Position numbers and translations under genes: made by a program
Part shown: one piece after another, positions 1-64,000 of the stretch
Layout: each line of letters begins with the position of its first letter
How positions within the stretch are numbered: the first letter of the stretch is position 1
The notes under the pieces: generated by a model
The model's input: the letters and a program-made list of their open reading frames with translations, nothing else
The model's database searches: none
What the model was told of the DNA's origin: nothing
Assembly: GCF_055900595.2 (NCBI RefSeq)
Contig: NZ_CM148325.1
Reading direction: 5' to 3' (one strand)
DNA length: 64,000 nt

Positions 1-241
1 CGGCGGTGGTTAACTCACCGCTTAAACAGAGCAGTAACACCTGTTCGCCTGTTGATGGCCGCCACCACGTCCGGGCATCACCGGCGCGTAGCGTCAGCCA
101 CGGTATCCAGTTGGTGGTCAGTTCACCAGTGTGAATGCGTACTCGATCGCCCTTCACCTCTTCAACGGTGCCGGTACGGATCAGGTTTTCAATGCGCCGG
201 TGCAGCTCGGCGAGGTTGGCTGGGTGGTTTGCGTCGCTCAT
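1..241 (-). CDS. Baseplate assembly protein V (gpV-like), N-terminal part; 3' end outside window
   Basis: Reverse-strand translation from ATG at 241: MSDANHPANLAELHRRIENLIRTGTVEEVKGDRVRIHTGELTTNWIPWLTLRAGDARTWWRPSTGEQVLLL, which resembles the P2 gpV N-terminus as recalled (IRTG, TWW-PS-GEQVL). Confidence 0.7.
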   Translation of the reverse strand, partial: MSDANHPANLAELHRRIENLIRTGTVEEVKGDRVRIHTGELTTNWIPWLTLRAGDARTWWRPSTGEQVLLLCLSGELTTA

Positions 242-305
242 GCCGGAATCATTGGGATTCGCGGGCGAAGAGGGAAGGGCTAAGGCTTGTAGGATAATGG
301 GCTAC

Positions 306-333
306 AAGTAAAACGCCCCTGAGTAGGGGCGTT
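306..333 (-). terminator. Hairpin plus T-tract downstream of hicB
   Basis: Stem aacgcccct/aggggcgtt with a 4-nt loop, followed on the - strand by TTTTAC. Confidence 0.45.
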
Positions 334-347
334 GAACGAAAAAGAGC

Positions 348-683
348 TTAACCGTGCGCAGCCTTCATCAGTGTATCGTTAATCCACTGGTTAACGCTTT
401 TACCGGAGACTTCTGCCGCAACGTTAATGGCAGAGTGAATTTCAGGTGGAATACGCAGGCTGATTTTTCCGCTGGCCGGACGCAACGGCTCCCGGCCCCG
501 TTCCTCGCAGTAAGCCAGATAGTCGTCTACCGCCTCTTCAAACGCTTTACGCAGATCGGCAACATTATCGGCATGAAAGCCAATGACATCCCGAATGCCT
601 GCAACGTGACCAACAATGCATTGATCTTCATCGCTGTATTCAATTTTTGCGGCATAGCCTCTATATGTCATGGTATTCATCAT
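348..683 (-). CDS. hicB: HicB-family antitoxin (RNase H-like fold plus C-terminal RHH)
   Basis: 111 aa. C-terminal ribbon-helix-helix-like segment ISLRIPPEIHSAINVAAEVSGKSVNQWINDTLMKA. 4-nt ATGA overlap with the upstream hicA. Confidence 0.75.
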   Translation of the reverse strand: MMNTMTYRGYAAKIEYSDEDQCIVGHVAGIRDVIGFHADNVADLRKAFEEAVDDYLAYCEERGREPLRPASGKISLRIPPEIHSAINVAAEVSGKSVNQWINDTLMKAAHG

Positions 684-943
684 GGTGTTACCCCTACAGC
701 TTCAAGGAATGTTCTGGCATCGCGAACCTGATAGGCTTTCGCTTCTTTTTCCGGGTGTGGACGATGAAATGAAGCCACAACCTGATTAATTTCAAACCTG
801 ACGCGGGAACCGTTTCCTTCCGTAGCAATAGCCCCCAAAGCAATAAATAAGGCTTCTATTTTTCGCCATTCCAGCGTGACAGGTGTTGGCGTAGAAAAAA
901 CAGCTTGTAAGGTTTTTTTATGTTTGGCGCTTAACGTATTCAT
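680..943 (-). CDS. hicA: HicA-family mRNA interferase toxin
   Basis: 87 aa. Pattern GNGSRVRF...HRPHPEKE...VR..RTFLEAVGV fits the HicA signature (GSH-x-F, HxP, KE, lysine/arginine-rich C-terminus). Immediately upstream of hicB. Confidence 0.7.
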   Translation of the reverse strand: MNTLSAKHKKTLQAVFSTPTPVTLEWRKIEALFIALGAIATEGNGSRVRFEINQVVASFHRPHPEKEAKAYQVRDARTFLEAVGVTP

Positions 944-992
944 ACAGGGTATTTTCCATAAGTTATTTTATTCTTCCGCCAAGATATAATGA

Positions 993-1013
993 TGATATCA
1001 TTTTTTGATATCA
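993..1013. promoter_or_regulatory. Putative hicAB operator: two copies of the palindrome TGATATCA
   Basis: TGATATCA at 993-1000 and 1006-1013, in the AT-rich region just upstream of the hicA start and downstream of the S stop. Confidence 0.45.
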
Positions 1014-1015
1014 TT

Positions 1016-1462
1016 TCAAGTCAGGAAGTGAACGATTAGCGCCTCTATCTTTCGCACATCCTCCGCCGAAACCCCCAGCAACTGCCTTTGTGCGTAATCC
1101 ACCTCCAACCCGTAGCGATTTACCCGATCGCGCAGGCCATACTGATGAACGGCGGCCATATGTCGAACGCTGCTGAGAAACGAAATGGTTACACCCTGCC
1201 CATCGCCTTTTCCTTTCATATAGCGTGCGGTACGCAGCTTACGGAACATCTGGCGGCGGATCTTTCCTTTTTTACTGCGTAGCTGGGGCTTACGGGGGGC
1301 GAACGATGAGCCGTCCGGGTTTTTCTGCGCGGCTATCCGCTGGCTTTGTGACTGGCGCAGGCTGCGGGCGATTTCCCGCGCCAGTTGGGTTCGGCTTGCC
1401 GGGGAGAGCTTTACGAGCAGGCCATCGGCCCAGCGGTGGAGTTGTTGCAGGTCTTCGCTCAT
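1016..1462 (-). CDS. Tail completion / virion morphogenesis protein (gpS-like)
   Basis: 148 aa, about the size of P2 gpS, in the expected position after R. Confidence 0.7.
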   Translation of the reverse strand: MSEDLQQLHRWADGLLVKLSPASRTQLAREIARSLRQSQSQRIAAQKNPDGSSFAPRKPQLRSKKGKIRRQMFRKLRTARYMKGKGDGQGVTISFLSSVRHMAAVHQYGLRDRVNRYGLEVDYAQRQLLGVSAEDVRKIEALIVHFLT

Positions 1463-1920
1463 CAGGTGCTCACAATCGTTTCACCGCGACAGGCGATTTC
1501 CCAGCCGTTGTAACCGCTTTCTGGCTGCTGGTCGTTACAGTGCTTTGCTTCCAGACCACCGTCGCGCTGGCGAACAATGACGCGCTCGGTCAGCGCCAGT
1601 TTGATGCTGATATCGTAGCTTTGATGGTCGATGGCTTCGGCCTCAAACTGAAACGCCTGCTCGCGCAGGTCGCTATTGGCGAAGGCTTCCTGCTGGTGAA
1701 GCGACATCCAGCCGACCAGTAGCACCATCAGCGTATCGGGATCGGCGGCGTAGTCGGTGATCAACAGTTCCAGCGTGTACTGGTATTCAAAACTGGTGCT
1801 GCGCCCTGCGGTGGCGACGATCCGGCCCTTATTGATAAAGATCCGCAGCGCGTCCGGGTTCTGCTGTAGATGCGGGACGCTGGCGGCCAGCAGTTCACGG
1901 ATGAGCTGCGCTTTGTGCAT
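1462..1920 (-). CDS. Tail completion protein (gpR-like)
   Basis: 152 aa, in the expected position between the lysis genes and S; start/stop overlap with S. Confidence 0.7.
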   Translation of the reverse strand: MHKAQLIRELLAASVPHLQQNPDALRIFINKGRIVATAGRSTSFEYQYTLELLITDYAADPDTLMVLLVGWMSLHQQEAFANSDLREQAFQFEAEAIDHQSYDISIKLALTERVIVRQRDGGLEAKHCNDQQPESGYNGWEIACRGETIVST

Positions 1921-2170
1921 CGATACGCTCCTGACAGCTAATCGTCATATCCACCTGCGCAGCGCACTGGTGCCACGCGTTTTCAGTGTCCAGCAGTGCG
2001 CGGCTTAAATCTTCATTACTCTGCGGTTGCAGCGCCGGAAGCTGGCAGGGCCTCAGTTTCGGGCAATTGACGGTAAGCCGCACTGCCGGTAATGGTGGTG
2101 TGCTGGTGCAGGCGGATAATATCAGCGGGCAAAGCAGTATCAGCCCATTCACGAAGCTGTTGATTTTCAC
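1895..2170 (-). CDS. o-spanin (Rz1/LysC-like outer-membrane lipoprotein), starting inside the i-spanin gene in another frame
   Basis: 91 aa with signal peptide and lipobox (LILLCPLILSAC-TS). Starts within the 2016-2465 ORF and runs past its end into R. Confidence 0.6.
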   Translation of the reverse strand: MKINSFVNGLILLCPLILSACTSTPPLPAVRLTVNCPKLRPCQLPALQPQSNEDLSRALLDTENAWHQCAAQVDMTISCQERIDAQSAAHP

Positions 2171-2465
2171 GTTTCAGTTTCTCCAGTTGCTGATTGCGCT
2201 GCCGTAGCTGGTCATGGGCGGCGGCGGTTTGCTGTTGCAGCGTCAGGTATGCCTGCTGGTCGGCGTCGGCCTGTTGCTGGAGTTCGTCCAGTTCCCGCAC
2301 TTTTGTCATCAGGGATTCGGTCAGGCTGGCAATCTGAGTGTCGGCCAGCCTGATGTGCTGCTGCTGTTCAATAAGCTGTTCCTGCTGCGTCATACGCTGC
2401 CAGTTAGTCCAGAGCAGCATCACACCGAGCAACAGCAGCGGCGCGGCTTTCATCCAGCCCATCAT
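2016..2465 (-). CDS. i-spanin (Rz/LysB-like)
   Basis: 149 aa. N-terminal TM segment, then a Q/E-rich coiled-coil-like region. Overlaps the endolysin stop. Confidence 0.65.
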   Translation of the reverse strand: MMGWMKAAPLLLLGVMLLWTNWQRMTQQEQLIEQQQHIRLADTQIASLTESLMTKVRELDELQQQADADQQAYLTLQQQTAAAHDQLRQRNQQLEKLKRENQQLREWADTALPADIIRLHQHTTITGSAAYRQLPETEALPASGAATAE

Positions 2466-3052
2466 GCTGCCGCCTTACTGAATTTTTCGAAGGCGACCGC
2501 CAGCTTAGTATCGTACTGGTTGCGTTTGTACTGTGGCCCGTTGTAGCGGCGGGCGAACTCTGGCCAGTTCTGTACCTTCATCGCGTCGTGGATCTTCGAA
2601 TTGGCCTCAACAAAGCGCACGAAGGTATCAAGCTGCATCTGCTCGCTGTCGTTCATCTGTTTTTCAAAGTCGGCAGCAGAGGTGTAGCCCAGCGTTTTCC
2701 AGTGAAAGCCCATAATCTGGAACAGTCCCCAGCTTGCGCTCTCAATGGCGGCGGCGCTGTGGATCTGTTTCGCCAGATTCAGACGGTAGTGCTCACGGCT
2801 TCCGCCCTGATAGCCGCCTGCGCTCTTGTTCACCAGATCCGGGTAATTCTGCGCCAGCCGGTCGGCGTCCAGTCCGTGGCTTTTTAACTGGCGGTACATG
2901 ACGTGGCGTTCAAACAGAATAGCTGGGCGGCCATCGGGCAAGAAGCCGTGAGATCGGGCTTCAACCTCCTGCACTGCCTGTAATGTCGCCAGCGGGATGC
3001 CCAGATACAGCGCGGCGGCCTGCTGCTGATCATGAGTGAGTGTACGAGTCAT
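2462..3052 (-). CDS. Endolysin, N-acetylmuramidase family (DUF3380-type)
   Basis: 196 aa containing the GLFQIMGFHW motif typical of this muramidase family. Lies in the lysis cassette. Confidence 0.7.
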   Translation of the reverse strand: MTRTLTHDQQQAAALYLGIPLATLQAVQEVEARSHGFLPDGRPAILFERHVMYRQLKSHGLDADRLAQNYPDLVNKSAGGYQGGSREHYRLNLAKQIHSAAAIESASWGLFQIMGFHWKTLGYTSAADFEKQMNDSEQMQLDTFVRFVEANSKIHDAMKVQNWPEFARRYNGPQYKRNQYDTKLAVAFEKFSKAAA

Positions 3053-3344
3053 GGCGTGGCTCCTTCGGGTGGTGACGTAAGGGTTTAATCAGGCTGGCGA
3101 CGTTGCCGCGTGCGGCAGTCAGGCAAATCAGCAGCACGATGTTGATGGCGGTTTCGGCGATAAACACGTAGCGGTACAGGCTGAAACAAATCAGTACCGC
3201 CACTGATGCGGTGCAGCACATCAGCAGCCACGCCAGCCAGCTATACAGCGGGCGATAGGTAGTACCGTGAACGCGGCGATAGAGGAACAGACGGATGGTA
3301 ATCAGCAGGCAAATAATGGCGTTAAGGCTCAGGATTAGTTTCAT
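3030..3344 (-). CDS. Small membrane protein of the lysis cassette (holin/antiholin-like)
   Basis: 104 aa, strongly hydrophobic with about 3 predicted TM segments. ATGA overlap with the upstream holin-like gene. Confidence 0.5.
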   Translation of the reverse strand: MKLILSLNAIICLLITIRLFLYRRVHGTTYRPLYSWLAWLLMCCTASVAVLICFSLYRYVFIAETAINIVLLICLTAARGNVASLIKPLRHHPKEPRHDSYTHS

Positions 3345-3718
3345 TTGCGTCCCCTTAAAAAGTCGAGCAGTTGACCGGGGTTATCCAGTTGTCGGATGGC
3401 CCATAGCAGCGCCTTGACGGTAAGCGCCGATGAGAGCAGCGCCCCGATACCGGGGGAGACTTTTTCCGTCAGATGTTGCGGCAGATATCCGGCGACCAGT
3501 GCAGTGAACAGGTCGGCGGTCAGCAGGCCGATCACAAACGCCACGCAGAAGAAAATGATGCGCAGGAACAGGCCGATCTCTTTTTGCGAAATCACCAGCA
3601 GCAGCGCGCCACACAATGCGCCGAGCACCACCGGAGCCTGTAGCGTCGGGAACAGCGTGGCAATGGAGAATGCGCTTACGGAAGCGGCGACGACGGTGCC
3701 GGTTACGGGTTCGTTCAT
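3341..3718 (-). CDS. Holin-like membrane protein
   Basis: About 125 aa taking the ATG at 3718 (MNEPVTG...); the track's longer form needs a GTG start. Multiple TM helices. Located directly after X. Confidence 0.55.
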   Translation of the reverse strand: MNEPVTGTVVAASVSAFSIATLFPTLQAPVVLGALCGALLLVISQKEIGLFLRIIFFCVAFVIGLLTADLFTALVAGYLPQHLTEKVSPGIGALLSSALTVKALLWAIRQLDNPGQLLDFLRGRK

Positions 3719-3720
3719 AG

Positions 3721-3924
3721 TCAGTCCCACAGGTTGATTCGTTGACGTTCGGCGGCGGGAGCCTGTTCAGGTACGTTCACCGCCGTACCGTGCGGCAGGC
3801 GCAGCGGCAGTTCGCATAGGCGCGGGTTGTCGCGGTAAAGCCGTTCGACAATCCCGGCAGTGCGCCCGAAGGTGCGCCAGCAGAGCTGGTCGAGCGTTTC
3901 GTTTTGCAGGCTATAGACAATCAT
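3721..3924 (-). CDS. Tail protein X (gpX-like)
   Basis: 67 aa, the same length as P2 gpX. Sequence MIVYSLQNETLDQLCWRTFGRT.... Confidence 0.7.
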   Translation of the reverse strand: MIVYSLQNETLDQLCWRTFGRTAGIVERLYRDNPRLCELPLRLPHGTAVNVPEQAPAAERQRINLWD

Positions 3925-4038
3925 GGTGTTTCCCGCGCGGCGTCAGGTGATGCGGGGATGGTGGCACAGGGGCGGGAAGTGAAGGGAAGGCTTCCGCTTG
4001 TAACTGAGGACAGTACAAGCGGAAGCGATTGGCGAGGG

Positions 4039-4359
4039 CTATGCCTCGTCGCTGTCGGTATTGATGATTTTCAGTTCAGCGGACTTCTGGAGCTGGATCA
4101 GCGCCGGGATCAGAAGCGCGGTAGCCGACAGGCCGTGCCCTAACTGGCACAGGCTTTCAGCGGAGAATTCCAGCACGTTGCTGTCGGCAAAGGAGACGAA
4201 GGTTTTACCCAGAAAATGCAGGCCGTGACATAGCCCGGCATAGCACTCTTCGCTGCTGTTGGCCAGTTGCAGAGTATCGTCGGCGTTCAGGTGTGAAATA
4301 TCCAGCTTGCGGATCGCGTCCGCCAGTTCAGAGGACAGAATATTGGTTTCAGGCACCAT
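4039..4359 (-). CDS. Hypothetical protein, 106 aa, acidic C-terminus
   Basis: Strong SD (GGAGGT, 5-nt spacer) before the ATG at 4359. No family recognised by eye. Last of three small genes in the L-X island. Confidence 0.55.
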   Translation of the reverse strand: MVPETNILSSELADAIRKLDISHLNADDTLQLANSSEECYAGLCHGLHFLGKTFVSFADSNVLEFSAESLCQLGHGLSATALLIPALIQLQKSAELKIINTDSDEA

Positions 4360-4525
4360 GGCGCACCTCCAGCGGTTTGCAGGAGACGAACACCAGCGGG
4401 AAACCCGCCAGCAGGCCGCGAGCCTCTGTCTCTGTTGTCGCCAGTACGGATACCAGACGCAGTGGCTGGATCTCGCGCAGCAGGCGGTTGGAACGGGCGT
4501 TCAGGAAGGTGTAGAGCTTAGGCAT
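4352..4525 (-). CDS. Hypothetical small protein, 57 aa (not in ORF track because <60 aa)
   Basis: Hand translation: MPKLYTFLNARSNRLLREIQPLRLVSVLATTETEARGLLAGFPLVFVSCKPLEVRHGA. SD GGAGGT 4 nt before the ATG at 4525. Overlaps both neighbours by 8 nt. Confidence 0.5.
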
Positions 4526-4694
4526 GGTTCACCTCCTCTACCGGGGTGCTACGTGGGGGATTGAACGACTGAGCGATAACGCTCAGTGCCTGCTTACCTT
4601 CGGGATGCGCAAGACGGTAGTAAGTTAACAGGACTTGCTCCTGTGGGCTGAGATCGTCCCACGTGAGAGTTGTGTTACTATTAGCGGTAGCCAT
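4518..4694 (-). CDS. Hypothetical small protein, 58 aa
   Basis: ATG at 4694 preceded by GAGGT (MATANSNTTLTWDDLSPQEQVLLTYYRLAHPEGK...). The track's longer form starts at 4757 without a good SD. Confidence 0.5.
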   Translation of the reverse strand: MATANSNTTLTWDDLSPQEQVLLTYYRLAHPEGKQALSVIAQSFNPPRSTPVEEVNHA

Positions 4695-4836
4695 AGCATT
4701 ACCTCGATTAATGTTGTGGTTAGATGCCTTGGCAGTGTTCGCGCACTGTCGGGGCATTGTTATTTATGTCATGTGATAGTAATGTGTCATCACACAGTAC
4801 TACATTAACCTGAGTGTGATTTAGGTGTCAATACAC
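4695..4836. promoter_or_regulatory. AT-rich divergent promoter/operator region between the two island operons
   Basis: Inverted repeat TGTGAT...ATCACA (tgtcatgtgatagtaatgtgtcatcacacag) and further GTGTGA copies between the start codons at 4694 (-) and 4837 (+). Confidence 0.45.
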
Positions 4837-5004
4837 ATGAATGAAAGAAGAGGAAATCCTCCGTTTCAGTTTCGACTCGATCCTGAACTGAGAAACGCGA
4901 TGGAAGAAGCTAAAAAGCAAGATGGTGATGAATCACTGGCTGCGTGGATTAAGCGAATTATCAGAAAAGAGCTTCAGTCACGGGGTATAGAACCAAAAGA
5001 TTAG
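4837..5004 (+). CDS. Arc/MetJ-type ribbon-helix-helix DNA-binding protein, 55 aa
   Basis: Hand translation: MNERRGNPPFQFRLDPELRNAMEEAKKQDGDESLAAWIKRIIRKELQSRGIEPKD, matching the RHH pattern F-x-L-R-L-x-x-E-L...SLN/A.I..RL. First gene of the + operon. Confidence 0.55.
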   Translation: MNERRGNPPFQFRLDPELRNAMEEAKKQDGDESLAAWIKRIIRKELQSRGIEPKD

Positions 5005-5050
5005 CAGATAGGTATATACTTTGAATAAAGAGTATTAGAGGTAAAAAATA

Positions 5051-5239
5051 ATGGCGAAGAATAGCAGTCCTGCCAGCCGATACGGTATCAAGGTCGTAAA
5101 AAGAGACAGTATGAGCGGGCAGTTTGTACCCGTCGAAATGAAGCTGGACGGCCCGGAAGGTGAGCGTGTGATTAAAAAGTCGGCAGAGCGTATTTATGCC
5201 AGACACAACAAAGTCATTAAGGCGCTGGCTAACCGATGA
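5051..5239 (+). CDS. Putative antitoxin partner of the Doc toxin (family not recognised; not Phd/YefM-like)
   Basis: 62 aa. SD AGAGGT upstream. Stop overlaps the Doc start (ATGA at 5236-5239), a typical toxin-antitoxin coupling. Confidence 0.5.
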   Translation: MAKNSSPASRYGIKVVKRDSMSGQFVPVEMKLDGPEGERVIKKSAERIYARHNKVIKALANR

Positions 5240-5613
5240 TTGATGCACATTTGGTGATTGGAATTCACGACTTTATTCTTGCTCATGAGCCGGGATTGGT
5301 TGGTTATCAGGATGCTGGCCGGGTCGAGGCAACACTGGCACGGGTGGATAACCGTATTCTGTATGAGCAGATGAATGATATTTTCCAGATCGCCGCATCT
5401 TATGCGGTTGCCATCGCCAGAGGGCACGTTTTTGCTGATGCCAACAAGCGAACGGCACTGGTGACGGCGTTGACATACCTTGATATGCAGGGTGTGAACC
5501 TCAAGCGAACACAAAAGCTGGAAGATATTATGGTGGATGTGGCTGAGGGAACGCTAAATCTGGATGATTTAGCCGATATTTTCTATACCCTTAGTGATGT
5601 AAATGCTTCCTGA
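5236..5613 (+). CDS. doc: Doc (death-on-curing) family toxin, Fic fold
   Basis: 125 aa. Conserved Doc motif HVFADANKRTA (HxFx[DN][AG]NKR). Size and layout parallel P1 Doc. Confidence 0.8.
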   Translation: MIDAHLVIGIHDFILAHEPGLVGYQDAGRVEATLARVDNRILYEQMNDIFQIAASYAVAIARGHVFADANKRTALVTALTYLDMQGVNLKRTQKLEDIMVDVAEGTLNLDDLADIFYTLSDVNAS

Positions 5614-5618
5614 CGTTA

Positions 5619-5643
5619 CAGCCCGACAGATCGGGCTGTTTTT
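5619..5643. terminator. Bidirectional hairpin terminator between the convergent Doc gene and the 78-aa gene
   Basis: cagcccga-caga-tcgggctg followed by TTTTT on + strand; A-run on the other side. Confidence 0.6.
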
Positions 5644-5645
5644 AA

Positions 5646-5882
5646 TTATGCCGCCTCAATACCCGCGTTGGTTAACATATAGTGGCCCCAGTGGTTTTTT
5701 TTCAGGTAACCGGCCAGTTCCATCTGCGTCACAATAAATTCAGCGTTAACCATTTCTATACCTGCGTAGTCGGCCAGATCGCGCAGCGGCCATGTGCTGC
5801 GAACGCCGACGCTAACTATGGTGTCTCTGATGCGGCGAGCGGTATCGGTCATTGGGCGGGTTCTGGCTGCCTGAATAGTCAT
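5646..5882 (-). CDS. Hypothetical protein, 78 aa, possible winged-helix DNA-binding protein
   Basis: ATG at 5882 with SD AGGGGA. Sequence ...LRDLADYAGIEMVNAEFIVTQMELAGYLKK... Lies directly after L on the late strand. Confidence 0.45.
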   Translation of the reverse strand: MTIQAARTRPMTDTARRIRDTIVSVGVRSTWPLRDLADYAGIEMVNAEFIVTQMELAGYLKKNHWGHYMLTNAGIEAA

Positions 5883-5998
5883 GGTATTTTCCCCTGTAGA
5901 TTCTTTCTGTTAGGTCAGACACTAACTCTGGTGGGGAAGGGGCATCCAGCGTTCAGATGAGGCGATACGGTGATGCGCATCGCATATCCGTACTCTTT

Positions 5999-6466
5999 TT
6001 ATACCAGAACAAACGTACTGCGCGGCTTGCCCAGAATATCCCGCACGGCGAAGCGGGCATCGCGCGCCAGATCGTCGGCGGTGCTTTCCTTCTGTTCCGC
6101 CAGTTTGCTGCCGTGGGCGGTGGCATCAAAGTTACGGTAGCGTTCCAGCAGGTTTGCGTGCGTCAGGCTGTACACCGCGTAGCGGTAGCGGTGCAGGTTA
6201 ACGCTTTCGCCGTCCAGCCGTTCGGTAGTAGTTTCCACAATGCCGGTTGTGCCACGGCTTTCCTGCTCCAGCCGCCATTCCCGCAGGTCGTCGTTCACGC
6301 TGGCCAGCGCAATCAGCAGCGCCTCGCGCAGCCGTTCGTTGGTGATGGTGCTGTCCAGCCGTTGGGTTGCACGCAGATGTTGCGTATCGATATTGGGAAA
6401 GAAAGGGTGGTTGCTGATAACCAGCCCCGGCAGACTGGCGGCGGGGGCAACCTGAATAAAGCTCAT
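5999..6466 (-). CDS. Head completion/stabilisation protein (gpL-like)
   Basis: 155 aa from the ATG at 6466 (MSFIQVAPAASLPG...) with SD GGAGA. Position after small terminase M. The track's longer form begins at an upstream alternative start. Confidence 0.7.
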   Translation of the reverse strand: MSFIQVAPAASLPGLVISNHPFFPNIDTQHLRATQRLDSTITNERLREALLIALASVNDDLREWRLEQESRGTTGIVETTTERLDGESVNLHRYRYAVYSLTHANLLERYRNFDATAHGSKLAEQKESTADDLARDARFAVRDILGKPRSTFVLV

Positions 6467-6551
6467 TATATTCTCCCTGTTCGGCGGTGGACGGCGGGCG
6501 TTGCAGTGGTAAAACCACGCGCGGCCAGCCGTGCCGCCGGTCGTGAGGGTC

Positions 6552-7205
6552 TCACTCGGTAGGCTGACTGTTGCGAATTTGTCGCTCCAGTTGCTCAATC
6601 AGCTTTTTCACGCCGACGTTCTCATCCAGTTGTAGCGCGCGCTGGAACTGCGCCAGCGCCTCCTGCGGCTGGCTTTCGCTGTGTGCCAGCCCCAATGCCT
6701 TGTGCAGGCGAGCGCGAACCTGATCCGGCATGTCCTGATCGGCTAACAGCCCGGCAAAGGCCAGCAGGCTGTCCAGCGCCGCAAAGGTACCGGCGGTAAG
6801 CTGTTTCAGGGTGGTGTCGGCGACCTCTTCAGCCACCATGCAGGCGGTCTGCCGCTGGTACTGATCCGGCGTTACCCAGCCGTGTTTCAGGGCGTGTTCC
6901 GCCATGGGGTAGGCAGCGGGAAAGTCGCCGGTATCCAGCGTCCAGAGCAGCACCGTCATAAACACATCGTCCTGCTGTTGGCTGTCGGCAGCCAGAACGC
7001 CGCTTACCCATGGCTGGTAATCGGGCAGCAGTTCACCCTTAACCTCGATTTTGCGTTCAATGGACTGGATCGCTTTCAGGCGGCGTTTATCGGTTGCCAG
7101 CTTTGCCAGCATCAGTTCATAGCCGCTGGCGTAGGTCTGATTTTCCTGTTGATTTGCGGCCTGCGCCTGATAGCGCAGCAGGTGGCGGCGGGCAGGCGTC
7201 ATCAT
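6552..7205 (-). CDS. Terminase small/endonuclease subunit (gpM-like)
   Basis: 217 aa, in the P2 late-operon position between N and L. Confidence 0.65.
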   Translation of the reverse strand: MMTPARRHLLRYQAQAANQQENQTYASGYELMLAKLATDKRRLKAIQSIERKIEVKGELLPDYQPWVSGVLAADSQQQDDVFMTVLLWTLDTGDFPAAYPMAEHALKHGWVTPDQYQRQTACMVAEEVADTTLKQLTAGTFAALDSLLAFAGLLADQDMPDQVRARLHKALGLAHSESQPQEALAQFQRALQLDENVGVKKLIEQLERQIRNSQPTE

Positions 7206-8221
7206 GCGTCTTTATCCTCAAACTTGATGTTTTCAAACAGGCAACCGCAGCCGAAGTCTTCCACCACAAAGGCATCGTTGGAAGACTCGAAGTTCTCTAC
7301 CCGGTCACGTTTGGGGTTATCAATAATGGCGCGGCGGCGGGTGCCTTTCTGGACATAGATAGACAGGTTACTGAAGGCGGTGACCAGAATGGTGTTGTGC
7401 GGGAAACCCGGCACGCGCACGGCAGGGCGACTGCCGATGGTTTTCTGGCTGACCAGAATCTGCCCCGCCAGTTTTTCGCTGTTCTCATTGTGCTGGTTGA
7501 GGATCGGGAAGTATTTGTCGTGCAGGACGCCACGGCCACAAATGGCGACCAGATCTGCGCCGTCGACATGCCATTCGTCAATCAGGTTTTCTTCGCCGTC
7601 ATTGACCATGGCGTCCAGATTCTCATAGTCGCCGCCTTTGCCAATGATGATTTTGCCGGAACCTTCCACACCTTCGTTCATGACGCGTTCCGGGGCGTGA
7701 TCGCGATACTGCTGCAGCCAGCCTTTGTTAACGTCCTGCAGAAGGGGGTAACGCTGGAAGTCGGTCTGGGCTGCAACGAGGATACCGTTGAAGCCAATCA
7801 GGATGCGGTCTAATCCCTGTCGCCGGGTGATGCTGTCGCGCACGCGGATCTGAAAATCTGGGTGGGCGGCCCATGCGTCCAGTTTGGCGTATTTCAGCGC
7901 GGTATCGTAGTTGGTTTTTTCGCAGCGGTAGCGGTTAGTCGTCATTGACGTGGGGTCGACGGGTTCACGTTCACGCTGACTGGTATCGGTACGACTGGCC
8001 GTGGGGCGATCAATGCCGATACCGACTTTTTCACCTTCCTGATCCACCACTTCATGGACGTTGATTTCGGTCAGGAATTCTACGGACGCCTGAATTTTGG
8101 TTTCCAGCGTCTGCTGTACGGAAGGTTCTACCGTGAATTCGACGGCGGCGCTCTGGACACCGGACAGCCCGGCGACGGTTTCAACGTAAGCGTTGTATTT
8201 TAAGCGGGTTTCGTTACGCAT
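7202..8221 (-). CDS. Major capsid protein (gpN-like, P2 family)
   Basis: 339 aa, close to P2 gpN in size, in the position after scaffold O. Confidence 0.75.
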   Translation of the reverse strand: MRNETRLKYNAYVETVAGLSGVQSAAVEFTVEPSVQQTLETKIQASVEFLTEINVHEVVDQEGEKVGIGIDRPTASRTDTSQREREPVDPTSMTTNRYRCEKTNYDTALKYAKLDAWAAHPDFQIRVRDSITRRQGLDRILIGFNGILVAAQTDFQRYPLLQDVNKGWLQQYRDHAPERVMNEGVEGSGKIIIGKGGDYENLDAMVNDGEENLIDEWHVDGADLVAICGRGVLHDKYFPILNQHNENSEKLAGQILVSQKTIGSRPAVRVPGFPHNTILVTAFSNLSIYVQKGTRRRAIIDNPKRDRVENFESSNDAFVVEDFGCGCLFENIKFEDKDA

Positions 8222-8231
8222 CGGGGGTTCC

Positions 8232-9059
8232 TTAACAGTCGGTTTTCAGGTCGGTGTTGCCACCGGTGGCAGGCTGGCGCGGCGGTGTGGCCGGTTGTTT
8301 TGCAAGCTGAGTTTTCAGCGTGGAATAATCGGTCTGTAGCTGCTGATGCTGCGTTTGCAGCTCAGACAGCTCAGCGCGAATTTGGTCGACCTGTTCGCTA
8401 CAGAACGTCGCTACTTCCTCCACCGCCAGATGCACGTCGTCCCGTTGCTGGTCGTCGTGGTTCTGCTTTTTACTTAACAGCGCCTTGATGCGGGTAAACA
8501 GAGATTCGCCGCTGCTTTCCTCCACTTCTTCAAACTCCAGTTCAATCTCTTCTGCCACGCTGAAAATGTTCTCCGGCGAGCGTTTACGCGCCGCCAGCGG
8601 GTTGCTTTGCGCGCTGGCGCAGAAGGAGAGCATTTCGGTGCCGAGGCTGGCCGGATCGTCGGTGACCGCCAGCCCGACCAGATAGGCTTTGCCCGTGTCG
8701 GCAAATTTCGGATTGACTTCCACCGAGGTATAAACCTTCTGCCCTTTGCGGTTCATTTCGACCAGCGAATCCGTTGGGGCCAGACGCGCCAGCAGCGCCA
8801 GTTTGCCTTTCAGGGGACCGTCTTCGGCGATCTCTTCTTTCTTCACCATCGCCACGTCGCCGTAGCGCTGGAACGGGCCGTCCGGCAGGATGCCTTTCAG
8901 GTGCTCCAGATTAATGCGCGCGCCGTACACTTTTGGGCTGTATGTATCGGCCATTTGCTCGATCCACTGGCGTTCAATCGTGCGCTTGTCGCAGGTTGCG
9001 CCTTCTACGGCGATACGCACCCATTTAGAGAGCAGTTTTTTCTTTGGCTTTTTGTCCAT
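8232..9059 (-). CDS. Capsid scaffolding protein (gpO-like)
   Basis: 275 aa with an acidic/coiled-coil C-terminal half. First gene of the O-N-M-L operon, divergent from the terminase. Confidence 0.75.
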   Translation of the reverse strand: MDKKPKKKLLSKWVRIAVEGATCDKRTIERQWIEQMADTYSPKVYGARINLEHLKGILPDGPFQRYGDVAMVKKEEIAEDGPLKGKLALLARLAPTDSLVEMNRKGQKVYTSVEVNPKFADTGKAYLVGLAVTDDPASLGTEMLSFCASAQSNPLAARKRSPENIFSVAEEIELEFEEVEESSGESLFTRIKALLSKKQNHDDQQRDDVHLAVEEVATFCSEQVDQIRAELSELQTQHQQLQTDYSTLKTQLAKQPATPPRQPATGGNTDLKTDC

Positions 9060-9214
9060 AACGTTCAGTCCCGGCGTTGGCTAAATAAGCGAATGGTCGG
9101 GTAGTCCTCCGCTATCAGGCAACGGGCTTCGCTTGTAATCATCCGGGTTACAAGCGGCATTGCTACGCGCAGACAGCGGCTTGTTTACGCTGACGGCAGA
9201 AACGAGAGGACGTT
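9060..9214. promoter_or_regulatory. Divergent late promoter region (P-type and O-type promoters)
   Basis: 155-bp intergenic gap between the divergent terminase (+) and scaffold (-) genes, as in P2, where Ogr-activated late promoters sit. Confidence 0.4.
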
Positions 9215-10999
9215 ATGCCGCCAGACATCGAAAAACATCTGCTTGCCCTTCAGGACGAAGATCCACGCCGTAAAGCCCGCTATCTGTACTGGCAGGGTTT
9301 TCGCATTGCGCGGATCGCTGAACTATTGGGGGTGAAAGTTACCACGCTGCATAGCTGGAAGCGGCGCGATGGCTGGGACGAATCCGCCCCGCTGGAGCGG
9401 GTGACGGCGGTGACCGAAGCGCGGCTGATCCAGCTCACGGTGAAGGAAAATAAGGAGGGAAAGGATTTTAAGGAGATCGACCTGCTCTGGCGGCAGATGG
9501 AGCGCGGGGCAAGGGTTGAACGCTATCAGCAGGGGGGCAATGAGGTCGACCTGAACCCTGCTCTTGCGAAGCGTAACGCCGGGCCGCGCAGACAGCCGGA
9601 AACCAACCATATCAGCGAGGAGCAGGCGGAGAAGCTGAAACAGTTATTTCTGGACGGACTGTATCCGCACCAGAAACACTGGTACCGCGCCGGGCTGGAA
9701 CACCGTATCCGCGATATCAACAAGTCGCGCCAGATTGGGGCGACGATGTTCTTCGGGCGGGAAGGATTTATGGATGCGGTGGAGAGCGGGCGCAACCAGA
9801 TCTTTCTCTCGGCCTCCAAAGCGCAGGCGCACCAGTTCCGCCAGTACATTGTCGATTTTGCTCGTGAGGCGGATGTTGAGCTGAAGGGCGAAGTCATTCA
9901 CTTGCCGCATAATGATAGCCGGATGTATTTTCTCGGCACCAATGCCCGCACCGCCCAGACCTATCATGGCAACCTGTATCTGGATGAATACTTCTGGATA
10001 CACCGCTTTTTGGAACTGCGCCGTAACGCGGCGGGGATGGCCAGCCAGAAACGCTGGCGGCAGACCTACTTTTCCACACCGTCCAGCATTACCCACGAAG
10101 CCTATAAGTTCTGGACAGGGCAACTGTTCAACAAGGGCAGGCCGAAGAGCGAACAGATTCGACTGGATATCAGCCATCGGGCGCTGGCGGCGGGGCGTCT
10201 GTGTGAAGACGGCCAGTGGCGGCAAATCGTCACCGTTGAGGATGCCATCAATCAGGGTTATGACCTGTTCGACCTTGAGCAACTCAGGCTGGAGAACTCG
10301 CCGGAAGAGTTCGCCAACCTGTTTATGTGCCAGTTTATCGACGATACCGCATCGGTATTCCCACTAAGCATGTTGCAGGGTTGCATGGTCGATAGCTGGG
10401 AAGTCTGGGACGACTACAAGCCGTTTGCCCTGCGTCCGCTCGGCGAACGCTCGGTGTGGGTGGGGTACGATCCCGCATTAAGCGGTGACAGCGCCGGGTG
10501 CGTGATGGTCGCGCCGCCGGTCATTGAGGGCGGCAAGTTTCGGGTAATTGAAAAGCACCAGTGGCACGGGATGGACTTCGCGGCGCAGGCGGAAAATATC
10601 CGCAAAATTACCGAGCGCTATAACGTGACTTACATCGGTATTGACGTGACCGGCATCGGCCACGGCGTGCATCAACTGGTGAAACAGTTCTTCCCGGCAG
10701 TGCAGGCATTCTCTTATTCCCCAGAAGTGAAACAGCGTCTGGTGCTGAAAACGCTGGACGTTGTCCGTAAACGCCGACTGGAGTTTGACGCCGGATGGAC
10801 GGATCTGGCGCAGGCGTTTATGGCAATTCGCAAAACCCTGACTCCGTCCGGGCGTCAGGTGACCTTCGAGGCCAGCCGTTCGGAAGAAGTCTCCCACGCG
10901 GATCTGGCATGGGCGTGTATGCACGCCATTATCAATGAACCACTGGAAAGCTCCGGCGGCGCGAACAGCGGGCGGGGCTTAATTAAGGTGTACGGATGA
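9215..10999 (+). CDS. Terminase large (ATPase) subunit (gpP-like)
   Basis: 594 aa, similar to P2 gpP in size. N-terminal HTH-like region; Walker-A-like KSRQIGATMF. Confidence 0.75.
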   Translation: MPPDIEKHLLALQDEDPRRKARYLYWQGFRIARIAELLGVKVTTLHSWKRRDGWDESAPLERVTAVTEARLIQLTVKENKEGKDFKEIDLLWRQMERGARVERYQQGGNEVDLNPALAKRNAGPRRQPETNHISEEQAEKLKQLFLDGLYPHQKHWYRAGLEHRIRDINKSRQIGATMFFGREGFMDAVESGRNQIFLSASKAQAHQFRQYIVDFAREADVELKGEVIHLPHNDSRMYFLGTNARTAQTYHGNLYLDEYFWIHRFLELRRNAAGMASQKRWRQTYFSTPSSITHEAYKFWTGQLFNKGRPKSEQIRLDISHRALAAGRLCEDGQWRQIVTVEDAINQGYDLFDLEQLRLENSPEEFANLFMCQFIDDTASVFPLSMLQGCMVDSWEVWDDYKPFALRPLGERSVWVGYDPALSGDSAGCVMVAPPVIEGGKFRVIEKHQWHGMDFAAQAENIRKITERYNVTYIGIDVTGIGHGVHQLVKQFFPAVQAFSYSPEVKQRLVLKTLDVVRKRRLEFDAGWTDLAQAFMAIRKTLTPSGRQVTFEASRSEEVSHADLAWACMHAIINEPLESSGGANSGRGLIKVYG

Positions 11000-11976
11000 A
11001 TAACTCAATGGCTTTCACCTTCGGTGAACCTGAAGCCCTGCTGGACAGGCGGGAAATACTGAACTATCTGGAGTGCGTGGACTTTGGCAAATGGTATGCG
11101 CCGCCGGTGGATTTTAATTCGCTGGCGCTGTCGTTCCGCGCTTCGGCGCATCATACCAGCCCGATCTGCGTGAAGCGCAACGTGCTGGTTGGTACCTTCA
11201 TACCTCATCCGTTGTTGACCCGGCAGGCGTTCAGCCGCCTTGCGCTGGACTATCTGGTATTCGGCAATGCCTATCTGGAGCGGCAGGATAACCGGCTGGG
11301 CCAGCCGTTAACGCTGGTGCCTGCGCTGGCGAAGTATGTCCGGCGCGGCAAGGCGCTGGACAGCTATTTCTTTGTTCAGCCCGGTAAAGTGGATCATGAG
11401 TTTGCGTCGGGCAGTATCGGCCACCTGCTGGAGCCGGATATCAATCAGGAAATCTACGGCCTGTCGGAATACCTCTCTGCGCTGAACGCGGCATGGCTGG
11501 ATAACTCCGCCACGCTGTTTCGCCGTCGTTACTACAAGAACGGCAGTCATGCCGGTTTCATCCTCTACCTGAGCGACCCGGCCCACAACGAGGCGGATAT
11601 TGGGGCGTTACAGGAAGCGCTAGCGAACAGCCGTGGCCCCGGCAACTTCCGCAATCTGCTGATGTATCTGCCGAACGGCAAGCCAGACAGCGTAAAGGTT
11701 ATCCCGATTGGCGAGGTGGCGGCGAAAGATAACTTCTCCGATATCAAGAGTGTCAGCCGTGACGACCAGTTAGCTGCGCACCGGGTACCACCTGCGCTCA
11801 TGGGCGTGGTACCGAGTAACGCCGGTGGCTTTGGTGATGCCATCAAAGCGGCGAAGGTATTCAACTGCAATGAGATCGAGCCGCTACAGGAACGGTTCAA
11901 GGAGCTGAACGACTGGCTGGGGCTGGAGGTTATTCGCTTCAAAAAGTACCGCCTTGCCGACGACGATTCAGAGTAA
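10996..11976 (+). CDS. Portal vertex protein (gpQ-like)
   Basis: 326 aa, translationally coupled to the terminase (ATGA overlap); position as in P2 Q. Confidence 0.65.
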   Translation: MNNSMAFTFGEPEALLDRREILNYLECVDFGKWYAPPVDFNSLALSFRASAHHTSPICVKRNVLVGTFIPHPLLTRQAFSRLALDYLVFGNAYLERQDNRLGQPLTLVPALAKYVRRGKALDSYFFVQPGKVDHEFASGSIGHLLEPDINQEIYGLSEYLSALNAAWLDNSATLFRRRYYKNGSHAGFILYLSDPAHNEADIGALQEALANSRGPGNFRNLLMYLPNGKPDSVKVIPIGEVAAKDNFSDIKSVSRDDQLAAHRVPPALMGVVPSNAGGFGDAIKAAKVFNCNEIEPLQERFKELNDWLGLEVIRFKKYRLADDDSE

Positions 11977-12021
11977 CCCCACCAACGACCAGCTCACTAT
12001 CAGAGCCACCATGCGCCATTC

Positions 12022-12046
12022 AGCCCGCTTCCTGCGGGCTTTTTTA
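12022..12046 (+). terminator. Rho-independent terminator after the portal gene
   Basis: agcccgc-ttcct-gcgggct followed by TTTTTT. Confidence 0.65.
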
Positions 12047-12295
12047 CGCCTTCTCACCGCCAGAATCCCCGGTCAGCACCGCCAGCGCGCGGTTGTGACC
12101 CCGCCACGCCTGCGCAGTAAATAGATCGCTTTTTTTGCACTGGTGCGTAAGCGTCGGAGCGGGCCATAACGGGAGGGCGTGGTCGGGTTGCAGTTGCAGC
12201 AGAATCATGCGGATTTATACGCCCTGTGTATGCGCCAGAGACGATCGGGAGGGCAATGCCACGATCCTTTCGGTATTTTTGGATCGCCTGTCGGG

Positions 12296-12581
12296 AAAAG
12301 GTAACCTCAGTAATTAGCAGTAAAAATAATGCTTATTCTATTGTTTATAAAAGAGAAATTTGGTTACCCCTAAAAGGTAATCTGAGGTAACCCAAAAGGT
12401 AACCTGTTTTATATTTTCATATAAATCATGATGTTACAAATTAGAAGACATCACTATTATAAAAGGTAACCTGATTACGCTTTGGTTACCAAAAGATTAC
12501 CTTTCTCTGTTTTTGAAAAATCCTTTTTATTCATTAAGTTATTTTGATTTTTCGTTGCAGGTTACTAAGGTTACCTTTTTC
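12296..12581. repeat. Array of about 9-10 copies of (A)AAAGGTAAYC in both orientations; candidate protein-binding sites
   Basis: Direct copies near 12296, 12372, 12385, 12394, 12461; inverted copies near 12362, 12484, 12497, 12560, 12570. AT-rich; no ORF of 60 aa or more. Confidence 0.6.
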
Positions 12582-12850
12582 CGAAGTCCCCACGGACTTT
12601 GGTATATATAGATAGGTTAAAAAGTAGCCGTTATGTTTGCCAGCTATTTACTTCCCATTCTTCCACTGGCCAGCATGTTAATATGCCCGGTAATGATAAC
12701 TAGTTGCCATTGGGTTACTTTCTTCTGTGGACGGTAAAACTGACGGTAAATTGGGTTGTGGGTCTCGATTTAGATTAGTAAAATCAAGTGATTAAGTCGA
12801 CTGTAGATAATCGAGTGGGAATGATTTGATCCCTGCACTATGAATTAGCA

Positions 12851-12880
12851 AAACCCTCTGTTACTACAGAGGGTTTTTTA
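12851..12880 (-). terminator. Hairpin terminator downstream of yfgI (bidirectional shape)
   Basis: aaaccctctg-ttacta-cagagggttt flanked by T/A runs. Confidence 0.6.
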
Positions 12881-12917
12881 TACTCACGAATCATAGGATT
12901 GAAGTTACTGACATCGC

Positions 12918-13457
12918 TTAGTTAAACCAGCTGTCCGATTTGTTTTCTTCTGCTTTGCCCACGCTTTTCATCAGATCGCGACCGCCTTCAGTCATATTCC
13001 TGTTTGCGTCAGCTTCAGATTGCACCACATCGGTTTGCGCAGCTTTGTGCTTCAGTTCCTGATCGATAAATTCGTTTTCTCGCTTAACGCGGGCTTCTTC
13101 TTTCGCCAGCGCCAGTTTTTGTTTCTGAATCTCTAAGCTGCGTAGCTCATCTTCATAACTTTGATCGCGTTTCTTGTCCGCAGTGGCTTCGGCGTCCAGT
13201 TTATCCTGACGAGCTTTCTTATTCGCCGCTGCCGTTGCCGCTCTTTTATTAGCCGCGGCCTGGGCGTTTGCGCGACGTTGCTTCTCTTGCTGGATTTCCC
13301 TGTTGCGCTCCGCGACCCATTCGTCATGCTGCCTTTGCTCTTCGTTTTTACCTTGCTGTTCCGCTTCTGCGACAGCAGAGAGTTGATCCTGCAATGATGA
13401 GGCGATAGCCGGATAGCTTAAGGAGGCTAAGATGGCGCAAAGAAAAACTTTCTTCAT
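12918..13457 (-). CDS. yfgI: YfgI, secreted protein of unknown function
   Basis: 179 aa with signal peptide (MKKVFLCAILASLSYPAIA); K/E/A-rich. Recognised as E. coli yfgI by sequence and neighbourhood. Confidence 0.85.
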   Translation of the reverse strand: MKKVFLCAILASLSYPAIASSLQDQLSAVAEAEQQGKNEEQRQHDEWVAERNREIQQEKQRRANAQAAANKRAATAAANKKARQDKLDAEATADKKRDQSYEDELRSLEIQKQKLALAKEEARVKRENEFIDQELKHKAAQTDVVQSEADANRNMTEGGRDLMKSVGKAEENKSDSWFN

Positions 13458-13472
13458 GACTCCTCCTGATTA

Positions 13473-13991
13473 TTAGCTCTTTTCAGGACATTTGGTATTT
13501 GGCTGAATACGCGTTTCGTTATACGTCGTGGTAATAACAACGGCTAAACCTGTCGTAAACTGGCACTCTTTACCCACCTGGGTGGAGGTATACACTTTGG
13601 TGCCTTCCTTATACGTTAGAGAAACACCTTCCACTAAGGTTTTATCATTCACCATAGAACCTGCTGCCGCGCCAACAGCTCCGCCGCCAACTGCACCTGC
13701 CGTCGTTCCGGAATTGCTGCCAGACCCCACGTTGTGGCCGATAACACCGCCAGCGACTGCACCAATAAGCGCGCCGAAGGCTTGTGCGTTTCGTTTATTT
13801 TGGGAGTTGTCTACGGCAACTTTTGCGGGAAGAATGGAAATAATATTAACGGTTTTAGTTTCTTGTTTGGTATTCAGTTGATCGGTTTGATAAACATCGG
13901 CGGCATGATCATCAGCATTTGACTGGCATCCTGCCAGAGTGAATGACGCTAACATTGCCACAGGCAGAAGACATTTTTTAAATTTCATCAC
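13473..13991 (-). CDS. yfgH: YfgH, outer-membrane lipoprotein (glycine-zipper)
   Basis: 172 aa with lipobox LAGC; GxxxG-rich segment. Confidence 0.85.
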   Translation of the reverse strand: MMKFKKCLLPVAMLASFTLAGCQSNADDHAADVYQTDQLNTKQETKTVNIISILPAKVAVDNSQNKRNAQAFGALIGAVAGGVIGHNVGSGSNSGTTAGAVGGGAVGAAAGSMVNDKTLVEGVSLTYKEGTKVYTSTQVGKECQFTTGLAVVITTTYNETRIQPNTKCPEKS

Positions 13992-14301
13992 TATTCCTTG
14001 TTATACACATTACGAAAAATAAGACATTTAAGATCATCAAAAGAGGAAAGTAAATGTATTGCGTATAAAGGAATAGATTAAATTTATTAAAATTCATGTG
14101 GAAAATAATTTATAAAAATACATCATTAAAACATATGTATTAATTTTATATTTATTTCGCAGCCAAACAGGATAAACATCAGTCAGGACAAAGACGTAAA
14201 ATTTAAGATGAAAGAATATCTGCCGCTTTGATAATCTCAAAGAGCAACTGCATCCGACAGCGAGGTGCCGTTATGTTCAGTGAAGGTGGAGAAGGTAACC
14301 G

Positions 14302-14493
14302 CTAACGTTGTACCGGTGATTCGACGGAGAGTGTGGATTGTTGAGCTTCTTTTTTGCTCTGATGGTGCTGCCAGGCACCGACGGACGAGTAGATAAAGCG
14401 GCCAAAGAAGAAGATAAAGCTGATGAGCAGTACGATACGGGTCATGCGACTGTTAAATCGGTGTCGTTTTCGCATACTGGTTGCCTGACTCAC
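14302..14493 (-). CDS. yfgG: YfgG, small membrane protein
   Basis: 63 aa, one TM helix; position between yfgH and pdeF. Confidence 0.75.
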   Translation of the reverse strand: MSQATSMRKRHRFNSRMTRIVLLISFIFFFGRFIYSSVGAWQHHQSKKEAQQSTLSVESPVQR

Positions 14494-14844
14494 AAAAGGT
14501 TCCTTGAAGTATGTCCCACATCGTGGACGGTACTTACATTAAGGCACACCAGGACAAAATGGTCAATTCTTCATTATGTAAAAAAGCGTCAGTGGATACA
14601 TATTTTAATGTTATGGAAGTTAATTTAATTATTTACAGTGATGATGTAATAATGATGAATTAACATGATAAACGTAATAATTCATTAATCAGGGTTATTT
14701 TGTTTGATATATATCAATTGGAACTTTCATATGACACTTAGAATCAATGCTCTCTATAGTGATGAATAATCATCATTCGAAGTCAGGTGGGATGCCTGTC
14801 TGAATACACCTCCTTCAGGATGTGGGGGATTCTGCTGAGCATCT

Positions 14845-17088
14845 ATGAAACTGAATGCAACTTATATAAAAATACGTGATAAATGGTGGGGGCTTCCGCT
14901 GTTCCTGCCTTCTTTCATCTTGCCCGTTTTCGCCCATATTAATACTTTCGCGCATATTTCTTCCGGTGAGGTTTTTCTCTTTTACCTGCCTTTGGCACTG
15001 ATGATCAGCATGATGATGTTTTTCAGCTGGGCGGCATTGCCAGGTATCGCTTTAGGGATTTTTGTTCGCAAATATGCAGAGCTGGGTATTTACGAAACGC
15101 TCTCATTAACAGCTAATTTTATTATCATTATCATTCTCTGTTGGGGCGGTTACAGGGTCTTTACTCCCCGGCGTAACAACGTTTCACATGGTGATACCCG
15201 TTTAATTGCCCAGCGTATATTCTGGCAGATTGTATTTCCTGCAACGCTGTTTCTAATACTTTTCCAATTTGCTGCGTTTGTTGGATTACTGGCGAGCAGA
15301 GAAAATCTGGTCGGCGTCATGCCCTTTAACCTCGGGACCTTAATCAATTATCAGGCCTTGCTGGTAGGTAATCTGATTGGTGTCCCGCTGTGCTATTTCA
15401 TCATTCGGGTGGTGCGAAATCCGTTTTATTTACGTAGCTATTATTCGCAATTAAAACAGCAGGTTGATGCCAAAGTTACCAAAAAAGAGTTCGCGCTCTG
15501 GCTACTGGCATTAGGTGCGTTGTTGCTGCTGTTGTGCATGCCGTTAAATGAAAAAAGCACAATTTTTAGCACCAATTATACCTTGTCATTATTGCTGCCC
15601 CTGATGATGTGGGGAGCGATGCGCTATGGTTATAAGCTGATTTCGCTGCTCTGGGCGGTCGTGCTGATGATCAGCATCCACAGCTATCAAAATTACATTC
15701 CCATTTATCCTGGCTATACCACGCAGCTGACCATAACCTCCTCCAGTTATCTGGTATTCTCTTTTATTGTCAATTATATGGCTGTACTGGCAACCCGTCA
15801 GCGAGCGGTAGTCAGACGCATTCAGCGGCTTGCGTATGTGGACCCGGTGGTTCATTTGCCAAATGTTCGCGCCCTGAATCGCGCGTTGCGTGATGCCCCC
15901 TGGTCTGCGCTTTGTTATTTACGCATCCCCGGCATGGAAATGCTGGTTAAGAACTATGGCATCATGCTACGGATTCAATACAAGCAAAAACTTTCTCACT
16001 GGCTGTCACCATTGCTGGAACCGGGTGAAGATGTTTATCAGCTTTCGGGTAACGATCTCGCGCTGCGACTGAATACAGAAGCGCACCAGGAGCGCATTAC
16101 CGCACTGGATAGCCATCTCAAGCAATTTCGTTTCTTTTGGGATGGAATGCCGATGCAACCGCAGATTGGCGTCAGTTACTGCTATGTGCGCTCGCCAGTG
16201 AATCATATCTACTTACTGCTGGGAGAGCTAAATACGGTCGCCGAACTTTCCATCGTGACCAACGCCCCGGAAAATATGCAGCGTCGCGGGGCAATGTATT
16301 TGCAACGCGAATTGAAAGATAAAGTCGCGATGATGAATCGGCTACAGCAGGCGCTGGAACACAACCATTTTTTCCTGATGGCCCAGCCGATTAACGGTAT
16401 GCGTGGTGATGTCTACCATGAGATCCTTCTGCGCATGAAAGGTGATAATGATGAACTGATCAGCCCCGACAGCTTCTTGCCGGTCGCGCACGAATTTGGT
16501 TTATCGTCGAGTATCGACATGTGGGTCATTGAGCATACGCTGCAATTTATGGCTGAAAACAGAGCGAAGATGCCCGCTCACCGTTTTGCGATTAATCTGT
16601 CGCCAACCTCGGTATGTCAGGCTCGTTTTCCCGTTGAAGTCAGTCAACTGCTGGCTAAATATCAAATTGAAGCGTGGCAACTTATTTTTGAAGTCACCGA
16701 AAGTAATGCTCTGACCAATGTTAAGCAGGCGCAAATCACCTTGCAGCATCTTCAGGAATTAGGCTGCCAGATTGCGATTGATGATTTCGGCACCGGCTAC
16801 GCCAGCTATGCGCGGCTTAAAAATGTGAATGCCGATCTCCTTAAAATTGACGGCAGTTTTATCCGCAATATTGTGTCAAATAGTCTGGATTACCAGATAG
16901 TGGCGTCGATTTGTCACCTGGCGCGAATGAAGAAAATGCTGGTAGTGGCAGAGTACGTTCAAAACGAAGAGATCCGCGAGGCGGTGCTTTCTTTAGGGAT
17001 AGATTATATGCAGGGTTATCTTATTGGTAAGCCGCAACCGTTAATTGATACGCTGAATGAAATCGAACCCATTCGCGAAAGTGCCTGA
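14845..17088 (+). CDS. pdeF: Cyclic-di-GMP phosphodiesterase PdeF (YfgF): membrane MASE1 domain, degenerate GGDEF, EAL
   Basis: 747 aa. N-terminal multi-TM region and C-terminal EAL-type region (DDFGTGYAS motif). Confidence 0.9.
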   Translation: MKLNATYIKIRDKWWGLPLFLPSFILPVFAHINTFAHISSGEVFLFYLPLALMISMMMFFSWAALPGIALGIFVRKYAELGIYETLSLTANFIIIIILCWGGYRVFTPRRNNVSHGDTRLIAQRIFWQIVFPATLFLILFQFAAFVGLLASRENLVGVMPFNLGTLINYQALLVGNLIGVPLCYFIIRVVRNPFYLRSYYSQLKQQVDAKVTKKEFALWLLALGALLLLLCMPLNEKSTIFSTNYTLSLLLPLMMWGAMRYGYKLISLLWAVVLMISIHSYQNYIPIYPGYTTQLTITSSSYLVFSFIVNYMAVLATRQRAVVRRIQRLAYVDPVVHLPNVRALNRALRDAPWSALCYLRIPGMEMLVKNYGIMLRIQYKQKLSHWLSPLLEPGEDVYQLSGNDLALRLNTEAHQERITALDSHLKQFRFFWDGMPMQPQIGVSYCYVRSPVNHIYLLLGELNTVAELSIVTNAPENMQRRGAMYLQRELKDKVAMMNRLQQALEHNHFFLMAQPINGMRGDVYHEILLRMKGDNDELISPDSFLPVAHEFGLSSSIDMWVIEHTLQFMAENRAKMPAHRFAINLSPTSVCQARFPVEVSQLLAKYQIEAWQLIFEVTESNALTNVKQAQITLQHLQELGCQIAIDDFGTGYASYARLKNVNADLLKIDGSFIRNIVSNSLDYQIVASICHLARMKKMLVVAEYVQNEEIREAVLSLGIDYMQGYLIGKPQPLIDTLNEIEPIRESA

Positions 17089-17126
17089 ACAGCGAGGGCC
17101 GACATTTCTTGTCGGCCCGCAAAGCA

Positions 17127-20739
<3,613 letters not shown>

Positions 20740-20910
20740 TACCACTTTTACTCCGTTTTATTCACGGGACACTGCCTGGATATTATGGCGAGCAATATTG
20801 GCAGATGTCCAACTATGCCAGAAAAGGGGGAAAAAAACTGCTGGAGCTTGCGATTTACAGGTGAATTGAAAAACGCCAGCGGCAGAGCTGGCGCTTTAAC
20901 TACGGGGGCA

Positions 20911-21548
20911 TTACTCGTCGGCAGCGTAGCCCTGCGGCGGCAGACGTTGACCATCCAGCCACGCGGCGTTTTCGTGCATTTTCAGACGACCATCGGCAAA
21001 CCAGCTAATCACCAGTGGATAAATAGCGTGTTCCTGGGTTTGCACGCGGGCGGTGATGTCATCCTCCGTATCACCAGCAAATACCGGGACTTTCGCCTGT
21101 AAAATAACCGGGCCACCGTCCAGTTCATCGGTGACGAAATGCACCGATGTACCGTGCTCTTCATCGCCATTTTCCAGCGCCTGACGATGGGTGTGTAATC
21201 CGGGATATTTCGGCAGCAGAGAAGGGTGAATGTTCAGCAAACGCCCGGCATAGTGGGAGACAAACGCCGGGCTGAGAATGCGCATAAAACCAGCCAGCAC
21301 GACCACATCGGGTGCGTACATGTCGATTTCATGAATCAACTCCCGGTCATAGGCTTCACGACTGTCAAACGCGCCGGCGATGAGCGTATGCGTTGCAATA
21401 CCCGCCTGGCGGGCGCGTTCAAGGCCGAACGCGTCGGCCTTATTGCTGAAAACTGCCCGTACGGTGCCTTTAATTTTATTGGTTTTGCAGGCGTCAATAA
21501 TTGCCTGCAAATTACTTCCGTTGCCGGAAATAAGCACCACAATATTCA

Positions 21549-21549
<1 letters not shown>
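20911..21549 (-). CDS. purN: Phosphoribosylglycinamide formyltransferase
   Basis: 212 aa (MNIVVLISGNGSNLQAIIDA...), downstream of purM. Confidence 0.95.
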
Positions 21550-22604
<1,055 letters not shown>

Positions 22605-22648
22605 TTACTTGCGGTAGAAAAATAAAATTCGGCGCAATTCTAACAGGG

Positions 22649-22664
22649 AAAGCAAACGTTTGCG
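22649..22664. promoter_or_regulatory. PurR operator (PUR box) in the purMN promoter
   Basis: aaGCAAACGTTTGCga, a palindrome matching the PurR-box consensus, about 65 bp upstream of purM. Confidence 0.7.
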
Positions 22665-22910
22665 AGACTGCTTTACACAACCTTTTTGCACTTCATTTTC
22701 CCAAGCGCGCGGCGAAAGAATAGCTGCACTGTGGCAAAGAAGAGTTTTTGGATGGAATAATATTCTTTCATAACCACATGAATATAAAGTAACTTTATCT
22801 AAAACCGTTATCATTTTGACTCAAATCAACGAAAATAATATTGCCGCCTTGAAGAAAGGAGGTATAATCCGTCGATTTTTTTTGTGGCTGCCCCTCAAAG
22901 GAGAAAGAGT

Positions 22911-23537
22911 ATGAAGATCGTGGAAGTCAAACACCCACTCGTCAAACACAAGCTGGGACTGATGCGTGAGCAAGATATCAGCACCAAGCGCTTTCGCGAA
23001 CTCGCTTCCGAAGTGGGTAGCCTGCTGACTTACGAAGCGACCGCCGACCTCGAAACGGAAAAAGTAACTATCGAAGGCTGGAACGGCCCGGTAGAAATCG
23101 ACCAGATCAAAGGTAAGAAAATTACCGTTGTGCCAATTCTGCGTGCGGGTCTGGGGATGATGGACGGTGTGCTGGAAAACGTTCCGAGCGCGCGCATTAG
23201 CGTCGTCGGTATGTACCGTAATGAAGAAACGCTGGAGCCGGTACCGTACTTCCAGAAACTGGTTTCTAACATCGATGAGCGTATGGCGCTGATCGTTGAC
23301 CCAATGCTGGCAACCGGTGGTTCCGTTATCGCGACCATCGACCTGCTGAAAAAAGCGGGCTGCAGCAGCATCAAAGTTCTGGTGCTGGTAGCTGCGCCAG
23401 AAGGTATCGCAGCGCTGGAAAAAGCGCACCCGGACGTCGAACTGTATACTGCATCGATTGACCAGGGACTGAACGAGCACGGATACATTATTCCGGGCCT
23501 CGGCGATGCCGGTGACAAAATCTTTGGTACGAAATAA
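22911..23537 (+). CDS. upp: Uracil phosphoribosyltransferase
   Basis: 208 aa from ATG at 22911 ([20 protein letters not shown]...) with SD AAGGAG. Confidence 0.95.
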
Positions 23538-23552
23538 AGAATAAAAATAATT

Positions 23553-23583
23553 AAAGCCGACTTTAAGAGTCGGCTTTTTTTTG
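23553..23583 (+). terminator. Rho-independent terminator after upp
   Basis: aaagccgact-ttaag-agtcggcttt followed by a T-run. Confidence 0.7.
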
Positions 23584-23622
23584 AGTAAAGCGCCTATAAC
23601 ACATAATACAGAGGATAATACT

Positions 23623-24912
23623 ATGACGCGCCGTGCTATCGGGGTGAGTGAAAGACCGCCACTTTTACAGACAATCCCGCTTAGTTTGCAACATTTGTTC
23701 GCCATGTTTGGTGCAACCGTCTTGGTGCCCGTCTTATTTCATATTAACCCGGCGACTGTACTGTTATTTAACGGTATAGGAACGCTGCTGTATCTCTTCA
23801 TCTGTAAAGGGAAAATCCCGGCTTATCTTGGTTCCAGCTTTGCCTTTATTTCACCGGTATTGTTACTGTTGCCGTTAGGGTATGAAGTCGCGCTGGGCGG
23901 CTTTATTATGTGCGGCGTGCTGTTCTGCCTGGTTTCTTTTATCGTGAAGAAAGCGGGGACCGGCTGGCTGGACGTGCTGTTTCCACCTGCGGCAATGGGC
24001 GCAATCGTTGCCGTCATCGGTCTGGAGTTGGCGGGCGTAGCTGCCGGTATGGCAGGTTTACTCCCGGCTGAAGGGCAAACGCCAGACTCCAAAACCATCA
24101 TCATCTCCATTACCACGCTGGCAGTCACGGTTTTAGGTTCCGTGCTGTTTCGTGGTTTCCTGGCAATTATCCCGATTTTAATTGGCGTGCTGGTGGGCTA
24201 CGCGCTCTCTTTCGCAATGGGAATTGTCGATACCACGCCGATTATTAATGCTCACTGGTTTGCGCTGCCAACTCTCTATACGCCGCGCTTCGAGTGGTTT
24301 GCCATTCTGACTATTCTGCCAGCGGCGTTAGTGGTTATTGCCGAACACGTAGGGCACCTGGTAGTAACGGCTAATATCGTCAAAAAAGATCTGCTGCGCG
24401 ATCCAGGTCTGCACCGTTCGATGTTTGCTAACGGCTTGTCGACCGTGATCTCCGGCTTCTTTGGCTCCACGCCAAACACCACCTACGGGGAAAACATTGG
24501 CGTGATGGCGATCACCCGTGTTTACAGTACCTGGGTTATCGGCGGGGCGGCGATTTTCGCTATCCTGCTTTCCTGCGTCGGTAAACTGGCTGCTGCTATC
24601 CAGATGATCCCATTGCCGGTGATGGGCGGCGTTTCGCTGCTGCTTTATGGTGTTATCGGTGCTTCCGGTATTCGTGTTTTGATCGAATCGAAAGTGGATT
24701 ACAACAAAGCACAGAACCTGATCCTGACTTCCGTGATTTTGATCATCGGTGTCAGTGGCGCGAAGGTAAACATCGGCGCGGCGGAGCTGAAAGGTATGGC
24801 GCTGGCGACCATCGTCGGTATCGGCTTAAGTTTGATCTTCAAACTGATTAGTGTGCTGCGACCTGAAGAAGTGGTGCTGGACGCAGAAGACGCGGATATA
24901 ACAGACAAATAA
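23623..24912 (+). CDS. uraA: Uracil:H+ symporter
   Basis: 429 aa from ATG at 23623 ([16 protein letters not shown]...); polytopic membrane protein. Confidence 0.95.
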
Positions 24913-25006
24913 TGTACCGACCGGGCAGTGTTGCTGCCCGGTTCAAACATCATGGGATTCTGTGGTAAACTTCTCGCGATTTTGTGAAATCCTGGTTGAG
25001 GTATCT

Positions 25007-25708
25007 CTGAACACACCGGCACAGCTCTCTTTGCCACTTTATCTTCCTGACGACGAAACCTTTGCAAGTTTCTGGCCGGGGGATAACTCCTCTTTACTGG
25101 CCGCGCTGCAAAACGTGCTGCGTCAGGAACATAGCGGTTACATCTATCTCTGGGCACGCGAAGGCGCGGGGCGCAGCCATCTGCTGCACGCGGCTTGCGC
25201 GGAATTGTCGCAGCGTGGCGATGCGGTGGGCTATGTCCCGCTGGATAAACGCACCTGGTTTGTTCCGGAAGTGCTCGACGGTATGGAGCATTTGTCGCTG
25301 GTCTGTATCGACAACATTGAGTGTATTGCAGGCGATGAGTTGTGGGAGATGGCGATTTTCGATCTCTACAATCGAATTCTGGAATCGGGTAAAACACGGT
25401 TGTTAATCACCGGCGATCGTCCACCGCGGCAGTTGAATCTGGGATTACCGGATCTCGCGTCGCGACTCGACTGGGGGCAGATCTACAAATTGCAGCCTCT
25501 TTCTGATGAAGATAAGTTGCAGGCGCTACAGTTACGCGCGCGTTTGCGTGGTTTTGAACTGCCGGAAGATGTGGGGCGTTTCTTGCTGAAGCGGCTCGAC
25601 AGAGAGATGCGCACGTTATTTATGACGTTGGATCAGTTGGATCGTGCGTCGATTACCGCGCAACGTAAGCTGACCATTCCGTTTGTGAAAGAAATTCTGA
25701 AACTGTAG
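25007..25708 (+). CDS. hda: DnaA-inactivating protein Hda (RIDA)
   Basis: 233 aa if initiated at the CTG at 25007 (.[18 protein letters not shown]...); the track's ORF starts at 24962. Confidence 0.85.
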
Positions 25709-25744
25709 ACAAGACGTTTATTGTCGGATATGCACCCATAGTAT

Positions 25745-25792
25745 TCGTCGGCCGGATAAGACGCGGCAAGCGTCGCATCCGGCAATGTGCTT
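25745..25792. repeat. REP (repetitive extragenic palindrome) element
   Basis: gccggataagacgcggcaagcgtcgcatccggca type sequence between hda and arsC. Confidence 0.7.
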
Positions 25793-25813
25793 CAACTAGC
25801 GATGGAGCACTTA

Positions 25814-26173
25814 TTAACCCACGATTTCCAGCACCTGCTCCGGTGGACGACCAATTCGCGCTTTGCCATTCGCGACCACAATCGGGCGCTCCATTAGCTT
25901 CGGATTATCCACCATTGCCTGAATCAGCGCCTCTTCGCTAAGCGAACTGTCAGCCAGGTTCAGTTCTTTATAAAGATCCTCTTTCTGGCGCATCAATTCA
26001 CGAGCGCTATTCATTCCCAGCATTTTCAGCAAATCGCGCAGCGTTGCCGCATCGGCGGGTGTCTCAAGGTAGAGCACCACTTCTGGCTCCACGCCGTTTT
26101 CTTTCAGCAGGTTCAGCGTTTCCCGGCTCTTTGAACAGCGTGGGTTATGGTAGATTTTTACCTGTTTGGTCAT
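25814..26173 (-). CDS. arsC: Arsenate reductase-like protein (ArsC/Spx family, YfgD)
   Basis: 119 aa with the N-terminal Cys motif (YHNPRCSKSR). Confidence 0.85.
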   Translation of the reverse strand: MTKQVKIYHNPRCSKSRETLNLLKENGVEPEVVLYLETPADAATLRDLLKMLGMNSARELMRQKEDLYKELNLADSSLSEEALIQAMVDNPKLMERPIVVANGKARIGRPPEQVLEIVG

Positions 26174-26193
26174 TGTTCTTCCTTTAATGCGAA

Positions 26194-27657
26194 TTACATC
26201 TTGGTATAAGGCTTAAAGCGTTCTTGCAGCTGGCGCAACTGGTCGATGCGCGCATCGTAACGCGCTTGTTGCAGGCTGCCTAATTTCACCTGAGAACTGG
26301 CGCTACTCAACAAGGAAATGGCCTGATCGAGTCGCCCGGCGAGCGCATAACCTTCTGCTCGCGCAGCCAGTTCCTGATCGCGGTTATTTAGTGCGGCTTC
26401 CGCCTGTGCCAGTAAATCCCAGCCGTTGCTGTCATCTTTATTGTTAAAAGTGTAGCGATTCAGAATATTGGCCGCTTCCTGTGGTTGCCCCCCTTGCAGA
26501 TAAGCGTTCGCCAGGTTGAGCTGCAACACCGGATTGGTGCGCAAATCGCGGGCATTTTTCAGGCGATTGATAGCGTCATTGGCTTTGTTTTGCCCAAGAT
26601 CGATATCGGTAGCCAGATCGAGATACCATGCGTTGCCAGGTTCTGCCGCCAGTAACGGTTGCAGCGTTTTACGCGCTTCGTCGTATTTATTGGCTTCCAT
26701 CGCCTGTAAAGCACGACCATATTGCGCCGCTCGTTGCTGACGAACGTTTCCTTTCGCCCATTCATCCAGCAAATCACTGGTGAGCTGATTACGTCCGGAA
26801 TTATACATCCCCAGTGTGCGCGCTTTCGCCAGATAGAAATCCTCCGACGACTGCACCACCATCGGGCGCATCTGATTAGCACGGTTGCGGGCATCTGCCA
26901 GACGACTTTCCGGCAACGGGTGAGTCAATAAAATTTCCGGCGGACGCGAGGAGTAACGCGCCTGATCGAGCAATTTTTCGAGGAAGGTTGGCATCGCCTG
27001 CGGATCGAATCCTGAGCGTTGCAGCACCTGAATACCAATGCGGTCCGCTTCCTGTTCATTTTGCTGGGTGAAACTGATCATACCCTGGCGCGTTCCCGCC
27101 AGCGTACCGGTTAGCGCCGCCATCCCTGCTTGTGGACTGGCCATCGCCAGTAAAATAGAACCTAACGCCCCGACCCAGGTCAGTGGTGCGCTGCGCTGCT
27201 GATCTTCCATCGCTCGCGCCAGGTGACGTTGGGTGACGTGGGAGATTTCGTGCGCCATAACTGAAGCCAGTTGACTTTCGTTATCGGAATAACGGAACAG
27301 GGCAGAGTGCAGCACCACGTTGCCGCCAAAGAAAGCAAAGGCGTTAATTTCGTCGTTGTTGATCAGAAAGAAATGAAACGGTGTCTTAACCGAATTGGCA
27401 TGCGAAACCAGACGCATCCCCAGCGAATTAATATATTGCGTTAACAGCGGGTCATTAATTAACGGCGCGCTGCCGCGTAGCTGGCGGACATAATAGTCGC
27501 CCATCTGCATTTCCTGGCCAATGGAAAGCGTGCTTCCTGCGGAGGTTCCCATATCCGGCAAGGTGTCTGCGCTGTCGGCAAACGCCGGGGCTACCTGACC
27601 AATGGTCATAGCAGCAATGAGGGTTGCAACCAGGTTTTTTTTCAACTGCCTGAACAT
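26194..27657 (-). CDS. bepA: Periplasmic beta-barrel assembly-enhancing protease BepA (M48 metalloprotease with TPR repeats)
   Basis: 487 aa with signal peptide, HEISH zinc motif and C-terminal TPR-like repeats. Confidence 0.95.
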
Positions 27658-27869
27658 AACCTCTATCCTGTATTTCTGAAGATAGTCATTTGACCGATAC
27701 TGTGAAATATCGTTCCCACCGCGCCGCCTTTGAGTGTAACGGCGAAGATTAGCCCACTCAAATGACTTTTCAGTTTCCTGAATCCGTCATAAAAAGCGAA
27801 GTCTTTTTTGTGACATTTCGATACAATCGCGGATCGCAATCCCGCTCTTGAGGTTCAGGGAAGGTCTTT

Positions 27870-28931
27870 ATGCTCGAAATGTTGATGCAATGGTATCGCC
27901 GCCGTTTTAGCGACCCGGAAGCGATTGCCTTGCTGGTTATTTTAGTTGCCGGATTTGGCATTATTTTTTTCTTTAGTGGCCTGCTTGCTCCGCTGTTGGT
28001 GGCTATTGTGCTGGCCTATTTGCTGGAATGGCCAACCGTGCGCCTGCAATCTATTGGCTGCTCCCGCCGCTGGGCGACGTCGATTGTATTGGTGGTTTTC
28101 GTCGGTATATTGCTATTGATGGCGTTCGTGGTACTGCCTATCGCCTGGCAGCAGGGCATCTACTTAATTCGCGATATGCCGGGGATGCTCAATAAGCTTT
28201 CTGACTTTGCCGCCACGTTGCCGCGCCGCTATCCGGCGTTAATGGATGCGGGCATTATTGATGCAATGGCCGAAAATATGCGCAGTCGGATGCTGACCAT
28301 GGGCGATTCGGTGGTGAAAATTTCCCTCGCCTCGCTGGTCGGTTTGCTGACCATTGCCGTCTATCTGGTGCTGGTACCATTGATGGTCTTCTTCCTGCTG
28401 AAAGACAAAGAGCAGATGCTGAACGCCGTTCGTCGGGTGCTGCCACGTAACCGTGGACTGGCAGGACAGGTATGGAAGGAGATGAATCAACAAATCACCA
28501 ACTATATCCGCGGCAAAGTGCTGGAGATGATCGTGGTGGGGATCGCCACCTGGCTGGGATTCTTACTCTTCGGGCTGAACTATTCGCTGCTGCTGGCGGT
28601 GCTGGTCGGCTTCTCGGTACTTATTCCGTACATTGGTGCATTTGTGGTGACCATTCCGGTGGTTGGCGTGGCGCTATTCCAGTTTGGTGCTGGCACGGAA
28701 TTCTGGAGCTGCTTCGCGGTGTATCTGATCATTCAGGCGCTGGACGGCAACCTGTTAGTACCTGTGTTGTTCTCCGAAGCGGTTAACCTGCATCCGCTGG
28801 TCATTATTTTATCAGTAGTGATCTTCGGTGGTTTGTGGGGATTCTGGGGCGTATTCTTCGCCATTCCATTGGCGACGCTGATCAAAGCCGTGATTCACGC
28901 CTGGCCCGATGGTCAAATCGCGCAAGACTAA
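27870..28931 (+). CDS. perM: AI-2E family transporter-like inner-membrane protein PerM (YfgO)
   Basis: 353 aa polytopic membrane protein. Confidence 0.85.
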   Translation: MLEMLMQWYRRRFSDPEAIALLVILVAGFGIIFFFSGLLAPLLVAIVLAYLLEWPTVRLQSIGCSRRWATSIVLVVFVGILLLMAFVVLPIAWQQGIYLIRDMPGMLNKLSDFAATLPRRYPALMDAGIIDAMAENMRSRMLTMGDSVVKISLASLVGLLTIAVYLVLVPLMVFFLLKDKEQMLNAVRRVLPRNRGLAGQVWKEMNQQITNYIRGKVLEMIVVGIATWLGFLLFGLNYSLLLAVLVGFSVLIPYIGAFVVTIPVVGVALFQFGAGTEFWSCFAVYLIIQALDGNLLVPVLFSEAVNLHPLVIILSVVIFGGLWGFWGVFFAIPLATLIKAVIHAWPDGQIAQD

Positions 28932-28967
28932 TCTTCAGCCCGACGAACTGTTTCGCCGGGCTGATTT

Positions 28968-29816
28968 TTAGGGTTCCTGACGTAAATAAATAGCCCGATA
29001 ACAAATACTCACCAGCACTGCACCGCCGATAATATTACCCAGCATCACCGGGAGCAGATTGGCGGTAATAAAATGGCTGACCGTCAGTGCCTGAAAATTG
29101 TCTGCGCTACTGTGCGCCAGTTGCCAGAAGGAGGTAGGGGCGAAATGGCGAATGGCAATGGCGAACGGAATCACAAACAAATTGGCGATACAGTGCTCAA
29201 AGCCACTGGCGACAAACAGGGTGATGGGCAAAATCATGGCGACGATTTTGTCGCATAATGAACGTCCGCAATAACTCATCCACAGCGCCAGACAAACCAT
29301 CAGATTGCACATAATGCCGAGGCTGACAGATTCAGTAAATGTATGATGCATTTTGCCCTCGGCGCAGTGTAAAACCGCGACTCCCCACATCGCGTTTTCA
29401 CTCATCACCAGCCCGGAAAACCAGATTAACAAACTGAAACAGGCAATACCTGCCAGATTACCGCAGGCCACCAGAAGTGCATTAATCAGCCATGTTCGCA
29501 AGCTAATAACGCCCCGACTTTTTGCCATCACCGTCATTACCGACGAGGTGAACAGGCTGGTGCCGCAAACCGCCAGCAAAATAAAGCCGAGTGTAAAGCA
29601 AAGGCCACCCACCAGATGGGTTAATGCCTGTGAAGACGGGGCATCGGCGATAACGGTAAGGTAAAAAGTAAATCCGATCGCCATAAACACGCCTGCGGAC
29701 ATCGCCATTAAAAAGACCGACACTTTGCTGCGGACAATTTTATGGGCGGCAATCCGTTCAGCGATTGCCGCTTTTCTGGCGCTCAACTGCAAGTCGAAAG
29801 AGAGTTTGTTTCTCAT
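28968..29816 (-). CDS. focB: Formate channel FocB (FNT family)
   Basis: 282 aa membrane protein immediately downstream of hyfR. Confidence 0.9.
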   Translation of the reverse strand: MRNKLSFDLQLSARKAAIAERIAAHKIVRSKVSVFLMAMSAGVFMAIGFTFYLTVIADAPSSQALTHLVGGLCFTLGFILLAVCGTSLFTSSVMTVMAKSRGVISLRTWLINALLVACGNLAGIACFSLLIWFSGLVMSENAMWGVAVLHCAEGKMHHTFTESVSLGIMCNLMVCLALWMSYCGRSLCDKIVAMILPITLFVASGFEHCIANLFVIPFAIAIRHFAPTSFWQLAHSSADNFQALTVSHFITANLLPVMLGNIIGGAVLVSICYRAIYLRQEP

Positions 29817-29837
29817 GCATACTCCTGCAAAAACAGA

Positions 29838-31853
29838 TTACAACACCTCGCGAACCGAGATCCCCAGCCGCTGCATTCGTGATAGCAGCGTGGTGCGCTT
29901 CATCCCTAATCGCGTCGCCGCGCCACGGGGCCCGGCAACAATGCCATTGGTTTCTCGCAATACCTGAACAATGCGCTGACGTTCTTCTTCGTCATTCTCT
30001 GGCGTCGTCGGGTGCAGTAACTGCGCCATTGAACTGCGAAGCGCCGAATTTTCATTTAACGTCGGCAGTAAACGGCTTTGGCGGACATTAAGATGTAAAT
30101 TCAGACTGTTACCGCGAGTCAGTAATACCGCTCGCTCAATCACGTTTTCCAGCTCGCGCACGTTGCCCGGCCAGTCCCACGACATCAACTGGCGTAGCGC
30201 TTCTGTTGGAATGGCATCAATTGTGCGATTCATATGGCGCGCCATTTTTTGTGTAAAATGTTTTGCTAAAAGAGGGATATCTTCCGGACGGTCGCGTAGC
30301 GGCGGCAATTCCAGTGGAAAGACGTTAAGTCGATAAAAGAGATCGCTGCGAAACTGGCGATCTTCTACCATTTGCCACAAATCACGGTTGGTGGCGGCAA
30401 TGACTCTGACATTCACCGGGATCGTTCTACTCCCACCGAGACGCTCAATTTCCCGCTCCTGTAATACGCGTAGCAGTTTGGGCTGAAGTTCTAACGGCAG
30501 ATCGCCAATTTCATCGAGAAATAACGTGCCGCCATCGGCAATTTCAAAACGACCACGATGAGTGTTAATCGCGCCAGTAAATGCCCCTTTGTCGTGACCG
30601 AATAACTCACTTTCCAGAAGACTGGCGGGGATAGCGGCGCAGTTGATTTTGACCAGCGGCTTGTCGCGTCGCGGGCTCAGTTGATGGATCGCCCTGGCGA
30701 TCACCTCTTTGCCGGTTCCGGTTTCACCACAAATCAACACCGTACTGTCGCTCTTCGCCACAATATCTACCTGCTGGAGTAAATCTTCCATTGCCTGGCT
30801 TTGGTAGATAATGTCACCGACGCCCAGATTCGAAAGGAGCTGCTCGCTAAGCTGGTGATTTTCTTGCTGTAAGCTTTCCTGCAAATCGGTCATGCTACGC
30901 CAGGCATCGGCATTGCCAACGGCAATAGCGATGCGATCGGCAATATGTTGTAGTAGCTGGCAGTTTTCCTCACTAAAGAGAGTGGGAGAGGTATGCGCCA
31001 GCAACAATGCACCCGGTGTATGGTTGCCAAAGGTGAGCGGTATAAGGAGCGCAGATTCGCAGCCGTTAGATGCAAGTAAGTGTAATAACGGGTCGCGTTG
31101 CCAGAGAAACAGATCGTCTGCACGGTGCGTCAAGGTCGGTTGTCGGGTTTGTAGCGTTTGTGTCAGCAATACACTTTCGCCAGGCATACAGCGTGGCAGA
31201 CACGCACAATGTGAGGCAGAAAGATCGCTGCACCACAGGCTGAACTTCTCGTTCTTTCGATGATCGCCCAGTACCATACTGACTGAAGCCAGACCGAAAA
31301 AATGATGGATCTCACGAGCGACGTCAGCGATCAGATCGTCGAGATCAAGATGTGACAACACTGCATTAGTGATATCCACCAGTACCCGATGATGATCGCG
31401 ATCTTTCTCCAGCAAACGCAGCGCCACCTGCTGTTCTTCATCATTGAGCCATGATTGCAGAACCGGAGTGATTATGTGTGCCAGCCAGTTAAACAGTGTG
31501 CAATCCAGGGGAGTAAAACGACTGCCGTGGGTGCGAATAAAGCGTAGCTCCGCCATTCCACTACTGCCGAGAAGGACGGCGTGGCGCGAATAATCGACCA
31601 TCTCGCCCTGATACTCTGTTGTTGCCGTCACATCGCTGCCATCATCATGGTAGCGGTAATAGAAGTTGCTTTTGAGAACATGCAGTTCAATAAGTTGTAC
31701 CGGGCTGAACGGCGGCGGCAGCGGGATGAAGGCGCGTAATAAAGACGCCTTGCCGTGTTTCTGCGCTAACCGCTCCGCGAGCATTCCGTTTACCGCTTCA
31801 ATTGTTATTCCTTGTGGCGGGGCAAACATCGCCTCGTCTGACATAGCCATCAA
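29838..31853 (-). CDS. hyfR: Sigma54-dependent transcriptional activator HyfR (FhlA-like)
   Basis: 671 aa. AAA+ sigma54-interaction motifs (GETGTGKE, GAFTGA) and C-terminal HTH. Confidence 0.95.
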   Translation of the reverse strand: MMAMSDEAMFAPPQGITIEAVNGMLAERLAQKHGKASLLRAFIPLPPPFSPVQLIELHVLKSNFYYRYHDDGSDVTATTEYQGEMVDYSRHAVLLGSSGMAELRFIRTHGSRFTPLDCTLFNWLAHIITPVLQSWLNDEEQQVALRLLEKDRDHHRVLVDITNAVLSHLDLDDLIADVAREIHHFFGLASVSMVLGDHRKNEKFSLWCSDLSASHCACLPRCMPGESVLLTQTLQTRQPTLTHRADDLFLWQRDPLLHLLASNGCESALLIPLTFGNHTPGALLLAHTSPTLFSEENCQLLQHIADRIAIAVGNADAWRSMTDLQESLQQENHQLSEQLLSNLGVGDIIYQSQAMEDLLQQVDIVAKSDSTVLICGETGTGKEVIARAIHQLSPRRDKPLVKINCAAIPASLLESELFGHDKGAFTGAINTHRGRFEIADGGTLFLDEIGDLPLELQPKLLRVLQEREIERLGGSRTIPVNVRVIAATNRDLWQMVEDRQFRSDLFYRLNVFPLELPPLRDRPEDIPLLAKHFTQKMARHMNRTIDAIPTEALRQLMSWDWPGNVRELENVIERAVLLTRGNSLNLHLNVRQSRLLPTLNENSALRSSMAQLLHPTTPENDEEERQRIVQVLRETNGIVAGPRGAATRLGMKRTTLLSRMQRLGISVREVL

Positions 31854-31879
31854 CAGTCCTTATTAATGAGAAATCCTTC

Positions 31880-32293
31880 TCACGCAATTTTTCTGGCCAT
31901 CAGATAGATGGCCGGTTCCTGCACAATTTCATCCAACAGATGAATGAATTGAATGCTACGCGCCTGCCACACAGACGTCGCGTCATCTGCCAGTGGCGCG
32001 AATGCCCTGGTCAACAGGGCGGTGTGGCTGGCGTCAATAACAATCTCACCAAAGGTCATCACCCCCAGCATCTTACGTCGGGCTTGCTCCTCTTCGACCT
32101 GTGCAAGCCAATCTTCGTATTCCGTCTGTGGGCAGCGGAAGGCGACATTCAGACAATCAATCACGCCAACGTGATGACCGATAGCCAACGAGTAATACAT
32201 TACCTGGGAGCTGTGTTCCGGCATCTCGTCGCTACTGGCGATAAATTTTTTTCGCAGCGTCCAGAAAACAATTTCCCCGCACTCCTCAGCCAT
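31880..32293 (-). CDS. hyfJ: Hydrogenase-4 component J (HycH-like maturation protein)
   Basis: 137 aa; operon position. Confidence 0.85.
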
Positions 32294-33044
32294 GTAACCC
32301 CCGGAGAACGCGAAAGAGTTGCTGAACGATACTATTGAGACGCGGATCGTCGGCTTCGCGCAACCAGGTGTTAACCCGATTTCCTGTAGGATCGTCGCTT
32401 AAATGGCGCAGGAGCCGATCGCAAATTTCTCGCCCCTGACGATAGCCCGCCAGCCGCCTCGCTTCTCGCTCAATGGCGATACGCTGTGATGGCGGGATCT
32501 GCGGCCACAGCGGTTGCATGGTCACCCCGGTGGGATCGCGATAATCCACCGCGTGAATCTTCTGTTGTAGCAAACCGAGCGCCACGGCGAAACCGTGAAT
32601 GGTGGCGGCCGGTGTTGGCGGACAGCCGGGGATCCAAACATCAATGGGGACAATGGTGTCGCTGCCGCCCCAGACGCTGTAGAGATCGTGGAAAATACCG
32701 CCGCCGACACCGCACGCGCCGTAGGAAACACAGATTTTATGATCGGGGGCAGACTCATATGCCCGAAGTGCAGGCATACGCATCGCCCGGGTGACTGCGC
32801 CAGTAAATAACAAAATATCGGCGTGACGCGGTGATGAAACAACCTTAATGCCAAAACGTTCTGCGTCGAATACTGGTGTGATGGCGGCAAAAATTTCGAT
32901 TTCGCAGGCGTTGCAGCCGCCGCAATCGACGCGATAAACGTAGGCCGAGCGACGGATATCCTGTAACAAATGCTGCTTCATCTTTTGCGTTTGTTCGTCC
33001 AGCGTGATGGGCTGGCTGACATGTTGCGTAAGCACTGGACTCAT
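32286..33044 (-). CDS. hyfI: Hydrogenase-4 small subunit (NuoB-like)
   Basis: 252 aa with the NuoB-type Cys cluster ([10 protein letters not shown]...GCPP). Confidence 0.9.
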
Positions 33045-33586
33045 AGCTGCTCCTTAGCCACCCGGGGTTCATCTGTGTCGTCGTTGATCAGCGTCGCGCG
33101 TTGTTTGCATTCCGGGCAGACGCTCGCTTGCGCCCACAACATTTCGCGGTTTTGTGGTGCATTTTGTTGCTGTGCCAACAGTTCTGCAGCCAGTGCGACG
33201 GTTTTTTGCGGGGCAAACGGGCGTTCGCAACGGCTGCAACGTTGTAGATGGAACGTCGCGCGGGTATAGAGATCGGCTTTATTGGTGACGGTCAGTTCAA
33301 AGTTATTGGTAAGCTGAATGGCTCTGGTCGGGCACACTTCTTCACAACGTCCGCAGTAAATACAACGCCCCAGATAGAGCTGCCAGGTGCGCGTATTTTG
33401 CTGGTCGTCGGTCTGGATAGTCAGCGCATTTGCCGGACAAGCACAGGCGCAGGCACCGCAGGCAATACATTGGCTGGGCATCAGGTCCGGTTTCCCGCGA
33501 AAGCCTGGGCTGACCTCCAGTGGCGCGAAGGGATATTTCACCGTCGCGGTTCCGGCGCGCATAATAGTTTTCAGTAACTTCAGCAT
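33041..33586 (-). CDS. hyfH: Hydrogenase-4 ferredoxin-type subunit (2x[4Fe-4S])
   Basis: 181 aa with CxxCxxCxxxCP motifs. Confidence 0.9.
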
Positions 33587-33595
33587 TTTCTGTCC

Positions 33596-35311
33596 TTACT
33601 TCAGCGGCGAACGGTTACGATCAATGCCGTAGCGTTCGATCTCTTTATACGGCACGGTTTTTGACTGGCGCTTGCGCACATCAACCAGCGTCACACGGTC
33701 GGTACAGGAGTAGCAGGGATCAAGGCTACCGATAATCAGCGGTGCGTCAGAAACGGTATTGCCGCGCAGCATGTAACGCAGCACTGGCCAGTTGGCGTAG
33801 GTGGCGGCACGACAGCGCCAGCGGAACAATTTTTGGTTATTACCGAGCATGCTCCAGTGCACGTCTTCACCGCGTGGCGCTTCAACAAAGCCCAGCGCGA
33901 ATGCGTGAGGTTTATAGCTAAAGCCTTCGGTCAGCAGTGGGGTATCCGGCATGTTGTCGAGGGCAAATTCCAGCATTGCCAGCGAATCAAACGTCTCTTT
34001 GACACGGACCATCACGCGGGAGAAGACATCGCCGCCGGTAAAGGTAAACAGCGTTTTTGGAATATTGCCGTAGTCGGCGTAGGGGTGATCAAAGCGCAAA
34101 TCACGGGCAAAACCACTGCCACGGATCAGCGGCCCTACGGGGCTATAATCACGGGCGATTTGTCGGTCGAGAATGCCAATGCCCTGAGTGCGTTGTTCCA
34201 TATTCGGCGTGGCAAGCAGCATCTCTACCAGCTCCGACACGTCGGCGCGCATCTCGCGCACCAGTTTCATCGTTTGCAGACGTTGCTCTTTGAGAATATC
34301 GCGGCGAACACCACCAATCAGATTCAGACCGTAGGTTTTACGCGACCCGGTCAGCAATTCCGCCATCGTCATCGACTTTTCCCGCACGCGGAAAAATTGC
34401 ATAAAACCGGTATCAAAACCAACAAAATGGCAGGAGAGGCCAAGATTGAGCAAATGACTGTGCAGCCGTTCGACTTCCAGCAGAATCGAACGAATGGTAT
34501 GCGCTCGTTGTGGCACCTCAATCCCCAGTGCATTTTCAACCGAGTTGGTATAGGCCACACTGTGGGCAAAACCGCAAATCCCGCACACGCGGTCCGACAA
34601 GAAGGTCACTTCGTTGTAGCCCATCCGCGTTTCTGCCAGTTTCTCCATGCCGCGATGGACATAAAACAGGCGGTAATCAGCATCGACAATTTGCTCGCCA
34701 TCCACAAACAAGCGGAAGTGACCTGGTTCATCGGAGGTGATATGCAGCGGGCCAACAGGGATCACCCGCGCATCGCTGTTGCCCTCGTTGATAAACGGAT
34801 ACGTTTCGGTATCAGTCGTCGGTTCAGGGCGCAGTCGATAATCCATCGCGTCTTTGCGCAGCGGATGCATATCTTCCGGCCAGTCATCGGGCAACACCAG
34901 GCGACGCTGATCCGGCAGGCCAACCGGAATCAGCCCGTACATATCGCGAATTTCTCGCTCGCCCCAGACCGCGGCAGGGACGCGCGGTGTGACTGACGGA
35001 AACTCCCGACTGTCGGCATCGACCAGTGCCTTCACCACGATCCAGCATTTTTCGGCCCCTTCCATTGAAAGGGCATAATAAACCGCGTAATGACCGTTAA
35101 GTGTCCGCTCGTCGTTGCCAAACAGGACCGGAAGCCAGCCATCATGTTGATAATAAAGATAATGTACAACGTCAGGCAGCAGATTTATTTTCACCGTAAT
35201 GGTGACCTGTTCAGGCGTTTGTCGCTCTTCATCCAGCACCGCGCCGGGGAACTGCGTTTTCAGGGCGGCGAGAATCGCTTCGCCACGATTTGACGATGAA
35301 TTAACGTTCAC
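33596..35311 (-). CDS. hyfG: Hydrogenase-4 large (NiFe) subunit
   Basis: Start assigned to the GTG at 35311 with SD GGAGAAA ([14 protein letters not shown]...). Overlaps the hyfF stop. The exact start is uncertain. Confidence 0.85.
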
Positions 35312-36881
35312 TGTGTTTCTCCGAAACAGATGCGGTGCCTGAAGGCAAAAAATCATGCCAGGTGCTACGTTGTGCAGGCAGGTCGTGCGTCCCTGAGAGG
35401 ACTATAGTGGAAGCGCCCGCCAGGATCCTGATGACAGGTTGTGGAATATGCGTTCCCATCGCCAGCATCATGACCAGCAGAATCACCATTGGCGAGGTGG
35501 TCAACCAGCCAAGTTCACCCCGGTTAACGGCCTGCGGCGGTTTCGCCATTAATACCCGCGCAGCCATCCGTACCAGGCCCGCCAGCACCAGCGTTAACAG
35601 CAATAACAGCAGGACGATAATCAACAGGTGATTACGAGCCAGTCCGGCGGTAACGGTCATAAATTCGCTAAGAAAAATGTTGAAGGGCGGCATCCCGGCC
35701 AGCGCCAGCGCACCGCCGCCAAACAGCACGGCGGTAAATGGCATGATTTTGAGCATTCCGCAGACGACGTTGAGATCGCGCGTGCCGTACTTGAGCAGTA
35801 CATTGCCGGAACCGCAGAACAGCAGCGTTTTTGCCAGACTGTGGTTTAAGGTGTGCAGCAGCGCAGCAAAAATTCCCAGCGGCCCGCCAATGCCTAGCGC
35901 CACCGCGACCAGTCCCATGTTCTCCACGCTGGAGTACGCCAGCAGACGCTTAATGTCCCGCTGTACCAGAATGAAAAATGCCGCCACGGCAACCGACAAC
36001 ATGCCGAAGATGAGCAACAACCGGTTGGGGAAATCGCTGCCGATGGCCTGGCAAATAATGATGTAATAGCGAATCAGCACCAACAGCGCGCAGTTCAGCA
36101 ATACGGCGGAGAGCAGGGCGCTGACCGGACTCGGCGCTTCACTGTGAGCATCCGGCAGCCAGGCGTGCATGGGAAATAGCCCGGTTTTGGTGCCAAAGCC
36201 AATTAGCACAAACACAAAGGCCAACAGCATTAATGTTGGGTCAAGCAAGGACGATTGCTTAAGAACCTCGCTCCAGAATATCGCCATTTCTGCCTGCGGC
36301 ATAACGCTGGCGGCGTTGGCGTATACCAGCACGGTACCGAACAGACCAAAAGCGACACCAACAGTACAAATAATGATGTACTTCCATGCAGCTTCCAGAG
36401 ATGAACGCTGACCGTAAATGCCTACCAGAAACGCCGAGCTTAAGGTGGTGGCTTCGATTGCCGCCCACATCACAATCAGGTTATTGCTGGTAACAACCAG
36501 CAGCATGGTGAACAAAAACAGATGGAAGAAACCGTAGTAATCGCACAGCGTAACGGGTGAAAGCTCGCCGTGAGCCACTTCATGACGCATGTAGCCAATC
36601 GAGTAAACACCGGTGAGAAAGCCAATCACACCAAGAATGGCGAGGAACAAACCGCCCAGACCATCAATATGAAGCCACAGTCCCGCAGCGAATATTTCTC
36701 CCGCATCAGCGGCAGTTTGGACCACCCACAGTGCCAGAATCAGCAGCAGTGTGATCCCTAAGCTATGTAGTACTGTCACCGTGCGAGTCGCAGAGTATCC
36801 CCGTTTCCGGCAGGCAAAACAGAGCAGCGAAAAAAGCAGCGGCGTGAGCAGGAGTAAAGCGAACATCACAGAATAACTCAT
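35301..36881 (-). CDS. hyfF: Hydrogenase-4 membrane subunit F (NuoN/L antiporter-like)
   Basis: 526 aa polytopic membrane protein. Confidence 0.9.
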
Positions 36882-36885
36882 CTCA

Positions 36886-37536
36886 TTATCCCTTCAGCGC
36901 GGTCAAGTTGTTCACGTCCAGCGTGCCGTGGGTACGCCATATTTTTCTTGCCAGTAACACCATCACAATGACGGCGAAGATGGCGTCGGTAGCGATACCA
37001 ATTTCCACCAGTTCCGGTGCACGCCAGGCAAGAAGCGCCAGCACCAGATGGGAGCCGTTTTCCATCAGGCAGTAACCAAAAATTTGCCGCAGGATATTGC
37101 GCTGGCTGACAATGCACAGCAGGCCAAGCAGAAAATGACCTAACGCCACCGCCAGCGCCGGTTTCAGCCCGGTAGCCATCGGTAGCTTCACGGGCTGAAC
37201 GACAAATGTGCAAAGCAGGACAATTAATGCCGCGAGCAATGCCATCATTGCCGGACCGAATAACGCTTTTTCCGGGAGGTTCTGGGGAATATTTCGTGCA
37301 GCGTAAATCATGATTAACGGTACCATCAGTACTTTGGTGATAAAGGCGCTGGCGGACCAGATCAGCAGTTGCTCTGCGGCGAACAGGCACGAGAGGGTGG
37401 CGAAAATAGACACCAGCACCAGCGACTGGCAGGCGTAAAATCCGCATGACAGGCGATAGCTTTTGACACTAATCACAAACAGCGATGTCAGCATCATCAG
37501 TCCCGCCAGATTATTTACGATCATAGAACCGGTCAT
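36886..37536 (-). CDS. hyfE: Hydrogenase-4 membrane subunit E
   Basis: 216 aa hydrophobic protein. Confidence 0.85.
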
Positions 37537-37547
37537 TCATCATCTCC

Positions 37548-38987
37548 TTACTGCAACCAGGTCGCGGCGAATACGCTGGAAATCAGCGACATCACAATTA
37601 GTACAATCAACACCAGGCGCATTGATCCTGGCAGCGGTGCGGCAGCGGCGACGGCTTCGCTCGGTTTGCCAGGCACGACGCGACCAAACCAGCGAATAAA
37701 CCAGGCGAAACTGGCGACCGATTCAATCATCAGCAGAATCATGGCGGGCAGCAGGATCCAGTACTCCACTGACAACGAAAAACCGGCAGCAAACAGTGGG
37801 AATTTACTGAAGAAGCCGTTGAACGGCGGCACGCCAGTAATCGCCAGCGCGGCCACGCAGAAACCCACGCCTGGCAACGGCAGGGTGTGCAATACGCCAC
37901 GCAGGCGCGGCAACAAGCGCGTGCCGCAGCTGTAACTCAGCGCACCTGCTACAAGGAAAAACAGGCTTTTAGCGAACGCGTGGTTGACGATGTAGGCGAT
38001 GCTGCCCTCCAGTGCCAGCCGCGAGCCGAAGATGGAGAGCGACAAGCCGAAGAACATCCAGCCAAGTTGAGTGATGGTCGACCAGGCCAGCAACCGCTTC
38101 ATATCCTGCTGCGGCAAATACATCAGGAAGCCGTAAAGAATGGTGACCAGTGCCATGACCATGCCAATGCCGCCAATCACATGCGGGATATTGCCGCCGT
38201 CGATAATGGCGCGGGCAAAAATGTAAACGCCCACTTTCACCATCGATGCGGCGTGGAGATAGGCGCTGATCGGTGTTGGCGCTTCCATTGCATCCGGTAG
38301 CCACGCTTGCATCGGTAGCTGGGCCGATTTTCCCCACGCGGCAAACAGGATGCCGCCATAAACCAGATAACGTGCGTCGCCGTGTAACTCGCTCATCGCG
38401 CTAAGCGCAAACGTTCCGGTCTGCAAAAACAGCGTGGCGGCGGCAAGATACAACCCCAGCGAACCGATATGAGTGATAAGTAACGCTTTTAGTGCTGAAC
38501 GTTGCGCTTTATCGCTCTGGTAATAACTGATCAACGCCCAGGAGCAGCCGCCCGTAATTTCAAAAAACAACAACTGACCGAGCAGCGTCGAGGAGAGTAC
38601 CAGTCCCGCCATCGCGCCGATAAAAACCAGCAAAAATGCGTAATAACGATTCGTGCCGTTATGCGGGTGTTCGCGATTTTTATCCGTCAGATAACCCGTG
38701 GAGTAGATCGTGACCAGCAAACCGAGGAACACCACCACAAACAGAATCAGCGTACTCACGCGATCAATGACCAGGCCAAACAACGCCACATCCCCCACGT
38801 TGACCAACGTCAACGTGACGGCAACTTTATCGGCCTGATAAAACGCGGAGATCAGCGACAACATGCACAGCGTGGTCAGCGCGGCGAACAAAATCCCCCA
38901 TTCGGCGGCCCGACGTTGTGGCGAAAACGAAACGACCAGTGCGCCGATAAAAGGCAGCAATAACGTCGTCAGAGCAAGATTTTCCAT
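37548..38987 (-). CDS. hyfD: Hydrogenase-4 membrane subunit D (antiporter-like)
   Basis: 479 aa polytopic membrane protein. Confidence 0.9.
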   Translation of the reverse strand: MENLALTTLLLPFIGALVVSFSPQRRAAEWGILFAALTTLCMLSLISAFYQADKVAVTLTLVNVGDVALFGLVIDRVSTLILFVVVFLGLLVTIYSTGYLTDKNREHPHNGTNRYYAFLLVFIGAMAGLVLSSTLLGQLLFFEITGGCSWALISYYQSDKAQRSALKALLITHIGSLGLYLAAATLFLQTGTFALSAMSELHGDARYLVYGGILFAAWGKSAQLPMQAWLPDAMEAPTPISAYLHAASMVKVGVYIFARAIIDGGNIPHVIGGIGMVMALVTILYGFLMYLPQQDMKRLLAWSTITQLGWMFFGLSLSIFGSRLALEGSIAYIVNHAFAKSLFFLVAGALSYSCGTRLLPRLRGVLHTLPLPGVGFCVAALAITGVPPFNGFFSKFPLFAAGFSLSVEYWILLPAMILLMIESVASFAWFIRWFGRVVPGKPSEAVAAAAPLPGSMRLVLIVLIVMSLISSVFAATWLQ

Positions 38988-39003
38988 ATTCCGTCAGTGC
39001 TCC

Positions 39004-39951
39004 TTACAGACCGGTTAACCAGAAGACCCAGGCAAGCGCAGCAAGGCTGAAGCCAAGCCAGGTCACATGGTGAATGAGTAAAAAACGCCCGCGTGCCAGC
39101 GTGTTTTCTGCGATAGAGGCCAGAACAAAAATCAGCAAAACCTTGAGCAGCGTAACGACAAGTGAAGTCAGCAGGCAGGTGAGAGAAAGCTCTTGCGCGC
39201 GCCCAAAGGGCAGAAACAGGGCCACAAACAGTGCTGCCATCACGACCTGTTTCAGCCCCAGCCCCCATTTCGCCAACGCCAGCCCGGCACCGGAATATTC
39301 GGTCAGCGGGCCTTCCTGTAATTCCTGTTCTGCTTCAGCAACATCAAAGGGAATTTTTCCCATCTCAATGAAGCAGGCAAAACCACAGGCCAGTAACGCC
39401 AGTACGGTGGTTAGCGGCGAGTTCCAGCCCGTCGCCAGCGTCTTGCTGATCATCTCGATATGCGTGGAATCCGCTATCAGCGCCAATACCAGCAGTGAGA
39501 GAATGAGCATGGGTTCGACCAGAATGCCGAGCGTCAACTCGCGACTGGCACCGACACCCGCAAACGGACTTCCGGTATCCAGCCCGGAAAGAGCAAAGAA
39601 AAAACGAAACAGGGCAAGAAGATAGATAAGGGTGATCAGATCGCCGCCGCCCGTAAAAGGGGAAACAGTAATAAATAGTGGTAGGGCCATCGCCAGCACC
39701 AGCATGCTGCTGATTAATACCCACGGCATCAGGCGGAACATCAGACCTGAAGATGTCGGCGCAACTTCCTGGCGTTTAAACAGTTTGTGGATATCGCGAT
39801 AATCCTGCCAGATCCCCGGTCCGCGACGGGAGTGCATACGCGCGCGTATCTGCCGGGAAATCCCCGTAAAAAGCGGGGTTAGCGCCAGCAGAATCACGGC
39901 CTGTGCTAACGCAAAAATGATCAGATATCCGTCGCAAAGAGTTTGTCTCAT
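39004..39951 (-). CDS. hyfC: Hydrogenase-4 membrane subunit C (NuoH-like)
   Basis: 315 aa from ATG at 39951 (MRQTLCDGYLIIFALA...). Confidence 0.9.
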   Translation of the reverse strand: MRQTLCDGYLIIFALAQAVILLALTPLFTGISRQIRARMHSRRGPGIWQDYRDIHKLFKRQEVAPTSSGLMFRLMPWVLISSMLVLAMALPLFITVSPFTGGGDLITLIYLLALFRFFFALSGLDTGSPFAGVGASRELTLGILVEPMLILSLLVLALIADSTHIEMISKTLATGWNSPLTTVLALLACGFACFIEMGKIPFDVAEAEQELQEGPLTEYSGAGLALAKWGLGLKQVVMAALFVALFLPFGRAQELSLTCLLTSLVVTLLKVLLIFVLASIAENTLARGRFLLIHHVTWLGFSLAALAWVFWLTGL

Positions 39952-39961
39952 GGTGATTTCC

Positions 39962-41980
39962 TTAGACGGCAATAGCGATTAGCAGCACAACCAGTGCGGC
40001 GACCACATACAGGCAATAGAGACGAAAGTCGCCGCTTTGCAGATGCTGTATTTCTTTGGCCAGCCGTTGGGTGGCGCTCACGATGGGGCGGATCACCCGC
40101 TCATCCCAAAAGGGTTCTGTGCTCTGAGCCCTGGCGGTGATGTGCGCGAGACCTTTGTTCAGCCTCAGCGTAGGGTCGAGCTGTTGTCGTAGACGAAATA
40201 GCGCAGAAAAGACCACACGCAGCGGCTGCATCACGCCATTGCCTGACGGGGCCATCGCATTTTCCCAGCCGTAGCCGCATGCCCAGGCATCTCCTGTGCG
40301 ACGAAACGCTGCGCGGCGCGAACGACACCACAGCCAGTAAAGGCCAGGCAGCAAAGGCATCGCCAGTAGTAACAGCAACAGTAATGAGGGAGTGACCCGT
40401 GTATGAAACGTGCCGGGTACAAGTGCCATTCCGCTGGCGACAGTGACGGAAGGGGTATTGGTAAACGCATGGGCAATGTGCATTATCTTCGGTGCCAGCC
40501 AACTGGCACTAAGCGCAATGAATACGCAGAGTGCCGCGAGCAGTAGCATGGCGACGATCATCGTATTTGGCACTTCCTGTGCCTCTTCAGCGTGTGTACT
40601 GCGCGGCGCACCACAGAAAGTAATGCCGTACATTTTGACGAAGCACATTACTGCCAGCCCACCAGTGACTGCCAGCATCACCATAGCAATAGGACCCGCA
40701 AGTTGTAGCGCTACGGCTTCCACACGACTTAGTGAGAACAGCGACTGCCAGGTGTACCATTCGCTGATAAAACCATTCAGCGGAGGAATGGCTGATATCG
40801 CGAGGCAACCAATCAGGCATGCTGCGGCTGTCCACGGCATCCGTTTTGCCAGTGCCCCCATTTTTTCCATGTCGTGGGTATGCAAACGCGAAATAATCGC
40901 ACCCGCGCCGAGAAATAGCAGCCCTTTGAACAGCGCATGGTTGAGCAGATGAAACAGTGCGCCGAGCAGTCCAACCACGGTGAGCAGCGGGTCGTGCAGT
41001 GACAGACCGACCATGGACACACCGACCGCCAGCAAAATAATGCCGACGTTTTCGACGGTACTCCAGGCCAGCAGCCGTTTGATATCCTGTTCCGCCAGCG
41101 CATACAGCACGCCCAGGAGCGCGGAGATTGCGCCGATCGCCATCACCAGAATGCCCCACCACAGCGGCAAACCCGTTTGCGCCAGCAGATCCATCGCCAC
41201 TTTCAGGATGCCGAAAATACCGATTTTGACCATTACGCCAGACATCAACGCCGAAGCGTGCGATGGTGCGGCAGGATGAGCGCGCGGCAACCAGCTGTGC
41301 AACGGCATCATCCCGGCTTTCGCGCCAAAACCGAAGAAGGCCAGCAGGAACACCGCCGACGCCAGCCCCGGAGAAAGTGAAAGCGTGCGGAAACTGGCAA
41401 AATCGAGGTTGCCGCTTTCGCGCCACATCAGCAAGAAGGCAATCATAATCAGCACCGATCCGGCGTGGGCGATAAAAAAGTAGAGCATGCCAGCGTTGAT
41501 TGACGTTTTATCCTGCCTGGCAATGACCAGAAACCAGGAAGACAGCGACATCATTTCAAACAACACGATGAACCAAAAAGCGTTGTCCATCACCAGCAGG
41601 GCAACCATCGATGCGATGAAAAGATTCATAAAGAAGCCCATCGCCGCCGCGCCTTTGCCCTCGTATTCGCGCATATAAGTCAATGAATAGAGCGAACAAA
41701 CCACCACCAGCAAGGAGATAACCAGCACCATAAATGCCGAGAGGCTATCCATTCGCAGGGTTAAATCGGCAAAGTCAAAAGGCGTGGCAAAACGGGCGAC
41801 TAAAGTTACGCCTGCATGTAATTGCGTAATTCCGCTGATGATGCCAATCGCGCCGCCCACCAGCGATGTGATGCCGGAAAGCTTAATAGCCAGTCTGTCC
41901 AGACCGAGTAAAAACAGCGAAGCCAGACTGGCAAACAGATAGAGGATCAGCGACCAGGTTAATAATTGCAGGGCATCCAT
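39962..41980 (-). CDS. hyfB: Hydrogenase-4 membrane subunit B (NuoL-like)
   Basis: 672 aa polytopic membrane protein. Confidence 0.9.
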   Translation of the reverse strand: MDALQLLTWSLILYLFASLASLFLLGLDRLAIKLSGITSLVGGAIGIISGITQLHAGVTLVARFATPFDFADLTLRMDSLSAFMVLVISLLVVVCSLYSLTYMREYEGKGAAAMGFFMNLFIASMVALLVMDNAFWFIVLFEMMSLSSWFLVIARQDKTSINAGMLYFFIAHAGSVLIMIAFLLMWRESGNLDFASFRTLSLSPGLASAVFLLAFFGFGAKAGMMPLHSWLPRAHPAAPSHASALMSGVMVKIGIFGILKVAMDLLAQTGLPLWWGILVMAIGAISALLGVLYALAEQDIKRLLAWSTVENVGIILLAVGVSMVGLSLHDPLLTVVGLLGALFHLLNHALFKGLLFLGAGAIISRLHTHDMEKMGALAKRMPWTAAACLIGCLAISAIPPLNGFISEWYTWQSLFSLSRVEAVALQLAGPIAMVMLAVTGGLAVMCFVKMYGITFCGAPRSTHAEEAQEVPNTMIVAMLLLAALCVFIALSASWLAPKIMHIAHAFTNTPSVTVASGMALVPGTFHTRVTPSLLLLLLLAMPLLPGLYWLWCRSRRAAFRRTGDAWACGYGWENAMAPSGNGVMQPLRVVFSALFRLRQQLDPTLRLNKGLAHITARAQSTEPFWDERVIRPIVSATQRLAKEIQHLQSGDFRLYCLYVVAALVVLLIAIAV

Positions 41981-42597
41981 TAGCGTTGCTCCTGAGTGAG
42001 GGAAAGGGGATCCTCCCCGCCATTGGCAAACCAGCTTGCGGCAAGGCGCTGTTTTTCTTTCATCTGACGTTGCAGGCTATCGTCGGTGATCAGCCGTAAC
42101 GCATGATTCGGGCAAGCGCGAACGCAGGCCGGACCTTCTGGCAAGAAATCACACAGGTCGCATTTCACCGCGACGCTCTGGACACCCGGTTCCCAGCGCA
42201 GCAAAGCATGTTGGGTCGGCGCGTTTTCTTCGCCGTCTTTGAGTGAGCCGTCAGCCTGAAAAACATATTGCGCAGGGGCATTCACCGGACGGCTTCCTGA
42301 AGCGCTGATTGCGCCAAATGGGCAGACCACGGCGCAAAGCTTGCAGCCAATACAGAGGCTTTCGTTGAGTTGGATCGCATCATCTCTCTGGGAGATGGCA
42401 TTGACCGGGCAGACCTGCAGGCAAGGGGCTTCCTCACAGTGATGACACACGACAGGGGCAGTGAGTGTTGACGTCTTCGCCAGGGCCAGGCGCGGGTGTT
42501 GCTGTAAACCTTGCGTTTTATGCACGTCCGAACAGGCAGCGAGACAGGTATTACATCCTGTACACCACAGTGGTTCGGCCACCACAAAGCGGTTCAT
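41980..42597 (-). CDS. hyfA: Hydrogenase-4 ferredoxin-type subunit A (4x[4Fe-4S])
   Basis: 205 aa from ATG at 42597 (MNRFVVAEPLWCTGCNTC...); the start was chosen downstream of the putative sigma54 promoter. Confidence 0.9.
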   Translation of the reverse strand: MNRFVVAEPLWCTGCNTCLAACSDVHKTQGLQQHPRLALAKTSTLTAPVVCHHCEEAPCLQVCPVNAISQRDDAIQLNESLCIGCKLCAVVCPFGAISASGSRPVNAPAQYVFQADGSLKDGEENAPTQHALLRWEPGVQSVAVKCDLCDFLPEGPACVRACPNHALRLITDDSLQRQMKEKQRLAASWFANGGEDPLSLTQEQR

Positions 42598-42635
42598 GTC
42601 GGCTCCTTGAAAATGATATGAAACATTGCATTTCA

Positions 42636-42655
42636 TTTTGCATAAAGGATGCCAG
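42636..42655 (-). promoter_or_regulatory. Putative sigma54 (-24/-12) promoter of the hyf operon
   Basis: Reverse strand reads CTGGCATCCTTTATGCAAAA (GG-N10-GC), about 40 nt upstream of the hyfA ATG; hyfR is a sigma54 activator. Confidence 0.6.
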
Positions 42656-42849
42656 TCTGATTAATTTAATATATTCAATAAGTTATGTGTTAACTGGGTT
42701 CTGAACGGTACAAAAATGATGGTCATTAACGTTCAGCAATAAATGGATTCGACACCCGTGTCGCAGGGGAAAGCGAGAATGTGATCTTGATCACGAGAAG
42801 TGAGGTGTGCTGGCCGCAAGCGCAGCCAGCACTGAATGGAGCAAAGTAA

Positions 42850-43320
42850 TCAGGCGTGTTCTTTCAGCCAGTTCAGCACAACGTCGTGGTGATTGCTGGT
42901 TTTGAAATCGTCAAAGACATGTTCGATTTTGCCATCAGCGTCAATCAGGAAGCTGATGCGATGAATACCATCGTAGGTTTTGCCCATGAAGGACTTTTCA
43001 CCCCAGACGCCGAATTGTTCGCACACCTGGTGGTCCTCATCAGACAGGAGCGTAAAGTTAAGCAGCTCTTTTTCCGCAAAACGGGAGAGTTTTTCGGGTT
43101 TATCGGTGCTGATACCCAGCACATCAACGCCCGCTTTTTTCAATTCATCCATGTTATCGCGTAAGCCGCAGGCCTGTACGGTACAGCCGGGAGTCATGGC
43201 TTTTGGGTAAAAATAAACCAGAACACGCTGTCCCTGGAAGTCGGTCAAATTAACTTGTTCTCCGTCTTGATCCGGCAAGCTAAATTTCGGTGCGATATCA
43301 CCGGCTTTCAGTGGATTCAT
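42850..43320 (-). CDS. bcp: Thiol peroxidase Bcp (peroxiredoxin Q family)
   Basis: 156 aa with the peroxiredoxin active-site motif TPGCT. Confidence 0.95.
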   Translation of the reverse strand: MNPLKAGDIAPKFSLPDQDGEQVNLTDFQGQRVLVYFYPKAMTPGCTVQACGLRDNMDELKKAGVDVLGISTDKPEKLSRFAEKELLNFTLLSDEDHQVCEQFGVWGEKSFMGKTYDGIHRISFLIDADGKIEHVFDDFKTSNHHDVVLNWLKEHA

Positions 43321-43892
43321 TACTTAACTCCATCCTGTTCATCATGTGGGGAATAATTGACGACGTTTATACTGCCTTGTGCATTGAGTTCTGTACATAG
43401 GGCTTTAAACGCTTGCTCAATATTTGCTGCATCCGCAGAGGCGGGGCTGTGGGCGGTGATCTGAATATGCAACTGTGCAGCCCGTTCATTTTCAGCAGGT
43501 TGCGTGCGCGATACCAGCTCCGCAATGTTCATGTGGTGCGCGTCGAAAAGTGCCGTGAAGCGTTCAATTAAATGCGGGGAGTCTGCCACATCGACCTGAA
43601 CCCAGACAGATGCTGGCATTGGCGGACGCGGACGAGCCGTCGTGCGCTTCATCACGATTAAAAGATCCAGTTCGGCACCTTTCAACGGTAACGTTGATTC
43701 AATCAGAGTAATGGCATTCCATGAACCGGAAAGCAGCATGATAAACGTGAACTCTTCTCCCAGCATCGCCAGGCGACTGTCTTCAATATTACAGCCGCAA
43801 CTACTGACATGACGGGTGATGGTGTTCACAATTCCAGGGCGATCGGCACCCAACGCAGTGATCACCAGATAATGTTGCGATGACAGTGTCAA
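43320..43892 (-). CDS. gcvR: Glycine cleavage system transcriptional repressor GcvR
   Basis: 190 aa if initiated at the TTG at 43892 (SD AAGGAA 8 nt upstream; MTLSSQHYLVITALGADRPGIV...); two ACT-like domains. Confidence 0.85.
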   Translation of the reverse strand: MTLSSQHYLVITALGADRPGIVNTITRHVSSCGCNIEDSRLAMLGEEFTFIMLLSGSWNAITLIESTLPLKGAELDLLIVMKRTTARPRPPMPASVWVQVDVADSPHLIERFTALFDAHHMNIAELVSRTQPAENERAAQLHIQITAHSPASADAANIEQAFKALCTELNAQGSINVVNYSPHDEQDGVK

Positions 43893-44037
43893 ACTGGTTA
43901 TTCCTTTAAGGGGTGAGTTGTTCTTAAGGAAAGCATAAAAAAAACATGCATACAACAATCAGAACGGTTCTGTCTGCTTGCTTTTAATGCCATACCAAAC
44001 GTACCATTGAGACACTTGTTTGCACAGAGGATGGCCC

Positions 44038-44916
44038 ATGTTCACGGGAAGTATTGTCGCGATTGTTACTCCGATGGATGAAAAAGGTAATGTCTGTCGG
44101 GCTAGCTTGAAAAAACTGATTGATTATCATGTCGCCAGCGGTACTTCGGCGATCGTTTCTGTTGGCACCACTGGCGAGTCCGCTACCTTAAATCATGACG
44201 AACATGCTGATGTGGTGATGATGACGCTGGAGCTGGCTGACGGGCGCATTCCGGTAATTGCAGGGACCGGCGCTAACGCTACTGCGGAAGCCATTAGCCT
44301 GACGCAGCGTTTCAATGACAGTGGTATCGTCGGCTGCCTGACGGTAACCCCTTACTACAATCGTCCGTCGCAAGAAGGTTTGTATCAGCATTTCAAAGCC
44401 ATCGCTGAGCATACTGACCTGCCGCAAATTCTGTATAATGTGCCGTCCCGTACTGGTTGCGATCTGCTCCCGGAAACGGTGGGCCGTCTGGCGAAAGTAA
44501 AAAATATTATCGGAATCAAAGAGGCTACAGGGAACTTAACGCGTGTAAACCAGATCAAAGAGCTGGTTTCAGATGATTTTGTTCTGCTGAGCGGCGATGA
44601 TGCGAGCGCGCTGGACTTCATGCAATTAGGCGGTCATGGGGTTATTTCCGTTACGGCTAACGTCGCAGCGCGTGATATGGCCCAGATGTGCAAACTGGCG
44701 GCAGAAGGGCATTTTGCCGAGGCACGCGTTATTAATCAGCGTCTGATGCCATTACACAACAAACTATTTGTCGAACCCAATCCAATCCCGGTGAAATGGG
44801 CATGTAAGGAATTGGGTCTTGTGGCGACCGATACGCTGCGCCTGCCAATGACTCCAATCACCGACAGTGGTCGTGAGACGGTCAGAGCGGCGCTTAAGCA
44901 TGCCGGTTTGCTGTAA
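44038..44916 (+). CDS. dapA: 4-hydroxy-tetrahydrodipicolinate synthase
   Basis: 292 aa ([18 protein letters not shown]...). Confidence 0.95.
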
Positions 44917-44932
44917 AGTTTAGGGAGATTTG

Positions 44933-45967
44933 ATGGCTTACTCTGTTCAAAAGTCGCGCCTGGCAATGGTTGCGGGTGTTTCGCTTGTTTTATTACTCGC
45001 AGCCTGTAGTTCTGACTCACGCTATAAGCGTCAGGTCAGTGGTGATGAAGCCTACCTGGAAGCGGCACCGCTTGCGGAGCTTCATGCCCCGGCTGGAATG
45101 ATTTTGCCGGTGACCTCCGGTGATTATGCAATCCCGGTGACCAACGGTAGTGGTGCTGTCGGTAAGGCGCTGGACATTCGTCCACCAGCCCAGCCGCTGG
45201 CACTGGTTTCTGGCGCGCGTACCCAGTTCACGGGCGATACCGCTTCATTGCTGGTGGAAAATGGTCGTGGCAATACTCTGTGGCCGCAGGTGGTTAGCGT
45301 GCTGCAGGCGAAAAACTACACCATCACCCAACGTGATGATGCGGGTCAGACGCTGACCACCGATTGGGTACAATGGAACCGTCTGGACGAAGACGAGCAG
45401 TATCGTGGTCGTTATCAAATCTCTGTTAAACCGCAAGGTTATCAGCAGGCGGTTACGGTTAAACTGCTGAACCTGGAACAGGCGGGCAAACCGGTTGCAG
45501 ACGCGGCTTCCATGCAGCGTTACAGCACGGAGATGATGAACGTTATTTCCGCCGGTCTGGATAAATCTGCCACTGACGCCGCGAACGCTGCGCAAAATCG
45601 TGCCTCCACCACTATGGACGTACAAAGTGCAGCTGATGACACCGGTTTACCGATGCTGGTCGTACGCGGGCCGTTCAATGTGGTTTGGCAACGTCTGCCA
45701 GCGGCGCTGGAAAAAGTGGGCATGAAAGTGACCGACAGCACCCGTTCGCAGGGCAACATGGCCGTAACTTACAAGCCGCTGTCTGACAGCGACTGGCAGG
45801 AACTGGGCGCGAGCGATCCAGGCCTGGCATCCGGTGACTATAAACTGCAGGTTGGCGATTTAGATAACCGCAGCAGCCTACAGTTCATCGATCCGAAAGG
45901 TCATACTCTGACTCAGAGTCAGAACGACGCGCTGGTAGCTGTCTTCCAGGCTGCGTTTAGCAAGTAA
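44933..45967 (+). CDS. bamC: Outer-membrane protein assembly factor BamC (NlpB) lipoprotein
   Basis: 344 aa with lipobox LLAACSS. Confidence 0.95.
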
Positions 45968-46071
45968 AAATACAGGGCTGGAGTCATCCGGCCCTTTTTT
46001 CTGATATGATACGCAAACGTGTGCGTCGGCAGAAAAATGCGATTTTAGCGGTAATTCGCACGAAATTTGTT

Positions 46072-46130
46072 TGTCGGACGTAGGTCGGATAAGGCGTTCT
46101 TGCCGCATCCGACAAAACATCCGGCACACC
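46072..46130. repeat. REP element(s)
   Basis: gtcggacgtaggtcggataaggcgttcttgccgcatccgacaaaacatccggcac between bamC and purC. Confidence 0.65.
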
Positions 46131-46179
46131 AGACAGCAAAAGATTTTAAAACGTTAATTCACACCCAGGAGTGATAAAG

Positions 46180-46893
46180 ATGCAAAAGCAAGCTGAGTTG
46201 TATCGTGGTAAAGCGAAAACCGTATACAGCACGGAAAACCCGGACCTGTTGGTGCTCGAATTCCGCAATGATACGTCAGCAGGGGATGGCGCGCGCATTG
46301 AGCAGTTTGATCGCAAAGGTATGGTGAACAACAAGTTCAACTACTTCATTATGAGCAAACTGGCTGAAGCGGGTATCCCGACTCAAATGGAGCGTCTGCT
46401 CTCCGATACCGAATGTCTGGTGAAAAAGCTGGATATGGTGCCGGTTGAGTGTGTCGTGCGTAACCGTGCTGCTGGCTCTCTGGTGAAACGTCTTGGAATC
46501 GAAGAAGGTATTGAGCTGAACCCGCCGCTGTTCGATCTGTTCCTGAAAAACGACGCCATGCACGATCCGATGGTCAACGAATCTTACTGCGAAACCTTTG
46601 GCTGGGTAAGTAAAGAGAACCTGGCGCGTATGAAAGAGCTGACCTACAAAGCGAACGACGTGCTGAAAAAACTGTTCGATGATGCTGGTCTCATTCTGGT
46701 CGACTTCAAGCTGGAGTTTGGTCTGTACAAAGGCGAAGTGGTTCTGGGCGATGAGTTCTCCCCGGACGGCAGCCGCCTGTGGGACAAAGAAACGCTGGAG
46801 AAAATGGATAAAGACCGTTTCCGCCAGAGCCTCGGTGGCCTGATCGAAGCATATGAAGCCGTTGCCCGCCGCCTGGGTGTACAGCTGGACTGA
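46180..46893 (+). CDS. purC: SAICAR synthetase
   Basis: 237 aa ([28 protein letters not shown]...). Confidence 0.95.
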
Positions 46894-47060
46894 TTTTTCT
46901 ATTCATCATCTTGCCGTGCTGCTGGCACGGCAAGACAACCGCTCTCATAAGATGTGCATTGAACGCTCATTCCTCCGCCATTTCATCCCGCTTTCCTGTG
47001 GTAATCTTCCTCTGAACCACCTACGATCATTTCTATAATGAATATATTGCTGAGGTATCT

Positions 47061-47924
47061 ATGCGTTGGCAAGGGCGACGTGAAAGTGACAATGTTGAAG
47101 ACAGGCGCAATAGCTCCGGTGGTCCGTCAATGGGCGGTCCCGGTTTCCGTCTGCCAAGCGGTAAAGGCGGGCTGATTTTACTGATAGTCGTGCTGGTTGC
47201 AGGCTACTATGGCGTTGATTTAACCGGATTGATGACCGGACAGCCGGTTTCCCAACAGCAATCAACGCGGTCAATTAGCCCTAATGAAGACGAAGCCGCA
47301 AAATTCACCTCGGTGATTCTGGCAACCACGGAAGACACCTGGGGACAGCAATTCGAGAAGATGGGTAAAACCTATCAGCAACCGAAGCTGGTCATGTACC
47401 GTGGAATGACGCGCACCGGCTGCGGGGCGGGCCAGTCCATTATGGGACCGTTCTATTGCCCGGCGGATGGCACGGTTTATATCGATCTCTCCTTCTATGA
47501 TGACATGAAAGACAAACTTGGCGCGGATGGCGATTTTGCCCAGGGGTACGTTATCGCCCATGAAGTCGGTCATCATGTGCAGAAACTGTTAGGCATCGAG
47601 CCGAAAGTCCGTCAACTGCAACAAAACGCGACGCAGGCGGAAGTAAACCGCTTATCTGTGCGTATGGAACTCCAGGCCGACTGTTTTGCCGGTGTCTGGG
47701 GGCATAGCATGCAGCAGCAAGGCGTTCTGGAAACCGGCGATCTGGAAGAAGCGCTGAACGCGGCGCAGGCCATCGGCGATGACCGTTTACAGCAGCAAAG
47801 TCAGGGGCGAGTCGTACCAGACAGTTTCACTCATGGCACTTCTCAGCAACGCTACAGCTGGTTTAAACGTGGTTTCGACAGCGGCGATCCGGCACAATGC
47901 AATACTTTTGGTAAAAGCATTTAA
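47061..47924 (+). CDS. ypfJ: Putative zinc metalloprotease-like protein YpfJ
   Basis: 287 aa with N-terminal TM segment and HEVGHH zinc motif. Confidence 0.85.
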
Positions 47925-47938
47925 CTTTCGGGGCAGGG

Positions 47939-49954
47939 ATGGCTGAACTGACTGCGCTTCACCCATTAACAGCGCAAATGAAACGTGAAGGGATCCGCCG
48001 CTTGCTGGTGTTGAGCGGGGAAGAACGTTGGTGCTTTAACTGTGCGCTTAAGTTGCGTGATGCTTTACCTGGCGACTGGTTGTGGGTTTCACCGCAGCCA
48101 GTCGCTGAAAACCACTGTACTCCCTCGGCGCTACAAACTTTACTTGGACGCGAGTTCCGGCATGCGATATTCGACGCCCGCCAGGGCTTTGATGCCGCTG
48201 CCTTTGCGGCACTTAGCGGAACGTTGAAAGCGGGAAGCTGGCTGGTGTTGTTACTCCCTGTATGGGAAGAGTGGGAAAACCAACCTGATGCCGATTCGCT
48301 GCGCTGGAGTGATTGCCCTGACCCTATTGCGACGCCGCATTTTGTCCGGCACCTCAAACGCGTACTTACGGCGGATCACGACGCTATCCTCTGGCGGCAA
48401 AACCAGCCGTTCACGTTGACGCATTTTATTCCCCGTACTGACTGGCAACCCGCGACTGGCGCACCACAACCGGAACAACAGCAACTCTTACAGCAGCTAC
48501 TCACCATGCCGCCGGGTGTGTCAGCGGTAACTGCTGCGCGTGGGCGCGGTAAGTCGGCGCTGGCAGGGCAACTCATTTCTCGTATTGCGGGCAGTGCGAT
48601 TGTCACCGCGCCTGCAAAAGCGGCAACGGATGTACTGGCACAATTTGCGGGCGAAAAGTTTCGCTTTATTGCGCCGGATGCCTTGTTAGCCAGCGATGAG
48701 CAAGCCGACTGGCTGGTGGTCGATGAAGCCGCAGCCATACCTGCGCCGTTGTTGCATCAACTGGTATCGCGTTTTCCTCGAACGTTGTTAACCACTACGG
48801 TGCAGGGCTACGAAGGTACCGGACGTGGTTTTTTGCTGAAATTTTGTGCGCGTTTCCCGCATTTACACCGTTTCGAATTGCAACAGCCGATCCGCTGGGC
48901 GCAGGGATGCCCGCTGGAAAAAATGGTCAGCGAGGCACTGGTTTTTGACGATGAAAACTTCACTCACGAACCACAAGGTGACATCGTCATTTCCGCTTTT
49001 GAACAGACCTTATGGCGAAGCGATCCGGATACACCGTTAAAGGTATATCAGCTATTGTCTGGCGCGCACTACCGGACCTCGCCGCTGGATTTACGCCGCA
49101 TGATGGATGCACCTGGGCAACATTTTTTCCAGGCGGCTTGTGAAAACGAGATCGCCGGGGCGCTGTGGCTGGTGGATGAGGGCGGATTATCTCAAGAACT
49201 CAGCCAGGCGGTATGGGCAGGTTTTCGTCGCCCGCGCGGTAATCTGGTAGCCCAGTCGCTGGCGGCGCACGGCAGCAATCCACTGGCAGCGACATTGCGC
49301 GGACGGCGGGTCAGCAGGATAGCAGTTCATCCAGCTCGTCAGCGTGAAGGCGTTGGGCAACAGCTTATTGCCCGTGCTTTAAACTATACGCATGACCTCG
49401 ACTATCTTTCGGTGAGTTTTGGCTACACCGCGGAGTTATGGCGTTTCTGGCAACGCTGCGGTTTTGTGCTGGTGCGAATGGGTAATCATCGTGAAGCCAG
49501 CAGCGGTTGCTATACGGCGATGGCACTGTTACCGATGAGTGATGCGGGTAAACAGCTGGCTGAACGTGAGCATTACCGTTTACGTCGCGATGCGCATGCT
49601 CTCACGCAGTGGAATGGCGAAACGCTCCCCGTCGATCCACGAAATGATGCCGTCCTTTCTGAGGACGACTGGCTTGAACTGGCCGGTTTTGCTTTCGCTC
49701 ATCGTCCGCTATTAACGTCGTTAGGTTGCTTAACGCGTCTGCTACAAACCAGTGAACTGGCATTACCGGCGCTGCGTGGTCGTTTACAGAAAAACGCCAG
49801 TGACGCGCAGTTATGTACCACACTTAAACTTTCAGGCCGCAAGATGTTACTGGCCCGTCAGCGAGAAGAGGCCGCGCAGGCGCTGTTCGCACTTGATAAT
49901 GTTCGCACTGAGCGTCTGCGCGATCGCATAACGCAATGGCAATTTTTTCACTGA
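47939..49954 (+). CDS. tmcA: tRNA(Met) cytidine acetyltransferase TmcA
   Basis: 671 aa. Helicase-like ATPase motif (ARGRGKSA) plus GNAT-like C-terminal region. Confidence 0.9.
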   Translation: MAELTALHPLTAQMKREGIRRLLVLSGEERWCFNCALKLRDALPGDWLWVSPQPVAENHCTPSALQTLLGREFRHAIFDARQGFDAAAFAALSGTLKAGSWLVLLLPVWEEWENQPDADSLRWSDCPDPIATPHFVRHLKRVLTADHDAILWRQNQPFTLTHFIPRTDWQPATGAPQPEQQQLLQQLLTMPPGVSAVTAARGRGKSALAGQLISRIAGSAIVTAPAKAATDVLAQFAGEKFRFIAPDALLASDEQADWLVVDEAAAIPAPLLHQLVSRFPRTLLTTTVQGYEGTGRGFLLKFCARFPHLHRFELQQPIRWAQGCPLEKMVSEALVFDDENFTHEPQGDIVISAFEQTLWRSDPDTPLKVYQLLSGAHYRTSPLDLRRMMDAPGQHFFQAACENEIAGALWLVDEGGLSQELSQAVWAGFRRPRGNLVAQSLAAHGSNPLAATLRGRRVSRIAVHPARQREGVGQQLIARALNYTHDLDYLSVSFGYTAELWRFWQRCGFVLVRMGNHREASSGCYTAMALLPMSDAGKQLAEREHYRLRRDAHALTQWNGETLPVDPRNDAVLSEDDWLELAGFAFAHRPLLTSLGCLTRLLQTSELALPALRGRLQKNASDAQLCTTLKLSGRKMLLARQREEAAQALFALDNVRTERLRDRITQWQFFH

Positions 49955-50027
49955 CTCCTTCAATTTTCTCCCATGGTCATTGTGAGTCAGCGGCGTAAAA
50001 TTAATGACATCAGTTAAGGAGTTCGCC

Positions 50028-50729
50028 ATGAAACATGACCATTTTGTTGTTCAAAGCCCGGATAAACCTGCACAACAGTTGTTACTGCTTTTCCACGGTG
50101 TCGGGGATAACCCGGTAGCGATGGGTGAGATCGGCAGTTGGTTTGCGCCGCTGTTTCCTGATGCACTGGTGGTGAGCGTCGGTGGCGCGGAGCCGAGCGG
50201 TAATCCGGCGGGGCGTCAGTGGTTTTCGGTGCAGGGTATTACGGAAGATAATCGCCAGGCGCGTGTGGATGCCATCATGCCGACGTTTATTGAGACGGTG
50301 CGCTACTGGCAGAAACAGAGCGGAGTAGGGGCAAACGCCACGGCGCTAATCGGTTTCTCACAAGGCGCGATTATGGCGCTGGAGAGCATTAAAGCCGAAC
50401 CGGGTCTTGCTTCGCGCGTCATTGCCTTTAACGGACGTTACGCCAGCTTGCCGGAAAACGCGTCTACAGCCACGACAATTCACTTGATTCATGGCGGTGA
50501 AGATCCGGTTATCGATCTGGCGCATGCGGTTGCGGCGCAGGAAGCGTTAATCAGTGCCGGTGGTGACGTGACGCTGGATATTGTGGAGGATTTAGGCCAT
50601 GCAATCGACAATCGCAGTATGCAATTTGCCCTGGATCACTTGCGTTATACCATACCGAAACATTATTTCGACGAAGCGCTAAGTGGTGGCAAACCTGGCG
50701 ATGATGATGTAATTGAAATGATGCAATAA
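50028..50729 (+). CDS. ypfH: Esterase/carboxylesterase YpfH (alpha/beta hydrolase)
   Basis: 233 aa from ATG at 50028 (MKHDHFVVQSP...); GFSQG nucleophile elbow. Confidence 0.85.
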   Translation: MKHDHFVVQSPDKPAQQLLLLFHGVGDNPVAMGEIGSWFAPLFPDALVVSVGGAEPSGNPAGRQWFSVQGITEDNRQARVDAIMPTFIETVRYWQKQSGVGANATALIGFSQGAIMALESIKAEPGLASRVIAFNGRYASLPENASTATTIHLIHGGEDPVIDLAHAVAAQEALISAGGDVTLDIVEDLGHAIDNRSMQFALDHLRYTIPKHYFDEALSGGKPGDDDVIEMMQ

Positions 50730-50732
50730 TAG

Positions 50733-50818
50733 CCTGGTAGGCCTGATAAGACGCGTGAGCGTCGCATCAGGCATCGTTCACCATTGCCGGATGCGGCATT
50801 AACGCCTTATCCGGCCAC
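50733..50818. repeat. REP/BIME cluster
   Basis: Inverted REP units (gcctgataagacgcgtgagcgtcgcatcaggc ... gccggatgcggcattaacgccttatccggcc). Confidence 0.7.
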
Positions 50819-50823
50819 TTAGC

Positions 50824-51024
50824 TTACTTCTTCGGTTGATCCTTTTTCGGCCAATCGTCGTCATCGTCCCACTTATCGTTGAAATCACGATGCGGGGGAA
50901 GCTCCGGCTTGTTGGCGAGAAATTTCTTATGGTCGACGCGCTTGAGATCTTTAATCACGTTCAGCAGGACGCCAACCAAAAAGACAATCACCAGAATCCA
51001 CCAATATTTAGCCAGCCAGTCCAT
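50824..51024 (-). CDS. ypfN: Small membrane protein YpfN
   Basis: 66 aa from ATG at 51024 ([27 protein letters not shown]...); acidic/basic C-terminus. Confidence 0.8.
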
Positions 51025-51051
51025 GCTTATTTCCTCTTGCAGAACCACTCA

Positions 51052-52179
51052 TCAGGCGACGAGCTGTTCCATGATACGTTGATACATACGGGCAAGTAGC
51101 TGCAGGTCGGCAGCGTTCACACATTCATTAATTTTATGAATAGTGGCATTGACCGGCCCGAGTTCCACCACCTGCGCCCCCATGCGGGCAATAAAGCGCC
51201 CGTCGGACGTTCCGCCTGTGGTCAGTAGCTGCGGTTTAATTTCATTATAGTGCTCAACCGCGTTAACGACCGCATCCACCAGTTTACCGCGCGCGGTCAA
51301 AAATGGCTGCCCGGAAAGCCACCAATCCACCGTATAACGCAGTTGATGTTTTTCAAGCAGGGCAAGCACCTGCGCTTTGATCATCTCATCCGTCAGTTCG
51401 GTGCTAAAGCGGAAGTTAAACTGCACAAACAGTTCACCCGGAATAACGTTGTTACTGCCCGTTCCCGCCTGAATATTGGCAATCTGCATACTGGTCGCCG
51501 GGAAGAATTCATTACCCTGATCCCACTCAATAGCCACTAATTCATTAAGGAAAGGTGCTGCGCGATGTACCGGATTGTCAGCCAGATGCGGGTAGGCTAC
51601 ATGCCCCTGCACGCCATGAATGGTAAGGTTGCAGGTTAACGATCCGCGACGACCATTTTTCACCACGTCACCAACCACTTCGATGCTCGATGGTTCGCCG
51701 ACCAGGCAGTAATCGAGACGCTCATTACGCGCCATTAACGCTTCGACGACTTTTACCGTACCGTTGTGGGCACTGGCTTCTTCATCAGAAGTGATCAGGA
51801 ATGCCAGTCGACCTGTATGGTTGGGATGTTGCGCGACAAAACGTTCTGCTGCTACCACCATCGCCGCCAGTGAGCCTTTCATATCTGCCGCACCACGCCC
51901 GAACAACATGCCGTCACGAATGGTTGGTTCAAACGGCGGATTAATCCAACGGTCGGCGTCGCCAGGCGGTACCACGTCGGTATGTCCGGCAAAGGCTAAC
52001 GTTTCGCCCTGCCCACGCCACGCCCAAAAGTTTTGCGTATCGGCAAAGTCCATGCGTTCAACGGTAAAACCGATCGCCTGCAAACGTTCAATCAACAAAG
52101 CCTGGCATCCTGCGTCATCAGGACTCAGGGAAGGGCGGCGAATAAGCTGCTGGGTCAGCTCAATAACCGGGCACGACAT
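51052..52179 (-). CDS. dapE: Succinyl-diaminopimelate desuccinylase
   Basis: 375 aa M20 peptidase-family protein ([24 protein letters not shown]...). Confidence 0.95.
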
Positions 52180-52182
52180 AGA

Positions 52183-52557
<375 letters not shown>

Positions 52558-52919
52558 TTATGAGAATAAATACTCATTTAAGAGTGAAAACATTTTGCCT
52601 GCAAATGATTATCAGGAAATATAACATTATCGAAGTATTCAAATTAACAACTATTAAATAATATTAAACATTTTTAACGTAAACATTAAGAATATTCATC
52701 TTGTTATCTGTCTGTATTTTAACCAGAATTAAATAAGTATTAGATGCCGTATGAATATCTCGAAATGTTGCTGTGTATCACATACAAATCATCACCGCAG
52801 GACCATAGTATTTACATAAGGTTTGTCCCCCGGAGGTAGTCATCGCAGCAATCGAGTAAATTAGCTTCACCACGGTATATTGTTTCCGTAGAATACCCAT
52901 AATTATAAGAGAGGTTGTT

Positions 52920-52979
52920 ATGATTGAACGTGAACTGGGGAACTGGAAAGACTTTATCGAAGTTATGCTTCGTAAGTAA
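52920..52979 (+). CDS. ypfM: Small protein YpfM (19 aa)
   Basis: Hand translation MIERELGNWKDFIEVMLRK matches the known E. coli small protein; below the ORF-track cutoff. Confidence 0.7.
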   Translation: MIERELGNWKDFIEVMLRK

Positions 52980-53077
52980 TTCCTGAGACAAAGTACAAAC
53001 AGAAAGTACCTGCTGAACAGGTTCTTTATCGGAAAGTTGAAAAAGGCGACACATTAGTATGTCGCCTTTTTAATTGC

Positions 53078-56000
53078 TTATTCCGGGCGTGGCTTCAGCG
53101 GGAAGCGGCGGCGCACCAGCACAAAGAACAGCGGCACGAAGTAAATAGCCAGAATCGTGGCCGAAATCATCCCGCCCATTACGCCAGTACCCACCGCATG
53201 CTGGCCACCGGAACCGGCCCCCGTGCTGGTTGCCATTGGCAATACGCCGAAGATAAAGGCCAGAGAGGTCATCAGAATCGGACGTAAACGCTGACGGCAG
53301 GCGTGGAGCGTCGCTTCAAACAGGTCGTGGCCTTTTTGGTTCATCTCGTTAGCAAACTCGACGATCAGGATGGCGTTTTTCGCCGATAAACCAATGACCG
53401 TTAACAGGCCTACCTGGAAGTAAACGTCGTTTTCCAGCCCGCGCAGCCAGGTTGCCAGCAGCGCGCCGATAACGCCCAGCGGCACGACCAGCATTACCGA
53501 GAACGGCACTGACCAGCTTTCATACAGCGCCGCCAGACACAGGAATACCACCAGCAATGAAATGGCATACAGCGCCGGAGCCTGCGCGCCGGAAAGCCGC
53601 TCCTGATACGACATCGCCGTCCACTCCAGACCAAAGCCGTTTGGCAGCTGCTTCACTAACGATTCCATAATATCCATCGCCGTACCGGTGCTGACCCCCG
53701 GCGCGGCTTCCCCGACAATCTCTACCGCTGAATAACCGGTATAGCGTTCCAGACGCGGCGAGCCTGTTTCCCAGCGTGAGGTCGCGAAAGCAGAGAAGGG
53801 GACCATGCCACCATCTTTATTTCGTACATACCAGAGATTGATGTCATCTGGCAGCATGCGATATGGCGCAGCGGCCTGCACATAGACTTTCTTCACGCGA
53901 CCGCGATCCATAAAGTCATTCACATAGCTCGAACCCCACGCGGTTTGCAGCGTGTCGTTAATATCGTCGATAGCAACGCCCAGCGCCTGAGCTTTACGCT
54001 GATCGATATCAATCTGCAACTGCGGACTGTCGTCGAGGCCGTTATGGCGTACACGGGTTAACTCCGGATTTTCCGCCGCCAGAGCCAGCAACTGGTTACG
54101 TGCTGCCATCAGCGCATCGTGACCCGCACCAGCGTGGTCCTGCAACTCCATATCAAAACCCGCAGAACTGCCAAGGCCGCTAATTGCTGGCGGGCTGCTG
54201 GCGATAACGCGAGCTTCTTTAATCTTATTAAATTCCTTCGTTGCTCGTTCGATAATGGCAAACGAGGTGCCGGTCTTACTGTCGCGTTCGCTCCAGTCTT
54301 TCAGGCGGATAAACATTCGTGCCACGTTTTGCCCGTTCCCCCCGGGGCCAGAACCAACGGTGGCAAACACCGACATGATATTGTCTTTTTCATGGGTGAA
54401 GTAATACTTCTCGATTTGCTCAACGACTTTCAGGGTCTGTTGCTGAGTTGAACCGCTGGGTAATTGCACCGAGGTAGTGAACATGCCACGGTCTTCCAGT
54501 GGCAAGAACGACGTCGGCAAACGCAGGAACAGGAACACCATGCCGCCAAGCAGCAGGACATAAATCACAATCCAGCGCAGGCTACGGTGGAGAATTTTCG
54601 CTACCCCTTTTTCGTAGCGTTCGGCGTTACGATTAAACATCTGGTTAAACCAGGCAAAAAAGCCTTTTTGCCCGTGATGCTCACCTTTTTTCAGCGGCTT
54701 AAGTAGCGTGGCGCACAGAGCCGGAGTGAGGATCATCGCTACCAGTACTGACAGCACCATCGCCGCAACAATGGTAATAGAGAACTGGCGATAGATAGCT
54801 CCGGTGGTGCCACCGAAGAAGGCCATTGGCACAAATACCGCCGACAGCACCATCGCAATCCCGACCAGTGCCCCCTGGATCTGCCCCATCGATTTACGTG
54901 TGGCTTCGCGAGGAGTGAGTCCTTCCTCACTCATAATACGTTCGACGTTTTCCACCACCACGATGGCGTCATCCACCAGCAGACCGATCGCCAGCACCAT
55001 CGCGAACATGGTTAAGGTGTTGACGCTGTAACCGAAGGCGTAAAGTACGGAGAAGGTTCCCATCAACACCACCGGCACGGCGATAGTTGGTATCAGCGTG
55101 GCACGGAAGTTTTGCAAGAACAGATACATAACGAGGAAAACCAGGGCGATAGCTTCCAGCAGCGTTTTCACCACGTCTTCAATGGAGGCTTTAACAAATG
55201 AGGTGGTTTCATATGCCACCTTGTATTCCAGTCCATGTGGGAAGTACTGCGTCAGTTCGTCGAGACGATTGAGTACCAGCTCCGCTGTTGCCATTTCGTT
55301 CGCGCCGGAGGCCAGTTTTACCCCCAGCCCGGAGGCTGGCTTACCGTTGAAGCGGCTGAGATAATCGTATTTCTCTGCCCCCATTTCGACGGTGGCGACA
55401 TCGCCCAGCCTTACTTCTGAGCCGTCCTGATTCACCCGTAAGGTGATATCGCGGAACTGTTCTGGTGTTTGCAGCAGTGACTGGGCGTTAATGGTGGCGT
55501 TGAGCGCCTGCTTATCGACGGAAGGCGTACCACCAAGTTGCCCAACCGCAATCTGCGCGTTCTGTGACTCAATGGCATCAGTGACATCTTTAGCCGTCAT
55601 CTGAAAACTGTTGAGTTTCGCCGGGTCCAGCCAGATACGCATTGAATATTGCGAACCATAGGCATCGATATCCCCGACGCCATTCACGCGGCTTAATGGG
55701 TCCTGAATATTACTGGCAACGTAATCGGCAATATCTTGCTTATCCATCGAACCATCGGTAGAGACGAAGGCAATGGTAAGAATGTTGGTATCGCCGGTTT
55801 TACGCACCGTCACGCCCTGATTTTGCACCGCCTGCGGCAACTTTCGCATGGCTGATTGCAGCTGGTTTTGTACTTGCTGCACTGCTTCGTCCGGATCGGT
55901 GCCCGCTTTAAAACTTAAGGTGACAGATGCCTGACCGGTGCCACTGCTTTGAGACGACATATACATGAGATTATCGAGGCCGGTCATATTTTGCTCGATA

Positions 56001-56191
56001 ACCTGGGTCACGGTGTTTTCCAGCGTCTGAGCCGATGCGCCGGGATAGTTAGCGGTTACTCGCACATTAGGCGGTGCAAGATCGGGGTATTGTTCAACGG
56101 GCAATGAGAAAATCGCCAGGGTTCCTGTCAGACACAACAGGATTGCCAGCACCCAGGCAAAAATGGGGCGATCAATAAAGAAATTCGCCAT
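53078..56191 (-). CDS. acrD: RND multidrug/aminoglycoside efflux pump AcrD
   Basis: 1037 aa RND permease ([23 protein letters not shown]...). Confidence 0.95.
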
Positions 56192-56354
56192 TAAAAGAGG
56201 ACCTCGTGTTTCTGCGTATTGTTGTTGGCATGCCTTGCTTCACTGTAGCGGCAAGGTACGGACCAATCGTGGAGAAAAAAAGGAGTTAATGTAAATTATC
56301 ATGCCCTTTTATACTGAACCTTAAGTGCAAGTATTCTTTGGTCAGTAGGTGGCA

Positions 56355-58055
56355 TTACATTAGCTGGCTTTCCTCACCCTCCGCAGAGCGAAAGCTAATA
56401 CTCACTAACGTGCCGCCACCGGAAGGTTGTGAAAAAGTCAGCGTTCCACCCAGTCGTTCCGCGCGTTCGCGCATAATATTCAGACCATAGTGACCTTCGG
56501 GTTCTTTCGGTTCTCCGATGCCAATCCCGTTATCACGGATATAGACTGTGTGATTGCCGTCCGGCGCGGTGACGCAGCTGACGGCTATTTCGCTGGCGTT
56601 GGCGTGCTTCATCGCATTGAGTACCGCTTCGCGAATAATTTGCAACAAATGCACCTGCATTTGCGCATCCAGCGCCAGTGTTGGCAGACGGCAGTCGAGA
56701 GTCAGTTTTGCGCTGGTTTGATTTTGTAACGTATCCAGCATTTCCCGCAACGCGGAGGGAAGATCCGCTTGCTGCAGCGTCAGGCGGAACGTGGTCAACA
56801 GCTCGCGTAACTGTCGATAAGCATCATTCAATGCCTGGGAGAAATCGGCCATGATATTTTGTGCGGTGGCGTTATCTTCCGGTATCGAACGTTTAAGTAA
56901 CGTCAACTGGATACGTAAGTAAGAAAGCACCTGGGCCAGCGAATCATGTAATTCCCGTGCGATGGTGGCACGTTCTTCCATCAACAGTAACTGCTGAAAA
57001 TGCTTCTGCGCCTGATTAAAGTACAAACCGCGTCCCAGCATCGACGAAACGCTGTTAAGCAGCGGTTCTGATGATGACACGTGGCTATTTTGCCAGTGCA
57101 GTTCGCCGTAAACCGTCTCTTGCATCGTTACCGGTAAAATCTGCATCGGCAATTCGGGGTTTGGTTTCCCTTCACTAATCCGCCAGTTTTCACCGACATT
57201 CAACTCCAGATATTCAGCCGCTTCATTGTCGCGAACAATCTGCAAAATATGGCGGAAACAATGCACATCTATCTGGCTGGTGTTCAGCGCCTGCGAACAC
57301 TGATACAACACTTCCAGGCGACGCTTGGCCTCGTGGAGATCACGGGTTTTTTCTTCTACTGACGCTTCCAGCGAACGATACAATTTATGCAGCTCGCTCG
57401 ACATCTGGTTAAAGGTTTTGGCCAACAGTCCCAGCTCATTGGGCAGACTGGTATCCAGCGGCGGCGAATCGAACTGGCCGTGTTCAATACGCTGACTGGC
57501 GGTAACCAGCTGATTCAGCGGGGCAACCACCTGATGGCGTATGCGGCGCAAAGTAAAAAAGACCAGCGTGAAAATACCGATGCCGCCAGCCAGGGAAATC
57601 GCCACCACCAGCAGCATTTTGCGTTCAGCGTAGTGCTGTAAAGCCAGCACGAACAGGTCTATCTGATTAACATAATTATTAATATTGGCCTGATACCACG
57701 GCAAGTCGCCCTTGCTGAGCCGATTATTCATCTCCAGCCAGTTGGCATTCAGATGCGCATAGCGAGTTTTTACTGCCTCTGGCACATACCAGACGTTGAG
57801 ATTGGTTAATACCGGTGAATGCAGTGCCTGCTGAAATAACTGGCGATGTGCATTGAGTTGTGGACTGCCACTTTGCAAGTCGTAGCCCAGGCGGTAACTC
57901 TGCATACGCAGCGATCCGGCAATATTGATAGCCTCAGCGTCGCGCAAACTGCTCGCCAGAGTTAGCAGTGCGGTACCCGTGGAAAGAATCGACAGCAGCA
58001 CAATGTAAAAAAAGGCCCGGGCCAAACTGGCCGAGACGGGGCGTTTAACAATCAC
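56355..58055 (-). CDS. narQ: Nitrate/nitrite sensor histidine kinase NarQ
   Basis: 566 aa from a GTG start at 58055 (MIVKRPVSASLARAFFYIVLL...); HAMP, H-box and HATPase regions. Confidence 0.95.
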   Translation of the reverse strand: MIVKRPVSASLARAFFYIVLLSILSTGTALLTLASSLRDAEAINIAGSLRMQSYRLGYDLQSGSPQLNAHRQLFQQALHSPVLTNLNVWYVPEAVKTRYAHLNANWLEMNNRLSKGDLPWYQANINNYVNQIDLFVLALQHYAERKMLLVVAISLAGGIGIFTLVFFTLRRIRHQVVAPLNQLVTASQRIEHGQFDSPPLDTSLPNELGLLAKTFNQMSSELHKLYRSLEASVEEKTRDLHEAKRRLEVLYQCSQALNTSQIDVHCFRHILQIVRDNEAAEYLELNVGENWRISEGKPNPELPMQILPVTMQETVYGELHWQNSHVSSSEPLLNSVSSMLGRGLYFNQAQKHFQQLLLMEERATIARELHDSLAQVLSYLRIQLTLLKRSIPEDNATAQNIMADFSQALNDAYRQLRELLTTFRLTLQQADLPSALREMLDTLQNQTSAKLTLDCRLPTLALDAQMQVHLLQIIREAVLNAMKHANASEIAVSCVTAPDGNHTVYIRDNGIGIGEPKEPEGHYGLNIMRERAERLGGTLTFSQPSGGGTLVSISFRSAEGEESQLM

Positions 58056-58260
58056 ACGCGTCTTCTCCACATAAAATCATTAATGTTCCAGTTTGCTGAA
58101 ATGCAATTTAGTCAGTGATGGGATTATTTGATCTGCCACAGTTTATAGCGAAATAGTGACTTATTCTGGGCACATGAACATTGCCGATTCCCCTGTAAGT
58201 CGGGTAATAACAACACTCATATAAAGAATAAGGTTTTTACAACCAAAAAAGAAGGTCGTT

Positions 58261-60240
58261 ATGAATCGTTTTATTATGGCCAACAGTCAGCAATGTCTGG
58301 GTTGTCATGCTTGTGAAATCGCCTGCGTCATGGCTCACAATGATGAGCAACATGTCCTGAGCCAACACCATTTTCATCCCCGAATTACGGTTATCAAACA
58401 TCAGCAGCAACGTAGTGCGGTGACCTGTCACCATTGCGAAGATGCGCCCTGTGCCCGTAGTTGCCCTAATGGCGCGATCAGCCATGTTGATGACAGCATT
58501 CAGGTCAATCAGCAAAAGTGTATTGGCTGTAAATCCTGCGTGGTAGCTTGTCCATTTGGTACGATGCAAATCGTCCTGACACCCGTCGCGGCAGGCAAAG
58601 TTAAAGCCACGGCGCATAAATGCGACCTTTGTGCAGGTCGCGAAAGCGGTCCTGCCTGTGTCGAGAATTGTCCGGCGGACGCTCTGCAACTGGTCACTGA
58701 CGCCGCACTCTCCGGCATAGCGAAATCTCGCCGCCTGCGCACCGCACGTCAGGAGCATCAACCGTGGCATGCCAGTACTGGGGCACCAGAAATGCCGGCG
58801 ATGAGTAAAGTCGAGCAAATGCAGGCAACCCCCGCACGAGGCGAGCCGGATAAACTGGCGATTGAAGCGCGCAAAACTGGTTTTGATGAAATTTATCTGC
58901 CATTTCGCGCCGACCAGGCACAACGGGAAGCCTCGCGTTGCCTGAAGTGCGGCGAGCACAGCGTTTGTGAATGGACCTGCCCTCTGCATAACCACATTCC
59001 ACAGTGGATAGAGCTGGTGAAAGCCGGAAATATCGACGCCGCCGTCGAGCTTTCTCACCAGACCAACACCCTGCCAGAAATTACCGGACGCGTTTGTCCG
59101 CAAGACCGTCTGTGCGAAGGAGCCTGCACCATTCGCGATGAGCACGGAGCGGTAACTATCGGCAACATCGAACGCTACATTTCGGATCAGGCGTTGGCGA
59201 AAGGTTGGCGTCCTGACTTAAGCCATGTCACCAAAGTGGATAAGCGGGTGGCGATTATCGGTGCAGGTCCGGCAGGGCTAGCCTGTGCGGATGTTCTGAT
59301 CCGCAATGGCGTGGAGGTGACGGTGTACGATCGCCATCCAGAAATCGGTGGCCTGCTCACCTTCGGCATTCCTTCTTTCAAACTGGATAAGTCCCTGCTG
59401 GCGCGTCGCCGGGAAATCTTCAGCGCGATGGGGATTCACTTCGAACTCAATTGTGAAGTGGGTAAAGATGTCTCTTTGGATTCGCTTTTGGAACAATACG
59501 ACGCGGTCTTCGTTGGCGTAGGCACTTACCGTTCCATGAAAGCGGGTTTACCTAATGAAGATGCGCCGGGCGTTTATGACGCGCTGCCATTCCTCATCGC
59601 CAATACTAAACAGGTGATGGGACTTGAAGAGTTACCTGAAGAGCCGTTTATCAATACCGCCGGACTCAATGTCGTGGTACTGGGCGGTGGCGACACCGCG
59701 ATGGACTGTGTGCGTACCGCGCTGCGCCATGGCGCGAGTAACGTCACCTGTGCCTATCGTCGTGATGAAGCTAACATGCCTGGCTCGAAGAAGGAGGTGA
59801 AGAACGCCCGCGAAGAGGGGGCAAACTTCGAATTTAACGTCCAGCCGGTGGCGCTTGAGCTGAATGAGCAAGGTCATGTTTGCGGAATTCGTTTCCTGCG
59901 TACGCGTCTTGGCGAGCCGGATGCCCAGGGGCGTCGGCGTCCGGTGCCGGTGGAAGGCAGTGAGTTTGTGATGCCAGCAGACGCGGTGATTATGGCGTTT
60001 GGCTTCAATCCGCACGGGATGCCGTGGCTGGAGTCGCACGGTGTAACGGTAGACAAATGGGGCCGCATCATCGCGGATGTGGAAAGCCAGTACCGTTATC
60101 AGACCACGAATCCGAAAATCTTCGCAGGTGGCGATGCCGTGCGTGGTGCGGATCTGGTGGTTACCGCAATGGCAGAAGGACGTCATGCGGCACAGGGGAT
60201 TATTGACTGGCTGGGGGTAAAATCAGTCAAATCTCACTGA
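58261..60240 (+). CDS. aegA: Fused ferredoxin / glutamate-synthase-small-subunit-like oxidoreductase AegA
   Basis: 659 aa. N-terminal 4Fe-4S ferredoxin Cys motifs and C-terminal FAD/NAD(P) Rossmann motifs (GAGPAGL). Confidence 0.9.
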   Translation: MNRFIMANSQQCLGCHACEIACVMAHNDEQHVLSQHHFHPRITVIKHQQQRSAVTCHHCEDAPCARSCPNGAISHVDDSIQVNQQKCIGCKSCVVACPFGTMQIVLTPVAAGKVKATAHKCDLCAGRESGPACVENCPADALQLVTDAALSGIAKSRRLRTARQEHQPWHASTGAPEMPAMSKVEQMQATPARGEPDKLAIEARKTGFDEIYLPFRADQAQREASRCLKCGEHSVCEWTCPLHNHIPQWIELVKAGNIDAAVELSHQTNTLPEITGRVCPQDRLCEGACTIRDEHGAVTIGNIERYISDQALAKGWRPDLSHVTKVDKRVAIIGAGPAGLACADVLIRNGVEVTVYDRHPEIGGLLTFGIPSFKLDKSLLARRREIFSAMGIHFELNCEVGKDVSLDSLLEQYDAVFVGVGTYRSMKAGLPNEDAPGVYDALPFLIANTKQVMGLEELPEEPFINTAGLNVVVLGGGDTAMDCVRTALRHGASNVTCAYRRDEANMPGSKKEVKNAREEGANFEFNVQPVALELNEQGHVCGIRFLRTRLGEPDAQGRRRPVPVEGSEFVMPADAVIMAFGFNPHGMPWLESHGVTVDKWGRIIADVESQYRYQTTNPKIFAGGDAVRGADLVVTAMAEGRHAAQGIIDWLGVKSVKSH

Positions 60241-60307
60241 TAGCCTGCGCAGACAAAACTGACTTCACAGCGTAAGATAATTGTTCATTTCGCGCTGTGG
60301 AGTCGGT

Positions 60308-60883
60308 ATGACGCAACAAATCACCCTCATTAAAGACAAAATTCTCTCCGATAACTATTTCACCCTGCACAACATTACTTACGATCTCACGCGAAAAGAT
60401 GGCGAAGTTATCCGCCATAAACGTGAAGTTTATGATCGCGGTAATGGTGCGACGATCCTCCTGTACAACGCGAAGAAAAAGACCGTCGTTCTGATTCGTC
60501 AGTTCCGCGTCGCTACCTGGGTTAATGGCAATGACAGCGGGCAGTTGATTGAAACCTGCGCCGGGCTGCTGGATAACGACGAACCGGAAGTGTGTATTCG
60601 CAAAGAAGCGATTGAAGAGACGGGGTATGAAGTTGGCGAAGTCCGCAAATTATTTGAACTGTATATGTCGCCAGGCGGTGTGACTGAGCTAATCCACTTT
60701 TTTATCGCCGAATACAGTGACAGCCAGCGCGCTAATGCGGGCGGTGGTGTCGAAGATGAAGATATTGAAGTACTCGAGCTGCCGTTCAGCCAGGCGCTGG
60801 AGATGATCAAAACCGGCGAGATACGTGACGGTAAGACGGTGTTATTGCTTAACTATTTGCAAATGTCACATTTAATGGACTGA
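60308..60883 (+). CDS. nudK: GDP-mannose pyrophosphatase NudK (Nudix hydrolase)
   Basis: 191 aa from ATG at 60308 ([18 protein letters not shown]...); Nudix box [21 protein letters not shown]. Confidence 0.9.
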
Positions 60884-61008
60884 AAAATAACAATAATATT
60901 TCGTTGTTTATTATTGGCTCAATCCGATAAATCCGATTGAGCCGCGCTACCTGCGCAACGAAGATACGACTTGTGCTGTTTGTTTGAACTTCTGGGGTCG
61001 TACCGTCC

Positions 61009-62052
61009 ATGCGCTATCGCATTTTTCTTCTCTTTTTTTTCGCTTTATTGCCGACGTCTTTGGTGTGGGCGGCACCAGCGCAACGGGCATTTTCCGACTG
61101 GCAGGTCACCTGTAATAATCAAAATTTCTGTGTGGCGCGCAATACGGGCAATCATAACGGACTGGTGATGACCCTGAGCCGCAGCGCCGGGGCGCGTACC
61201 GATGCCGTTTTACGTATTGAGCGCGGCGGGTTGAAGTCGCCGGATGCGTCAGAAGGGGAGATAGCGCCACGGCTGCTGTTAGATGGCGAGCCGTTGGCGT
61301 TAAGTGGTGACAAGTGGCGGATTTCACCATGGTTATTAGTAACCGATGATACGACAACCATCACCGCGTTTTTGCAGATGATTCAGGAAGGGAAAGCGAT
61401 CACCTTACGCGACGGCGATCAGACCATTTCACTGAGTGGCTTAAAAGCAGCGTTGTTGTTTATTGATGCCCAGCAAAAGCGCCTCGGCAGTGAAACTGCG
61501 TGGATCAAGAAAGGGGACGAACCGCCGCTCAGCGTACCGCCAGCGCCTGCGCTAAAAGAGGTCGCGGTAGTGAACCCGACGCCGACCCCACTTTCTCGTG
61601 AAGAACGTAACGATTTGCTGGATTACGGTAACTGGCGGATGAATGGTCTGCGCTGTTCGCTTGATCCGTTGCGTCGTGAAGTGAATGTGACTGCGCTGAC
61701 CGACGATAAAGCATTAATGATGATTAGCTGTGAAGCAGGCGCGTATAACACCATTGATCTTGCGTGGATTGTGTCGCGTAAAAAGCCACTGGCCTCGCGC
61801 CCGGTACGGTTGCGTTTACCGTTCAACAACGGTCAGGAGACCAATGAACTGGAACTGATGAACGCAACATTCGATGAAAAATCGCGTGAACTGGTGACCT
61901 TAGCGAAAGGGCGCGGATTAAGCGATTGTGGCATTCAGGCGCGCTGGCGCTTTGACGGTCAGCGTTTTCGCCTGGTGCGTTACGCTGCAGAACCCACCTG
62001 CGATAACTGGCATGGACCAGACGCCTGGCCCACGTTGTGGATCACCCGTTAA
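61009..62052 (+). CDS. ypfG: DUF1176-family periplasmic protein YpfG
   Basis: 347 aa with signal peptide. Confidence 0.85.
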   Translation: MRYRIFLLFFFALLPTSLVWAAPAQRAFSDWQVTCNNQNFCVARNTGNHNGLVMTLSRSAGARTDAVLRIERGGLKSPDASEGEIAPRLLLDGEPLALSGDKWRISPWLLVTDDTTTITAFLQMIQEGKAITLRDGDQTISLSGLKAALLFIDAQQKRLGSETAWIKKGDEPPLSVPPAPALKEVAVVNPTPTPLSREERNDLLDYGNWRMNGLRCSLDPLRREVNVTALTDDKALMMISCEAGAYNTIDLAWIVSRKKPLASRPVRLRLPFNNGQETNELELMNATFDEKSRELVTLAKGRGLSDCGIQARWRFDGQRFRLVRYAAEPTCDNWHGPDAWPTLWITR

Positions 62053-62059
62053 ATATAAT

Positions 62060-62180
62060 AGCGGGAACATGTCAGCCTGATAAGACGCGTCAGGCCGGAT
62101 AAGACGCGGTAGGCCGGATAAGACGCGTCAGCGTCGCATCCGGCAATCAGCATCCGGCAATCAGCATCCGGCGATCACCA
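62060..62180. repeat. REP/BIME cluster (tandem REP units)
   Basis: Repeated gccggataagacgcgtcag / gcatccggcaatcagcatccggc units between ypfG and tktB. Confidence 0.75.
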
Positions 62181-64000
62181 TCAGGCACCTTTCACTCCCA
62201 GTACCTTATGCGCTTTTGCCACAATATTCTCGGCGGTAAAGCCAAAGAACGGGAACAGCTTATCCGCAGGAGCAGATTCCCCATAACCCGTCATCCCGAC
62301 AATTGCCCCTTTCAGACCAACATATTTGTACCAGTAATCGGCGATGCCTGCTTCCACCGCCACGCGAGCCGCAACGTTAGAAGACAACACAGACTCCCGA
62401 TATTCCTCATCCTGGGCGTCGAAAATATCGGTCGAGGGCAGGGAAACTACGCGTACATTGCGACCTTCTCCCGCTAATTTCTCCGCTGCTTGCAAGGTGA
62501 TTTCCATCTCTGAACCAGTGGCAATCAAAATAATATCCGGCTTGCCGCCGCTGTCTTTCAACACATAACCACCGCGGGCAATCTCTTTTACCTGATCTGG
62601 CGTACGTTCCACCTGGGCCAGATTCTGTCTTGAGAGGATCAGCGCCGTCGGCCCGTTGTGACGCTCGACCGCCAGCTTCCAGCCCACCGCAGCTTCCACC
62701 TGATCACACGGTCGCCAGGTGCTGAAATTCGGCGTTAAGCGCAGACTTGCAAGTTGTTCAACCGCCTGGTGCGTCGGACCATCCTCCCCCAGACCAATTG
62801 AGTCGTGGGTATAAACCATAATTTGCCGCGCTTTCATCAGTGCCGCCATCCGCGCGGCGTTACGGGCGTATTCAACAAACATCAGGAACGTCGCGGTATA
62901 CGGCACAAAGCCGCCGTGGTGCGCGATGCCGTTGGCGATGGCGGTCATGCCAAATTCACGTACCCCGTAGTGAATATAATTCCCCGCTGGATCTTCCTTC
63001 AGCGACACAGAACCTTTCCAGATGGTGAGGTTGCTGGGAGCCAGATCCGCCGAACCGCCAAGCAGTTCAGGCAGCATGGGCCCGTAAGCGTTAAGCGTAT
63101 TTTGCGAAGCCTTACGAGTAGCGATTTTCGCCGGATTCGCCTGCAACTCATTGATATATTTCTGCGTCGTTTTTTCCCAGTCTTTTGGTAAACCACCGCT
63201 CATCCGGCGAGTAAACTCTTCTGCCAGTTGCGGATGAGCCTTTTTATACGCGGCAAACTTCTCATTCCAGCTCTGCTGTGCTTTTTCGCCTTTTTCGCGA
63301 GCGTCCCAGGCGTGATAAATCTCTTTGGGGATCTCAAATGGCGGATGATGCCAGCCCAGTTTTTGCCGTGCCAATGCCACTTCTTCTTCCCCCAGTGGTG
63401 CGCCATGCGCCTCTTCCTTACCTGCTTTATTCGGCGAACCAAAGCCAATCACCGTACGGCAGATAATCAACGACGGCTTATCTTTTACGCTTTGCGCTTC
63501 AAGAATCGCTTCCTTCACCGCCTGCGGATCGTGACCGTCGATTTCATGGATCACATGCCAGTGATAGGCTTCAAAACGTTTTGCCGTATCGTCGGTAAAC
63601 CAGCCTTCGGTTTCACCGTCGATGGAAATACCATTGTGATCGTAAAAACCAATCAGCTTGCCCAGCCCCAGCGTGCCCGCCAGCGAACAGACTTCGTGAG
63701 AAATACCTTCCATCAGGCAGCCGTCGCCCATAAACACATAGGTGAAGTGATCGATAATTTCATGATCCGGCTGGTTAAACTGCGCCGCTAGTGTACGTTC
63801 TGCTATCGCCAGTCCGACCGCGTTCGCCAAACCTTGTCCAAGTGGACCGGTGGTGGTTTCAACACCAGGCGTATAGCCAATCTCCGGGTGACCAGGGGTT
63901 TTCGAATGCAACTGACGGAAGTTCTTCAGCTCTTCCAGCGGCAGGTCGTAACCGGTCAGATGAAGCAAACTGTAGAGCAGCATCGACGCGTGACCGTTGG
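62181..64000 (-). CDS. tktB: Transketolase 2, C-terminal ~600 codons; 5' end outside window
   Basis: Translation contains transketolase TPP-binding and C-terminal domains (…[10 protein letters not shown]… no; …[14 protein letters not shown]…); the ORF continues past position 64000. Confidence 0.9.

What the first reader, a model, noticed from the sequence alone, without database searches (positions are those of the whole stretch)
4695..4836. Divergent promoter region with TGTGAT/ATCACA inverted repeats between the two island operons
The 142-bp AT-rich gap separates the - strand start at 4694 from the + strand RHH gene start at 4837. It contains TGTGAT...ATCACA inverted repeats and additional GTGTGA copies, which look like operator sites for the adjacent RHH protein. 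That would couple expression of the two operons.
Basis: inference. Interest (0 to 1): 0.45.

Follow-up and report, generated by a model that had tools for sequence, protein, structure and literature searches.

The report
Repressor-and-antisense-RNA switch in a prophage island
The short gap between two small operons in a P2-like prophage island holds an unannotated antisense small RNA gene, two promoters that fire into each other, and palindromes that probably bind the small repressor next door; the same switch sits at the core of many phage satellites, so it is more than an ordinary promoter region.

Summary
However, the TGTGAT…ATCACA pair is not beyond chance, and its left arm is not conserved in relatives.

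The conserved content, seen in about 60 distinct related loci, has three parts:
1. A ~77-nt cis-antisense RNA gene (4689-4765, + strand). It has an invariant -10 box, two covarying hairpins and a U-tail. It is complementary to the ribosome-binding site and start codon of the first minus-strand gene. Its best Rfam match is SymR, below threshold.
2. Two face-to-face promoters:
   - P_R: TTGTTA-17-TAATGT.
   - P_L: a perfect TTGACA-18-TAATGT. Its -35 overlaps the true GTG start (4825) of the ribbon-helix-helix (RHH) gene.
   - The predicted start sites lie about 3 bp apart.
3. A 14-bp palindrome, TGTGT-N4-ACACA (4783-4796), between the two -10 boxes, plus a second GTGTCA-NN-ACAC copy on the P_L -35.

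The palindrome sequence changes together with the N-terminal β-strand of the RHH across at least five specificity classes. Window and L001 share their flanks but have swapped this centre as one cassette. That supports, but does not prove, that the RHH binds these sites.

The module also occurs in Gram-negative PICI satellites, including the model island EcCICFT073.

This is a new variant of a P22-immI-like kind of switch. Interest 0.55.

The parts
4676..4681 (+). -10 box (TACTAT) of the antisense-RNA promoter P_as. It lies inside codons 5-7 of the first minus-strand gene.
   Evidence: T, A and the final T are invariant in 37 distinct loci, and the G at -14 is at least 90% conserved, even though the overlapping codons encode different amino acids in different loci. 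The -35 is weak and variable.
4689..4765 (+). Cis-antisense small RNA, about 77 nt. Stem-loop 1 spans 4689-4721, with the anti-Shine-Dalgarno CCUC in its 7-nt loop (4702-4708). The terminator hairpin spans 4723-4758, followed by the U-tract 4759-4765. The RNA is complementary to the SD and the AUG (4694-4692) of the first minus-strand gene.
   Evidence: The best Rfam hit is symR, full length, 29.1 bits, E 0.0067. RNAalifold predicts 19 pairs, 10 with compensatory changes. 96.1% of cells are paired against 31-51% when partners are slid, and there are 57 double changes against 13.1±3.3 in shuffles. The covariance model finds it in 17 held-out loci plus EcCICFT073 at 47-91 bits, at the homologous position on the strand of the RHH gene, and only once in the window. 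The + strand folds at -38.5 kcal/mol (z -7.2) and the minus strand at -15.8 (z -1.1).
4757..4785 (+). P_R, the rightward promoter for the RHH operon: -35 TTGTTA (4757-4762), 17-nt spacer, -10 TAATGT (4780-4785). Predicted start about 4792.
   Evidence: It is the best + strand PWM hit (7.8). TTGnnn-17-TAATGT is the best + strand hit, at the same position, in about 48 of 59 distinct loci. Relatives with other RHH classes have a promoter of different sequence within a few bp of that position. The start site is inferred.
4783..4796 (.). O1, a palindrome TGTGT-CATC-ACACA lying between the two -10 boxes and covering both predicted start sites. Proposed main RHH operator.
   Evidence: The positions are 70-99% conserved in 59 loci, while the adjacent 4766-4777 is not. 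The same half-sites occur in a diverged Pasteurella context, and different 5+4+5 palindromes occur with different RHH β-strands. Binding was not tested.
4802..4831 (-). P_L, the leftward promoter: -35 TTGACA (4831..4826), 18-nt spacer, -10 TAATGT (4807..4802). Predicted start about 4795, giving a 101-nt leader that contains the antisense-RNA target.
   Evidence: PWM score 11.2, the best hit on the minus strand. A perfect TTGACA with a TAnnnT box 16-18 nt downstream is the best minus-strand hit in 54 of 59 distinct loci, including the other RHH classes examined.
4825..4836 (.). O2, a second GTGTCA-NN-ACAC copy that overlaps the P_L -35 and RHH codons 1-4. Proposed second RHH site.
   Evidence: One of only two matches in the 64 kb. 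It is part of the 24-nt direct repeat with O1. Caveat: its conservation is also explained by the -35 box and by coding.
4825..5004 (+). RHH gene, 59 aa, GTG start.
   Evidence: PHROG Arc-like 5.2e-6 and NCBIfam YlcI/YnfO 1e-4, below its cutoff. The AF2 model shows two helices, and the Foldseek PDB list is led by Arc and dominated by RHH proteins, though E is about 1. The GTG start is conserved in relatives.
4518..4694 (-). First gene of the leftward operon, 58 aa, no family match. Its SD (GAGG 4705..4702) and AUG are the antisense-RNA target.
   Evidence: ORF and RBS. No Pfam, NCBIfam or PHROG hit. Relative to L001 and L002 it is an insertion after codon 7 of the Icd-like gene.
4349..4525 (-). 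Icd-like small protein, 58 aa; second gene of the leftward operon.
   Evidence: NCBIfam NF033153 at 1.7e-5 (24.8 bits against a cutoff of 25); phrog_20855 at 5e-35.
4039..4359 (-). 106-aa protein of unknown function; third gene of the leftward operon.
   Evidence: phrog_19484 at 4e-59. It travels with the module in other P2-like prophages.
5051..5613 (+). Cargo behind the RHH: a 62-aa putative antitoxin (5051-5239) and a Doc toxin (5236-5613).
   Evidence: Doc matches TIGR01550 at 3.7e-25 and PF02661. No convincing internal promoter lies between the RHH gene and this cargo. Other copies of the module carry RelB-YafQ or unrelated cargo here.
5618..5639 (+). Intrinsic terminator ending the rightward operon.
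   Evidence: A 9-bp stem with 6 GC pairs followed by TTTTT.

Best explanation
The region is a compact three-layer genetic switch, not a simple divergent promoter.

1. A strong leftward promoter P_L (perfect -35, overlapping the RHH start codon) drives orf58, the Icd-like gene and orf106. A weaker rightward promoter P_R drives the RHH gene, the putative antitoxin and Doc. The two promoters face each other with predicted start sites about 3 bp apart, so occupancy of one excludes or interferes with the other.

2. The RHH protein, probably as a dimer of dimers, binds palindrome O1 between the two -10 boxes and the related site O2 on the P_L -35. This would shut P_L strongly and limit its own promoter.

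3. A constitutively made ~77-nt antisense RNA starts a few bases inside the first leftward gene. It presents the anti-Shine-Dalgarno sequence in a hairpin loop and pairs with the P_L leader. This would block translation, and probably stability, of any leftward transcript that escapes repression.

Shown here: the RNA's conserved structure and strand specificity; the positional conservation of the promoter boxes; and the co-variation of the palindromes with the RHH N-terminus.

Inferred: the transcription start sites; RHH binding; the direction and strength of regulation; and the action of the RNA on its target.
For: RNA:
- SymR-like Rfam hit.
- Invariant -10 box and covarying stems.
- The covariance model recovers the RNA in held-out Enterobacterales and Pasteurellaceae loci and in EcCICFT073, on the strand of the RHH gene.
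- Strong fold asymmetry between the strands.

Promoters:
- P_L and P_R are the best PWM hits at fixed positions in most of the 59 loci. They keep roughly those positions, with different sequences, in the other RHH classes.

RHH:
- Arc-like profile hit.
- The Foldseek PDB list is led by Arc and dominated by RHH proteins.

Operator link:
- GTGTCANNACAC occurs only twice in the 64 kb, both times here.
- O1 is conserved while its neighbours are not.
- Palindromes are class-specific: FQFRL with TGTGT-N4-ACACA; QYQMRL with ATGGT-N4-ACCAT; VVQLRL with GTACA-N4-TGTAC; IALRV/IAFRV with TGTCAnACA.
- Window and L001 share both flanks at 82-100% identity but differ across operators plus RHH residues 1-40, so these were swapped as one cassette.
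- The first leftward gene differs among loci that share the class A RHH and operator. This argues against that gene product being the binder.
Against: - No experimental data, and no transcription start or binding data.
- The RHH assignment rests on weak scores: no Pfam hit, NCBIfam below its cutoff, Foldseek E about 1, and no β-strand in the monomer model.
- The P_L score in the window alone (11.2) is only about the 95th percentile of shuffled sequence.
- P_R is weak (7.8), and its -10 box shares bases with O1, so the conservation of one cannot be separated from the other.
- O2 conservation can be explained by the -35 box plus coding.
- The specificity classes are few, and some (L001, L002) place the palindrome upstream of the -10 rather than downstream.
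- In the P2 context, late transcription from the capsid operon probably reads through the island on the minus strand. P_L may therefore matter less here than in satellites.
Confidence: 0.6

Rival explanations
1. This is a back-to-back divergent promoter region whose TGTGAT/ATCACA repeats are RHH operators. The hairpin is incidental and there is no RNA regulator.
For: The repeats exist, the RHH-like gene is adjacent, and autoregulated RHH operons are common (general knowledge).
Against: The TGTGAT left arm is not conserved and the pair is not beyond chance. The conserved promoter boxes are arranged face-to-face. The hairpin region shows strand-specific covariation, an invariant upstream -10 box and a U-tail.
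Confidence: 0.1
2. The palindromes are bound by something other than the adjacent RHH: a helper-phage or host factor, an AlpA/Bro-type protein, or a product of the leftward operon. The RHH would then serve mainly the toxin-antitoxin cargo, for example as a third, regulatory component of the Doc module.
For: Binding is untested. The 62-aa putative antitoxin has no recognisable DNA-binding domain, so a separate regulator would make sense, as in three-component TA systems such as PaaR-PaaA-ParE (own knowledge).
Against: In the PICI-type satellite copies examined the RHH has no TA gene behind it. In Yersinia copies the cargo is RelB-YafQ, and RelB carries its own RHH. The palindromes track the RHH N-terminus, not the cargo or the first leftward gene.
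Confidence: 0.15
3. The hairpin and T-run form only a structural element, not part of a functional small RNA. It could be an insulating terminator protecting P_R from stray + strand transcription, or a stabilising 5'-UTR structure of the leftward mRNA.
For: No expression data. The -35 of P_as is weak and variable. The terminator's end overlaps the P_R -35, which is compatible with an insulator role.
Against: The invariant TAnnnT box with G at -14 sits about 8 nt upstream of the structured region, despite differing codons. The first hairpin puts the anti-SD in its loop and covaries. G-U pairs make the structure specific to the + strand, so it is not a feature of the minus-strand mRNA. The architecture matches SymR.
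Confidence: 0.1

Closest known systems
Phage P22 immunity I region ('ant moron': mnt, arc, sar RNA, ant)
   Same: Both are morons inserted inside a late operon. Both have a small RHH repressor transcribed opposite to the operon it controls, closely overlapping opposing promoters, and a short cis-antisense RNA that pairs with a ribosome-binding site in the controlled operon (PMC2629481; details of Pant/Pmnt from own knowledge).
   Different: There is no ant homologue and only one RHH gene. The RNA here targets the first gene and starts inside it, whereas sar arises between arc and ant. There is no sequence homology: no Rfam sar hit, and Arc appears only as a weak fold match. The controlled genes are Icd-like and unknown small proteins.
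SymE-SymR of E. coli (type I-like TA; Rfam RF01809)
   Same: Both have a ~77-nt cis-encoded RNA antisense to the 5' end, SD and start codon of the target, with two hairpins and a similar terminator loop. The match covers the full length of the model (also L001 at 33.8 bits). SymR is described as cis-encoded to symE in PMC1891008.
   Different: The score is less than half of the gathering threshold (29 against 61). The target is not a SymE/AbrB-fold protein. There is no LexA box. PICI-type copies do not reach E<1 against symR. The system here is coupled to an RHH repressor and face-to-face promoters.
Phage P1/P7 immI (c4 RNA - icd - ant)
   Same: Both place an Icd-like small protein in an operon under antisense-RNA control. 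Some satellite copies of this switch additionally carry a genuine C4 RNA with its a1/b1 targets downstream (L049, 71.6 bits).
   Different: The window has no C4 match. The RNA here is cis-antisense rather than a processed trans-acting RNA from the same transcript. P1 immI has no RHH.
P2 Pe/Pc and 186 pR/pL developmental switches
   Same: Both use face-to-face promoters whose transcripts overlap, so that transcriptional interference and one small repressor set a bistable choice (own knowledge).
   Different: Those start sites are 35-62 bp apart, against about 3 bp here. Their repressors are HTH proteins (C, Cox, CI, Apl). They have no antisense small RNA gene with its own terminator.
Regulatory region of Gram-negative PICIs (EcCICFT073; AlpA activator)
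   Same: The same module is present in EcCICFT073: a YlcI/YnfO-type RHH divergent from an Icd-like gene at the head of the primase operon, with the small RNA between them. It is also present in hundreds of other int-alpA-primase elements.
   Different: The window copy is not in a PICI. It is a moron in the P2 hotspot downstream of gpL, with TA cargo. [quoted passage not shown] The papers searched do not mention the RHH or the small RNA.

Membership tests
Ribbon-helix-helix (Arc/MetJ/CopG) DNA-binding proteins | Match to a curated RHH family profile at its own threshold | tested here: not met
   Pfam gives no RHH family. NCBIfam YlcI/YnfO scores 22.3 bits against a cutoff of 30. Only the uncurated PHROG 'Arc-like repressor' matches, at 5.2e-6. 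PGAP does name closely related copies 'YlcI/YnfO family protein'.
Ribbon-helix-helix (Arc/MetJ/CopG) DNA-binding proteins | Fold: an N-terminal β-strand followed by two helices in about 45 residues | tested here: inconclusive
   The AF2 monomer model has helices 20-33 and 38-52 with pLDDT about 90, but no DSSP strand, as expected without the dimer partner. The top Foldseek PDB hits are Arc, VapB, NikR, CopG, AmrZ and PutA, with TMq 0.5-0.64 but E about 1.
Ribbon-helix-helix (Arc/MetJ/CopG) DNA-binding proteins | Dimer whose β-ribbon binds repeated or palindromic operator half-sites | not testable with these tools
   Only indirect evidence: 5+4+5 palindromes that change with β-strand residues and the cassette swap against L001.
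SymR antitoxin RNA (Rfam RF01809) | Score at or above the Rfam gathering threshold (61 bits) | tested here: not met
   29.1 bits in the window and 33.8 bits in L001.
SymR antitoxin RNA (Rfam RF01809) | Cis-antisense to the SD and start codon of its target, with two hairpins and an intrinsic terminator | tested here: met
   The RNA 4689-4765 covers the complement of AUG 4694-4692 and has the anti-SD in its loop 4702-4708. Structure.
SymR antitoxin RNA (Rfam RF01809) | Target is a SymE (AbrB-fold) toxin | tested here: not met
   The target 58-aa protein matches no family. Targets in relatives are Icd-like, Ash-family or unknown proteins.
P22-type immunity I region | Antirepressor gene (ant) under Mnt/Arc/sar control | tested here: not met
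   No Ant-like protein in 4039-5882. No Rfam sar match.
Phd-Doc type II toxin-antitoxin module | Doc/Fic toxin | tested here: met
   TIGR01550 at 3.7e-25 (88.5 bits against a cutoff of 38.65) and PF02661 at 2.6e-10.
Phd-Doc type II toxin-antitoxin module | Upstream overlapping antitoxin of the Phd/YefM family that also binds the operator | tested here: not met
   The 62-aa protein overlaps doc by 4 nt but has no Pfam or NCBIfam hit. Its role as antitoxin is inferred from position only.
Gram-negative PICI | int, alpA and a pri-rep replication module within a ~10-15 kb island | tested here: not met
   The window island (4039-5882) has none of these and lies inside P2-like late genes. Only the RHH/sRNA/Icd-like switch is shared with PICIs.

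The most novel reading that the evidence does not exclude
The RHH plus the cis-antisense RNA may be the missing maintenance (repression) system of Gram-negative PICI satellites. It would play the role of Stl/Rpr in Gram-positive islands, holding the Icd-like/primase operon silent until a helper-phage signal lifts it. In that case P2-like phages have captured this ready-made switch to control toxic or defensive cargo (Doc, RelB-YafQ, Icd-like) in their hotspots. The RNA would also be a previously uncatalogued, widespread small-RNA family distantly related to SymR.
Probability: 0.25. Interest if true: 0.75.

Novelty: new variant of a known kind. Interest (0 to 1): 0.55.

Why it matters
1. It turns a hypothetical 59-aa gene and an empty-looking gap into a testable regulatory unit. 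That unit is present in 183 of 5,426 complete E. coli genomes at megablast level alone, and also in Pasteurellaceae.

2. It adds a well-supported small-RNA family that no Rfam 15 model matches at its gathering threshold.

3. The same unit sits at the head of the replication operon of EcCICFT073. This is the model Gram-negative PICI, for which the published work states that a global repressor has not been identified. A handful of standard experiments on an existing model system could therefore settle how these satellites stay silent.

4. It shows how defence or TA cargo in a P2 hotspot may be wired: a portable repressor/operator/antisense cassette whose specificity region is exchanged as a unit.

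Tried and rejected
- Megablast of 3900-6100 against the phage collection found nothing.
- Only 3 complete E. coli genomes hold the island.
- The consensus promoter scanner found no promoter because it demands at least 4 of 6 matches in each hexamer. I replaced it with a PWM scan.
- Pfam gave nothing for the RHH, the putative antitoxin or the three leftward genes.
- PDB sequence searches with the single sequence and with a 32-sequence profile found nothing relevant.
- My greedy longest-ORF clustering of neighbourhoods was uninformative, because antisense ORFs displaced the small genes. I replaced it with called genes from the look-up of encoding contigs.
- I considered that P_L might be a P2 late (Ogr-type) promoter. 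There is no TGT-N12-ACA dyad on the minus strand of 3900-6100, so I rejected this.
- I considered an internal promoter between the RHH gene and the antitoxin. The only hit is a dubious one whose -10 abuts the start codon.
- I considered the longer 79-aa ORF starting at 4757 for the first leftward gene. I rejected it because its extra codons lie in the covarying terminator hairpin, and relatives conserve the CAT at 4692-4694 with an SD.
- My first guess at the EcCICFT073 location landed on the icd prophage. The second guess was correct.
- Literature searches for YlcI/YnfO function found nothing useful.

Full report
**Context**

Window 1-12000 is the late region of a P2-like prophage, in reverse orientation. 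It runs S, R, lysC, lysB, muramidase, two holins, X (3721-3924), then L (5999-6598), M, N, O, then P and Q.

Between X and L lies about 2 kb of cargo:
- On the minus strand: a 106-aa gene (4039-4359), an Icd-like 58-aa gene (4349-4525) and a 58-aa gene with no match (4518-4694).
- On the plus strand: a small RHH-like gene, a 62-aa gene and a Doc toxin (5236-5613).
- On the minus strand again: a 78-aa gene (5646-5882).

A 2026 preprint reports a P2 defence hotspot downstream of GpL, which is this location (10.64898/2026.02.27.708500). The exact RHH protein is on record from E. coli draft genomes. Only 3 of 5,426 complete E. coli genomes carry the island.

**Checking the observation**

TGTGAT (4772, 4815), ATCACA (4789) and GTGTGA (4814) are present. 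Several points need correcting.
- TGTGAT-N11-ATCACA is matched or beaten by 19 of 100 shuffles.
- An alignment of 59 distinct relatives shows that its left arm lies in the least conserved part of the region.
- The AT-richness is confined to 4759-4836 (35% GC). The stretch 4695-4758 is 50% GC.
- The RHH gene starts at GTG 4825, not at ATG 4837. Most relatives have no in-frame ATG, and all keep a GTG or ATG at the homologous position, preceded by a purine-rich SD.

What does stand out statistically is GTGTCANNACAC. It occurs twice in the 64 kb, both times here (expected 0.10), and forms part of a 24-nt direct repeat.

**The left half of the gap is an RNA gene**

The terminator scan flagged a 16-pair hairpin followed by a T-run at 4723-4765 on the + strand. 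No + strand gene lies upstream of it.

Sequence and structure evidence:
- A permissive Rfam scan gave as its best hit a full-length match to SymR at 4689-4761 (+), at 29.1 bits and E 0.0067. This is well below the gathering score of 61.
- Aligning 37 distinct loci shows, in order:
  - an invariant TAnnnT box (window TACTAT 4676-4681) with a conserved G at -14;
  - the complement of the first leftward gene's start codon (CAT 4692-4694);
  - a stem-loop whose 7-nt loop holds the anti-Shine-Dalgarno CCUC;
  - a GC-rich terminator stem and a U-tract.
- The codons overlapping the -10 box encode different amino acids in different loci. Coding constraint therefore does not explain its invariance.

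Covariation and strand evidence:
- RNAalifold predicts 19 pairs, 10 of them with compensatory double changes.
- 96.1% of cells are paired, against 31-51% when partners are slid. There are 57 double changes against 13.1±3.3 in shuffles, with 0 of 500 shuffles reaching the observed value.
- Near-invariant or frequent G-U pairs make the structure specific to the + strand. Examples are 35 of 37 and 32 of 37 sequences at two terminal pairs, and CG 19/UG 17 in mid-stem.
- The window RNA folds at -38.5 kcal/mol (z -7.2). Its complement folds at -15.8 (z -1.1).
- A covariance model built from these sequences recovers the element in 17 loci not used to build it, at 47-91 bits. These include Pasteurella and Mannheimia. 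Every hit is at the homologous position on the strand of the RHH gene, and the window has only one copy.

I conclude that 4689-4765 very probably encodes a cis-antisense RNA. It is fully complementary to the leader, SD and AUG of the first leftward gene. It has SymR-like architecture but is not a member of that Rfam family.

**The right half holds two facing promoters**

A σ70 PWM scan gives these as the best hits in the window:
- Minus strand: TTGACA(4831..4826)-18-TAATGT(4807..4802), score 11.2.
- Plus strand: TTGTTA(4757-4762)-17-TAATGT(4780-4785), score 7.8.

Neither score alone exceeds shuffled sequence convincingly. Position is what carries the argument. The perfect TTGACA with a TAnnnT box 16-18 nt away is the best minus-strand hit in 54 of 59 distinct loci. 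TTGnnn-17-TAATGT is the best plus-strand hit, at the same position, in about 48 of 59. In relatives with different RHH classes, both promoters keep nearly the same positions with different sequences. One example is L081: TTGATT-17-TACAAT and TTGACA-17-TATGAT.

The predicted start sites are about 4792 (rightward) and about 4795 (leftward). The promoters are therefore face-to-face and overlapping, not back-to-back. Each mRNA carries the other promoter in its leader. The P_L -35 overlaps the RHH start codon. The 101-nt P_L leader contains the whole antisense target.

**The RHH and its likely operators**

The protein has no Pfam hit. It matches the PHROG 'Arc-like repressor' at 5e-6 and NCBIfam YlcI/YnfO below its cutoff. 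PGAP names close relatives 'YlcI/YnfO family protein'.

An AF2 model built from a 32-sequence alignment shows two confident helices. The Foldseek PDB list is led by Arc and dominated by RHH proteins (VapB, NikR, CopG, AmrZ, PutA), with TM 0.5-0.64 but E about 1.

Exactly between the two -10 boxes lies TGTGT-CATC-ACACA (4783-4796). It is conserved at 70-99% per base, while the stretch just upstream is not. The half-site centres are about 9-10 bp apart, roughly one helical turn, which would suit a dimer of dimers (inference).

Three comparisons link this palindrome to the RHH.
1. In Pasteurella the flanking DNA has diverged but the β-strand is still FQFRL, and the palindrome is TGTGT-ATGT-ACACA.
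2. Relatives with other β-strands carry other palindromes at or next to the P_R -10, mostly of the same 5+4+5 design:
   - QYQMRL with ATGGT-CGTT-ACCAT, plus an inverted copy just before the start codon;
   - VVQLRL with GTACA-TTGG-TGTAC;
   - IALRV/IAFRV with TGTCAnACA.
3. Window and L001 are 82-100% identical on both flanks but 0-60% identical across 4500-4950. The right junction lies inside the RHH gene, near the conserved Trp codon. The operators and RHH residues 1-40 were therefore exchanged as one cassette.

Aligning to Arc by the invariant Arg places the variable residues at the positions that contact bases in Arc (own knowledge of Arc Q9/N11/R13).

Loci sharing the class A RHH and operator have unrelated first leftward genes. 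This argues against that product being the binder.

The second site (4825-4836) may be a true operator. Its conservation is, however, also explained by the -35 box and by codons 1-4.

**Where else the module occurs**

- The RHH family is abundant. There were 115 confirmed viral-contig loci, of which 80 were kept, and one variant alone is indexed in 1,154 blocks.
- Its commonest home is a ~10-kb island with this layout: int, alpA and a Bro-N gene on one strand; the RHH alone on the other; then Icd-like, DUF4222 and a D5-type primase. This is the Gram-negative PICI layout.
- The model island EcCICFT073 has it too. A YlcI/YnfO gene (C_RS30120) lies divergent from an Icd-like gene (C_RS30125) at the head of the primase operon. 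The small RNA is between them (63.2 bits), along with its own repeats, GGTGTGGCCCAC ×2.
[quoted passage not shown] It, the EcCIMP1 paper and the helper-embedded-PICI paper do not mention this RHH or RNA in the text I searched.
- In other P2-like prophages the same module sits between the tail-fibre-assembly and sheath genes, with RelB-YafQ behind the RHH. In L002 the cargo differs again.
- The RHH is therefore the switch's own regulator. It is not a dedicated part of the Doc module.

**Mechanism proposed**

- P_L is strong and would express small, probably harmful products (Icd-like). In satellites it would express the replication operon.
- The RHH, made from weak P_R, occupies O1 and O2. This would silence P_L, relieve interference on P_R at low occupancy, and limit itself at high occupancy.
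- The antisense RNA mops up leaky P_L transcripts by occluding the SD and AUG.
- Because antitoxin and Doc lack a convincing promoter of their own, they would be co-expressed with the RHH.
- No strong minus-strand terminator was found in the island. P2 late transcription can therefore probably read through to X and the lysis genes, as discussed for the P22 ant moron (PMC2629481).
- All regulatory directions here are inference.

**Comparison and verdict**

The closest functional analogue is P22 immI: RHH repressors plus the sar antisense RNA, in a moron inside a late operon. The closest RNA analogue is SymR. The Icd link recalls P1 immI, and one satellite copy indeed carries a real C4 RNA downstream. 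Membership of each of these families fails on at least one defining feature.

The region is best described as a new variant of a known kind of switch. Its value lies mainly in the unannotated RNA family and in the link to PICI regulation.

Noticed in passing
window 348-943 (-): A HicB (348-683) / HicA (680-943) toxin-antitoxin pair lies between tail gene S and the baseplate genes. It is a second TA moron in the same P2-like prophage.
   Followed up: partly
L104 25473-26052 (NC_004431.1 1380473-1381052): The model Gram-negative PICI EcCICFT073 carries the same switch. It has a YlcI/YnfO RHH (C_RS30120) divergent from an Icd-like gene (C_RS30125), the small RNA at L104 25854-25773 (63.2 bits), and its own repeats GGTGTGGCCCAC ×2 flanked by CCTTGA/TCAAGG.
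   Followed up: partly
L049 2925-3128 (-): A satellite copy of the leftward operon contains a bona fide C4 antisense RNA (RF01695, 71.6 bits) and its a1/b1 target element (45.7 bits). This P1-immI-like layer lies downstream of the RHH/sRNA switch. The window has none.
   Followed up: no
L092-L096 about 4355-5800: The same 106-aa / Icd-like | RHH module sits in other P2-like prophages between the tail-fibre-assembly and tail-sheath genes. There a RelB-YafQ/ParE pair follows the RHH instead of the Doc pair.
   Followed up: partly
window 4518-4694 versus L001 3449-3655 and L002 3450-3656: The window's first leftward gene is an insertion of about 170 bp after codon 7 (MATANSN) of what is a single 68-aa Icd-like gene in L001 and L002. 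This splits it into two 58-aa genes. The inserted protein has no family match.
   Followed up: partly
window about 4945 (inside the RHH gene): There is a mosaic junction. Downstream of the Trp codon, window and L001 are 90-100% identical. Upstream they are 40-60% identical. Recombination therefore occurs within the RHH gene, between its specificity half and its conserved C-terminal helix.
   Followed up: yes
window 3925-4038 (-): The gap between the 106-aa gene and tail gene X contains a 9-bp-stem hairpin (CCGCTTGTA…TACAAGCGG). It has no σ70 match and no TGT-N12-ACA late-promoter match. Its role is unknown.
   Followed up: no
E. coli complete genomes: 32 of 192 megablast places for the satellite version of the module are on plasmids of 60-125 kb. 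The switch is therefore not confined to chromosomal islands.
   Followed up: no
L009 6669-6733 and L081 6086-6151 (-): Rfam int-alpA RNA (RF02996, 50-58 bits) lies about 3 kb from the RHH in two satellite loci. This is consistent with the int-alpA zone of PICI-type elements.
   Followed up: no

Follow-up and report, generated by a model that had tools for sequence, protein, structure and literature searches.

A Doc-family toxin gene and its small antitoxin-like partner lie behind an Arc-like repressor gene in a P2-like prophage

Introduction

When a Doc-family toxin gene is preceded by a partner that does not resemble Phd, and this partner in turn by a gene for a putative DNA-binding protein, do the three genes form one system or do two separate units lie side by side? 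The question is raised by a short segment of the 64,000-nucleotide stretch of DNA analysed here (the window; contig NZ_CM148325.1 of RefSeq assembly GCF_055900595.2). A preliminary description had proposed a dedicated module of an Arc-like regulator, a 62-aa partner and Doc. All three plus-strand open reading frames were confirmed at the coordinates given there and, judged by their sequences, all three are more than chance reading frames. We consider it reasonably probable that the locus is a two-gene toxin–antitoxin cargo, made up of Doc and a neutralising-only antitoxin, juxtaposed to the switch repressor of a mobile element.

Results

The partner–Doc cargo occupies a variable, low-GC site in a P2-like prophage, flanked by the phage genes L and X. 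The pair is inserted directly past the stop codon of the Arc-like ribbon-helix-helix (RHH) gene, and the GC content falls across it. The RHH gene ends at 5004 and is separated from the 62-aa gene by a gap of 46 bp. A terminator scan placed an intrinsic terminator closing the operon at 5618-5639 on the plus strand (ACAGCCCGACAGATCGGGCTGT followed by TTTTT, fold energy −16.5 kcal/mol). With one strand, the 46-bp gap and this single predicted terminator, the layout would permit co-transcription of the three genes. When a phage collection was searched, neither near-identical DNA nor the partner protein was found.

The toxin gene (5236-5613, plus strand) encodes 125 aa. Its assignment to the Doc family, made earlier from the motif HVFADANKR, was borne out by profile searches: TIGR01550 (DOC_P1) matched at 88.5 bits (3.7e-25; cutoff 38.65), Pfam Fic (PF02661) at 3.5e-10 and phrog_577 (Doc-like toxin) at 1.6e-35, and phmmer matched P1 Doc (3k33_A) at 1.5e-25. 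The motif is intact (H64, K71 and R72), and residues 64-72 align with HIFNDANKR of P1 Doc. An AF2 model of the protein could be superimposed on P1 Doc (3dd7_A and 3k33_A) over 119 columns with TM scores of 0.89-0.91 and an rmsd of 1.5 Å. Codon differences among four enterobacterial copies were 28-33 synonymous versus 3-5 non-synonymous for Doc, and 12-14 versus 5-6 for the partner; on these sequence comparisons both genes are under purifying selection and the toxin is a P1 Doc homologue that has remained intact. By that homology the protein would be a Fic-fold kinase that phosphorylates EF-Tu and so stops translation, and by analogy it is presumably toxic.

The partner gene (5051-5239, plus strand) is preceded by a Shine–Dalgarno sequence, GAGG, at 5038-5041. 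Its TGA stop codon and the ATG of Doc share the sequence ATGA at 5236-5239, a 4-bp overlap that agrees with the preliminary description. The partner belongs to a family of at least 160 members (clusters at 90% identity) of about 53-62 aa, mostly betaproteobacterial and also present on betaproteobacterial plasmids, which RefSeq calls 'hypothetical' or leaves as uncalled genes. At the C-terminal end is the family motif H-x-x-V-I-K-A-L-A-N-R. A profile search of genome contigs with a tight partner alignment yielded only nine loci. Among the 26 loci that were read to their ends, Doc lay downstream of the partner in 25; in 20 it was intact, immediately adjacent and typically overlapping by 4 bp, and in five it had decayed while the adjoining partner stays intact. 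In L009 a family member is followed by a 334-aa protein that is not a Doc. The pairing was also found in the reverse direction, since all three viral Doc relatives had a partner homologue upstream.

The earlier view that the 62-aa protein is neither Phd/YefM nor AbrB was upheld. The partner had no match in Pfam, NCBIfam, PADLOC or the PDB sequences, Pfam likewise matched none of 80 family members, PDB searches with the partner and with the family profile retrieved no Phd chains, and hhalign gave a probability of 0.07 against P1 Phd. Phd/YefM (PF02604) was thus ruled out by the Pfam, NCBIfam, PADLOC and PDB sequence and profile searches together with hhalign, and AbrB/MazE (SpoVT) was rejected for want of a Pfam or NCBIfam match. 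A Fic inhibitor of the YhfG/VbhA type was ruled out by the same set of searches as Phd/YefM. Inhibitors of this type carry the motif (S/T)xxxE(G/N). By eye, the family consensus L-S-G-x-E-G contains S-x-x-E-G, with a spacing one residue below that motif, and the window protein reads L-D-G-P-E-G, without the S/T.

Structure prediction divided the partner into two parts. In the AF2 model of the protein alone (pTM 0.41) residues 1-33 are disordered and without secondary structure (pLDDT 55-71); this N-terminal part is basic, and the C-terminus is predicted to form a helix-kink-helix of residues 35-51 and 53-60. A fold search with this model returned noise only. When Doc, a linker and the partner were modelled as one fusion, partner residues 26-62 reached pLDDT 89-95 and the overall pTM was 0.77, a value that Doc by itself, with 125 of the 217 residues, could not reach. 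These pLDDT and pTM values suggest that the partner docks on Doc; the helices are confident in the model of the partner alone too. The partner has no recognisable DNA-binding domain by sequence, and its N-terminus is predicted to be disordered; a dimer of the basic N-terminal segment (YGIKVVKR...) could nevertheless form a DNA-binding ribbon that would be invisible to a monomer model. The C-terminal helix-kink-helix would lie on Doc and block it in the manner of the Phd C-terminal tail, and we read the partner as a minimal antitoxin that keeps the neutralising part alone, from a previously unnamed family of Doc antitoxins. Single-domain antitoxins are known, and a two-helix 'Phd-C' element, when stabilised, is sufficient to neutralise a Doc (PMC10440598).

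The gene in front of the pair had been described as encoding a 55-aa Arc/RHH protein, 46 bp upstream. The distance held and an Arc-like character is probable, but the start is most likely, to judge from the family, the GTG at 4825 and not the ATG at 4837, which is the fifth codon of the longer frame. The resulting protein (4825-5004, plus strand; RefSeq family name YlcI/YnfO) has 59 aa, the standard length among its 147 homologues. It was matched by phrog_228 (Arc-like) at 5.2e-6 and by NF041551 at 1e-4, below the cutoff of that model; its hhalign alignments to Arc and Mnt were in register (E of about 1e-3), with a probability of only 17-22%. Pfam Arc matched one of 32 family members (2.2e-4), the window protein had no Pfam match, and a PDB profile search with the RHH alignment gave no match. 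The family alignment shows variation in the beta-strand and none in helix B.

This RHH family occurs independently of Doc. About 198 complete E. coli genomes carry it, as do many further Enterobacterales. The nearest relatives of the window gene are solitary genes in integrase/AlpA/primase islands, transcribed divergently from an Icd-like operon, and the family was present without Doc in L002, L027, L028, L029 and L031-L038. Conversely, most partner–Doc pairs lack this RHH gene, which among the loci examined was absent from all pairs outside Enterobacterales. Furthermore, the same partner–Doc pair occurs behind RHH genes of two different specificity types: the N-terminal half of the RHH gene and the operator region swap jointly, while the pair stays 98-99% identical. 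These observations argue against the proposal of a dedicated three-component module. The candidate that the RHH protein itself is the real antitoxin was rejected because the gene is found in hundreds of genomes without Doc.

The region upstream of the RHH gene was then resolved into distinct elements. The preliminary description had placed operator-like inverted repeats in 4695-4836. The strongest of them, detected by the terminator scan as a terminator-like hairpin at 4723-4758, proved to be no operator but a conserved RNA hairpin and terminator with covarying pairs, and operator-like repeats remain at about 4778-4836. There, the region that would serve the RHH switch as operator and promoter (4778-4836) contains the degenerate palindrome AGTAATG-TGT-CATCACA at 4778-4794 and further half-site-like repeats at 4803-4809 and 4815-4820. 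Satellite-like islands aligned with the window have the consensus TGTAATG-TGT-CATTACA and repeated half-sites. This palindrome and its half-sites are kept in loci with the same RHH beta-strand type and replaced where the N-terminal half differs, and in GMF054 and L725 the operator region and the RHH beta-strand change together. A scan of 4400-5950 for consensus sigma-70 promoters found none at the thresholds used, and therefore all promoter proposals were made by eye and are tentative. They comprise a candidate rightward −10 box, TAATGT, at 4780-4785 and a candidate leftward promoter on the minus strand, with TTGACA (4831-4826) as −35 and TAATGT (4807-4802) as −10.

A divergent leftward operon (4039-4694, minus strand) consists of a 58-aa reading frame at 4518-4694, an Icd-like 58-aa frame at 4349-4525 and a 106-aa frame at 4039-4359; NF033153 (Icd-like) matched in it at 1.7e-5, and there were also matches to phrog_20855 and phrog_19484. 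The same divergent RHH and Icd-like layout was found in L027, L028 and L031-L038, and by this sequence comparison the leftward operon goes with the RHH gene and not with Doc. As context outside the toxin–antitoxin pair, we observed a conserved two-hairpin element at 4689-4761 on the plus strand, a possible cis-antisense RNA that would cover the start codon and Shine–Dalgarno sequence of the leftward operon. In this element 96.9% of alignment cells were paired versus 37-48% in slid controls, and six pairs showed compensatory change; Rfam SymR matched it weakly (29 bits, E 0.0064, below gathering).

Another set of repeats lies directly upstream of the partner gene. The 46-bp spacer contains the imperfect palindrome ATACTTT-GAAT-AAAGAGTAT (5016-5035), which may act as operator of the pair or mark a promoter that the pair has to itself. 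A possible promoter seen by eye goes with it (−35 TTAGCA at 5001-5006, −10 AATAAA at 5024-5029). In loci L006 and L010 the spacer palindrome has perfect 8-bp arms, ATACTCTT/AAGAGTAT. The Robbsia partner gene has a related ATATACTCA-N-TGAGTATAT upstream, between TTGAAA and TACGAT, and L022 and L021 carry other palindromes at the same position. Palindromes conserved in this way upstream of partner genes need some protein to bind them.

Discussion

Since the RHH gene is not specific to Doc, and since most pairs do without it, the three-gene layout is best explained as a juxtaposition. The core of the locus would be a two-gene type II toxin–antitoxin pair, and the RHH gene would belong to a separate and far more widespread unit, a face-to-face or divergent promoter switch common to satellite-like islands, which would also control the leftward Icd-like operon. 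Transcripts that start at the RHH promoter probably extend into partner–Doc. The two units may be co-regulated, and the pair may in addition have retained its own weak promoter and operator within the spacer. In such a case the three-gene operon would work by juxtaposition and not as an evolved tripartite system. The role of the pair is likely to be addiction or stabilisation of the prophage, abortive defence, or both.

A true tripartite system with a split antitoxin, in which the partner neutralises and a separate, exchangeable small DNA-binding protein regulates, is unlikely in our estimate, although several observations speak for it. The partner lacks a detectable DNA-binding domain, and four independent configurations each have, upstream and co-oriented, a small gene of regulator type: the enterobacterial Arc-like RHH gene, a Robbsia-type 66-aa HTH gene, a Herbaspirillum 70-aa HTH gene and, in L008, a 71-aa gene that is weakly RHH-like. 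Four of roughly ten partner–Doc lineages have a small gene of DNA-binding type directly upstream, counting the weak case of L008, which is more than we would expect if the genes lay together by chance. Moreover, omega is a global plasmid regulator and also drives epsilon-zeta (PMC4803016), and a tripartite system could therefore include a regulator that serves other functions as well. However, no such gene lies upstream in L013, L021, L025/L026 and L043, the RHH gene occurs overwhelmingly without Doc, one same pair is found behind two RHH specificity types, and the spacer palindrome remains unchanged across these types and resembles that of an HTH-bearing locus. Relatives of the two betaproteobacterial HTH genes were searched for in viral contigs and none was found; the domain that these genes encode is also N-terminal in proteins of about 427 aa in L012-L015. 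We hold with equal doubt the broader idea of a Doc subfamily under a split antitoxin, composed of a free-standing Phd-C-like tail and an exchangeable RHH, HTH or possibly CopG-like RHH protein. If a tripartite system were real, it would be the first such architecture described for the Doc family; a split antitoxin would provide a natural snapshot of modular antitoxin assembly or disassembly and could serve prophage addiction or defence in a P2-like prophage hotspot.

The spacer palindromes bear on another reading, that the 62-aa protein is by itself a full antitoxin of the classical kind, whose basic N-terminus dimerises and reads its own palindrome, with the RHH protein irrelevant. In several lineages, stand-alone pairs included, palindromes lie in or beside promoter-like hexamers upstream of the partner, and the half-site ATACTC is common to the enterobacterial and Robbsia palindromes, whose partners are mutually closest (58% identity). 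The N-terminus is also K/R-rich with an alternating, beta-like pattern. Yet this region varies in length and sequence and is the part predicted to be disordered, about 25 residues are very short for a DNA-binding domain, and L013 combines a Robbsia-like N-terminus with a palindrome of the Herbaspirillum kind, which means that the type of partner does not cleanly follow the type of palindrome. We regard a complete classical antitoxin as quite improbable. That the protein is instead an adaptor, a chaperone or a second effector, with Doc controlled otherwise or inactive, seems hardly credible: the searches made revealed no homology to known antitoxins and the L009 member precedes a non-Doc protein, but the gene order, 4-bp overlap, small size and strict co-occurrence with Doc fit an antitoxin, the partner is kept where Doc has decayed, and Doc itself has an intact motif in a gene under purifying selection.

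As in P1 phd-doc, a temperate phage carries the genes, the antitoxin gene is upstream of and overlaps the toxin gene, and the toxins share about 41-45% identity, the motif HxFx(D/N)(A/G)NKR and the modelled fold (TM 0.91). The kinked C-terminal helix predicted for the partner recalls Phd residues 52-73, and the ends of both proteins, KELVNR in Phd and KALANR in the partner, read K-x-L-x-N-R by eye, which we take as a lead only. Unlike Phd, the partner has 62 aa, about half of them disordered, with neither the N-terminal DNA-binding domain of Phd/YefM nor detectable similarity to it, and an extra repressor gene lies upstream here. The 'Phd-C' element of PanA (Ernits et al. 2023, PMC10440598) is likewise a two-helix C-terminal element, proposed to sit at the Doc active site and to suffice for neutralisation, and the partner fits the same scheme of a linear neutralising element apart from a DNA-binding or accessory domain; in PanA, however, it is joined to a Panacea domain, whereas here only a disordered basic segment precedes it. 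The order of a regulator, an antitoxin with no recognisable DNA-binding domain and a toxin is shared with omega-epsilon-zeta of pSM19035 and with paaR2-paaA2-parE2 of an E. coli O157:H7 prophage. In the former, the RHH repressor omega has further target genes on its mobile element; in the latter, PaaA2 has about 63 aa and is largely disordered, and the locus again lies in a prophage. The toxins of these systems (a zeta kinase and ParE) are unrelated to Doc, and their regulator is constant, whereas here the RHH gene and the pair are mostly apart and the RHH type is exchangeable.

These results point to an unannotated and fairly widespread antitoxin-like family for Doc toxins that has no Pfam or NCBIfam model. 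If confirmed, the partner would rank with the smallest Doc inhibitors found in nature and would provide a clean natural case of a neutralising element that lacks a DNA-binding domain, which bears on antitoxins built from exchangeable parts. A model of the family would let many 'orphan' Doc genes be recognised as complete pairs.

The nearest likeness of the RHH gene is to the YlcI/YnfO-type genes at the regulatory switch of the satellite-like integrase/AlpA/primase islands of Enterobacterales, whose products are 83-88% identical to the window protein. Operator repeats upstream of the gene, a divergent Icd-like operon and the conserved hairpin are features of both. The island genes have no co-oriented gene downstream, whereas cargo follows the RHH gene here and in a few P2-like prophages. 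In a related prophage of E. coli (L725), an RHH homologue precedes different cargo. The locus presents a concrete route of phage cargo swapping, with a Doc pair, a membrane protein or a RelE/ParE pair placed under one switch promoter, and the highly conserved 3′ half of the RHH gene may serve as the recombination anchor for the exchange.

Arrangement of the toxin locus

The window sequence revealed three open reading frames (ORFs) in one shared orientation on the + strand, followed by a single terminator. A small upstream ORF ends at 5004, the 62-aa partner ORF occupies 5051-5239, and the 125-aa Doc ORF (5236-5613) opens with an ATG that overlaps the partner TGA (ATGA); a terminator scan placed a strong intrinsic terminator at 5618-5639 (+). 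The module is embedded among the late genes of a P2-like prophage, on the strand opposite to them. With phage gene assignments taken from annotated E. coli relatives, one flank carries capsid gene N, terminase M and head-completion gene L (to 5999), and the other tail gene X, two holins and the endolysin (from 3924). GC content is 40-50% over about 4700-5700 versus 55-64% in the flanks, which fits acquired cargo. A protein identical to that of the upstream ORF was found on 19 E. coli contigs, always in the same context (19/19), while the whole module occurred in one of 5,426 complete E. coli genomes, that of GMF054.

The preliminary description had named the 125-aa HVFADANKR protein as Doc, and this was borne out. 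The protein scored 88.5 bits against TIGR01550 (cutoff 38.65), matched Pfam Fic and the PHROG family 'Doc-like toxin' (1.6e-35), and was aligned by phmmer with P1 Doc (1.5e-25), HVFADANKR pairing with HIFNDANKR; its predicted fold superposed on P1 Doc with a TM score of 0.91. Codon differences among four enterobacterial copies were 28-33 synonymous versus 3-5 non-synonymous. Doc phosphorylates EF-Tu and arrests translation (PMC10440598), and by homology the protein encoded here should do the same. It also matched the PADLOC candidate-defence model PDC-M59B (3.6e-8).

The partner family

The partner showed no sequence or profile similarity to Phd, in line with what had been proposed. It had no match in Pfam, NCBIfam, PADLOC or PDB, hhalign against the verified P1 Phd sequence gave a probability of 0.07, and the sole match was phrog_11529, of unknown function (2e-5). 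An exhaustive phmmer search over 1.84 billion cluster representatives returned 8 clusters only, and a profile built from these retrieved 161 proteins. The family is mostly betaproteobacterial (Herbaspirillum, Massilia, Polaromonas, Bordetella, Comamonas, Burkholderiaceae, Vogesella and Chitinimonas), with plasmid-borne members in Robbsia, Janthinobacterium and Polaromonas. Its members, typically 52-60 aa long and all annotated 'hypothetical', share a core at the extreme C-terminus, PVxMxLSGxEGxRVVxxAAKRVIxTHxxVIKALA(K/N)R, and a Pfam search of 80 of them gave no match (0/80). On Robbsia andropogonis plasmid p2 (L042, 1201-1347) the partner gene is absent from the plasmid gene table and the match is labelled as the neighbouring Doc; since this copy is unlisted and others are called 'hypothetical protein', the family is easily missed in annotation.

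Gene order indicated that the partner family is tied to Doc. An intact Doc gene lies immediately downstream of the partner, usually with a 4-bp overlap, in 20 of the 26 loci read to their ends, and a frameshifted or deleted one stands beside an intact partner in five more (L012, L014-L017), which is the pattern expected if a toxin is lost and its antitoxin kept. In the reverse direction, viral contigs yielded three Doc relatives, each with a partner homologue upstream (3/3). The loci with decayed Doc genes, frameshifted or internally deleted, belong to Caballeronia, Burkholderia and Bordetella. A different 334-aa gene follows the partner in the one remaining locus, a viral contig (L009, 2944-4120), where a divergent family member (…ARRVIRRHRAVIKALAKR) precedes a protein with internal repeats that is not Doc.

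Structure prediction for the partner alone (80 sequences in the alignment) gave no secondary structure for residues 1-33 (pLDDT 55-71), two helices at 35-51 and 53-60 (pLDDT 87-96), and a pTM of 0.41. In a model of Doc joined to the partner by a (GGGGS)6 linker, built on 12 paired and 73 partner-only rows, Doc reached a pLDDT of about 90 and partner residues 26-62 formed the same helix-kink-helix at 89-95. With Doc contributing just 125 of 217 residues, and with a disordered linker, we read the overall pTM of 0.77 as suggesting that the C-terminal part of the partner is placed confidently on Doc. The predicted helix-kink-helix agrees with the published Phd-C concept, in which a tail of two helices is proposed to contact the active site of Doc; once stabilised, the tail neutralises the toxin, and domains of various kinds can carry it. 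Antitoxins made up of just the neutralising element are already known (PMC10440598). The C-termini of P1 Phd and the partner read KELVNR and KALANR, respectively, a by-eye lead rather than a test. In one locus (L005, 1651-2028) a 125-aa protein, P0005, carries the partner domain C-terminally after an extension of about 70 aa that had no family match, and could represent a neutralising element naturally fused to a further domain; the following gene overlaps it by 4 bp and runs off the contig end.

The upstream RHH gene

The upstream gene had been described as a 55-aa Arc-like RHH protein; the Arc-like assignment received moderate support, while start and length needed correction. By homology the start is most likely a GTG at 4825, giving 59 aa, and the upstream-region alignment keeps the GTG-TCA-AC... 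start. The protein matched phrog_228 (5.2e-6) and, below the cutoff, NF041551 YlcI/YnfO (1e-4); hhalign aligned it without a shift to Arc (PQFNLRWPRE) and to Mnt (E ~1e-3), and one family member matched Pfam Arc. Among the 147 family matches the second helix is invariant (AAWIKRIIRKELQSRG), and the presumed DNA-reading strand comes in at least two versions, PPFQFRLDPELR and KQIALRVEPxLE.

That RHH, partner and Doc form a dedicated three-component module was not upheld, because the RHH gene mostly occurs without Doc and the pairs outside enterobacteria occur without this RHH. The gene and its upstream region are present in about 198 complete E. coli genomes. In the E. coli examples read, and in the closest relatives from Serratia and Enterobacter (83-88% identity), it is found on its own within integrase/AlpA/primase-or-helicase islands, divergent from an operon led by an Icd-like gene, a layout shared by a Pasteurella phage. 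Moreover, GMF054, an IMG/VR contig and Edwardsiella ictaluri carry the same pair after the other RHH strand type and a different operator region, the GMF054 partner and Doc genes being 98-99% identical to those of the window. At the same prophage spot E. coli L725 has an RHH homologue, a 177-aa protein without a family match and, farther on, a RelE/ParE-HTH pair; its similarity to the window stops directly after the RHH stop codon. Because L725 carries different cargo there, the L-X spot behaves as a variable cargo locus, a different place from the gpA-gpQ hotspot (Rousset et al., PMC9122126). Cargo swapping could plausibly be anchored by recombination in the 3' half of the RHH gene, which is invariant. 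No RHH of this type was found beside non-enterobacterial partner-Doc loci. On these comparisons the RHH would mostly not belong to the toxin-antitoxin system. The observations stood with two corrections, and their interpretation was partly supported. We consider it probable that the locus comprises two genes, a Doc toxin and an antitoxin from a new, minimal family resembling Phd-C, and that this pair entered a P2-like prophage as cargo, landing behind an Arc-like switch repressor that is independent of it.

A split-antitoxin tripartite design, with the regulator as a genuine third part, follows the same regulator/antitoxin/toxin logic as omega-epsilon-zeta and paaR-paaA-parE; omega regulates other plasmid genes too (PMC4803016). 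Of roughly ten distinct partner-Doc lineages compared, four have a small co-oriented gene of DNA-binding type as their direct upstream neighbour. In enterobacterial loci this is the Arc-like RHH, in Robbsia-type loci a 66-aa HTH (phrog_4779, 3e-6), in Herbaspirillum a related 70-aa HTH and in L008 a 71-aa gene whose RHH character is weakly indicated (Pfam RHH_1 at 0.011). These genes may keep a weaker three-part idea alive; however, the remaining lineages (L013, L021, L025/L026 and L043) have no such gene, and we judge the tripartite design unlikely.

As in the integrase/AlpA/primase islands, the RHH gene of the window has a divergent leftward operon beside it (4039-4694, -), which counts among the signs that it is not specific to Doc; the operon has an Icd-like ORF between ORFs of 58 and 106 aa. 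The divergent RHH/Icd-like unit (4039-4836), typical of such satellite-like islands, here lies in the L-X interval of a P2-like prophage, which looks as though it had taken over the switch region of a satellite. At 4518-4694 (-) the window is about 140-170 bases longer than GMF054 (L001, 6349-6555) and L725 (L002, 5350-5556); the extra bases create the separate 58-aa ORF (MATANSNTTLTWDDLSPQEQ...) before the Icd-like ORF, where in GMF054 and L725 one 68-aa protein joins the shared MATANSN start to the Icd-like part. The alternative L725 cargo spans L002 5689-7207, its RelE/ParE toxin and HTH partner lying on the other strand.

Palindromes and the hairpin element

The 46-bp spacer before the partner gene contains a palindrome, ATACTTT-GAAT-AAAGAGTAT (5016-5035), whose arms are perfect in two other loci, L006 and L010 (ATACTCTT/AAGAGTAT). 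At the Robbsia locus, TTGAAA and TACGAT flank ATATACTCA-N-TGAGTATAT, and in Herbaspirillum TGGTACACA-N-TGTGTACCA comes directly after TTGACA. The partner-Doc pair seems to carry its own candidate control site. As the enterobacterial palindrome is unchanged when the RHH type differs, the RHH is unlikely to bind it; candidate binders are the basic N-terminus of the partner, the partner-Doc complex, or an HTH protein in a Robbsia-type ancestor. The half-site ATACTC/GAGTAT is common to the enterobacterial and Robbsia palindromes (5016-5035; L006 2967-2986; L019 2434-2452) despite unrelated upstream regulators (RHH versus HTH).

Within the region described as operator-like upstream of the RHH gene, operator-like repeats lie at 4778-4836, while the strongest inverted repeat (4723-4758) belongs to an element of two hairpins that spans 4689-4761 (+). 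This element is kept in eight loci, with 96.9% of cells paired versus 37-48% in slid controls and six pairs showing compensatory change; invariant G-U pairs fit the + strand only, and a T-run follows. It covers, in antisense, the start codon and SD of the leftward Icd-like operon, and it matched Rfam SymR weakly (29 bits, below the gathering score). The element looks like a candidate cis-antisense RNA for the Icd-like operon rather than an operator. It is common to satellite-like islands of E. coli, Serratia and Enterobacter.

Follow-up and report, generated by a model that had tools for sequence, protein, structure and literature searches.

Between the head completion gene of a P2-like prophage and a Fic/Doc toxin gene lies an open reading frame of 78 codons (5646–5882, minus strand, ATG start). 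Its position raises the questions of whether the frame is a gene at all, whether it belongs with the late genes of the phage or with the toxin module that it faces, and what its product might do. We addressed these questions in the window, that is, the whole stretch of 64,000 nucleotides that was analysed. The window is part of an E. coli chromosome, with yfgG-yfgH-yfgI-pdeF (99.9% identical to E. coli) lying from about 12.8 kb on, and the DNA from position 1 to about 12.8 kb is a P2-like prophage, represented by its head, lysis and tail-completion part.

The 78-codon frame and its late-strand setting

The mere existence of a frame of this length means little, since 12 kb of the sequence listed 101 ORFs of at least 40 aa. 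Homologues of the 78-aa protein, however, form 18 clusters at 90% identity, with 73–91% identity to it, and 17 of the 18 are likewise 78 aa long. Variable sites fall on codon positions 1, 2 and 3 in the proportion 28/20/67, and pairwise dN/dS has a median of 0.17 (range 0.05–0.37). Together with a confident fold prediction (described below), the homologue clusters, codon-position variability and dN/dS identify the frame as a real gene. We conclude that it is a real, conserved and dispensable prophage gene under purifying selection. In public records the identical protein occurs on 376 contigs, each time as "hypothetical protein" (including UniProt A0A2K3TWN9).

The sequence-only reading had described a gene with its own Shine-Dalgarno sequence, directly after L on the late strand and convergent with doc, and each element of this description holds. 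GGGGAA (5894–5889, minus strand) lies 8 nt 5' of the ATG, and GGGGAA or GGAA is kept at this position in 12 aligned loci. The frame is on the minus strand, downstream of L, its start region 116 bp past the gpL stop codon. The Fic/Doc gene (5236–5613) is on the plus strand.

Around the frame, the prophage has Q and P at 9215–11976 on the plus strand, and O, N, M and L running from 9059 down to 5999 on the minus strand. L (5999–6469, minus strand) was identified by Pfam Phage_GPL (E=1e-44) and by the PHROG head-tail adaptor Ad1, and is the last core gene of the O-N-M-L head operon. Further along come X (3721–3924), two holins, a muramidase, LysB/C, R and S, and after S a hicAB pair (348–943). 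Among sequenced phages, none has a gpL more than 60% identical to that of the window, and a megablast of 3700–6500 against phage genomes found no match. The lineage is present in 3 of 5,426 complete E. coli genomes. The host phage is thus a divergent, un-isolated and rare Peduoviridae lineage of E. coli.

The dyad CTTGTA-N11-TACAAG has three perfect copies in the window. The first (9132–9154) lies in the divergent O/P promoter region, where the P2 annotation has an activator-binding site; the second (3997–4019), a putative Ogr-type late-activator site, lies upstream of X; the third (286–308) follows just after a hairpin and T-run that we read by eye as the hicAB terminator. From the centre of the second dyad to the ATG of X is 84 nt, equal to the dyad-ATG distance for O. 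These arrangements suggest that all three dyads are late-activator sites of the Ogr family, and that X, unlike its P2 counterpart, heads a late operon of its own. Since X would have its own putative late promoter, the junction between L and X may be regarded as a boundary between transcription units.

The 78-aa gene lies within this junction. Between L and the gene there is no canonical minus-strand terminator, the only structure being a hairpin (5966–5992) that lacks a U-tract, so late read-through from L into the gene is plausible.

A cargo island between L and X

Proximity to L on the late strand, with no canonical terminator between, is what one would expect of a head or tail accessory or assembly protein conserved in the P2 family and expressed from the late operon only. 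The distribution of the gene refutes this. In P2, L (6000–6509) and X (6509–6712) abut inside one operon. A search anchored on gpL retrieved five IMG/VR loci; in two of them (L023 and L024, gpL 88% identical) L and X are intact and separated by a gap of only 112 bp, which corresponds to the dyad region and holds no 78-aa gene. The island of a third locus (L025) holds a 305-aa Rpn-like gene and one that is Arc-like, and again no 78-aa gene. No homologue turned up among 50,697 phage records searched with the protein by tblastn; matches up to E 10 were nothing but noise, in Staphylococcus tail proteins. Moreover, the gene is present in unrelated, non-P2 prophages, where it is oriented against the structural genes. 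The suspicion, already voiced in the sequence-only reading, that this is not a recognised P2 late gene is thus borne out by a P2 junction without room for it and by close relatives with an empty one, and we assign an almost negligible probability to a head or tail accessory role.

Compared with the empty-site relatives L023 and L024, the window carries an accessory island of 1,966 bp (4033–5998) between L and the putative X promoter. It begins directly after the L stop codon, and the 78-aa gene is its first gene. The gene thus has the distribution of a moron, an extra gene between conserved L and X that is found in some relatives only. In the P2-like loci that carry it, it is always the first gene after L, and the cargo that follows differs. 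In Serratia symbiotica it is followed by a 68-aa helical gene (with a TAATG overlap), a Gp49/HTH_37 (HigBA-like) pair and the convergent Doc module; in Salmonella by the 68-aa helical gene and HigBA-like pair, without Doc; and in E. coli L725 and CEC15 by the 68-aa gene and HigBA-like pair, with different convergent cargo. In Klebsiella quasipneumoniae the next genes are a 73-aa homologue of the 68-aa gene, PhdYeFM-PIN, and AAA_15/21 with DUF4435 (PARIS-type), and in the IMG/VR locus L018 a convergent 223-aa gene follows. By contrast, in the window, in E. coli GMF054 and in 24 of the 24 E. coli contigs that were read with the identical protein, the gene runs directly to the Doc terminator.

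Translational coupling of the 78-aa gene to a 68-aa helical protein is a feature of most P2-like loci that is absent from the window. Relative to S. symbiotica, the window lacks 961 bp, comprising the 68-aa gene and the HigBA-like pair, and the junction falls exactly at the TAAT|G stop/start overlap. The adjacency of the 78-aa gene to Doc in the window lineage corresponds to this 961-bp difference from other variants of the island. We noted that the stop/start overlap with a conserved helical protein of 68–98 aa recurs in at least six loci, and that the natural role of the 78-aa protein may need this partner, a counterpoint to its reading as a self-sufficient regulator.

The proximity to Doc raises the possibility that the gene belongs functionally to the neighbouring module, as an antitoxin, as a co-regulator or as a factor acting against Doc, a role that the sequence-only reading had put forward for examination. 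The two genes are adjacent and convergent, with a common hairpin region, in the window, in GMF054 and in all 24 contigs; many antitoxins are small DNA-binding proteins, and the 78-aa protein resembles antitoxins of the Phd/YefM type in being small and encoded next to a Doc toxin. The doc gene itself (Pfam Fic E=2.6e-10; PHROG Doc-like toxin E=1.6e-35) has, however, a partner of its own. A 62-aa gene (5051–5239, plus strand; phrog_11529) overlaps doc by 4 nt on its upstream side, and a 59-aa Arc/YlcI-like gene (4825–5004, plus strand), which heads this antisense cargo operon, precedes it. An overlapping gene upstream of the toxin is the canonical position of an antitoxin. The 62-aa gene also accompanies Doc in the locus L019, and the trio of Arc/YlcI-like gene, 62-aa gene and doc recurs as a unit; the 62-aa gene is likely the cognate Doc antitoxin.

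The 78-aa gene, in contrast to a Phd/YefM-type antitoxin, is on the opposite strand from doc, lies downstream and not upstream of it, has a predicted winged-helix fold and does not co-vary with Doc across genomes. Loci with the gene but no Doc are those of Salmonella, Klebsiella, E. coli L725 and CEC15, L018, every prophage with a Mu-like tail (see below) and Intestinirhabdus alba; in S. symbiotica the two genes are about 1 kb apart, with the HigBA-like pair between them. As most occurrences of the gene lack Doc, and as doc is already paired with the gene that overlaps it upstream, the protein is unlikely to be an antitoxin; this distribution largely refutes a functional tie to the module, and we regard such a tie as scarcely likely at all. 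Taken with the presence/absence pattern in relatives, it indicates that the 78-aa protein is neither a virion component nor the antitoxin of the adjacent Doc.

What the two genes do share is a hairpin, though not in the sense originally proposed. A hairpin and T-run (5618–5643) begin 6 nt past the stop codon of the 78-aa gene and form the intrinsic terminator of the Doc operon on the plus strand. The stem is G+C-rich, with 9 bp (5618–5639), and the T-run (5640–5643) stands on the plus (Doc) strand only; on the minus strand the stem is followed by AACGTCAGG, which has no U-tract. The earlier description of a shared terminator thus stands as regards a hairpin at the shared position and falls short as regards termination, since a T-run on the Doc strand alone makes this a canonical terminator for Doc and not demonstrably one for the 78-aa gene. 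When the hairpin segment of the window was compared with that of S. symbiotica, an inversion was favoured by the flanks and not by the loop.

The gene also travels beyond P2-like prophages. In unrelated myovirus prophages whose baseplate and tail genes are Mu-like, it stands alone at the very end, convergent to a Dam-type methylase. These prophages adjoin at least three different chromosomal sites, in Lelliottia, Serratia marcescens and Enterobacter ludwigii, and the IMG/VR locus L020 is a further case; the solo copies have dN/dS values of 0.08–0.24. In I. alba the full 78-codon frame lies in a dusA-integrase remnant of about 3 kb with a Toprim fragment; it shares the final 70 nt of int, and a 68/98-aa gene and a HigBA-like pair come next. 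This was the sole occurrence among species-representative genomes (1 of 100,044). Tblastn of the protein against plasmids found no match, and when 1.84 billion representatives were searched exhaustively with a HMMER profile, two belonged to the family and none was a remote relative. By these searches the family appears to be tiny.

A small winged helix next to a tyrosine integrase in I. alba, at the extreme prophage end and host junction in Lelliottia, Serratia and Enterobacter, and in the same cassette at unrelated positions of different elements could be taken for a recombination directionality factor or excisionase-like protein, or for a recombination accessory that mobilises the cargo cassette. 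Against this, the 70-nt overlap with int in I. alba occurs in a small remnant with a Toprim fragment and resembles a deletion junction, and in P2-like prophages the gene sits mid-genome, far from att and int. A Pfam search for Phage_AlpA and Xis found no match, and the fold neighbours are tri-helical MarR/DtxR cores, with no Xis or AlpA/MerR-type protein among the fold matches listed. We therefore consider a recombination role very unlikely. What the comparison of contexts establishes is a portable cassette that has conserved 5' elements, occupies a cargo-island position at a probable operon boundary and is independent of Doc.

The island as a whole resembles both the P2-family morons (old/tin next to cos, and Z/fun) and the P2/P4 defence hotspots, in that non-essential cargo between core genes is present in some relatives, absent from others and swapped among them. 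What it carries includes toxin-antitoxin modules and, in Klebsiella, the PARIS-type AAA_15/21 and DUF4435 genes. The position is different. In the E. coli P2/P4 study (Rousset et al., 2022; PMC9122126), the locus described is gpA-gpQ, and two classical variable loci are cited besides; gpL, gpX and "head completion" are terms that it does not use. Unlike the cos-proximal gpA-gpQ locus or Z/fun (PMC9122126), the island described here lies at L-X, on the probable boundary between the head operon and the tail and lysis operon. L-X is not among the classical P2 variable loci, and the literature that we searched describes neither an L-X island nor the 78-aa protein. As to why cargo should settle here, the putative separate late promoter of X would make the position permissive for an island; on the evidence of the dyads, the L-X island would exist because this lineage gives X a late promoter of its own.

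The predicted winged helix

An AlphaFold2 model of the 78-aa protein, built from a 19-sequence alignment, reached a pLDDT of 81 and a pTM of 0.71. Its elements are helices at residues 13–25, 33–40 and 44–56, beta-strands at 60–62 and 68–70, and a last helix at 72–76, so that three helices are predicted to be followed by a beta-hairpin wing, the order of a winged helix-turn-helix. Foldseek placed the model closest to the 81-aa putative DNA-binding protein 2obp, MntR, IdeR/DtxR and MarR DNA complexes, with E-values of about 0.006–0.03 and TM-scores of 0.6–0.7 for the best neighbours, and a comparison with viral structures returned only generic small winged helix-turn-helix proteins. The possible winged-helix region glimpsed in the sequence-only reading is thus supported by structure prediction. 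The model suggests a minimal stand-alone winged helix-turn-helix with a MarR/DtxR-like core and neither a ligand-binding nor a dimerisation domain.

Sequence comparison did not place the protein in the MarR or DtxR/IdeR/MntR families. Pfam, NCBIfam and PADLOC gave nothing significant (the sole matches being WHD_MCM8 E=0.049, MkoB 0.06 and Mrr_N 0.07), and a profile search of PDB sequences gave noise only. MarR proteins are about 140 aa long, with N- and C-terminal dimerisation helices; the 78-aa protein has one helix before the winged helix-turn-helix and a helix of five residues after it, and no MarR Pfam model (PF01047/PF12802) matched at E<1. Nor is it a member of the DtxR/IdeR/MntR group, as it had no Pfam or NCBIfam match to it and ends right after the wing; its likeness to these proteins would be at the level of the fold only. 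The MarR and DtxR-IdeR-MntR domains among the neighbours (e.g. 2rdp, 7b25, 6kta) span 130–230 aa, against 78 aa here, and the protein lacks both the dimerisation helices of MarR and the metal-binding and SH3 domains of DtxR. Identity to the MarR/DtxR-type structures and to 2obp is 10–30%, with no Pfam match above threshold.

The sole family match was PHROG 331, whose function is unassigned (E=9.5e-8, 32.7 bits). The alignment joins residues 9–73 of the protein to positions 39–102 of the 111 in the profile and spans the predicted winged-helix region; the profile has about 38 extra positions at the N-terminus. No PHROG 331 member was retrieved by tblastn from the 50,697 phage genomes.

Whether such a protein binds DNA depends on its surfaces. 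Family-invariant residues cluster in helix 3 (E48, F49, I50, T52, Q53, M54) and in the wing (K62, W65, G66, H67, Y68, L70, T71). The putative recognition helix, NAEFIVTQMELAG, contains two conserved Glu and no Arg or Lys, so that the surface of helix 3 is acidic and polar, in contrast to the basic surface of MarR/DtxR-type domains. The net charge is about +0.7 and the pI 8.2. A helix 3 without basic residues and so low a net charge would suit a protein-binding winged helix about equally well, and that role is the main rival to DNA binding. It holds that the winged helix works by protein-protein contacts, without binding DNA, whether as an adaptor, as an inhibitor of a host or competitor-phage factor, as an anti-defence protein, or as half of a unit with the 68-aa protein. 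Besides the near-neutral charge and the acidic and hydrophobic recognition helix, several observations speak for it: the invariant aromatic, His-rich wing (HWGHY) resembles a binding surface more closely than it does a basic DNA-contacting wing; the TAATG overlap with the 68–98-aa helical protein is repeated across loci; and the fold matches include winged helices that do not bind DNA (Rio2 kinase and the N-domains of O-methyltransferases), alongside the weak Pfam match to the MCM8 winged-helix domain. On the other hand, purifying selection acts on the solo gene, without its 68-aa partner, in the window lineage and in all Mu-like-tail contexts, the best structural neighbours are DNA-binding repressors, and a conserved palindrome accompanies the gene (see below). 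We consider it unlikely that protein contacts alone account for the function. Going by the model and its neighbours, the tiny winged-helix protein probably binds DNA.

The conserved 5' region and a proposed role

Where the gene faces tail genes and borders host DNA, as in the Mu-like-tail prophages, it needs a promoter of its own. We aligned the 125 nt upstream of the gene from 12 loci that represent both context types, P2-like and Mu-like-tail prophages. Three blocks stand at fixed spacing in both context types, between which the 78-aa ORF has reached a synonymous divergence of about 0.8–1.2. Nearest to the gene is the 12-mer GAGTTAGTGTCT (5917–5928, minus strand), invariant in the 12 aligned loci and found in exactly one copy per locus in 22 of 22 loci, always just 5' of the gene; its end lies about 35 nt from the ATG, and it contains a -10-like TAGTGT (5924–5919). 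The block CTGGATG (5943–5949, minus strand), with a -35-like TGGATG, is likewise invariant in the 12 loci and is separated from TAGTGT and the 12-mer by 17–18 variable nt. A promoter role for the two blocks is suggested by this conserved spacing. The hexamers of the proposed promoter, TGGATG-N17/18-TAGTGT, match the consensus at only 3/6 positions each, which would make it weak, and a sigma-70 consensus scan of 3600–6700 found no promoter.

The third block is a palindrome, TGCGA-TGCGCA-TCACC (5984–5969, minus strand), whose core fits GYGAT-N4-ATCRC (5970–5983). The spacer from the palindrome to CTGGATG is 20 nt in 11 of the 12 loci and 19 nt in L009; in Lelliottia (L005) there is only a weaker CRP-like match where the other loci have the palindrome. 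The exact pattern GYGAT-N4-ATCRC occurs three times in the 64-kb window, against 0.26 expected. The palindrome matches the CRP consensus TGTGA-N6-TCACA at 8/10 positions in the window and at 7–8/10 across the loci; a single 8/10 match of this kind is not significant, as many are expected by chance in 64 kb. In 12 of 12 loci the 125 nt upstream have their best CRP-like 16-mer at one and the same position. The bases usually critical for CRP binding are G5, G7 and A8 with their symmetric partners, and these are kept at the palindrome in nearly all loci.

In the window the centre of the palindrome lies about -62 to -64 from the putative start site, and over the 12 loci at -61.5 to -63.5 from an assumed one. 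Class I CRP-dependent promoters have a CRP site centred near -61.5 and a weak -35, so the layout of the 5' elements would, by analogy, have the geometry of this class. The palindrome may be a site for host CRP or, equally well, the own operator of the 78-aa protein. It is enclosed in the larger hairpin just after the L stop codon (5966–5992, -17 kcal/mol), which has no U-tract. Other readings of the 5' blocks, as sigma-E, sigma-54, sigma-32 or Ogr-type sites, were dropped by inspection, their spacing or key bases being a misfit. Pairing of CTTCCCC with the Shine-Dalgarno-like GGGGAA, seen in minimum-free-energy folds of the P2-like loci, shows no covariation and is absent in the other context type.

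We favour, with moderate confidence, the overall reading that the locus is a dispensable moron cassette encoding a small DNA-binding regulator, carried by a rare E. coli P2-like prophage. Within it, CRP dependence of the promoter is a detail that we hold possible but doubtful. The self-contained cassette would be about 340 bp long and comprise, in order, the CRP-like palindrome, 20 bp, CTGGATG, 17–18 bp, TAGTGT within the 12-mer, a leader of about 30 nt, and the Shine-Dalgarno sequence with the 78-aa ORF. In a lysogen the gene may be transcribed from its own weak promoter, possibly with the assistance of cAMP-CRP, and during lytic growth transcripts that start at the late head promoter would also run on into it. 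As a small regulator, the protein would bind DNA through helix 3 and the invariant KKxHWGHY wing; the palindrome upstream of its own gene is the first candidate target, which would make it autoregulatory, and further targets could be acted on in trans. In the window lineage it would do so without the 68-aa partner.

A bolder version, which we consider distinctly unlikely, is that the protein is a nutrient-responsive trans-acting regulator or exclusion factor under cAMP-CRP control, marking and leading a previously undescribed L-X cargo hotspot at the head / tail-lysis operon boundary of this un-isolated Peduoviridae lineage, and that its cassette hops between P2-like and Mu-like-tail prophages. 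The modules found at this position in relatives are HigBA-like, VapBC-like, Doc, Rpn-like and PARIS-type.

Taken by itself, the 78-aa gene is one among many unannotated small prophage regulators. As the first gene of the L-X accessory island it is also a pointer to that island, which in relatives carries toxin-antitoxin and PARIS-type defence genes. The L-X island is more interesting than the 78-aa protein, which joins the very common small winged-helix proteins, or morons, of prophages. A compact and portable regulatory cassette of the type proposed here predicts CRP- or auto-regulated expression from a repressed prophage. Should the 78-aa protein exert no control over the expression of the cargo and exclude no phages, the gene would be an ordinary moron; if it does either, it would represent a new class of small regulator in prophage-encoded defence.

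Exchangeable cargo between L and X

The junction between the phage genes L and X is a cargo hotspot in this phage lineage, at which modules are swapped. From the window (4033–5998) and four other loci (L009, L018, L025 and L017), we read a Doc toxin-antitoxin module, a HigBA-like pair, a PhdYeFM-PIN pair, a PARIS-type AAA_15/21 gene with DUF4435, an Rpn-like protein of 305 aa, and 223-aa and 177-aa genes of unknown function. An Arc/YlcI-like gene of 55–59 aa usually stands at the head of the antisense cargo among the L-X loci compared, and the site is unoccupied in two IMG/VR loci (L023 and L024).

Local differences within the island

We noted that the hairpin separating the late-strand cargo from doc is near-identical in the window (5618–5643) and in the S. 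symbiotica locus L001 (7212–7245), but its T-run lies on the Doc side in the former and on the late-strand (higA) side in the latter. A local inversion may underlie this difference: the flanks are compatible with such an event, but the loop is not. Farther into the island, the window carries approximately 150 bp (4520–4672) that are missing from both E. coli GMF054, which also has the 78-aa gene next to Doc, and S. symbiotica. This segment splits a conserved 68-aa gene into two ORFs, one of 79/58 aa (4518–4757) and the other of 58 aa (4349–4525).

The Rfam model of the SymR antitoxin RNA matched weakly at 4689–4761 (+) (E = 0.0095; 29 bits, where the gathering score is 61). The match lies antisense to the beginning of a conserved small gene ('MATANSN...') and its 5' leader. 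Within this match, a hairpin (4723–4758) shows compensatory changes between loci, with an invariant ACCACAACATTA after it; a structured leader and an antisense RNA are both possible readings.

The 78-aa gene and its palindrome elsewhere

In Intestinirhabdus alba (L014, L015 and L021), a dusA-adjacent integrase remnant holds the 78-aa gene. Gene callers annotated a truncated 57-aa version, but the frame remains open over all 78 codons and shares the final 70 nt of the integrase gene. The CRP-like palindrome found upstream of this gene (GYGAT-N4-ATCRC) has two more exact matches in host DNA of the window (24502–24515 and 42781–42794). The latter, GTGATCTTGATCAC, is intergenic and looks like an ordinary, putative CRP site.

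A second cargo site and the putative late-promoter dyads

A hicA/hicB toxin-antitoxin pair (348–943, −) is inserted after the tail gene S, and S. symbiotica has the same arrangement. In Salmonella, an AbiTii gene takes the place of hicAB, which marks this position as a second cargo site. hicAB is followed by a hairpin with a T-run, seen by eye at about 330–310, and then by the next late-promoter dyad (286–308). This dyad is one of three perfect copies of CTTGTA-N11-TACAAG in the window, all at operon starts; the others lie at the divergent O/P promoters (9132–9154) and upstream of X (3997–4019). The dyads look like the sites at which the late activator (Ogr family) of this P2-like lineage would bind. 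Read in this way, they imply that X would head a late operon of its own, whereas in P2 it does not.

Follow-up and report, generated by a model that had tools for sequence, protein, structure and literature searches.

What does a dense array of short repeats do when it lies at the junction between a phage and the bacterial chromosome? The question was raised by a 64,000-nucleotide stretch of DNA (NCBI RefSeq assembly GCF_055900595.2, contig NZ_CM148325.1; hereafter the window), in which the original prediction had described repeats in both orientations at positions 12296-12581 and had offered three readings, namely arm-type recombinase sites, iterons or a repressor-binding array, adding that they could be part of an attachment site. 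Our analysis supports the iterons, whereas arm-type recombinase or attachment sites fail. We propose, with a probability of roughly 0.75, that the array is the iteron-bearing, cis-acting replication origin of a phiCTX-like phage of the P2 family, that it is bound by the primase-helicase of this phage, and that it is not a part of attP. The proposal draws on sequence comparison, on structural modelling of the protein and on analogy with known replicons.

Statistics and anatomy of the array

The word GGTAACC occurs 13 times in the window compared to 4.4 expected from shuffles, none of which reached 13, and seven of the 13 copies fall in 12300-12575. An unbiased scan of 6- and 7-mers returned the same word as the top local cluster of the window (7 per 300 bp, Poisson p ~6e-13), and AAAGGTAACC, with one mismatch or fewer, gave nine matches in the window, six of them inside the array region. 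Chance and low complexity as the source of the array are ruled out by the shuffles and the cluster scan. Degenerate copies were counted where they aligned with sites of related phages (AGTAAT at 12309, GGTAATC at 12376, GTTACA at 12433, GATTACC at 12495 and GGTTACT at 12560). Seven exact and about five degenerate copies bring the array to 11-12 sites in both orientations within 294 bp (12291-12584), confirming the dense, two-orientation array that had been predicted. Its description as AT-rich also held, with 67% A+T in the array region compared to 47% in the whole window and with three spacers reaching 75-85%. The statement that no open reading frame (ORF) of 60 aa or more is present was nearly right: only two ORFs touch the array, both at its left edge, and the one of 54 aa (12226-12390) just clips its start, but the other, a TTG ORF (12135-12317) that overlaps the start, is exactly 60 aa long.

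As delimited by the k-mer scan and by end-to-end alignment with seven other phage arrays, the whole array (12291-12584) forms a pseudo-palindrome, which we propose as ori. Its outer ends are an inverted repeat (TCGGGAAAAGGTAACC at 12291-12306, GGTTACCTTTTTCCGA at 12569-12584), and the sites are mostly in plus orientation to the left and in minus orientation to the right of an A+T-rich centre. From the left, an outer iteron pair on the plus strand (12300-12315), composed of GGTAACC at 12300-12306 and a degenerate AGTAATT at 12309-12315 spaced 9 bp apart, aligns with the pairs of phages phiCTX, RSY1 and Smp131 and of the IMG/VR locus L030. It is followed by a first spacer of 80-85% A+T (12316-12361) and by an inner cluster (12362-12404), in which GGTTACC at 12362-12368 has the opposite orientation and a triplet is phased at 10-12 bp (GGTAATC at 12376, GGTAACC at 12386 and again at 12398). 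The central region (12405-12464; 75-80% A+T), our proposed unwinding region, contains the degenerate GTTACA at 12433-12438, in the same place where the prophage of Escherichia coli L725 has GTTACC. Beyond the centre the order is mirrored: an inner cluster (12465-12501) with GGTAACC at 12465-12471 and, in opposite orientation, GGTTACC at 12484-12490 and GATTACC at 12495-12501, then a third A+T-rich spacer (12505-12559; ~75% A+T), and finally an outer pair on the minus strand (12560-12575), in which GGTTACT at 12560-12566 and GGTTACC at 12569-12575 are again 9 bp apart.

A search of the array region in Rfam returned no family match, and a non-coding RNA was rejected on this ground. A promoter array was likewise rejected because promoter-like matches are at background, with one match against 1.7 expected; this single match is weak and lies in the central spacer (12433-12460). 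The copy of the array in the window contains no exact IHF or DnaA consensus. Could the array instead bind repressors or transcription factors, serve partition in the manner of a centromere, or act like crr in copy control by 'handcuffing'? Repeat arrays of such size do these jobs in plasmids, P4 requires a second iteron element (crr) beside its ori, and the weak promoter-like match in the central spacer might be taken in the same direction. However, promoter-like matches are not enriched and no gene starts beside the array in the window. Moreover, each genome has a single array, and the phages with an array have no partition genes in common. We consider such a role unlikely.

The prophage and its right end

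As judged from its sequence context, the array lies within a P2/phiCTX-like prophage, in its right end; this prophage is integrated in the 3' end of guaA. Upstream lie the genes of a P2-type terminase, P (9215-10999), and of the portal, Q (10996-11976), followed by a terminator and by a P2-type (P2/186-type) cos (GGCGTGGCGGGGTCACAAC, 12092-12110, minus strand) that matches phiCTX cosR, Smp131 cos and the cos core of RSY1; 190 bp separate cos from the first iteron. With yfgI at 12918-13457, the predicted location between the portal gene and yfgI was accurate. Among 5426 complete E. coli genomes, only three contain the array region (96% identity), each of them together with the prophage; 5365-5368 genomes match only the flank on the yfgI side and are without the array. 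As the prediction required, the array is part of the prophage, and strains without the prophage lack it.

Given that the window begins within the prophage and that the primase gene lies outside it, the initiator was taken from the three 96%-identical relatives, which cover only 86-91% of the window's prophage part. In the closest of them, E. coli L725 (96% identical at the array region), the prophage reads from guaA to yfgI as int, an AlpA-like excisionase gene, a DUF7673 gene, the gene of an 884-aa toprim protein, ogr, tail and head genes, P, Q, cos and the array.

The prophage and its relatives also carry cargo. A variable block in the window (4360-6000), between the tail/lysis and head-completion genes, includes a Doc-family toxin gene (5236-5613; TIGR01550, E 4e-25), in place of which L725 encodes a RelE/ParE toxin and an HTH antitoxin. 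Elsewhere in the L725 prophage, in parts that lie beyond the window or at its edge, genes for a nucleoid-associated protein and a GTP pyrophosphokinase are paired in the interval from the early genes to gene D (L002 19944-22030), and an 'abortive phage resistance' (AbiTii-like) gene lies among the tail genes (L001 7159-8064). The gene pair and the AbiTii-like gene are likely defence cargo.

The array and the attachment site

Placing the junction by alignment to E. coli, as had been suggested, succeeded: aligning K-12, the window and the left junction of L725 revealed a 14-bp att core (attR; GAGTGGGAATGATT) at 12813-12826 on the plus strand. The same letters form the 3' end of guaA in K-12 and attL in L725, and the prophage ends at this core. 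The array lies within the last 530 bp of the prophage, its nearest site ~230 bp and its farthest ~520 bp from the core. A different repeat is found closer by. Two direct copies of GACGGTAAA, side by side at 12730 and 12742 (12730-12750, plus strand), are 65-85 bp from the core and are the only exact copies in the window. At the integrase end of the L725 prophage, GACGGTAAA is again clustered between core and int, in both orientations and with five to six copies, two of which are inside the start of int itself (L002 14345-14760), and this end has no GGTAACC or GGTAAY cluster. The arrangement of the GACGGTAAA repeats on both arms suggests that they are likely the true arm-type integrase sites, which likely serve a P4-like (DUF4102-type) integrase.

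The array could still be imagined as part of attP, with arm-type sites for the integrase or for an excisionase of the AlpA/Cox type. Indeed, it occupies the P-arm side of the prophage end, the array of RSY1 begins ~125 bp from the attP core, and the AlpA-like excisionase gene adjoins int in L725. Nevertheless, the int-proximal arm of L725 is without a copy, and the ~230-520 bp between array and core also speak against this reading. The array keeps its motif in phages that have unrelated integrases and insert at tRNA-Ser, tRNA-Thr or guaA. In Smp131, for which attP was mapped experimentally at 30738-30783 (PMC3931495), the array (33054-33330) is 2.3 kb away with three genes between, and in phages of the L030 type it lies across the early region from int. 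Since the motif is absent at the int end of L725, GACGGTAAA is present on both arms, and the array is kept with unrelated integrases, the array is not attachment DNA. Mapping of the core against K-12 and L725 and the different repeat on both arms largely refute a place within attP, which is now very improbable. The suggestion of an attachment site has to be abandoned also on its own terms, because a prophage boundary without matching sites, such as the other boundary in L725, had been named in advance as evidence against it.

The 3' end of guaA and the guaA-yfgI spacer (window 12784-12900) are an integration hot spot. Many E. coli genomes have another prophage at the guaA-yfgI junction, with holin, endolysin and DUF2514 genes beside yfgI, and phage TL-2011b carries ~99 bp that match window 12803-12900.

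Arrays in related phages

Full-length homologues of the 884-aa toprim protein, with 45-58% identity, are encoded by Ralstonia phage RSY1, Pseudomonas phage phiCTX, Stenotrophomonas phage Smp131 and Escherichia phage ESSI2_ev239, and a homologue with 34% identity by Pseudomonas phage phi3. A DNA search of a phage collection with the array region matched only the chromosomal flank and the cos-adjacent stretch (~12085-12141), which indicates that the array is too diverged for blastn. In phiCTX, RSY1 and Smp131 a GGTAAY array was the top k-mer cluster of each genome, with 12, 10 and 10 sites respectively; there is one array per genome, and outside it any 200 bp hold at most two copies of the motif. 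The gap patterns of these three arrays and of the window are near-identical (9 / ~66 / 11, 11 ... 12, 10 / ~54 / 9), so that the layout begins with a 9-bp pair, an A+T-rich spacer and a triplet phased at ~11 bp, accompanied by one site in opposite orientation; these elements then recur mirrored, up to a closing 9-bp pair. Eight arrays align end to end, and the conserved columns are the sites and the termini TCGGAAAAAGGTAAC / GTTACCTTTTTCCGA. The arrays are A+T-rich relative to each genome (63% versus 37% in phiCTX), and the long spacers of the phiCTX, RSY1 and Smp131 arrays contain consensus IHF sites.

The layout was found in every phage that encodes the 884-aa toprim primase-helicase and whose relevant region was captured; most of the 80 IMG/VR primase loci are prophage-form contigs ending at att, with the array at the far prophage end outside them. 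Where the primase is more divergent or its C-terminus differs, the unbiased cluster scan recovered the layout with other words. In phi3 the top cluster consists of 16-17 copies of GGAACA directly after the primase gene, and in ESSI2_ev239 the cluster is built from CRTCACA, both keeping the layout. The array word is GGTTACA in the IMG/VR loci L030, L033, L035 and L037, and GTAATA in L073. In the plasmid collection the primase occurs in only four records, all phage-genome-like, and they therefore offer no clean non-phage context.

In the GenBank record of phiCTX (NC_003278), positions 35100-35390, between attP and cosR, are annotated as 'region 3, R3 repeats' with two IHF sites. The GGTAAY motif, the layout and the attP-cosR position are as in the window, which makes region 3 the homologous element. 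The record labels the repeats without a function, and none was assigned to this array or to phiCTX R3 in the literature that we searched (original phiCTX papers aside).

What the array follows: cos or the primase gene

In the window and in L725, phiCTX, RSY1 and Smp131, ~180-220 bp separate the array from cos, always on one and the same side, and in five of the phages examined the array lies within ~180-500 bp of cos (in ESSI2_ev239, of the presumed genome end). Could it be a packaging accessory comparable to cosB, with sites for gpM (the small terminase) and IHF that aid terminase at cos? Besides the short and constant distance, such a role would fit the IHF sites in the arrays of phiCTX, RSY1 and Smp131, and the cargo insertions, which are on the far sides (between attP and array in Smp131, between cos and Q in RSY1 and phiCTX) and never between array and cos in the five genomes with the short distance. 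Additionally, it is ESSI2_ev239 and phi3, with their clearly different words, whose terminase and portal diverge most (34-43% identity).

Adjacency to cos, however, is not obligatory. In L030, L033, L035 and L037 a clear P2-type cos is present next to Q, 2.6-3.4 kb from the array. In the first three the array instead starts ~200 bp after the stop codon of the primase, ~3 kb from cos, with a 916-aa non-phage ORF, probably cargo, between array and cos. It lies ~1.1 kb after the primase gene in L037, and its placement in L073 is similar to the L030/L033/L035 type. For phi3 and ESSI2_ev239 the search for cos gave no confident position. A second argument against a cosB-like accessory comes from P2, which has a homologous terminase and the same type of cos, replicates by an A-protein rolling-circle mechanism, and in which the same k-mer scan detected no comparable cluster anywhere; only 213 bp separate old from cosR in P2. 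As a positive control, the scan recovered the annotated ori and crr of P4. The cos function of the P2 family has been assigned to a conserved core of ~55 bp that is common to P4 (cited in PMC3931495 and PMC5694545), which also counts against a packaging accessory. In lambda, cosB resembles the array in having repeated protein-binding sites and IHF near the cohesive end. Yet its three sites are immediately beside cosN, whereas the array has 11-12 sites that begin 190 bp away, can lie far from cos in related phages and does not occur in P2. Altogether the layout fits known origins and not cosB, and a cosB-like function seems decidedly improbable. Given that P2 is without an array, that the position of the array is loose with respect to both attP and cos, and that each genome has only one, the array goes with the primase-helicase module.

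Other features were noted around cos. To its right, the window (12092-12260) contains an inverted cos-like copy (GGCGTGGTCGGG, 12176-12187) on the strand opposite to cos GGCGTGGCGGGG, as well as a direct repeat, CGGGAGGGC, at 12170 and 12246. A comparable inverted cos-like repeat is located 50 bp from cosR in phiCTX (L005 9499-9510 / 9561-9572), whose record labels R4-R6 repeats across cos. The cos-side repeats of the window and the R4-R6 repeats of phiCTX could be real terminase-recognition elements. The ESSI2_ev239 record (NC_049392 / LR597637; L004 29129-29203) ends in an Illumina Nextera adapter, CTGTCTCTTATACACATCTCCGAGCCCACGAGAC...ATCTCGTATGCCGTCTTCTGCTTG, followed by poly-A, and this adapter-contaminated end may mark the physical end of the genome. 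Finally, the 916-aa ORF of L030 (6657-9407), a locus from an uncultured phiCTX-like phage, matched no PHROG and at most weakly resembles PADLOC candidates (PDC-S20, E 2.5e-6). Cargo or defence is its probable role, at a hot spot close to cos.

The primase-helicase

In the 884-aa protein, Pfam identified a toprim domain at residues 175-267 and a P-loop near residue 550, and PHROGs assigned the protein to phrog_1139, DNA primase. The toprim region aligns with the alpha protein of P4 (hhalign probability 88.6%, E 2.6e-6), and only this region does so. A sequence search with the primase against PDB chains gave no match. The C-terminal 455 aa (residues 430-884) were modelled with AlphaFold from an alignment of 39 sequences, reaching a pLDDT of 88.8. 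Over its full length this model matches the SCCmec helicase Cch (E 7e-12, TM 0.59/0.52); the next matches are SaPIbov1 Rep (E 2e-7), DNA-bound PriRep1 and the SaPI5 primase-helicase, and MCM, SV40 T-antigen, AAV Rep and poxvirus D5 come later. Sequence identity to the Cch and SaPI Rep proteins is only 11-13%. The last 80 residues are modelled as a small alpha/beta domain, and a fold search with the C-terminal 200 aa alone returned a weak Cch match and non-specific helical bundles. No sequence or fold similarity to the solved origin-binding domain of P4 was detected in the primase-helicase. Overall, the protein is a zinc ribbon and toprim primase fused to an AAA+ helicase of the Cch/SaPI-Rep type, with a winged helix-like domain at the C-terminus.

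Does this C-terminus read the iterons? The primase of ESSI2_ev239 is 52% identical overall, as similar as that of phiCTX, yet the word of its array differs, and only the last ~50 residues of the protein are selectively divergent. Across very few sequences and motif classes, this is suggestive of a primase C-terminus that covaries with the iteron word. The annotated primase CDS of Smp131 (L007 25406-28091) loses all resemblance to its homologues in the last ~100 residues, and its tblastn match falls into two pieces, probably due to a frameshift or sequencing error in the record.

Comparison with known origins

SaPI Reps are self-loading initiator helicases that bind 6-12 short iterons through a C-terminal winged helix; the iterons have opposite orientations on either side of an A+T-rich centre, and some of these helicases carry a fused primase (PMC9371898). 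In the window the architecture is alike, with seven exact and about five degenerate iterons in 294 bp, whose orientation is mostly reversed from one side of an A+T-rich centre to the other. A cognate AAA+ initiator with a predicted C-terminal DNA-binding domain is encoded in L725, its gene falling outside the window. The position relative to this gene varies. SaPI origins adjoin the initiator gene downstream, and so do the arrays of L030, L033, L035 and phi3, directly after the primase gene. In the phage of the window, by contrast, the array would be ~2.3 kb from the primase stop in the circle, with int and attP between. Further differences from the SaPI/Cch systems are the primase part, a zinc ribbon and toprim (DnaG-like) in the phage, the hosts of the window-type array, which are Gram-negative P2-like myoviruses, and the iterons themselves, which measure 7-10 bp and follow one another as a pair, a spacer and a triplet on each side.

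P4 is the second comparison, and like the phiCTX-like phage it belongs to the P2 ecosystem. Its ori has 8-bp 'type 1' iterons (TGTTCACC, compared to GGTAACC in the window), in both orientations as in the array of the window. The unit of P4 ori is a triplet at 10-11 bp, one opposite site, a spacer and a pair at ~10 bp, a site map that coincides with the arrays. P4 crr has 10 repeats in 300 bp, including 9-bp pairs, and lies directly after alpha, between alpha and attP. Whereas P4 has ori and crr as two separate elements, the phage of the window has one array resembling two inverted P4-ori units. The toprim domains of P4 alpha and of the phage protein are homologous, and no homology was detected beyond the toprim region.

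Discussion

How would the array act as an origin? After excision, the circle would have the order cos, array, attP, int, two small genes and primase, with the array ~2.3 kb from the primase gene. The comparisons show the anatomy and conservation of the array, its independence from attP, its occurrence together with the primase-helicase and the fold of that protein; from these we infer that the primase-helicase binds the array and that replication starts there. Contacts to the 11-12 GGTAAC(C) iterons would be made by the C-terminal domain of the protein. The iterons form two mirror halves; in each, an outer pair of sites 9 bp apart is separated by ~60 bp of A+T-rich DNA from an inner triplet phased at ~11 bp. 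One helicase ring could load itself on each half, so that two rings flank the central A+T-rich DNA. This DNA (12405-12464) would then melt, and the fused primase would start synthesis; bending of the spacers by IHF might assist. With only one array per genome, it is the sole candidate if the initiator needs iterons.

The element is thus, on our reading, of a known kind, an iteron origin of a self-loading primase-helicase, and no new mechanism is involved; the homologue in phiCTX has been annotated as repeats for decades. What is gained is a proposed function for a conserved non-coding block that is publicly unannotated or labelled only as 'repeats', as in phiCTX R3, and its separation from the real elements of the attachment site, which corrects a natural first guess. 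For the phiCTX-like phages this would define a compact replicon of ~300 bp and one gene, and the layout of a 9-bp pair, a ~60-bp spacer, an 11-bp triplet and their mirror image could serve as an annotation signature of the origin in this group. The origin layout of self-loading helicases of the P4, SaPI and SCCmec type would thereby extend to full P2-like phages.

A broader idea, which we put forward tentatively, is that the entire phiCTX-type branch of P2 phages, including those of Escherichia, Pseudomonas, Ralstonia and Stenotrophomonas and many uncultured phages, shares a single origin design. Two mirrored units similar to P4 ori would be combined with a toprim protein carrying a Cch/SaPI-Rep-like helicase, and the iteron word would have been swapped several times (GGTAAC, GGTTACA, GGAACA, CRTCACA, GTAATA) at fixed spacing. 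If this were true, the replicons of P4, of SaPI and SCCmec elements and of P2-like phages would be linked as one origin-initiator system, and the different words would provide natural specificity variants for how the C-terminal domain reads iterons. Moreover, the usual place of the array beside cos might couple replication of these phages to packaging.

Follow-up and report, generated by a model that had tools for sequence, protein, structure and literature searches.

Genomic setting and positions of the start sites

The window, a stretch of 64,000 nucleotides from contig NZ_CM148325.1 (assembly GCF_055900595.2), is a segment of the Escherichia coli chromosome. Positions 24000-26500 are 100% identical to several sequenced strains, positions 12869-46501 match NZ_CP098223 at 99.96% identity, and positions 13784-63818 align in reverse orientation to K-12 MG1655 at 96.6-97.3% DNA identity, where the gene order is narQ-acrD-...-purC-bamC-dapA-gcvR-bcp-hyfABCDEFGHIJR-focB-...-hda-uraA-upp-purMN-ppk-ppx. 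The remaining left part (1-12868) is common to neither K-12 nor NZ_CP098223. Its best E. coli matches are P2-family prophage genes (terminase, portal, capsid, scaffold) together with DUF262 and abortive-infection cargo genes, and only 3 of 5,426 genomes cover at least 80% of it. The one Rfam family scoring above its gathering score in the window is naRNA4, a REP-derived nucleoid-associated RNA, at 50740-50816 on the minus strand (89 bits).

Five genes of this segment were proposed by the initial annotation to begin at non-ATG codons, namely hda at CTG, gcvR at TTG, and purM, narQ and hyfG at GTG. The curated K-12 RefSeq entry has the same five codons, and the PGAP annotation of the 99.96%-identical strain places the same start codons in all five genes. 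The initiation codons, the Shine-Dalgarno (SD) sequences with their SD:anti-SD duplex energies, and the coding sequences are as follows:

25007-25009, plus strand: hda CTG initiation codon (sequence; K-12 RefSeq start; PGAP start)
24998-25002, plus strand: hda SD, GAGGT, 4 nt before the CTG (-6.9 kcal/mol)
25007-25708, plus strand: hda coding sequence, 233 aa (its first residue is where the PDB 5x06 construct starts)
43890-43892, minus strand: gcvR TTG initiation codon (K-12 RefSeq; periodicity boundary at the codon)
43901-43906, minus strand: gcvR SD, AAGGAA, 8-nt spacer (-5.6 kcal/mol; AGGAA conserved)
43320-43892, minus strand: gcvR coding sequence, 190 aa (sequence; K-12 RefSeq)
22584-22586, minus strand: purM GTG initiation codon (K-12 RefSeq; residue 1 of PDB 1cli maps there)
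22595-22599, minus strand: purM SD, GGGGA, GGAGA in other genera (-5.5 kcal/mol; conserved)
21549-22586, minus strand: purM coding sequence, 345 aa (K-12 RefSeq; PGAP)
58053-58055, minus strand: narQ GTG initiation codon, the 3' GUG of GUGUGA (K-12 RefSeq; PGAP; residue 1 of PDB 5iji maps there)
58065-58068, minus strand: narQ SD, GGAG (-6.4 kcal/mol; GGAG also listed for narQ in PMC9841429)
56355-58055, minus strand: narQ coding sequence, 566 aa (K-12 RefSeq; PGAP)
35309-35311, minus strand: hyfG GTG initiation codon, 11 nt inside the 3' end of hyfF (K-12 RefSeq; PGAP)
35318-35322, minus strand: hyfG SD, GGAGA (-6.6 kcal/mol)
33596-35311, minus strand: hyfG coding sequence, 571 aa (PGAP; 555 aa in K-12)

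The N-termini of a plain open reading frame (ORF) track had been described as too long, and in all five genes the longest ORF indeed exceeds the accepted protein: 248 aa from GTG 24962 against 233 aa from CTG 25007 in hda, 212 aa from TTG 43958 against 190 aa in gcvR, 350 aa from GTG 22601 against 345 aa in purM, 571 aa from GTG 58070 against 566 aa in narQ, and 586 aa from ATG 35356 against 571 aa in hyfG. The worked example of gcvR, a minus-strand TTG at 43892 with AAGGAA upstream, holds in both its elements. The expected protein lengths are recovered for hda, gcvR, purM and narQ; for hyfG the GTG is correct, but the product has 571 aa rather than the 555 aa of K-12, because the K-12 protein carries an internal 16-aa in-frame deletion that is unrelated to the start. 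This deletion of 48 bp in the K-12 gene for the hydrogenase-4 large subunit corresponds to window positions 34109-34156 (minus strand), which encode 16 residues between two ARD repeats, present here and in the paralogue HycE and absent from K-12.

SD:anti-SD duplex energies were computed for all plausible in-frame start candidates of the five genes. The proposed codons, which lie 4-9 nt downstream of the SD with spacers of 3-8 nt, have energies of -5.5 to -6.9 kcal/mol, and the other in-frame candidates range from +1.5 to -4.2 kcal/mol. The SD at the proposed codon is the strongest among the in-frame candidates in every one of the five genes, in agreement with the plausible SD that had been noted for each.

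Comparative and published evidence for the starts

A genome scan with Hda yielded 80 Enterobacteriaceae species loci with 10-kb flanks, among which purM was present in 71, gcvR in 56 and hyfG in 7. The codon for residue 1 is invariant across these loci: in hda it is always CTG (80/80), in purM GTG (71/71) and in gcvR TTG (56/56). As a control in the same species, all internal Val codons of purM vary synonymously, and so do all internal Leu codons up to codon 50 in hda and gcvR. MAFFT alignments of positions -90 to +90 place the onset of third-position variability exactly at the proposed codon in hda, purM and gcvR. Downstream of it, none of the three genes has a gap column, and the three codon positions are conserved at 0.94/0.99/0.81 (hda), 0.99/0.99/0.79 (purM) and 0.95/0.98/0.66 (gcvR); upstream, no codon periodicity is seen, and all indels fall here (35 gap columns in hda, 68 in purM and 13 in gcvR).

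Further evidence differs from gene to gene. For purM, the GTG is kept in 72/72 sequences, and the entries listed from the supplement of a 2026 N-terminomics study (TRAINSPOTTER) include N-terminal peptides such as TDKTSLSYK..., which correspond to the annotated GTG and are backed by Ribo-RET (PMC13245402). The gcvR start is TTG in all species compared (n = about 55-56), and the GcvR homologue of Vibrio cholerae (PDB 1u8s) begins within 2 residues of the proposed GcvR start. Upstream of gcvR lies a conserved block (TTGTTGTATGC...TATGCT; TTGTTGTATGC...TTTTTTTTATGCTTTCC) that holds both TTG codons of the long ORF and, judged by its conservation, looks like the gcvR promoter. The UUG start of gcvR was reportedly established by Ghrist and Stauffer in 1998; a literature search for a gcvR UUG or TTG start returned nothing useful, and the primary paper on it lay outside that search. 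In hyfG, the 11-nt overlap between the end of hyfF and the GTG is that of a typical operon junction, and HycE (PDB 7z0s) has its N-terminus aligned no more than 3 residues from the proposed HyfG start. Cross-species support is weaker here, as it comes from seven loci of other genera, in which a GTG preceded by GGGAGAG lies 4 codons earlier in the alignment. For gcvR, hyfG and narQ, the literature search found no direct evidence at the protein level or from Ribo-seq, and the rows listed from the TRAINSPOTTER supplement and from that of tetracycline-inhibited ribosome profiling (TetRP) contain no entries for these three genes.

These data bear on the alternative that the reference proteins are too short and that translation begins at the codons opening the longest frames. 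Such codons are canonical start codons, and the 248-aa form of hda was used in the 2006 K-12 annotation and is still produced in bulk by automated callers. They have, however, a weak SD or none (0 to -4.0 kcal/mol), and the extensions that they open contain indels, lack codon periodicity and are interrupted by in-frame stops in most species. Furthermore, the upstream GTG of purM is GCG or TTG in 5 species, that of narQ is not conserved, being absent from the orthologous contigs, and published initiation data sit at the shorter forms. Weak SD sequences, aperiodic extensions and published initiation sites thus largely refute the longest-ORF starts, which we regard as very improbable.

Translation almost certainly begins at the near-cognate codons, that is CUG in hda, UUG in gcvR and GUG in purM, narQ and hyfG, each led by an SD. 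The five starts are supported by SD strength, cross-species invariance, the codon-periodicity boundary, the constructs of solved structures, and published Ribo-seq, N-terminomics and reporter data. All five were already recorded by reference annotation and published work, so that they add nothing new in themselves; the mildly new points are comparative only and concern the invariance of the hda CUG, the putative promoter location of the GTG opening the long hda ORF, and the probable mis-annotation of a 235-aa Hda. The practical weight lies mostly in annotation hygiene, with published experimental support available for three of the five starts.

The CUG start of hda and its upstream region

The codons that follow the CTG at 25007-25009 are AAC ACA CCG GCA CAG, the N-terminus of Hda, and Hda in PDB 5x06 starts as M-NTPAQ after the tag. 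Read from 25007, the window protein shows no mismatch, over the aligned positions, to the part of chain 5x06_E that is E. coli Hda. Compared with K-12, the gene, codon, SD and N-terminus are the same and the start context GAGGTATCT-CTG-AAC is identical; the strain differs, with 97% DNA identity in the region, and nothing else of substance does. An in-frame CTG by itself says little, because the long hda ORF has two of them in its first 16 codons; what supports the one at 25007 is the SD, together with conservation and experiments. When three more distant Enterobacterales (Yersinia, Erwinia and Proteus) were added to the comparison, the start CTG was found in 84/84 Enterobacterales hda sequences, and the SD GAGGT was likewise kept in 84/84, including those of the three added genera, where it precedes the CTG. 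According to EcoGene 3.0, which cites Su'etsugu et al. (2008, J Biol Chem 283:36118), hda was the first gene of the E. coli chromosome to have a CTG start, yfjD being the second (PMC3531124). The annotated start of the gene was shifted by 45 nt from 2006 to 2014, and TetRP revealed on manual inspection a "signal at 2014 initiation site", which is the CTG (PMC4909307, Table S3); the automated caller of that study missed the CTG, which was found by manual inspection only (PMC4909307).

Some gene callers place the start of hda downstream instead, at TTG 25031, which would yield a protein of 225 aa (MPLYLPDDE...). Forms of this length are present in public gene calls (P0157, P0198, P0200), and as a start codon TTG is superior to CTG. 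Against this, TTG 25031 has no SD (-1.7 kcal/mol), and 40/84 species have CTG or TTA in its place. Moreover, a start there would remove some of the clamp-binding motif QLSLPL (Hda residues 6-11), and Hda residues 2-8 are conserved with synonymous variation and are therefore translated. The conservation of these residues, together with the structure of the Hda-clamp complex, refutes this start and leaves it with next to no probability, and the CTG at 25007 stands as the start of hda.

The start codon that opens the longest hda frame falls within a conserved motif:

24962-24971, plus strand: rejected longest-ORF hda start (GTG 24962-24964), overlapping a TGnTAAACT motif (24963-24971), an extended -10-like putative promoter element

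Upstream of hda, 83/84 sequences carry a motif TGnTAnAnT; 42-48 nt separate it from the CTG, and its NTG shares the hda frame in only 13/83. An in-frame stop lies within 14 codons upstream of the CTG in 55/84 sequences, and no canonical upstream start is common to more than 10/84. From its conservation, TGnTAAACT can be read as an extended -10 promoter element just downstream of a terminator-like hairpin of uraA, and the GTG of the long ORF is probably part of the hda promoter. A consensus promoter and terminator scan around hda, gcvR and purM returned no promoter for these genes; its only match, which was in the purM region, belongs to the other strand.

The hairpin, which is GC-rich (CCGGGCAG-tgttg-CTGCCCGG), spans window positions 24921-24941 on the plus strand; it follows the uraA stop immediately and is closely followed in turn by the conserved -10-like motif. 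Its 3' arm (GCCCGGTT) is conserved across genera, and the terminator scan passed over it because it has no T-run. In several Citrobacter species and in S. enterica subsp. arizonae (L007-L017, L005), an in-frame ATG without an SD lies 8 codons (24 nt) upstream of the hda CTG (ttttATGaaatcctgggttgaggtatctCTG); E. coli has an out-of-frame GTG at this site, because of a 1-nt indel.

The initial annotation had further held that automatic annotation commonly mis-calls starts of this kind. For hda this can be demonstrated: no cluster in automated metagenome calls is larger than that of the 248-aa form starting at GTG, which has 3,510 members, and Hda lengths in automated calls across Enterobacterales include 225, 235, 238, 241, 244, 248, 258 aa and more. 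Among the five genes, hda is the only one for which the claim is demonstrable; PGAP is right on all five, and the automated calls for narQ are right as well. Callers that disallow CTG starts emit the 248-aa Hda, which places 15 spurious residues at the N-terminus directly before the clamp-binding motif. The hda genes of Yersinia, Erwinia and Proteus (L089, L090, L091, positions 295-312) carry GAGGTGCTTCTGAA, and their publicly annotated 235-aa start is a GTG contained in the SD (GAGGTG), with the conserved CTG lying two codons further downstream. The 235-aa Hda of these three genera is probably a mis-annotation of the CTG start.

Across 84 species, the hda start is never AUG, GUG or UUG, although one substitution would suffice to give a stronger start and internal Leu codons switch freely. 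This invariance of the CUG throughout a bacterial order fits selection for very low translation of Hda. In a joint reading of the comparative data, purifying selection would hold the identity of the CUG, which could act as a dosage limiter or as an IF3-sensitive control point for this inactivator of DnaA, the 235-aa GTG form of Hda in Yersinia, Erwinia, Proteus and relatives would be a systematic mis-annotation of this CUG start, and the GTG of the longest ORF would belong to a conserved extended -10 promoter. We offer this combination tentatively, as one that falls a little short of being probable.

Overlapping starts at narQ and initiation at near-cognate codons

The narQ start lies in an ambiguous context, which the initial annotation, naming only a GTG, had left unmentioned:

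58052-58057, minus strand: narQ GUGUGA ambiguous initiation site, in which an out-of-frame 5' GUG followed by UGA (start-stop) overlaps the real start

In a 2022 study with luciferase reporters, the 3' GUG of GUGUGA was identified as the narQ start and the out-of-frame 5' GUG, placed directly before UGA, as its competitor (PMC9841429). Reporter expression of narQ depends on A at +4 and on termination-reinitiation, and a "distinct" GUG raises reporter output 7-8-fold (PMC9841429). The window context is identical to this published site, with GGAG-N9-GUGUGA and A at +4. As narQ falls outside the 10-kb flanks of the hda-centred loci, it was reached through protein homologues and their contigs. NarQ homologues of 51-95% identity have predicted N-termini of the form M/L-[ITL]-VKR-[PS]-V at the same position, the orthologues start there with M/V/L-[ITL]-VKR, and on six contigs the orthologue start codon is GTG in four (the 89% and 63% identity classes) and TTG in two (about 52%). 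Unlike E. coli narQ, the orthologues outside Escherichia have no GUGUG. In the 63%-identity orthologues (L084, at about 395-405, and L085), the sequence just upstream of narQ is gATGAGTGACC, in which an ATG lies out of frame and overlapping with the GTG start; the ORF that begins at this ATG has 4 codons and stops at TAA. This ATG/GTG overlap may be another version of the ambiguous-start arrangement of the E. coli GUGUGA.

Closely spaced starts raise the question of dual initiation, in which at least one of the genes would make two N-terminal proteoforms, one from the near-cognate codon and one from a nearby in-frame alternative. Candidates are the GTG codons 5 codons upstream in purM or narQ and, in other Enterobacterales, the GTG within GAGGTG two codons upstream of the hda CTG. 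Nearby alternative starts are common in E. coli (118/806 initiation sites in TRAINSPOTTER), narQ is experimentally ambiguous between its two overlapping GUGs, and the hda genes of Yersinia, Erwinia and Proteus carry GAGGTGCTTCTG. Conversely, the competing 5' GUG of narQ is out of frame (PMC9841429), the TetRP signal of hda lies at the CTG site only, and both purM entries among the TRAINSPOTTER rows listed are at the annotated GTG. The alternative codons also lie inside or beside the SD, which leaves no usable spacing, and E. coli hda has GTA rather than GTG at position -2. Dual initiation is accordingly unlikely in these genes, and a minor use of the in-frame GTGs 5 codons upstream in purM and narQ, both within the SD region, may occur.

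For initiation at the near-cognate codons themselves, we propose that the 30S subunit would be positioned through SD:anti-SD pairing and that the codon would then be read by fMet-tRNA, such that the protein begins with Met. The longer six-frame ORFs almost certainly represent an open frame that happens to run back into untranslated or promoter DNA or, for hyfG, into hyfF. Low expression may be set by the weak codons; at narQ the competing out-of-frame GUG-UGA start-stop lowers output (PMC9841429). A role of the codons in low expression fits both their reporter output, which relative to AUG is 1-2% for CUG and 10-100% for GUG and UUG (bioRxiv 10.1101/063800), and the fact that Hda, GcvR and NarQ are low-abundance regulators.

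Known cases bear a resemblance to this arrangement. In infC and pcnB (AUU) and in yfjD (CUG), as in the genes described here, a weak start codon is combined with an SD in genes for low-abundance or autoregulated proteins, and the AUU of infC serves as the sensor for IF3 autoregulation. We know of no infC-type regulatory loop for hda. As for the ordinary GUG and UUG starts of E. coli, purM, hyfG and gcvR are plain examples of an SD with a near-cognate codon and show no difference from them.

The number of non-ATG starts in the window is itself unremarkable. Genome-wide, E. coli uses AUG, GUG and UUG at 83, 14 and 3%, corresponding to 17% non-ATG starts (bioRxiv 10.1101/063800). Among the 41 complete coding sequences of the K-12 segment, six have a non-ATG start (narQ, gcvR, hyfG, hda, purM and yfgG), for which the binomial probability of at least six is 0.77 at an assumed background of 18%. 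An excess in the window is therefore rejected, 6/41 being average, and among the start codons found here only CTG is rare as a class. Two further annotated GTG starts, absent from the initial annotation, are those of yfgH (13473-13991, minus strand), which lies at the edge of the K-12 segment, and of yfgG (about 14302-14493, minus strand).
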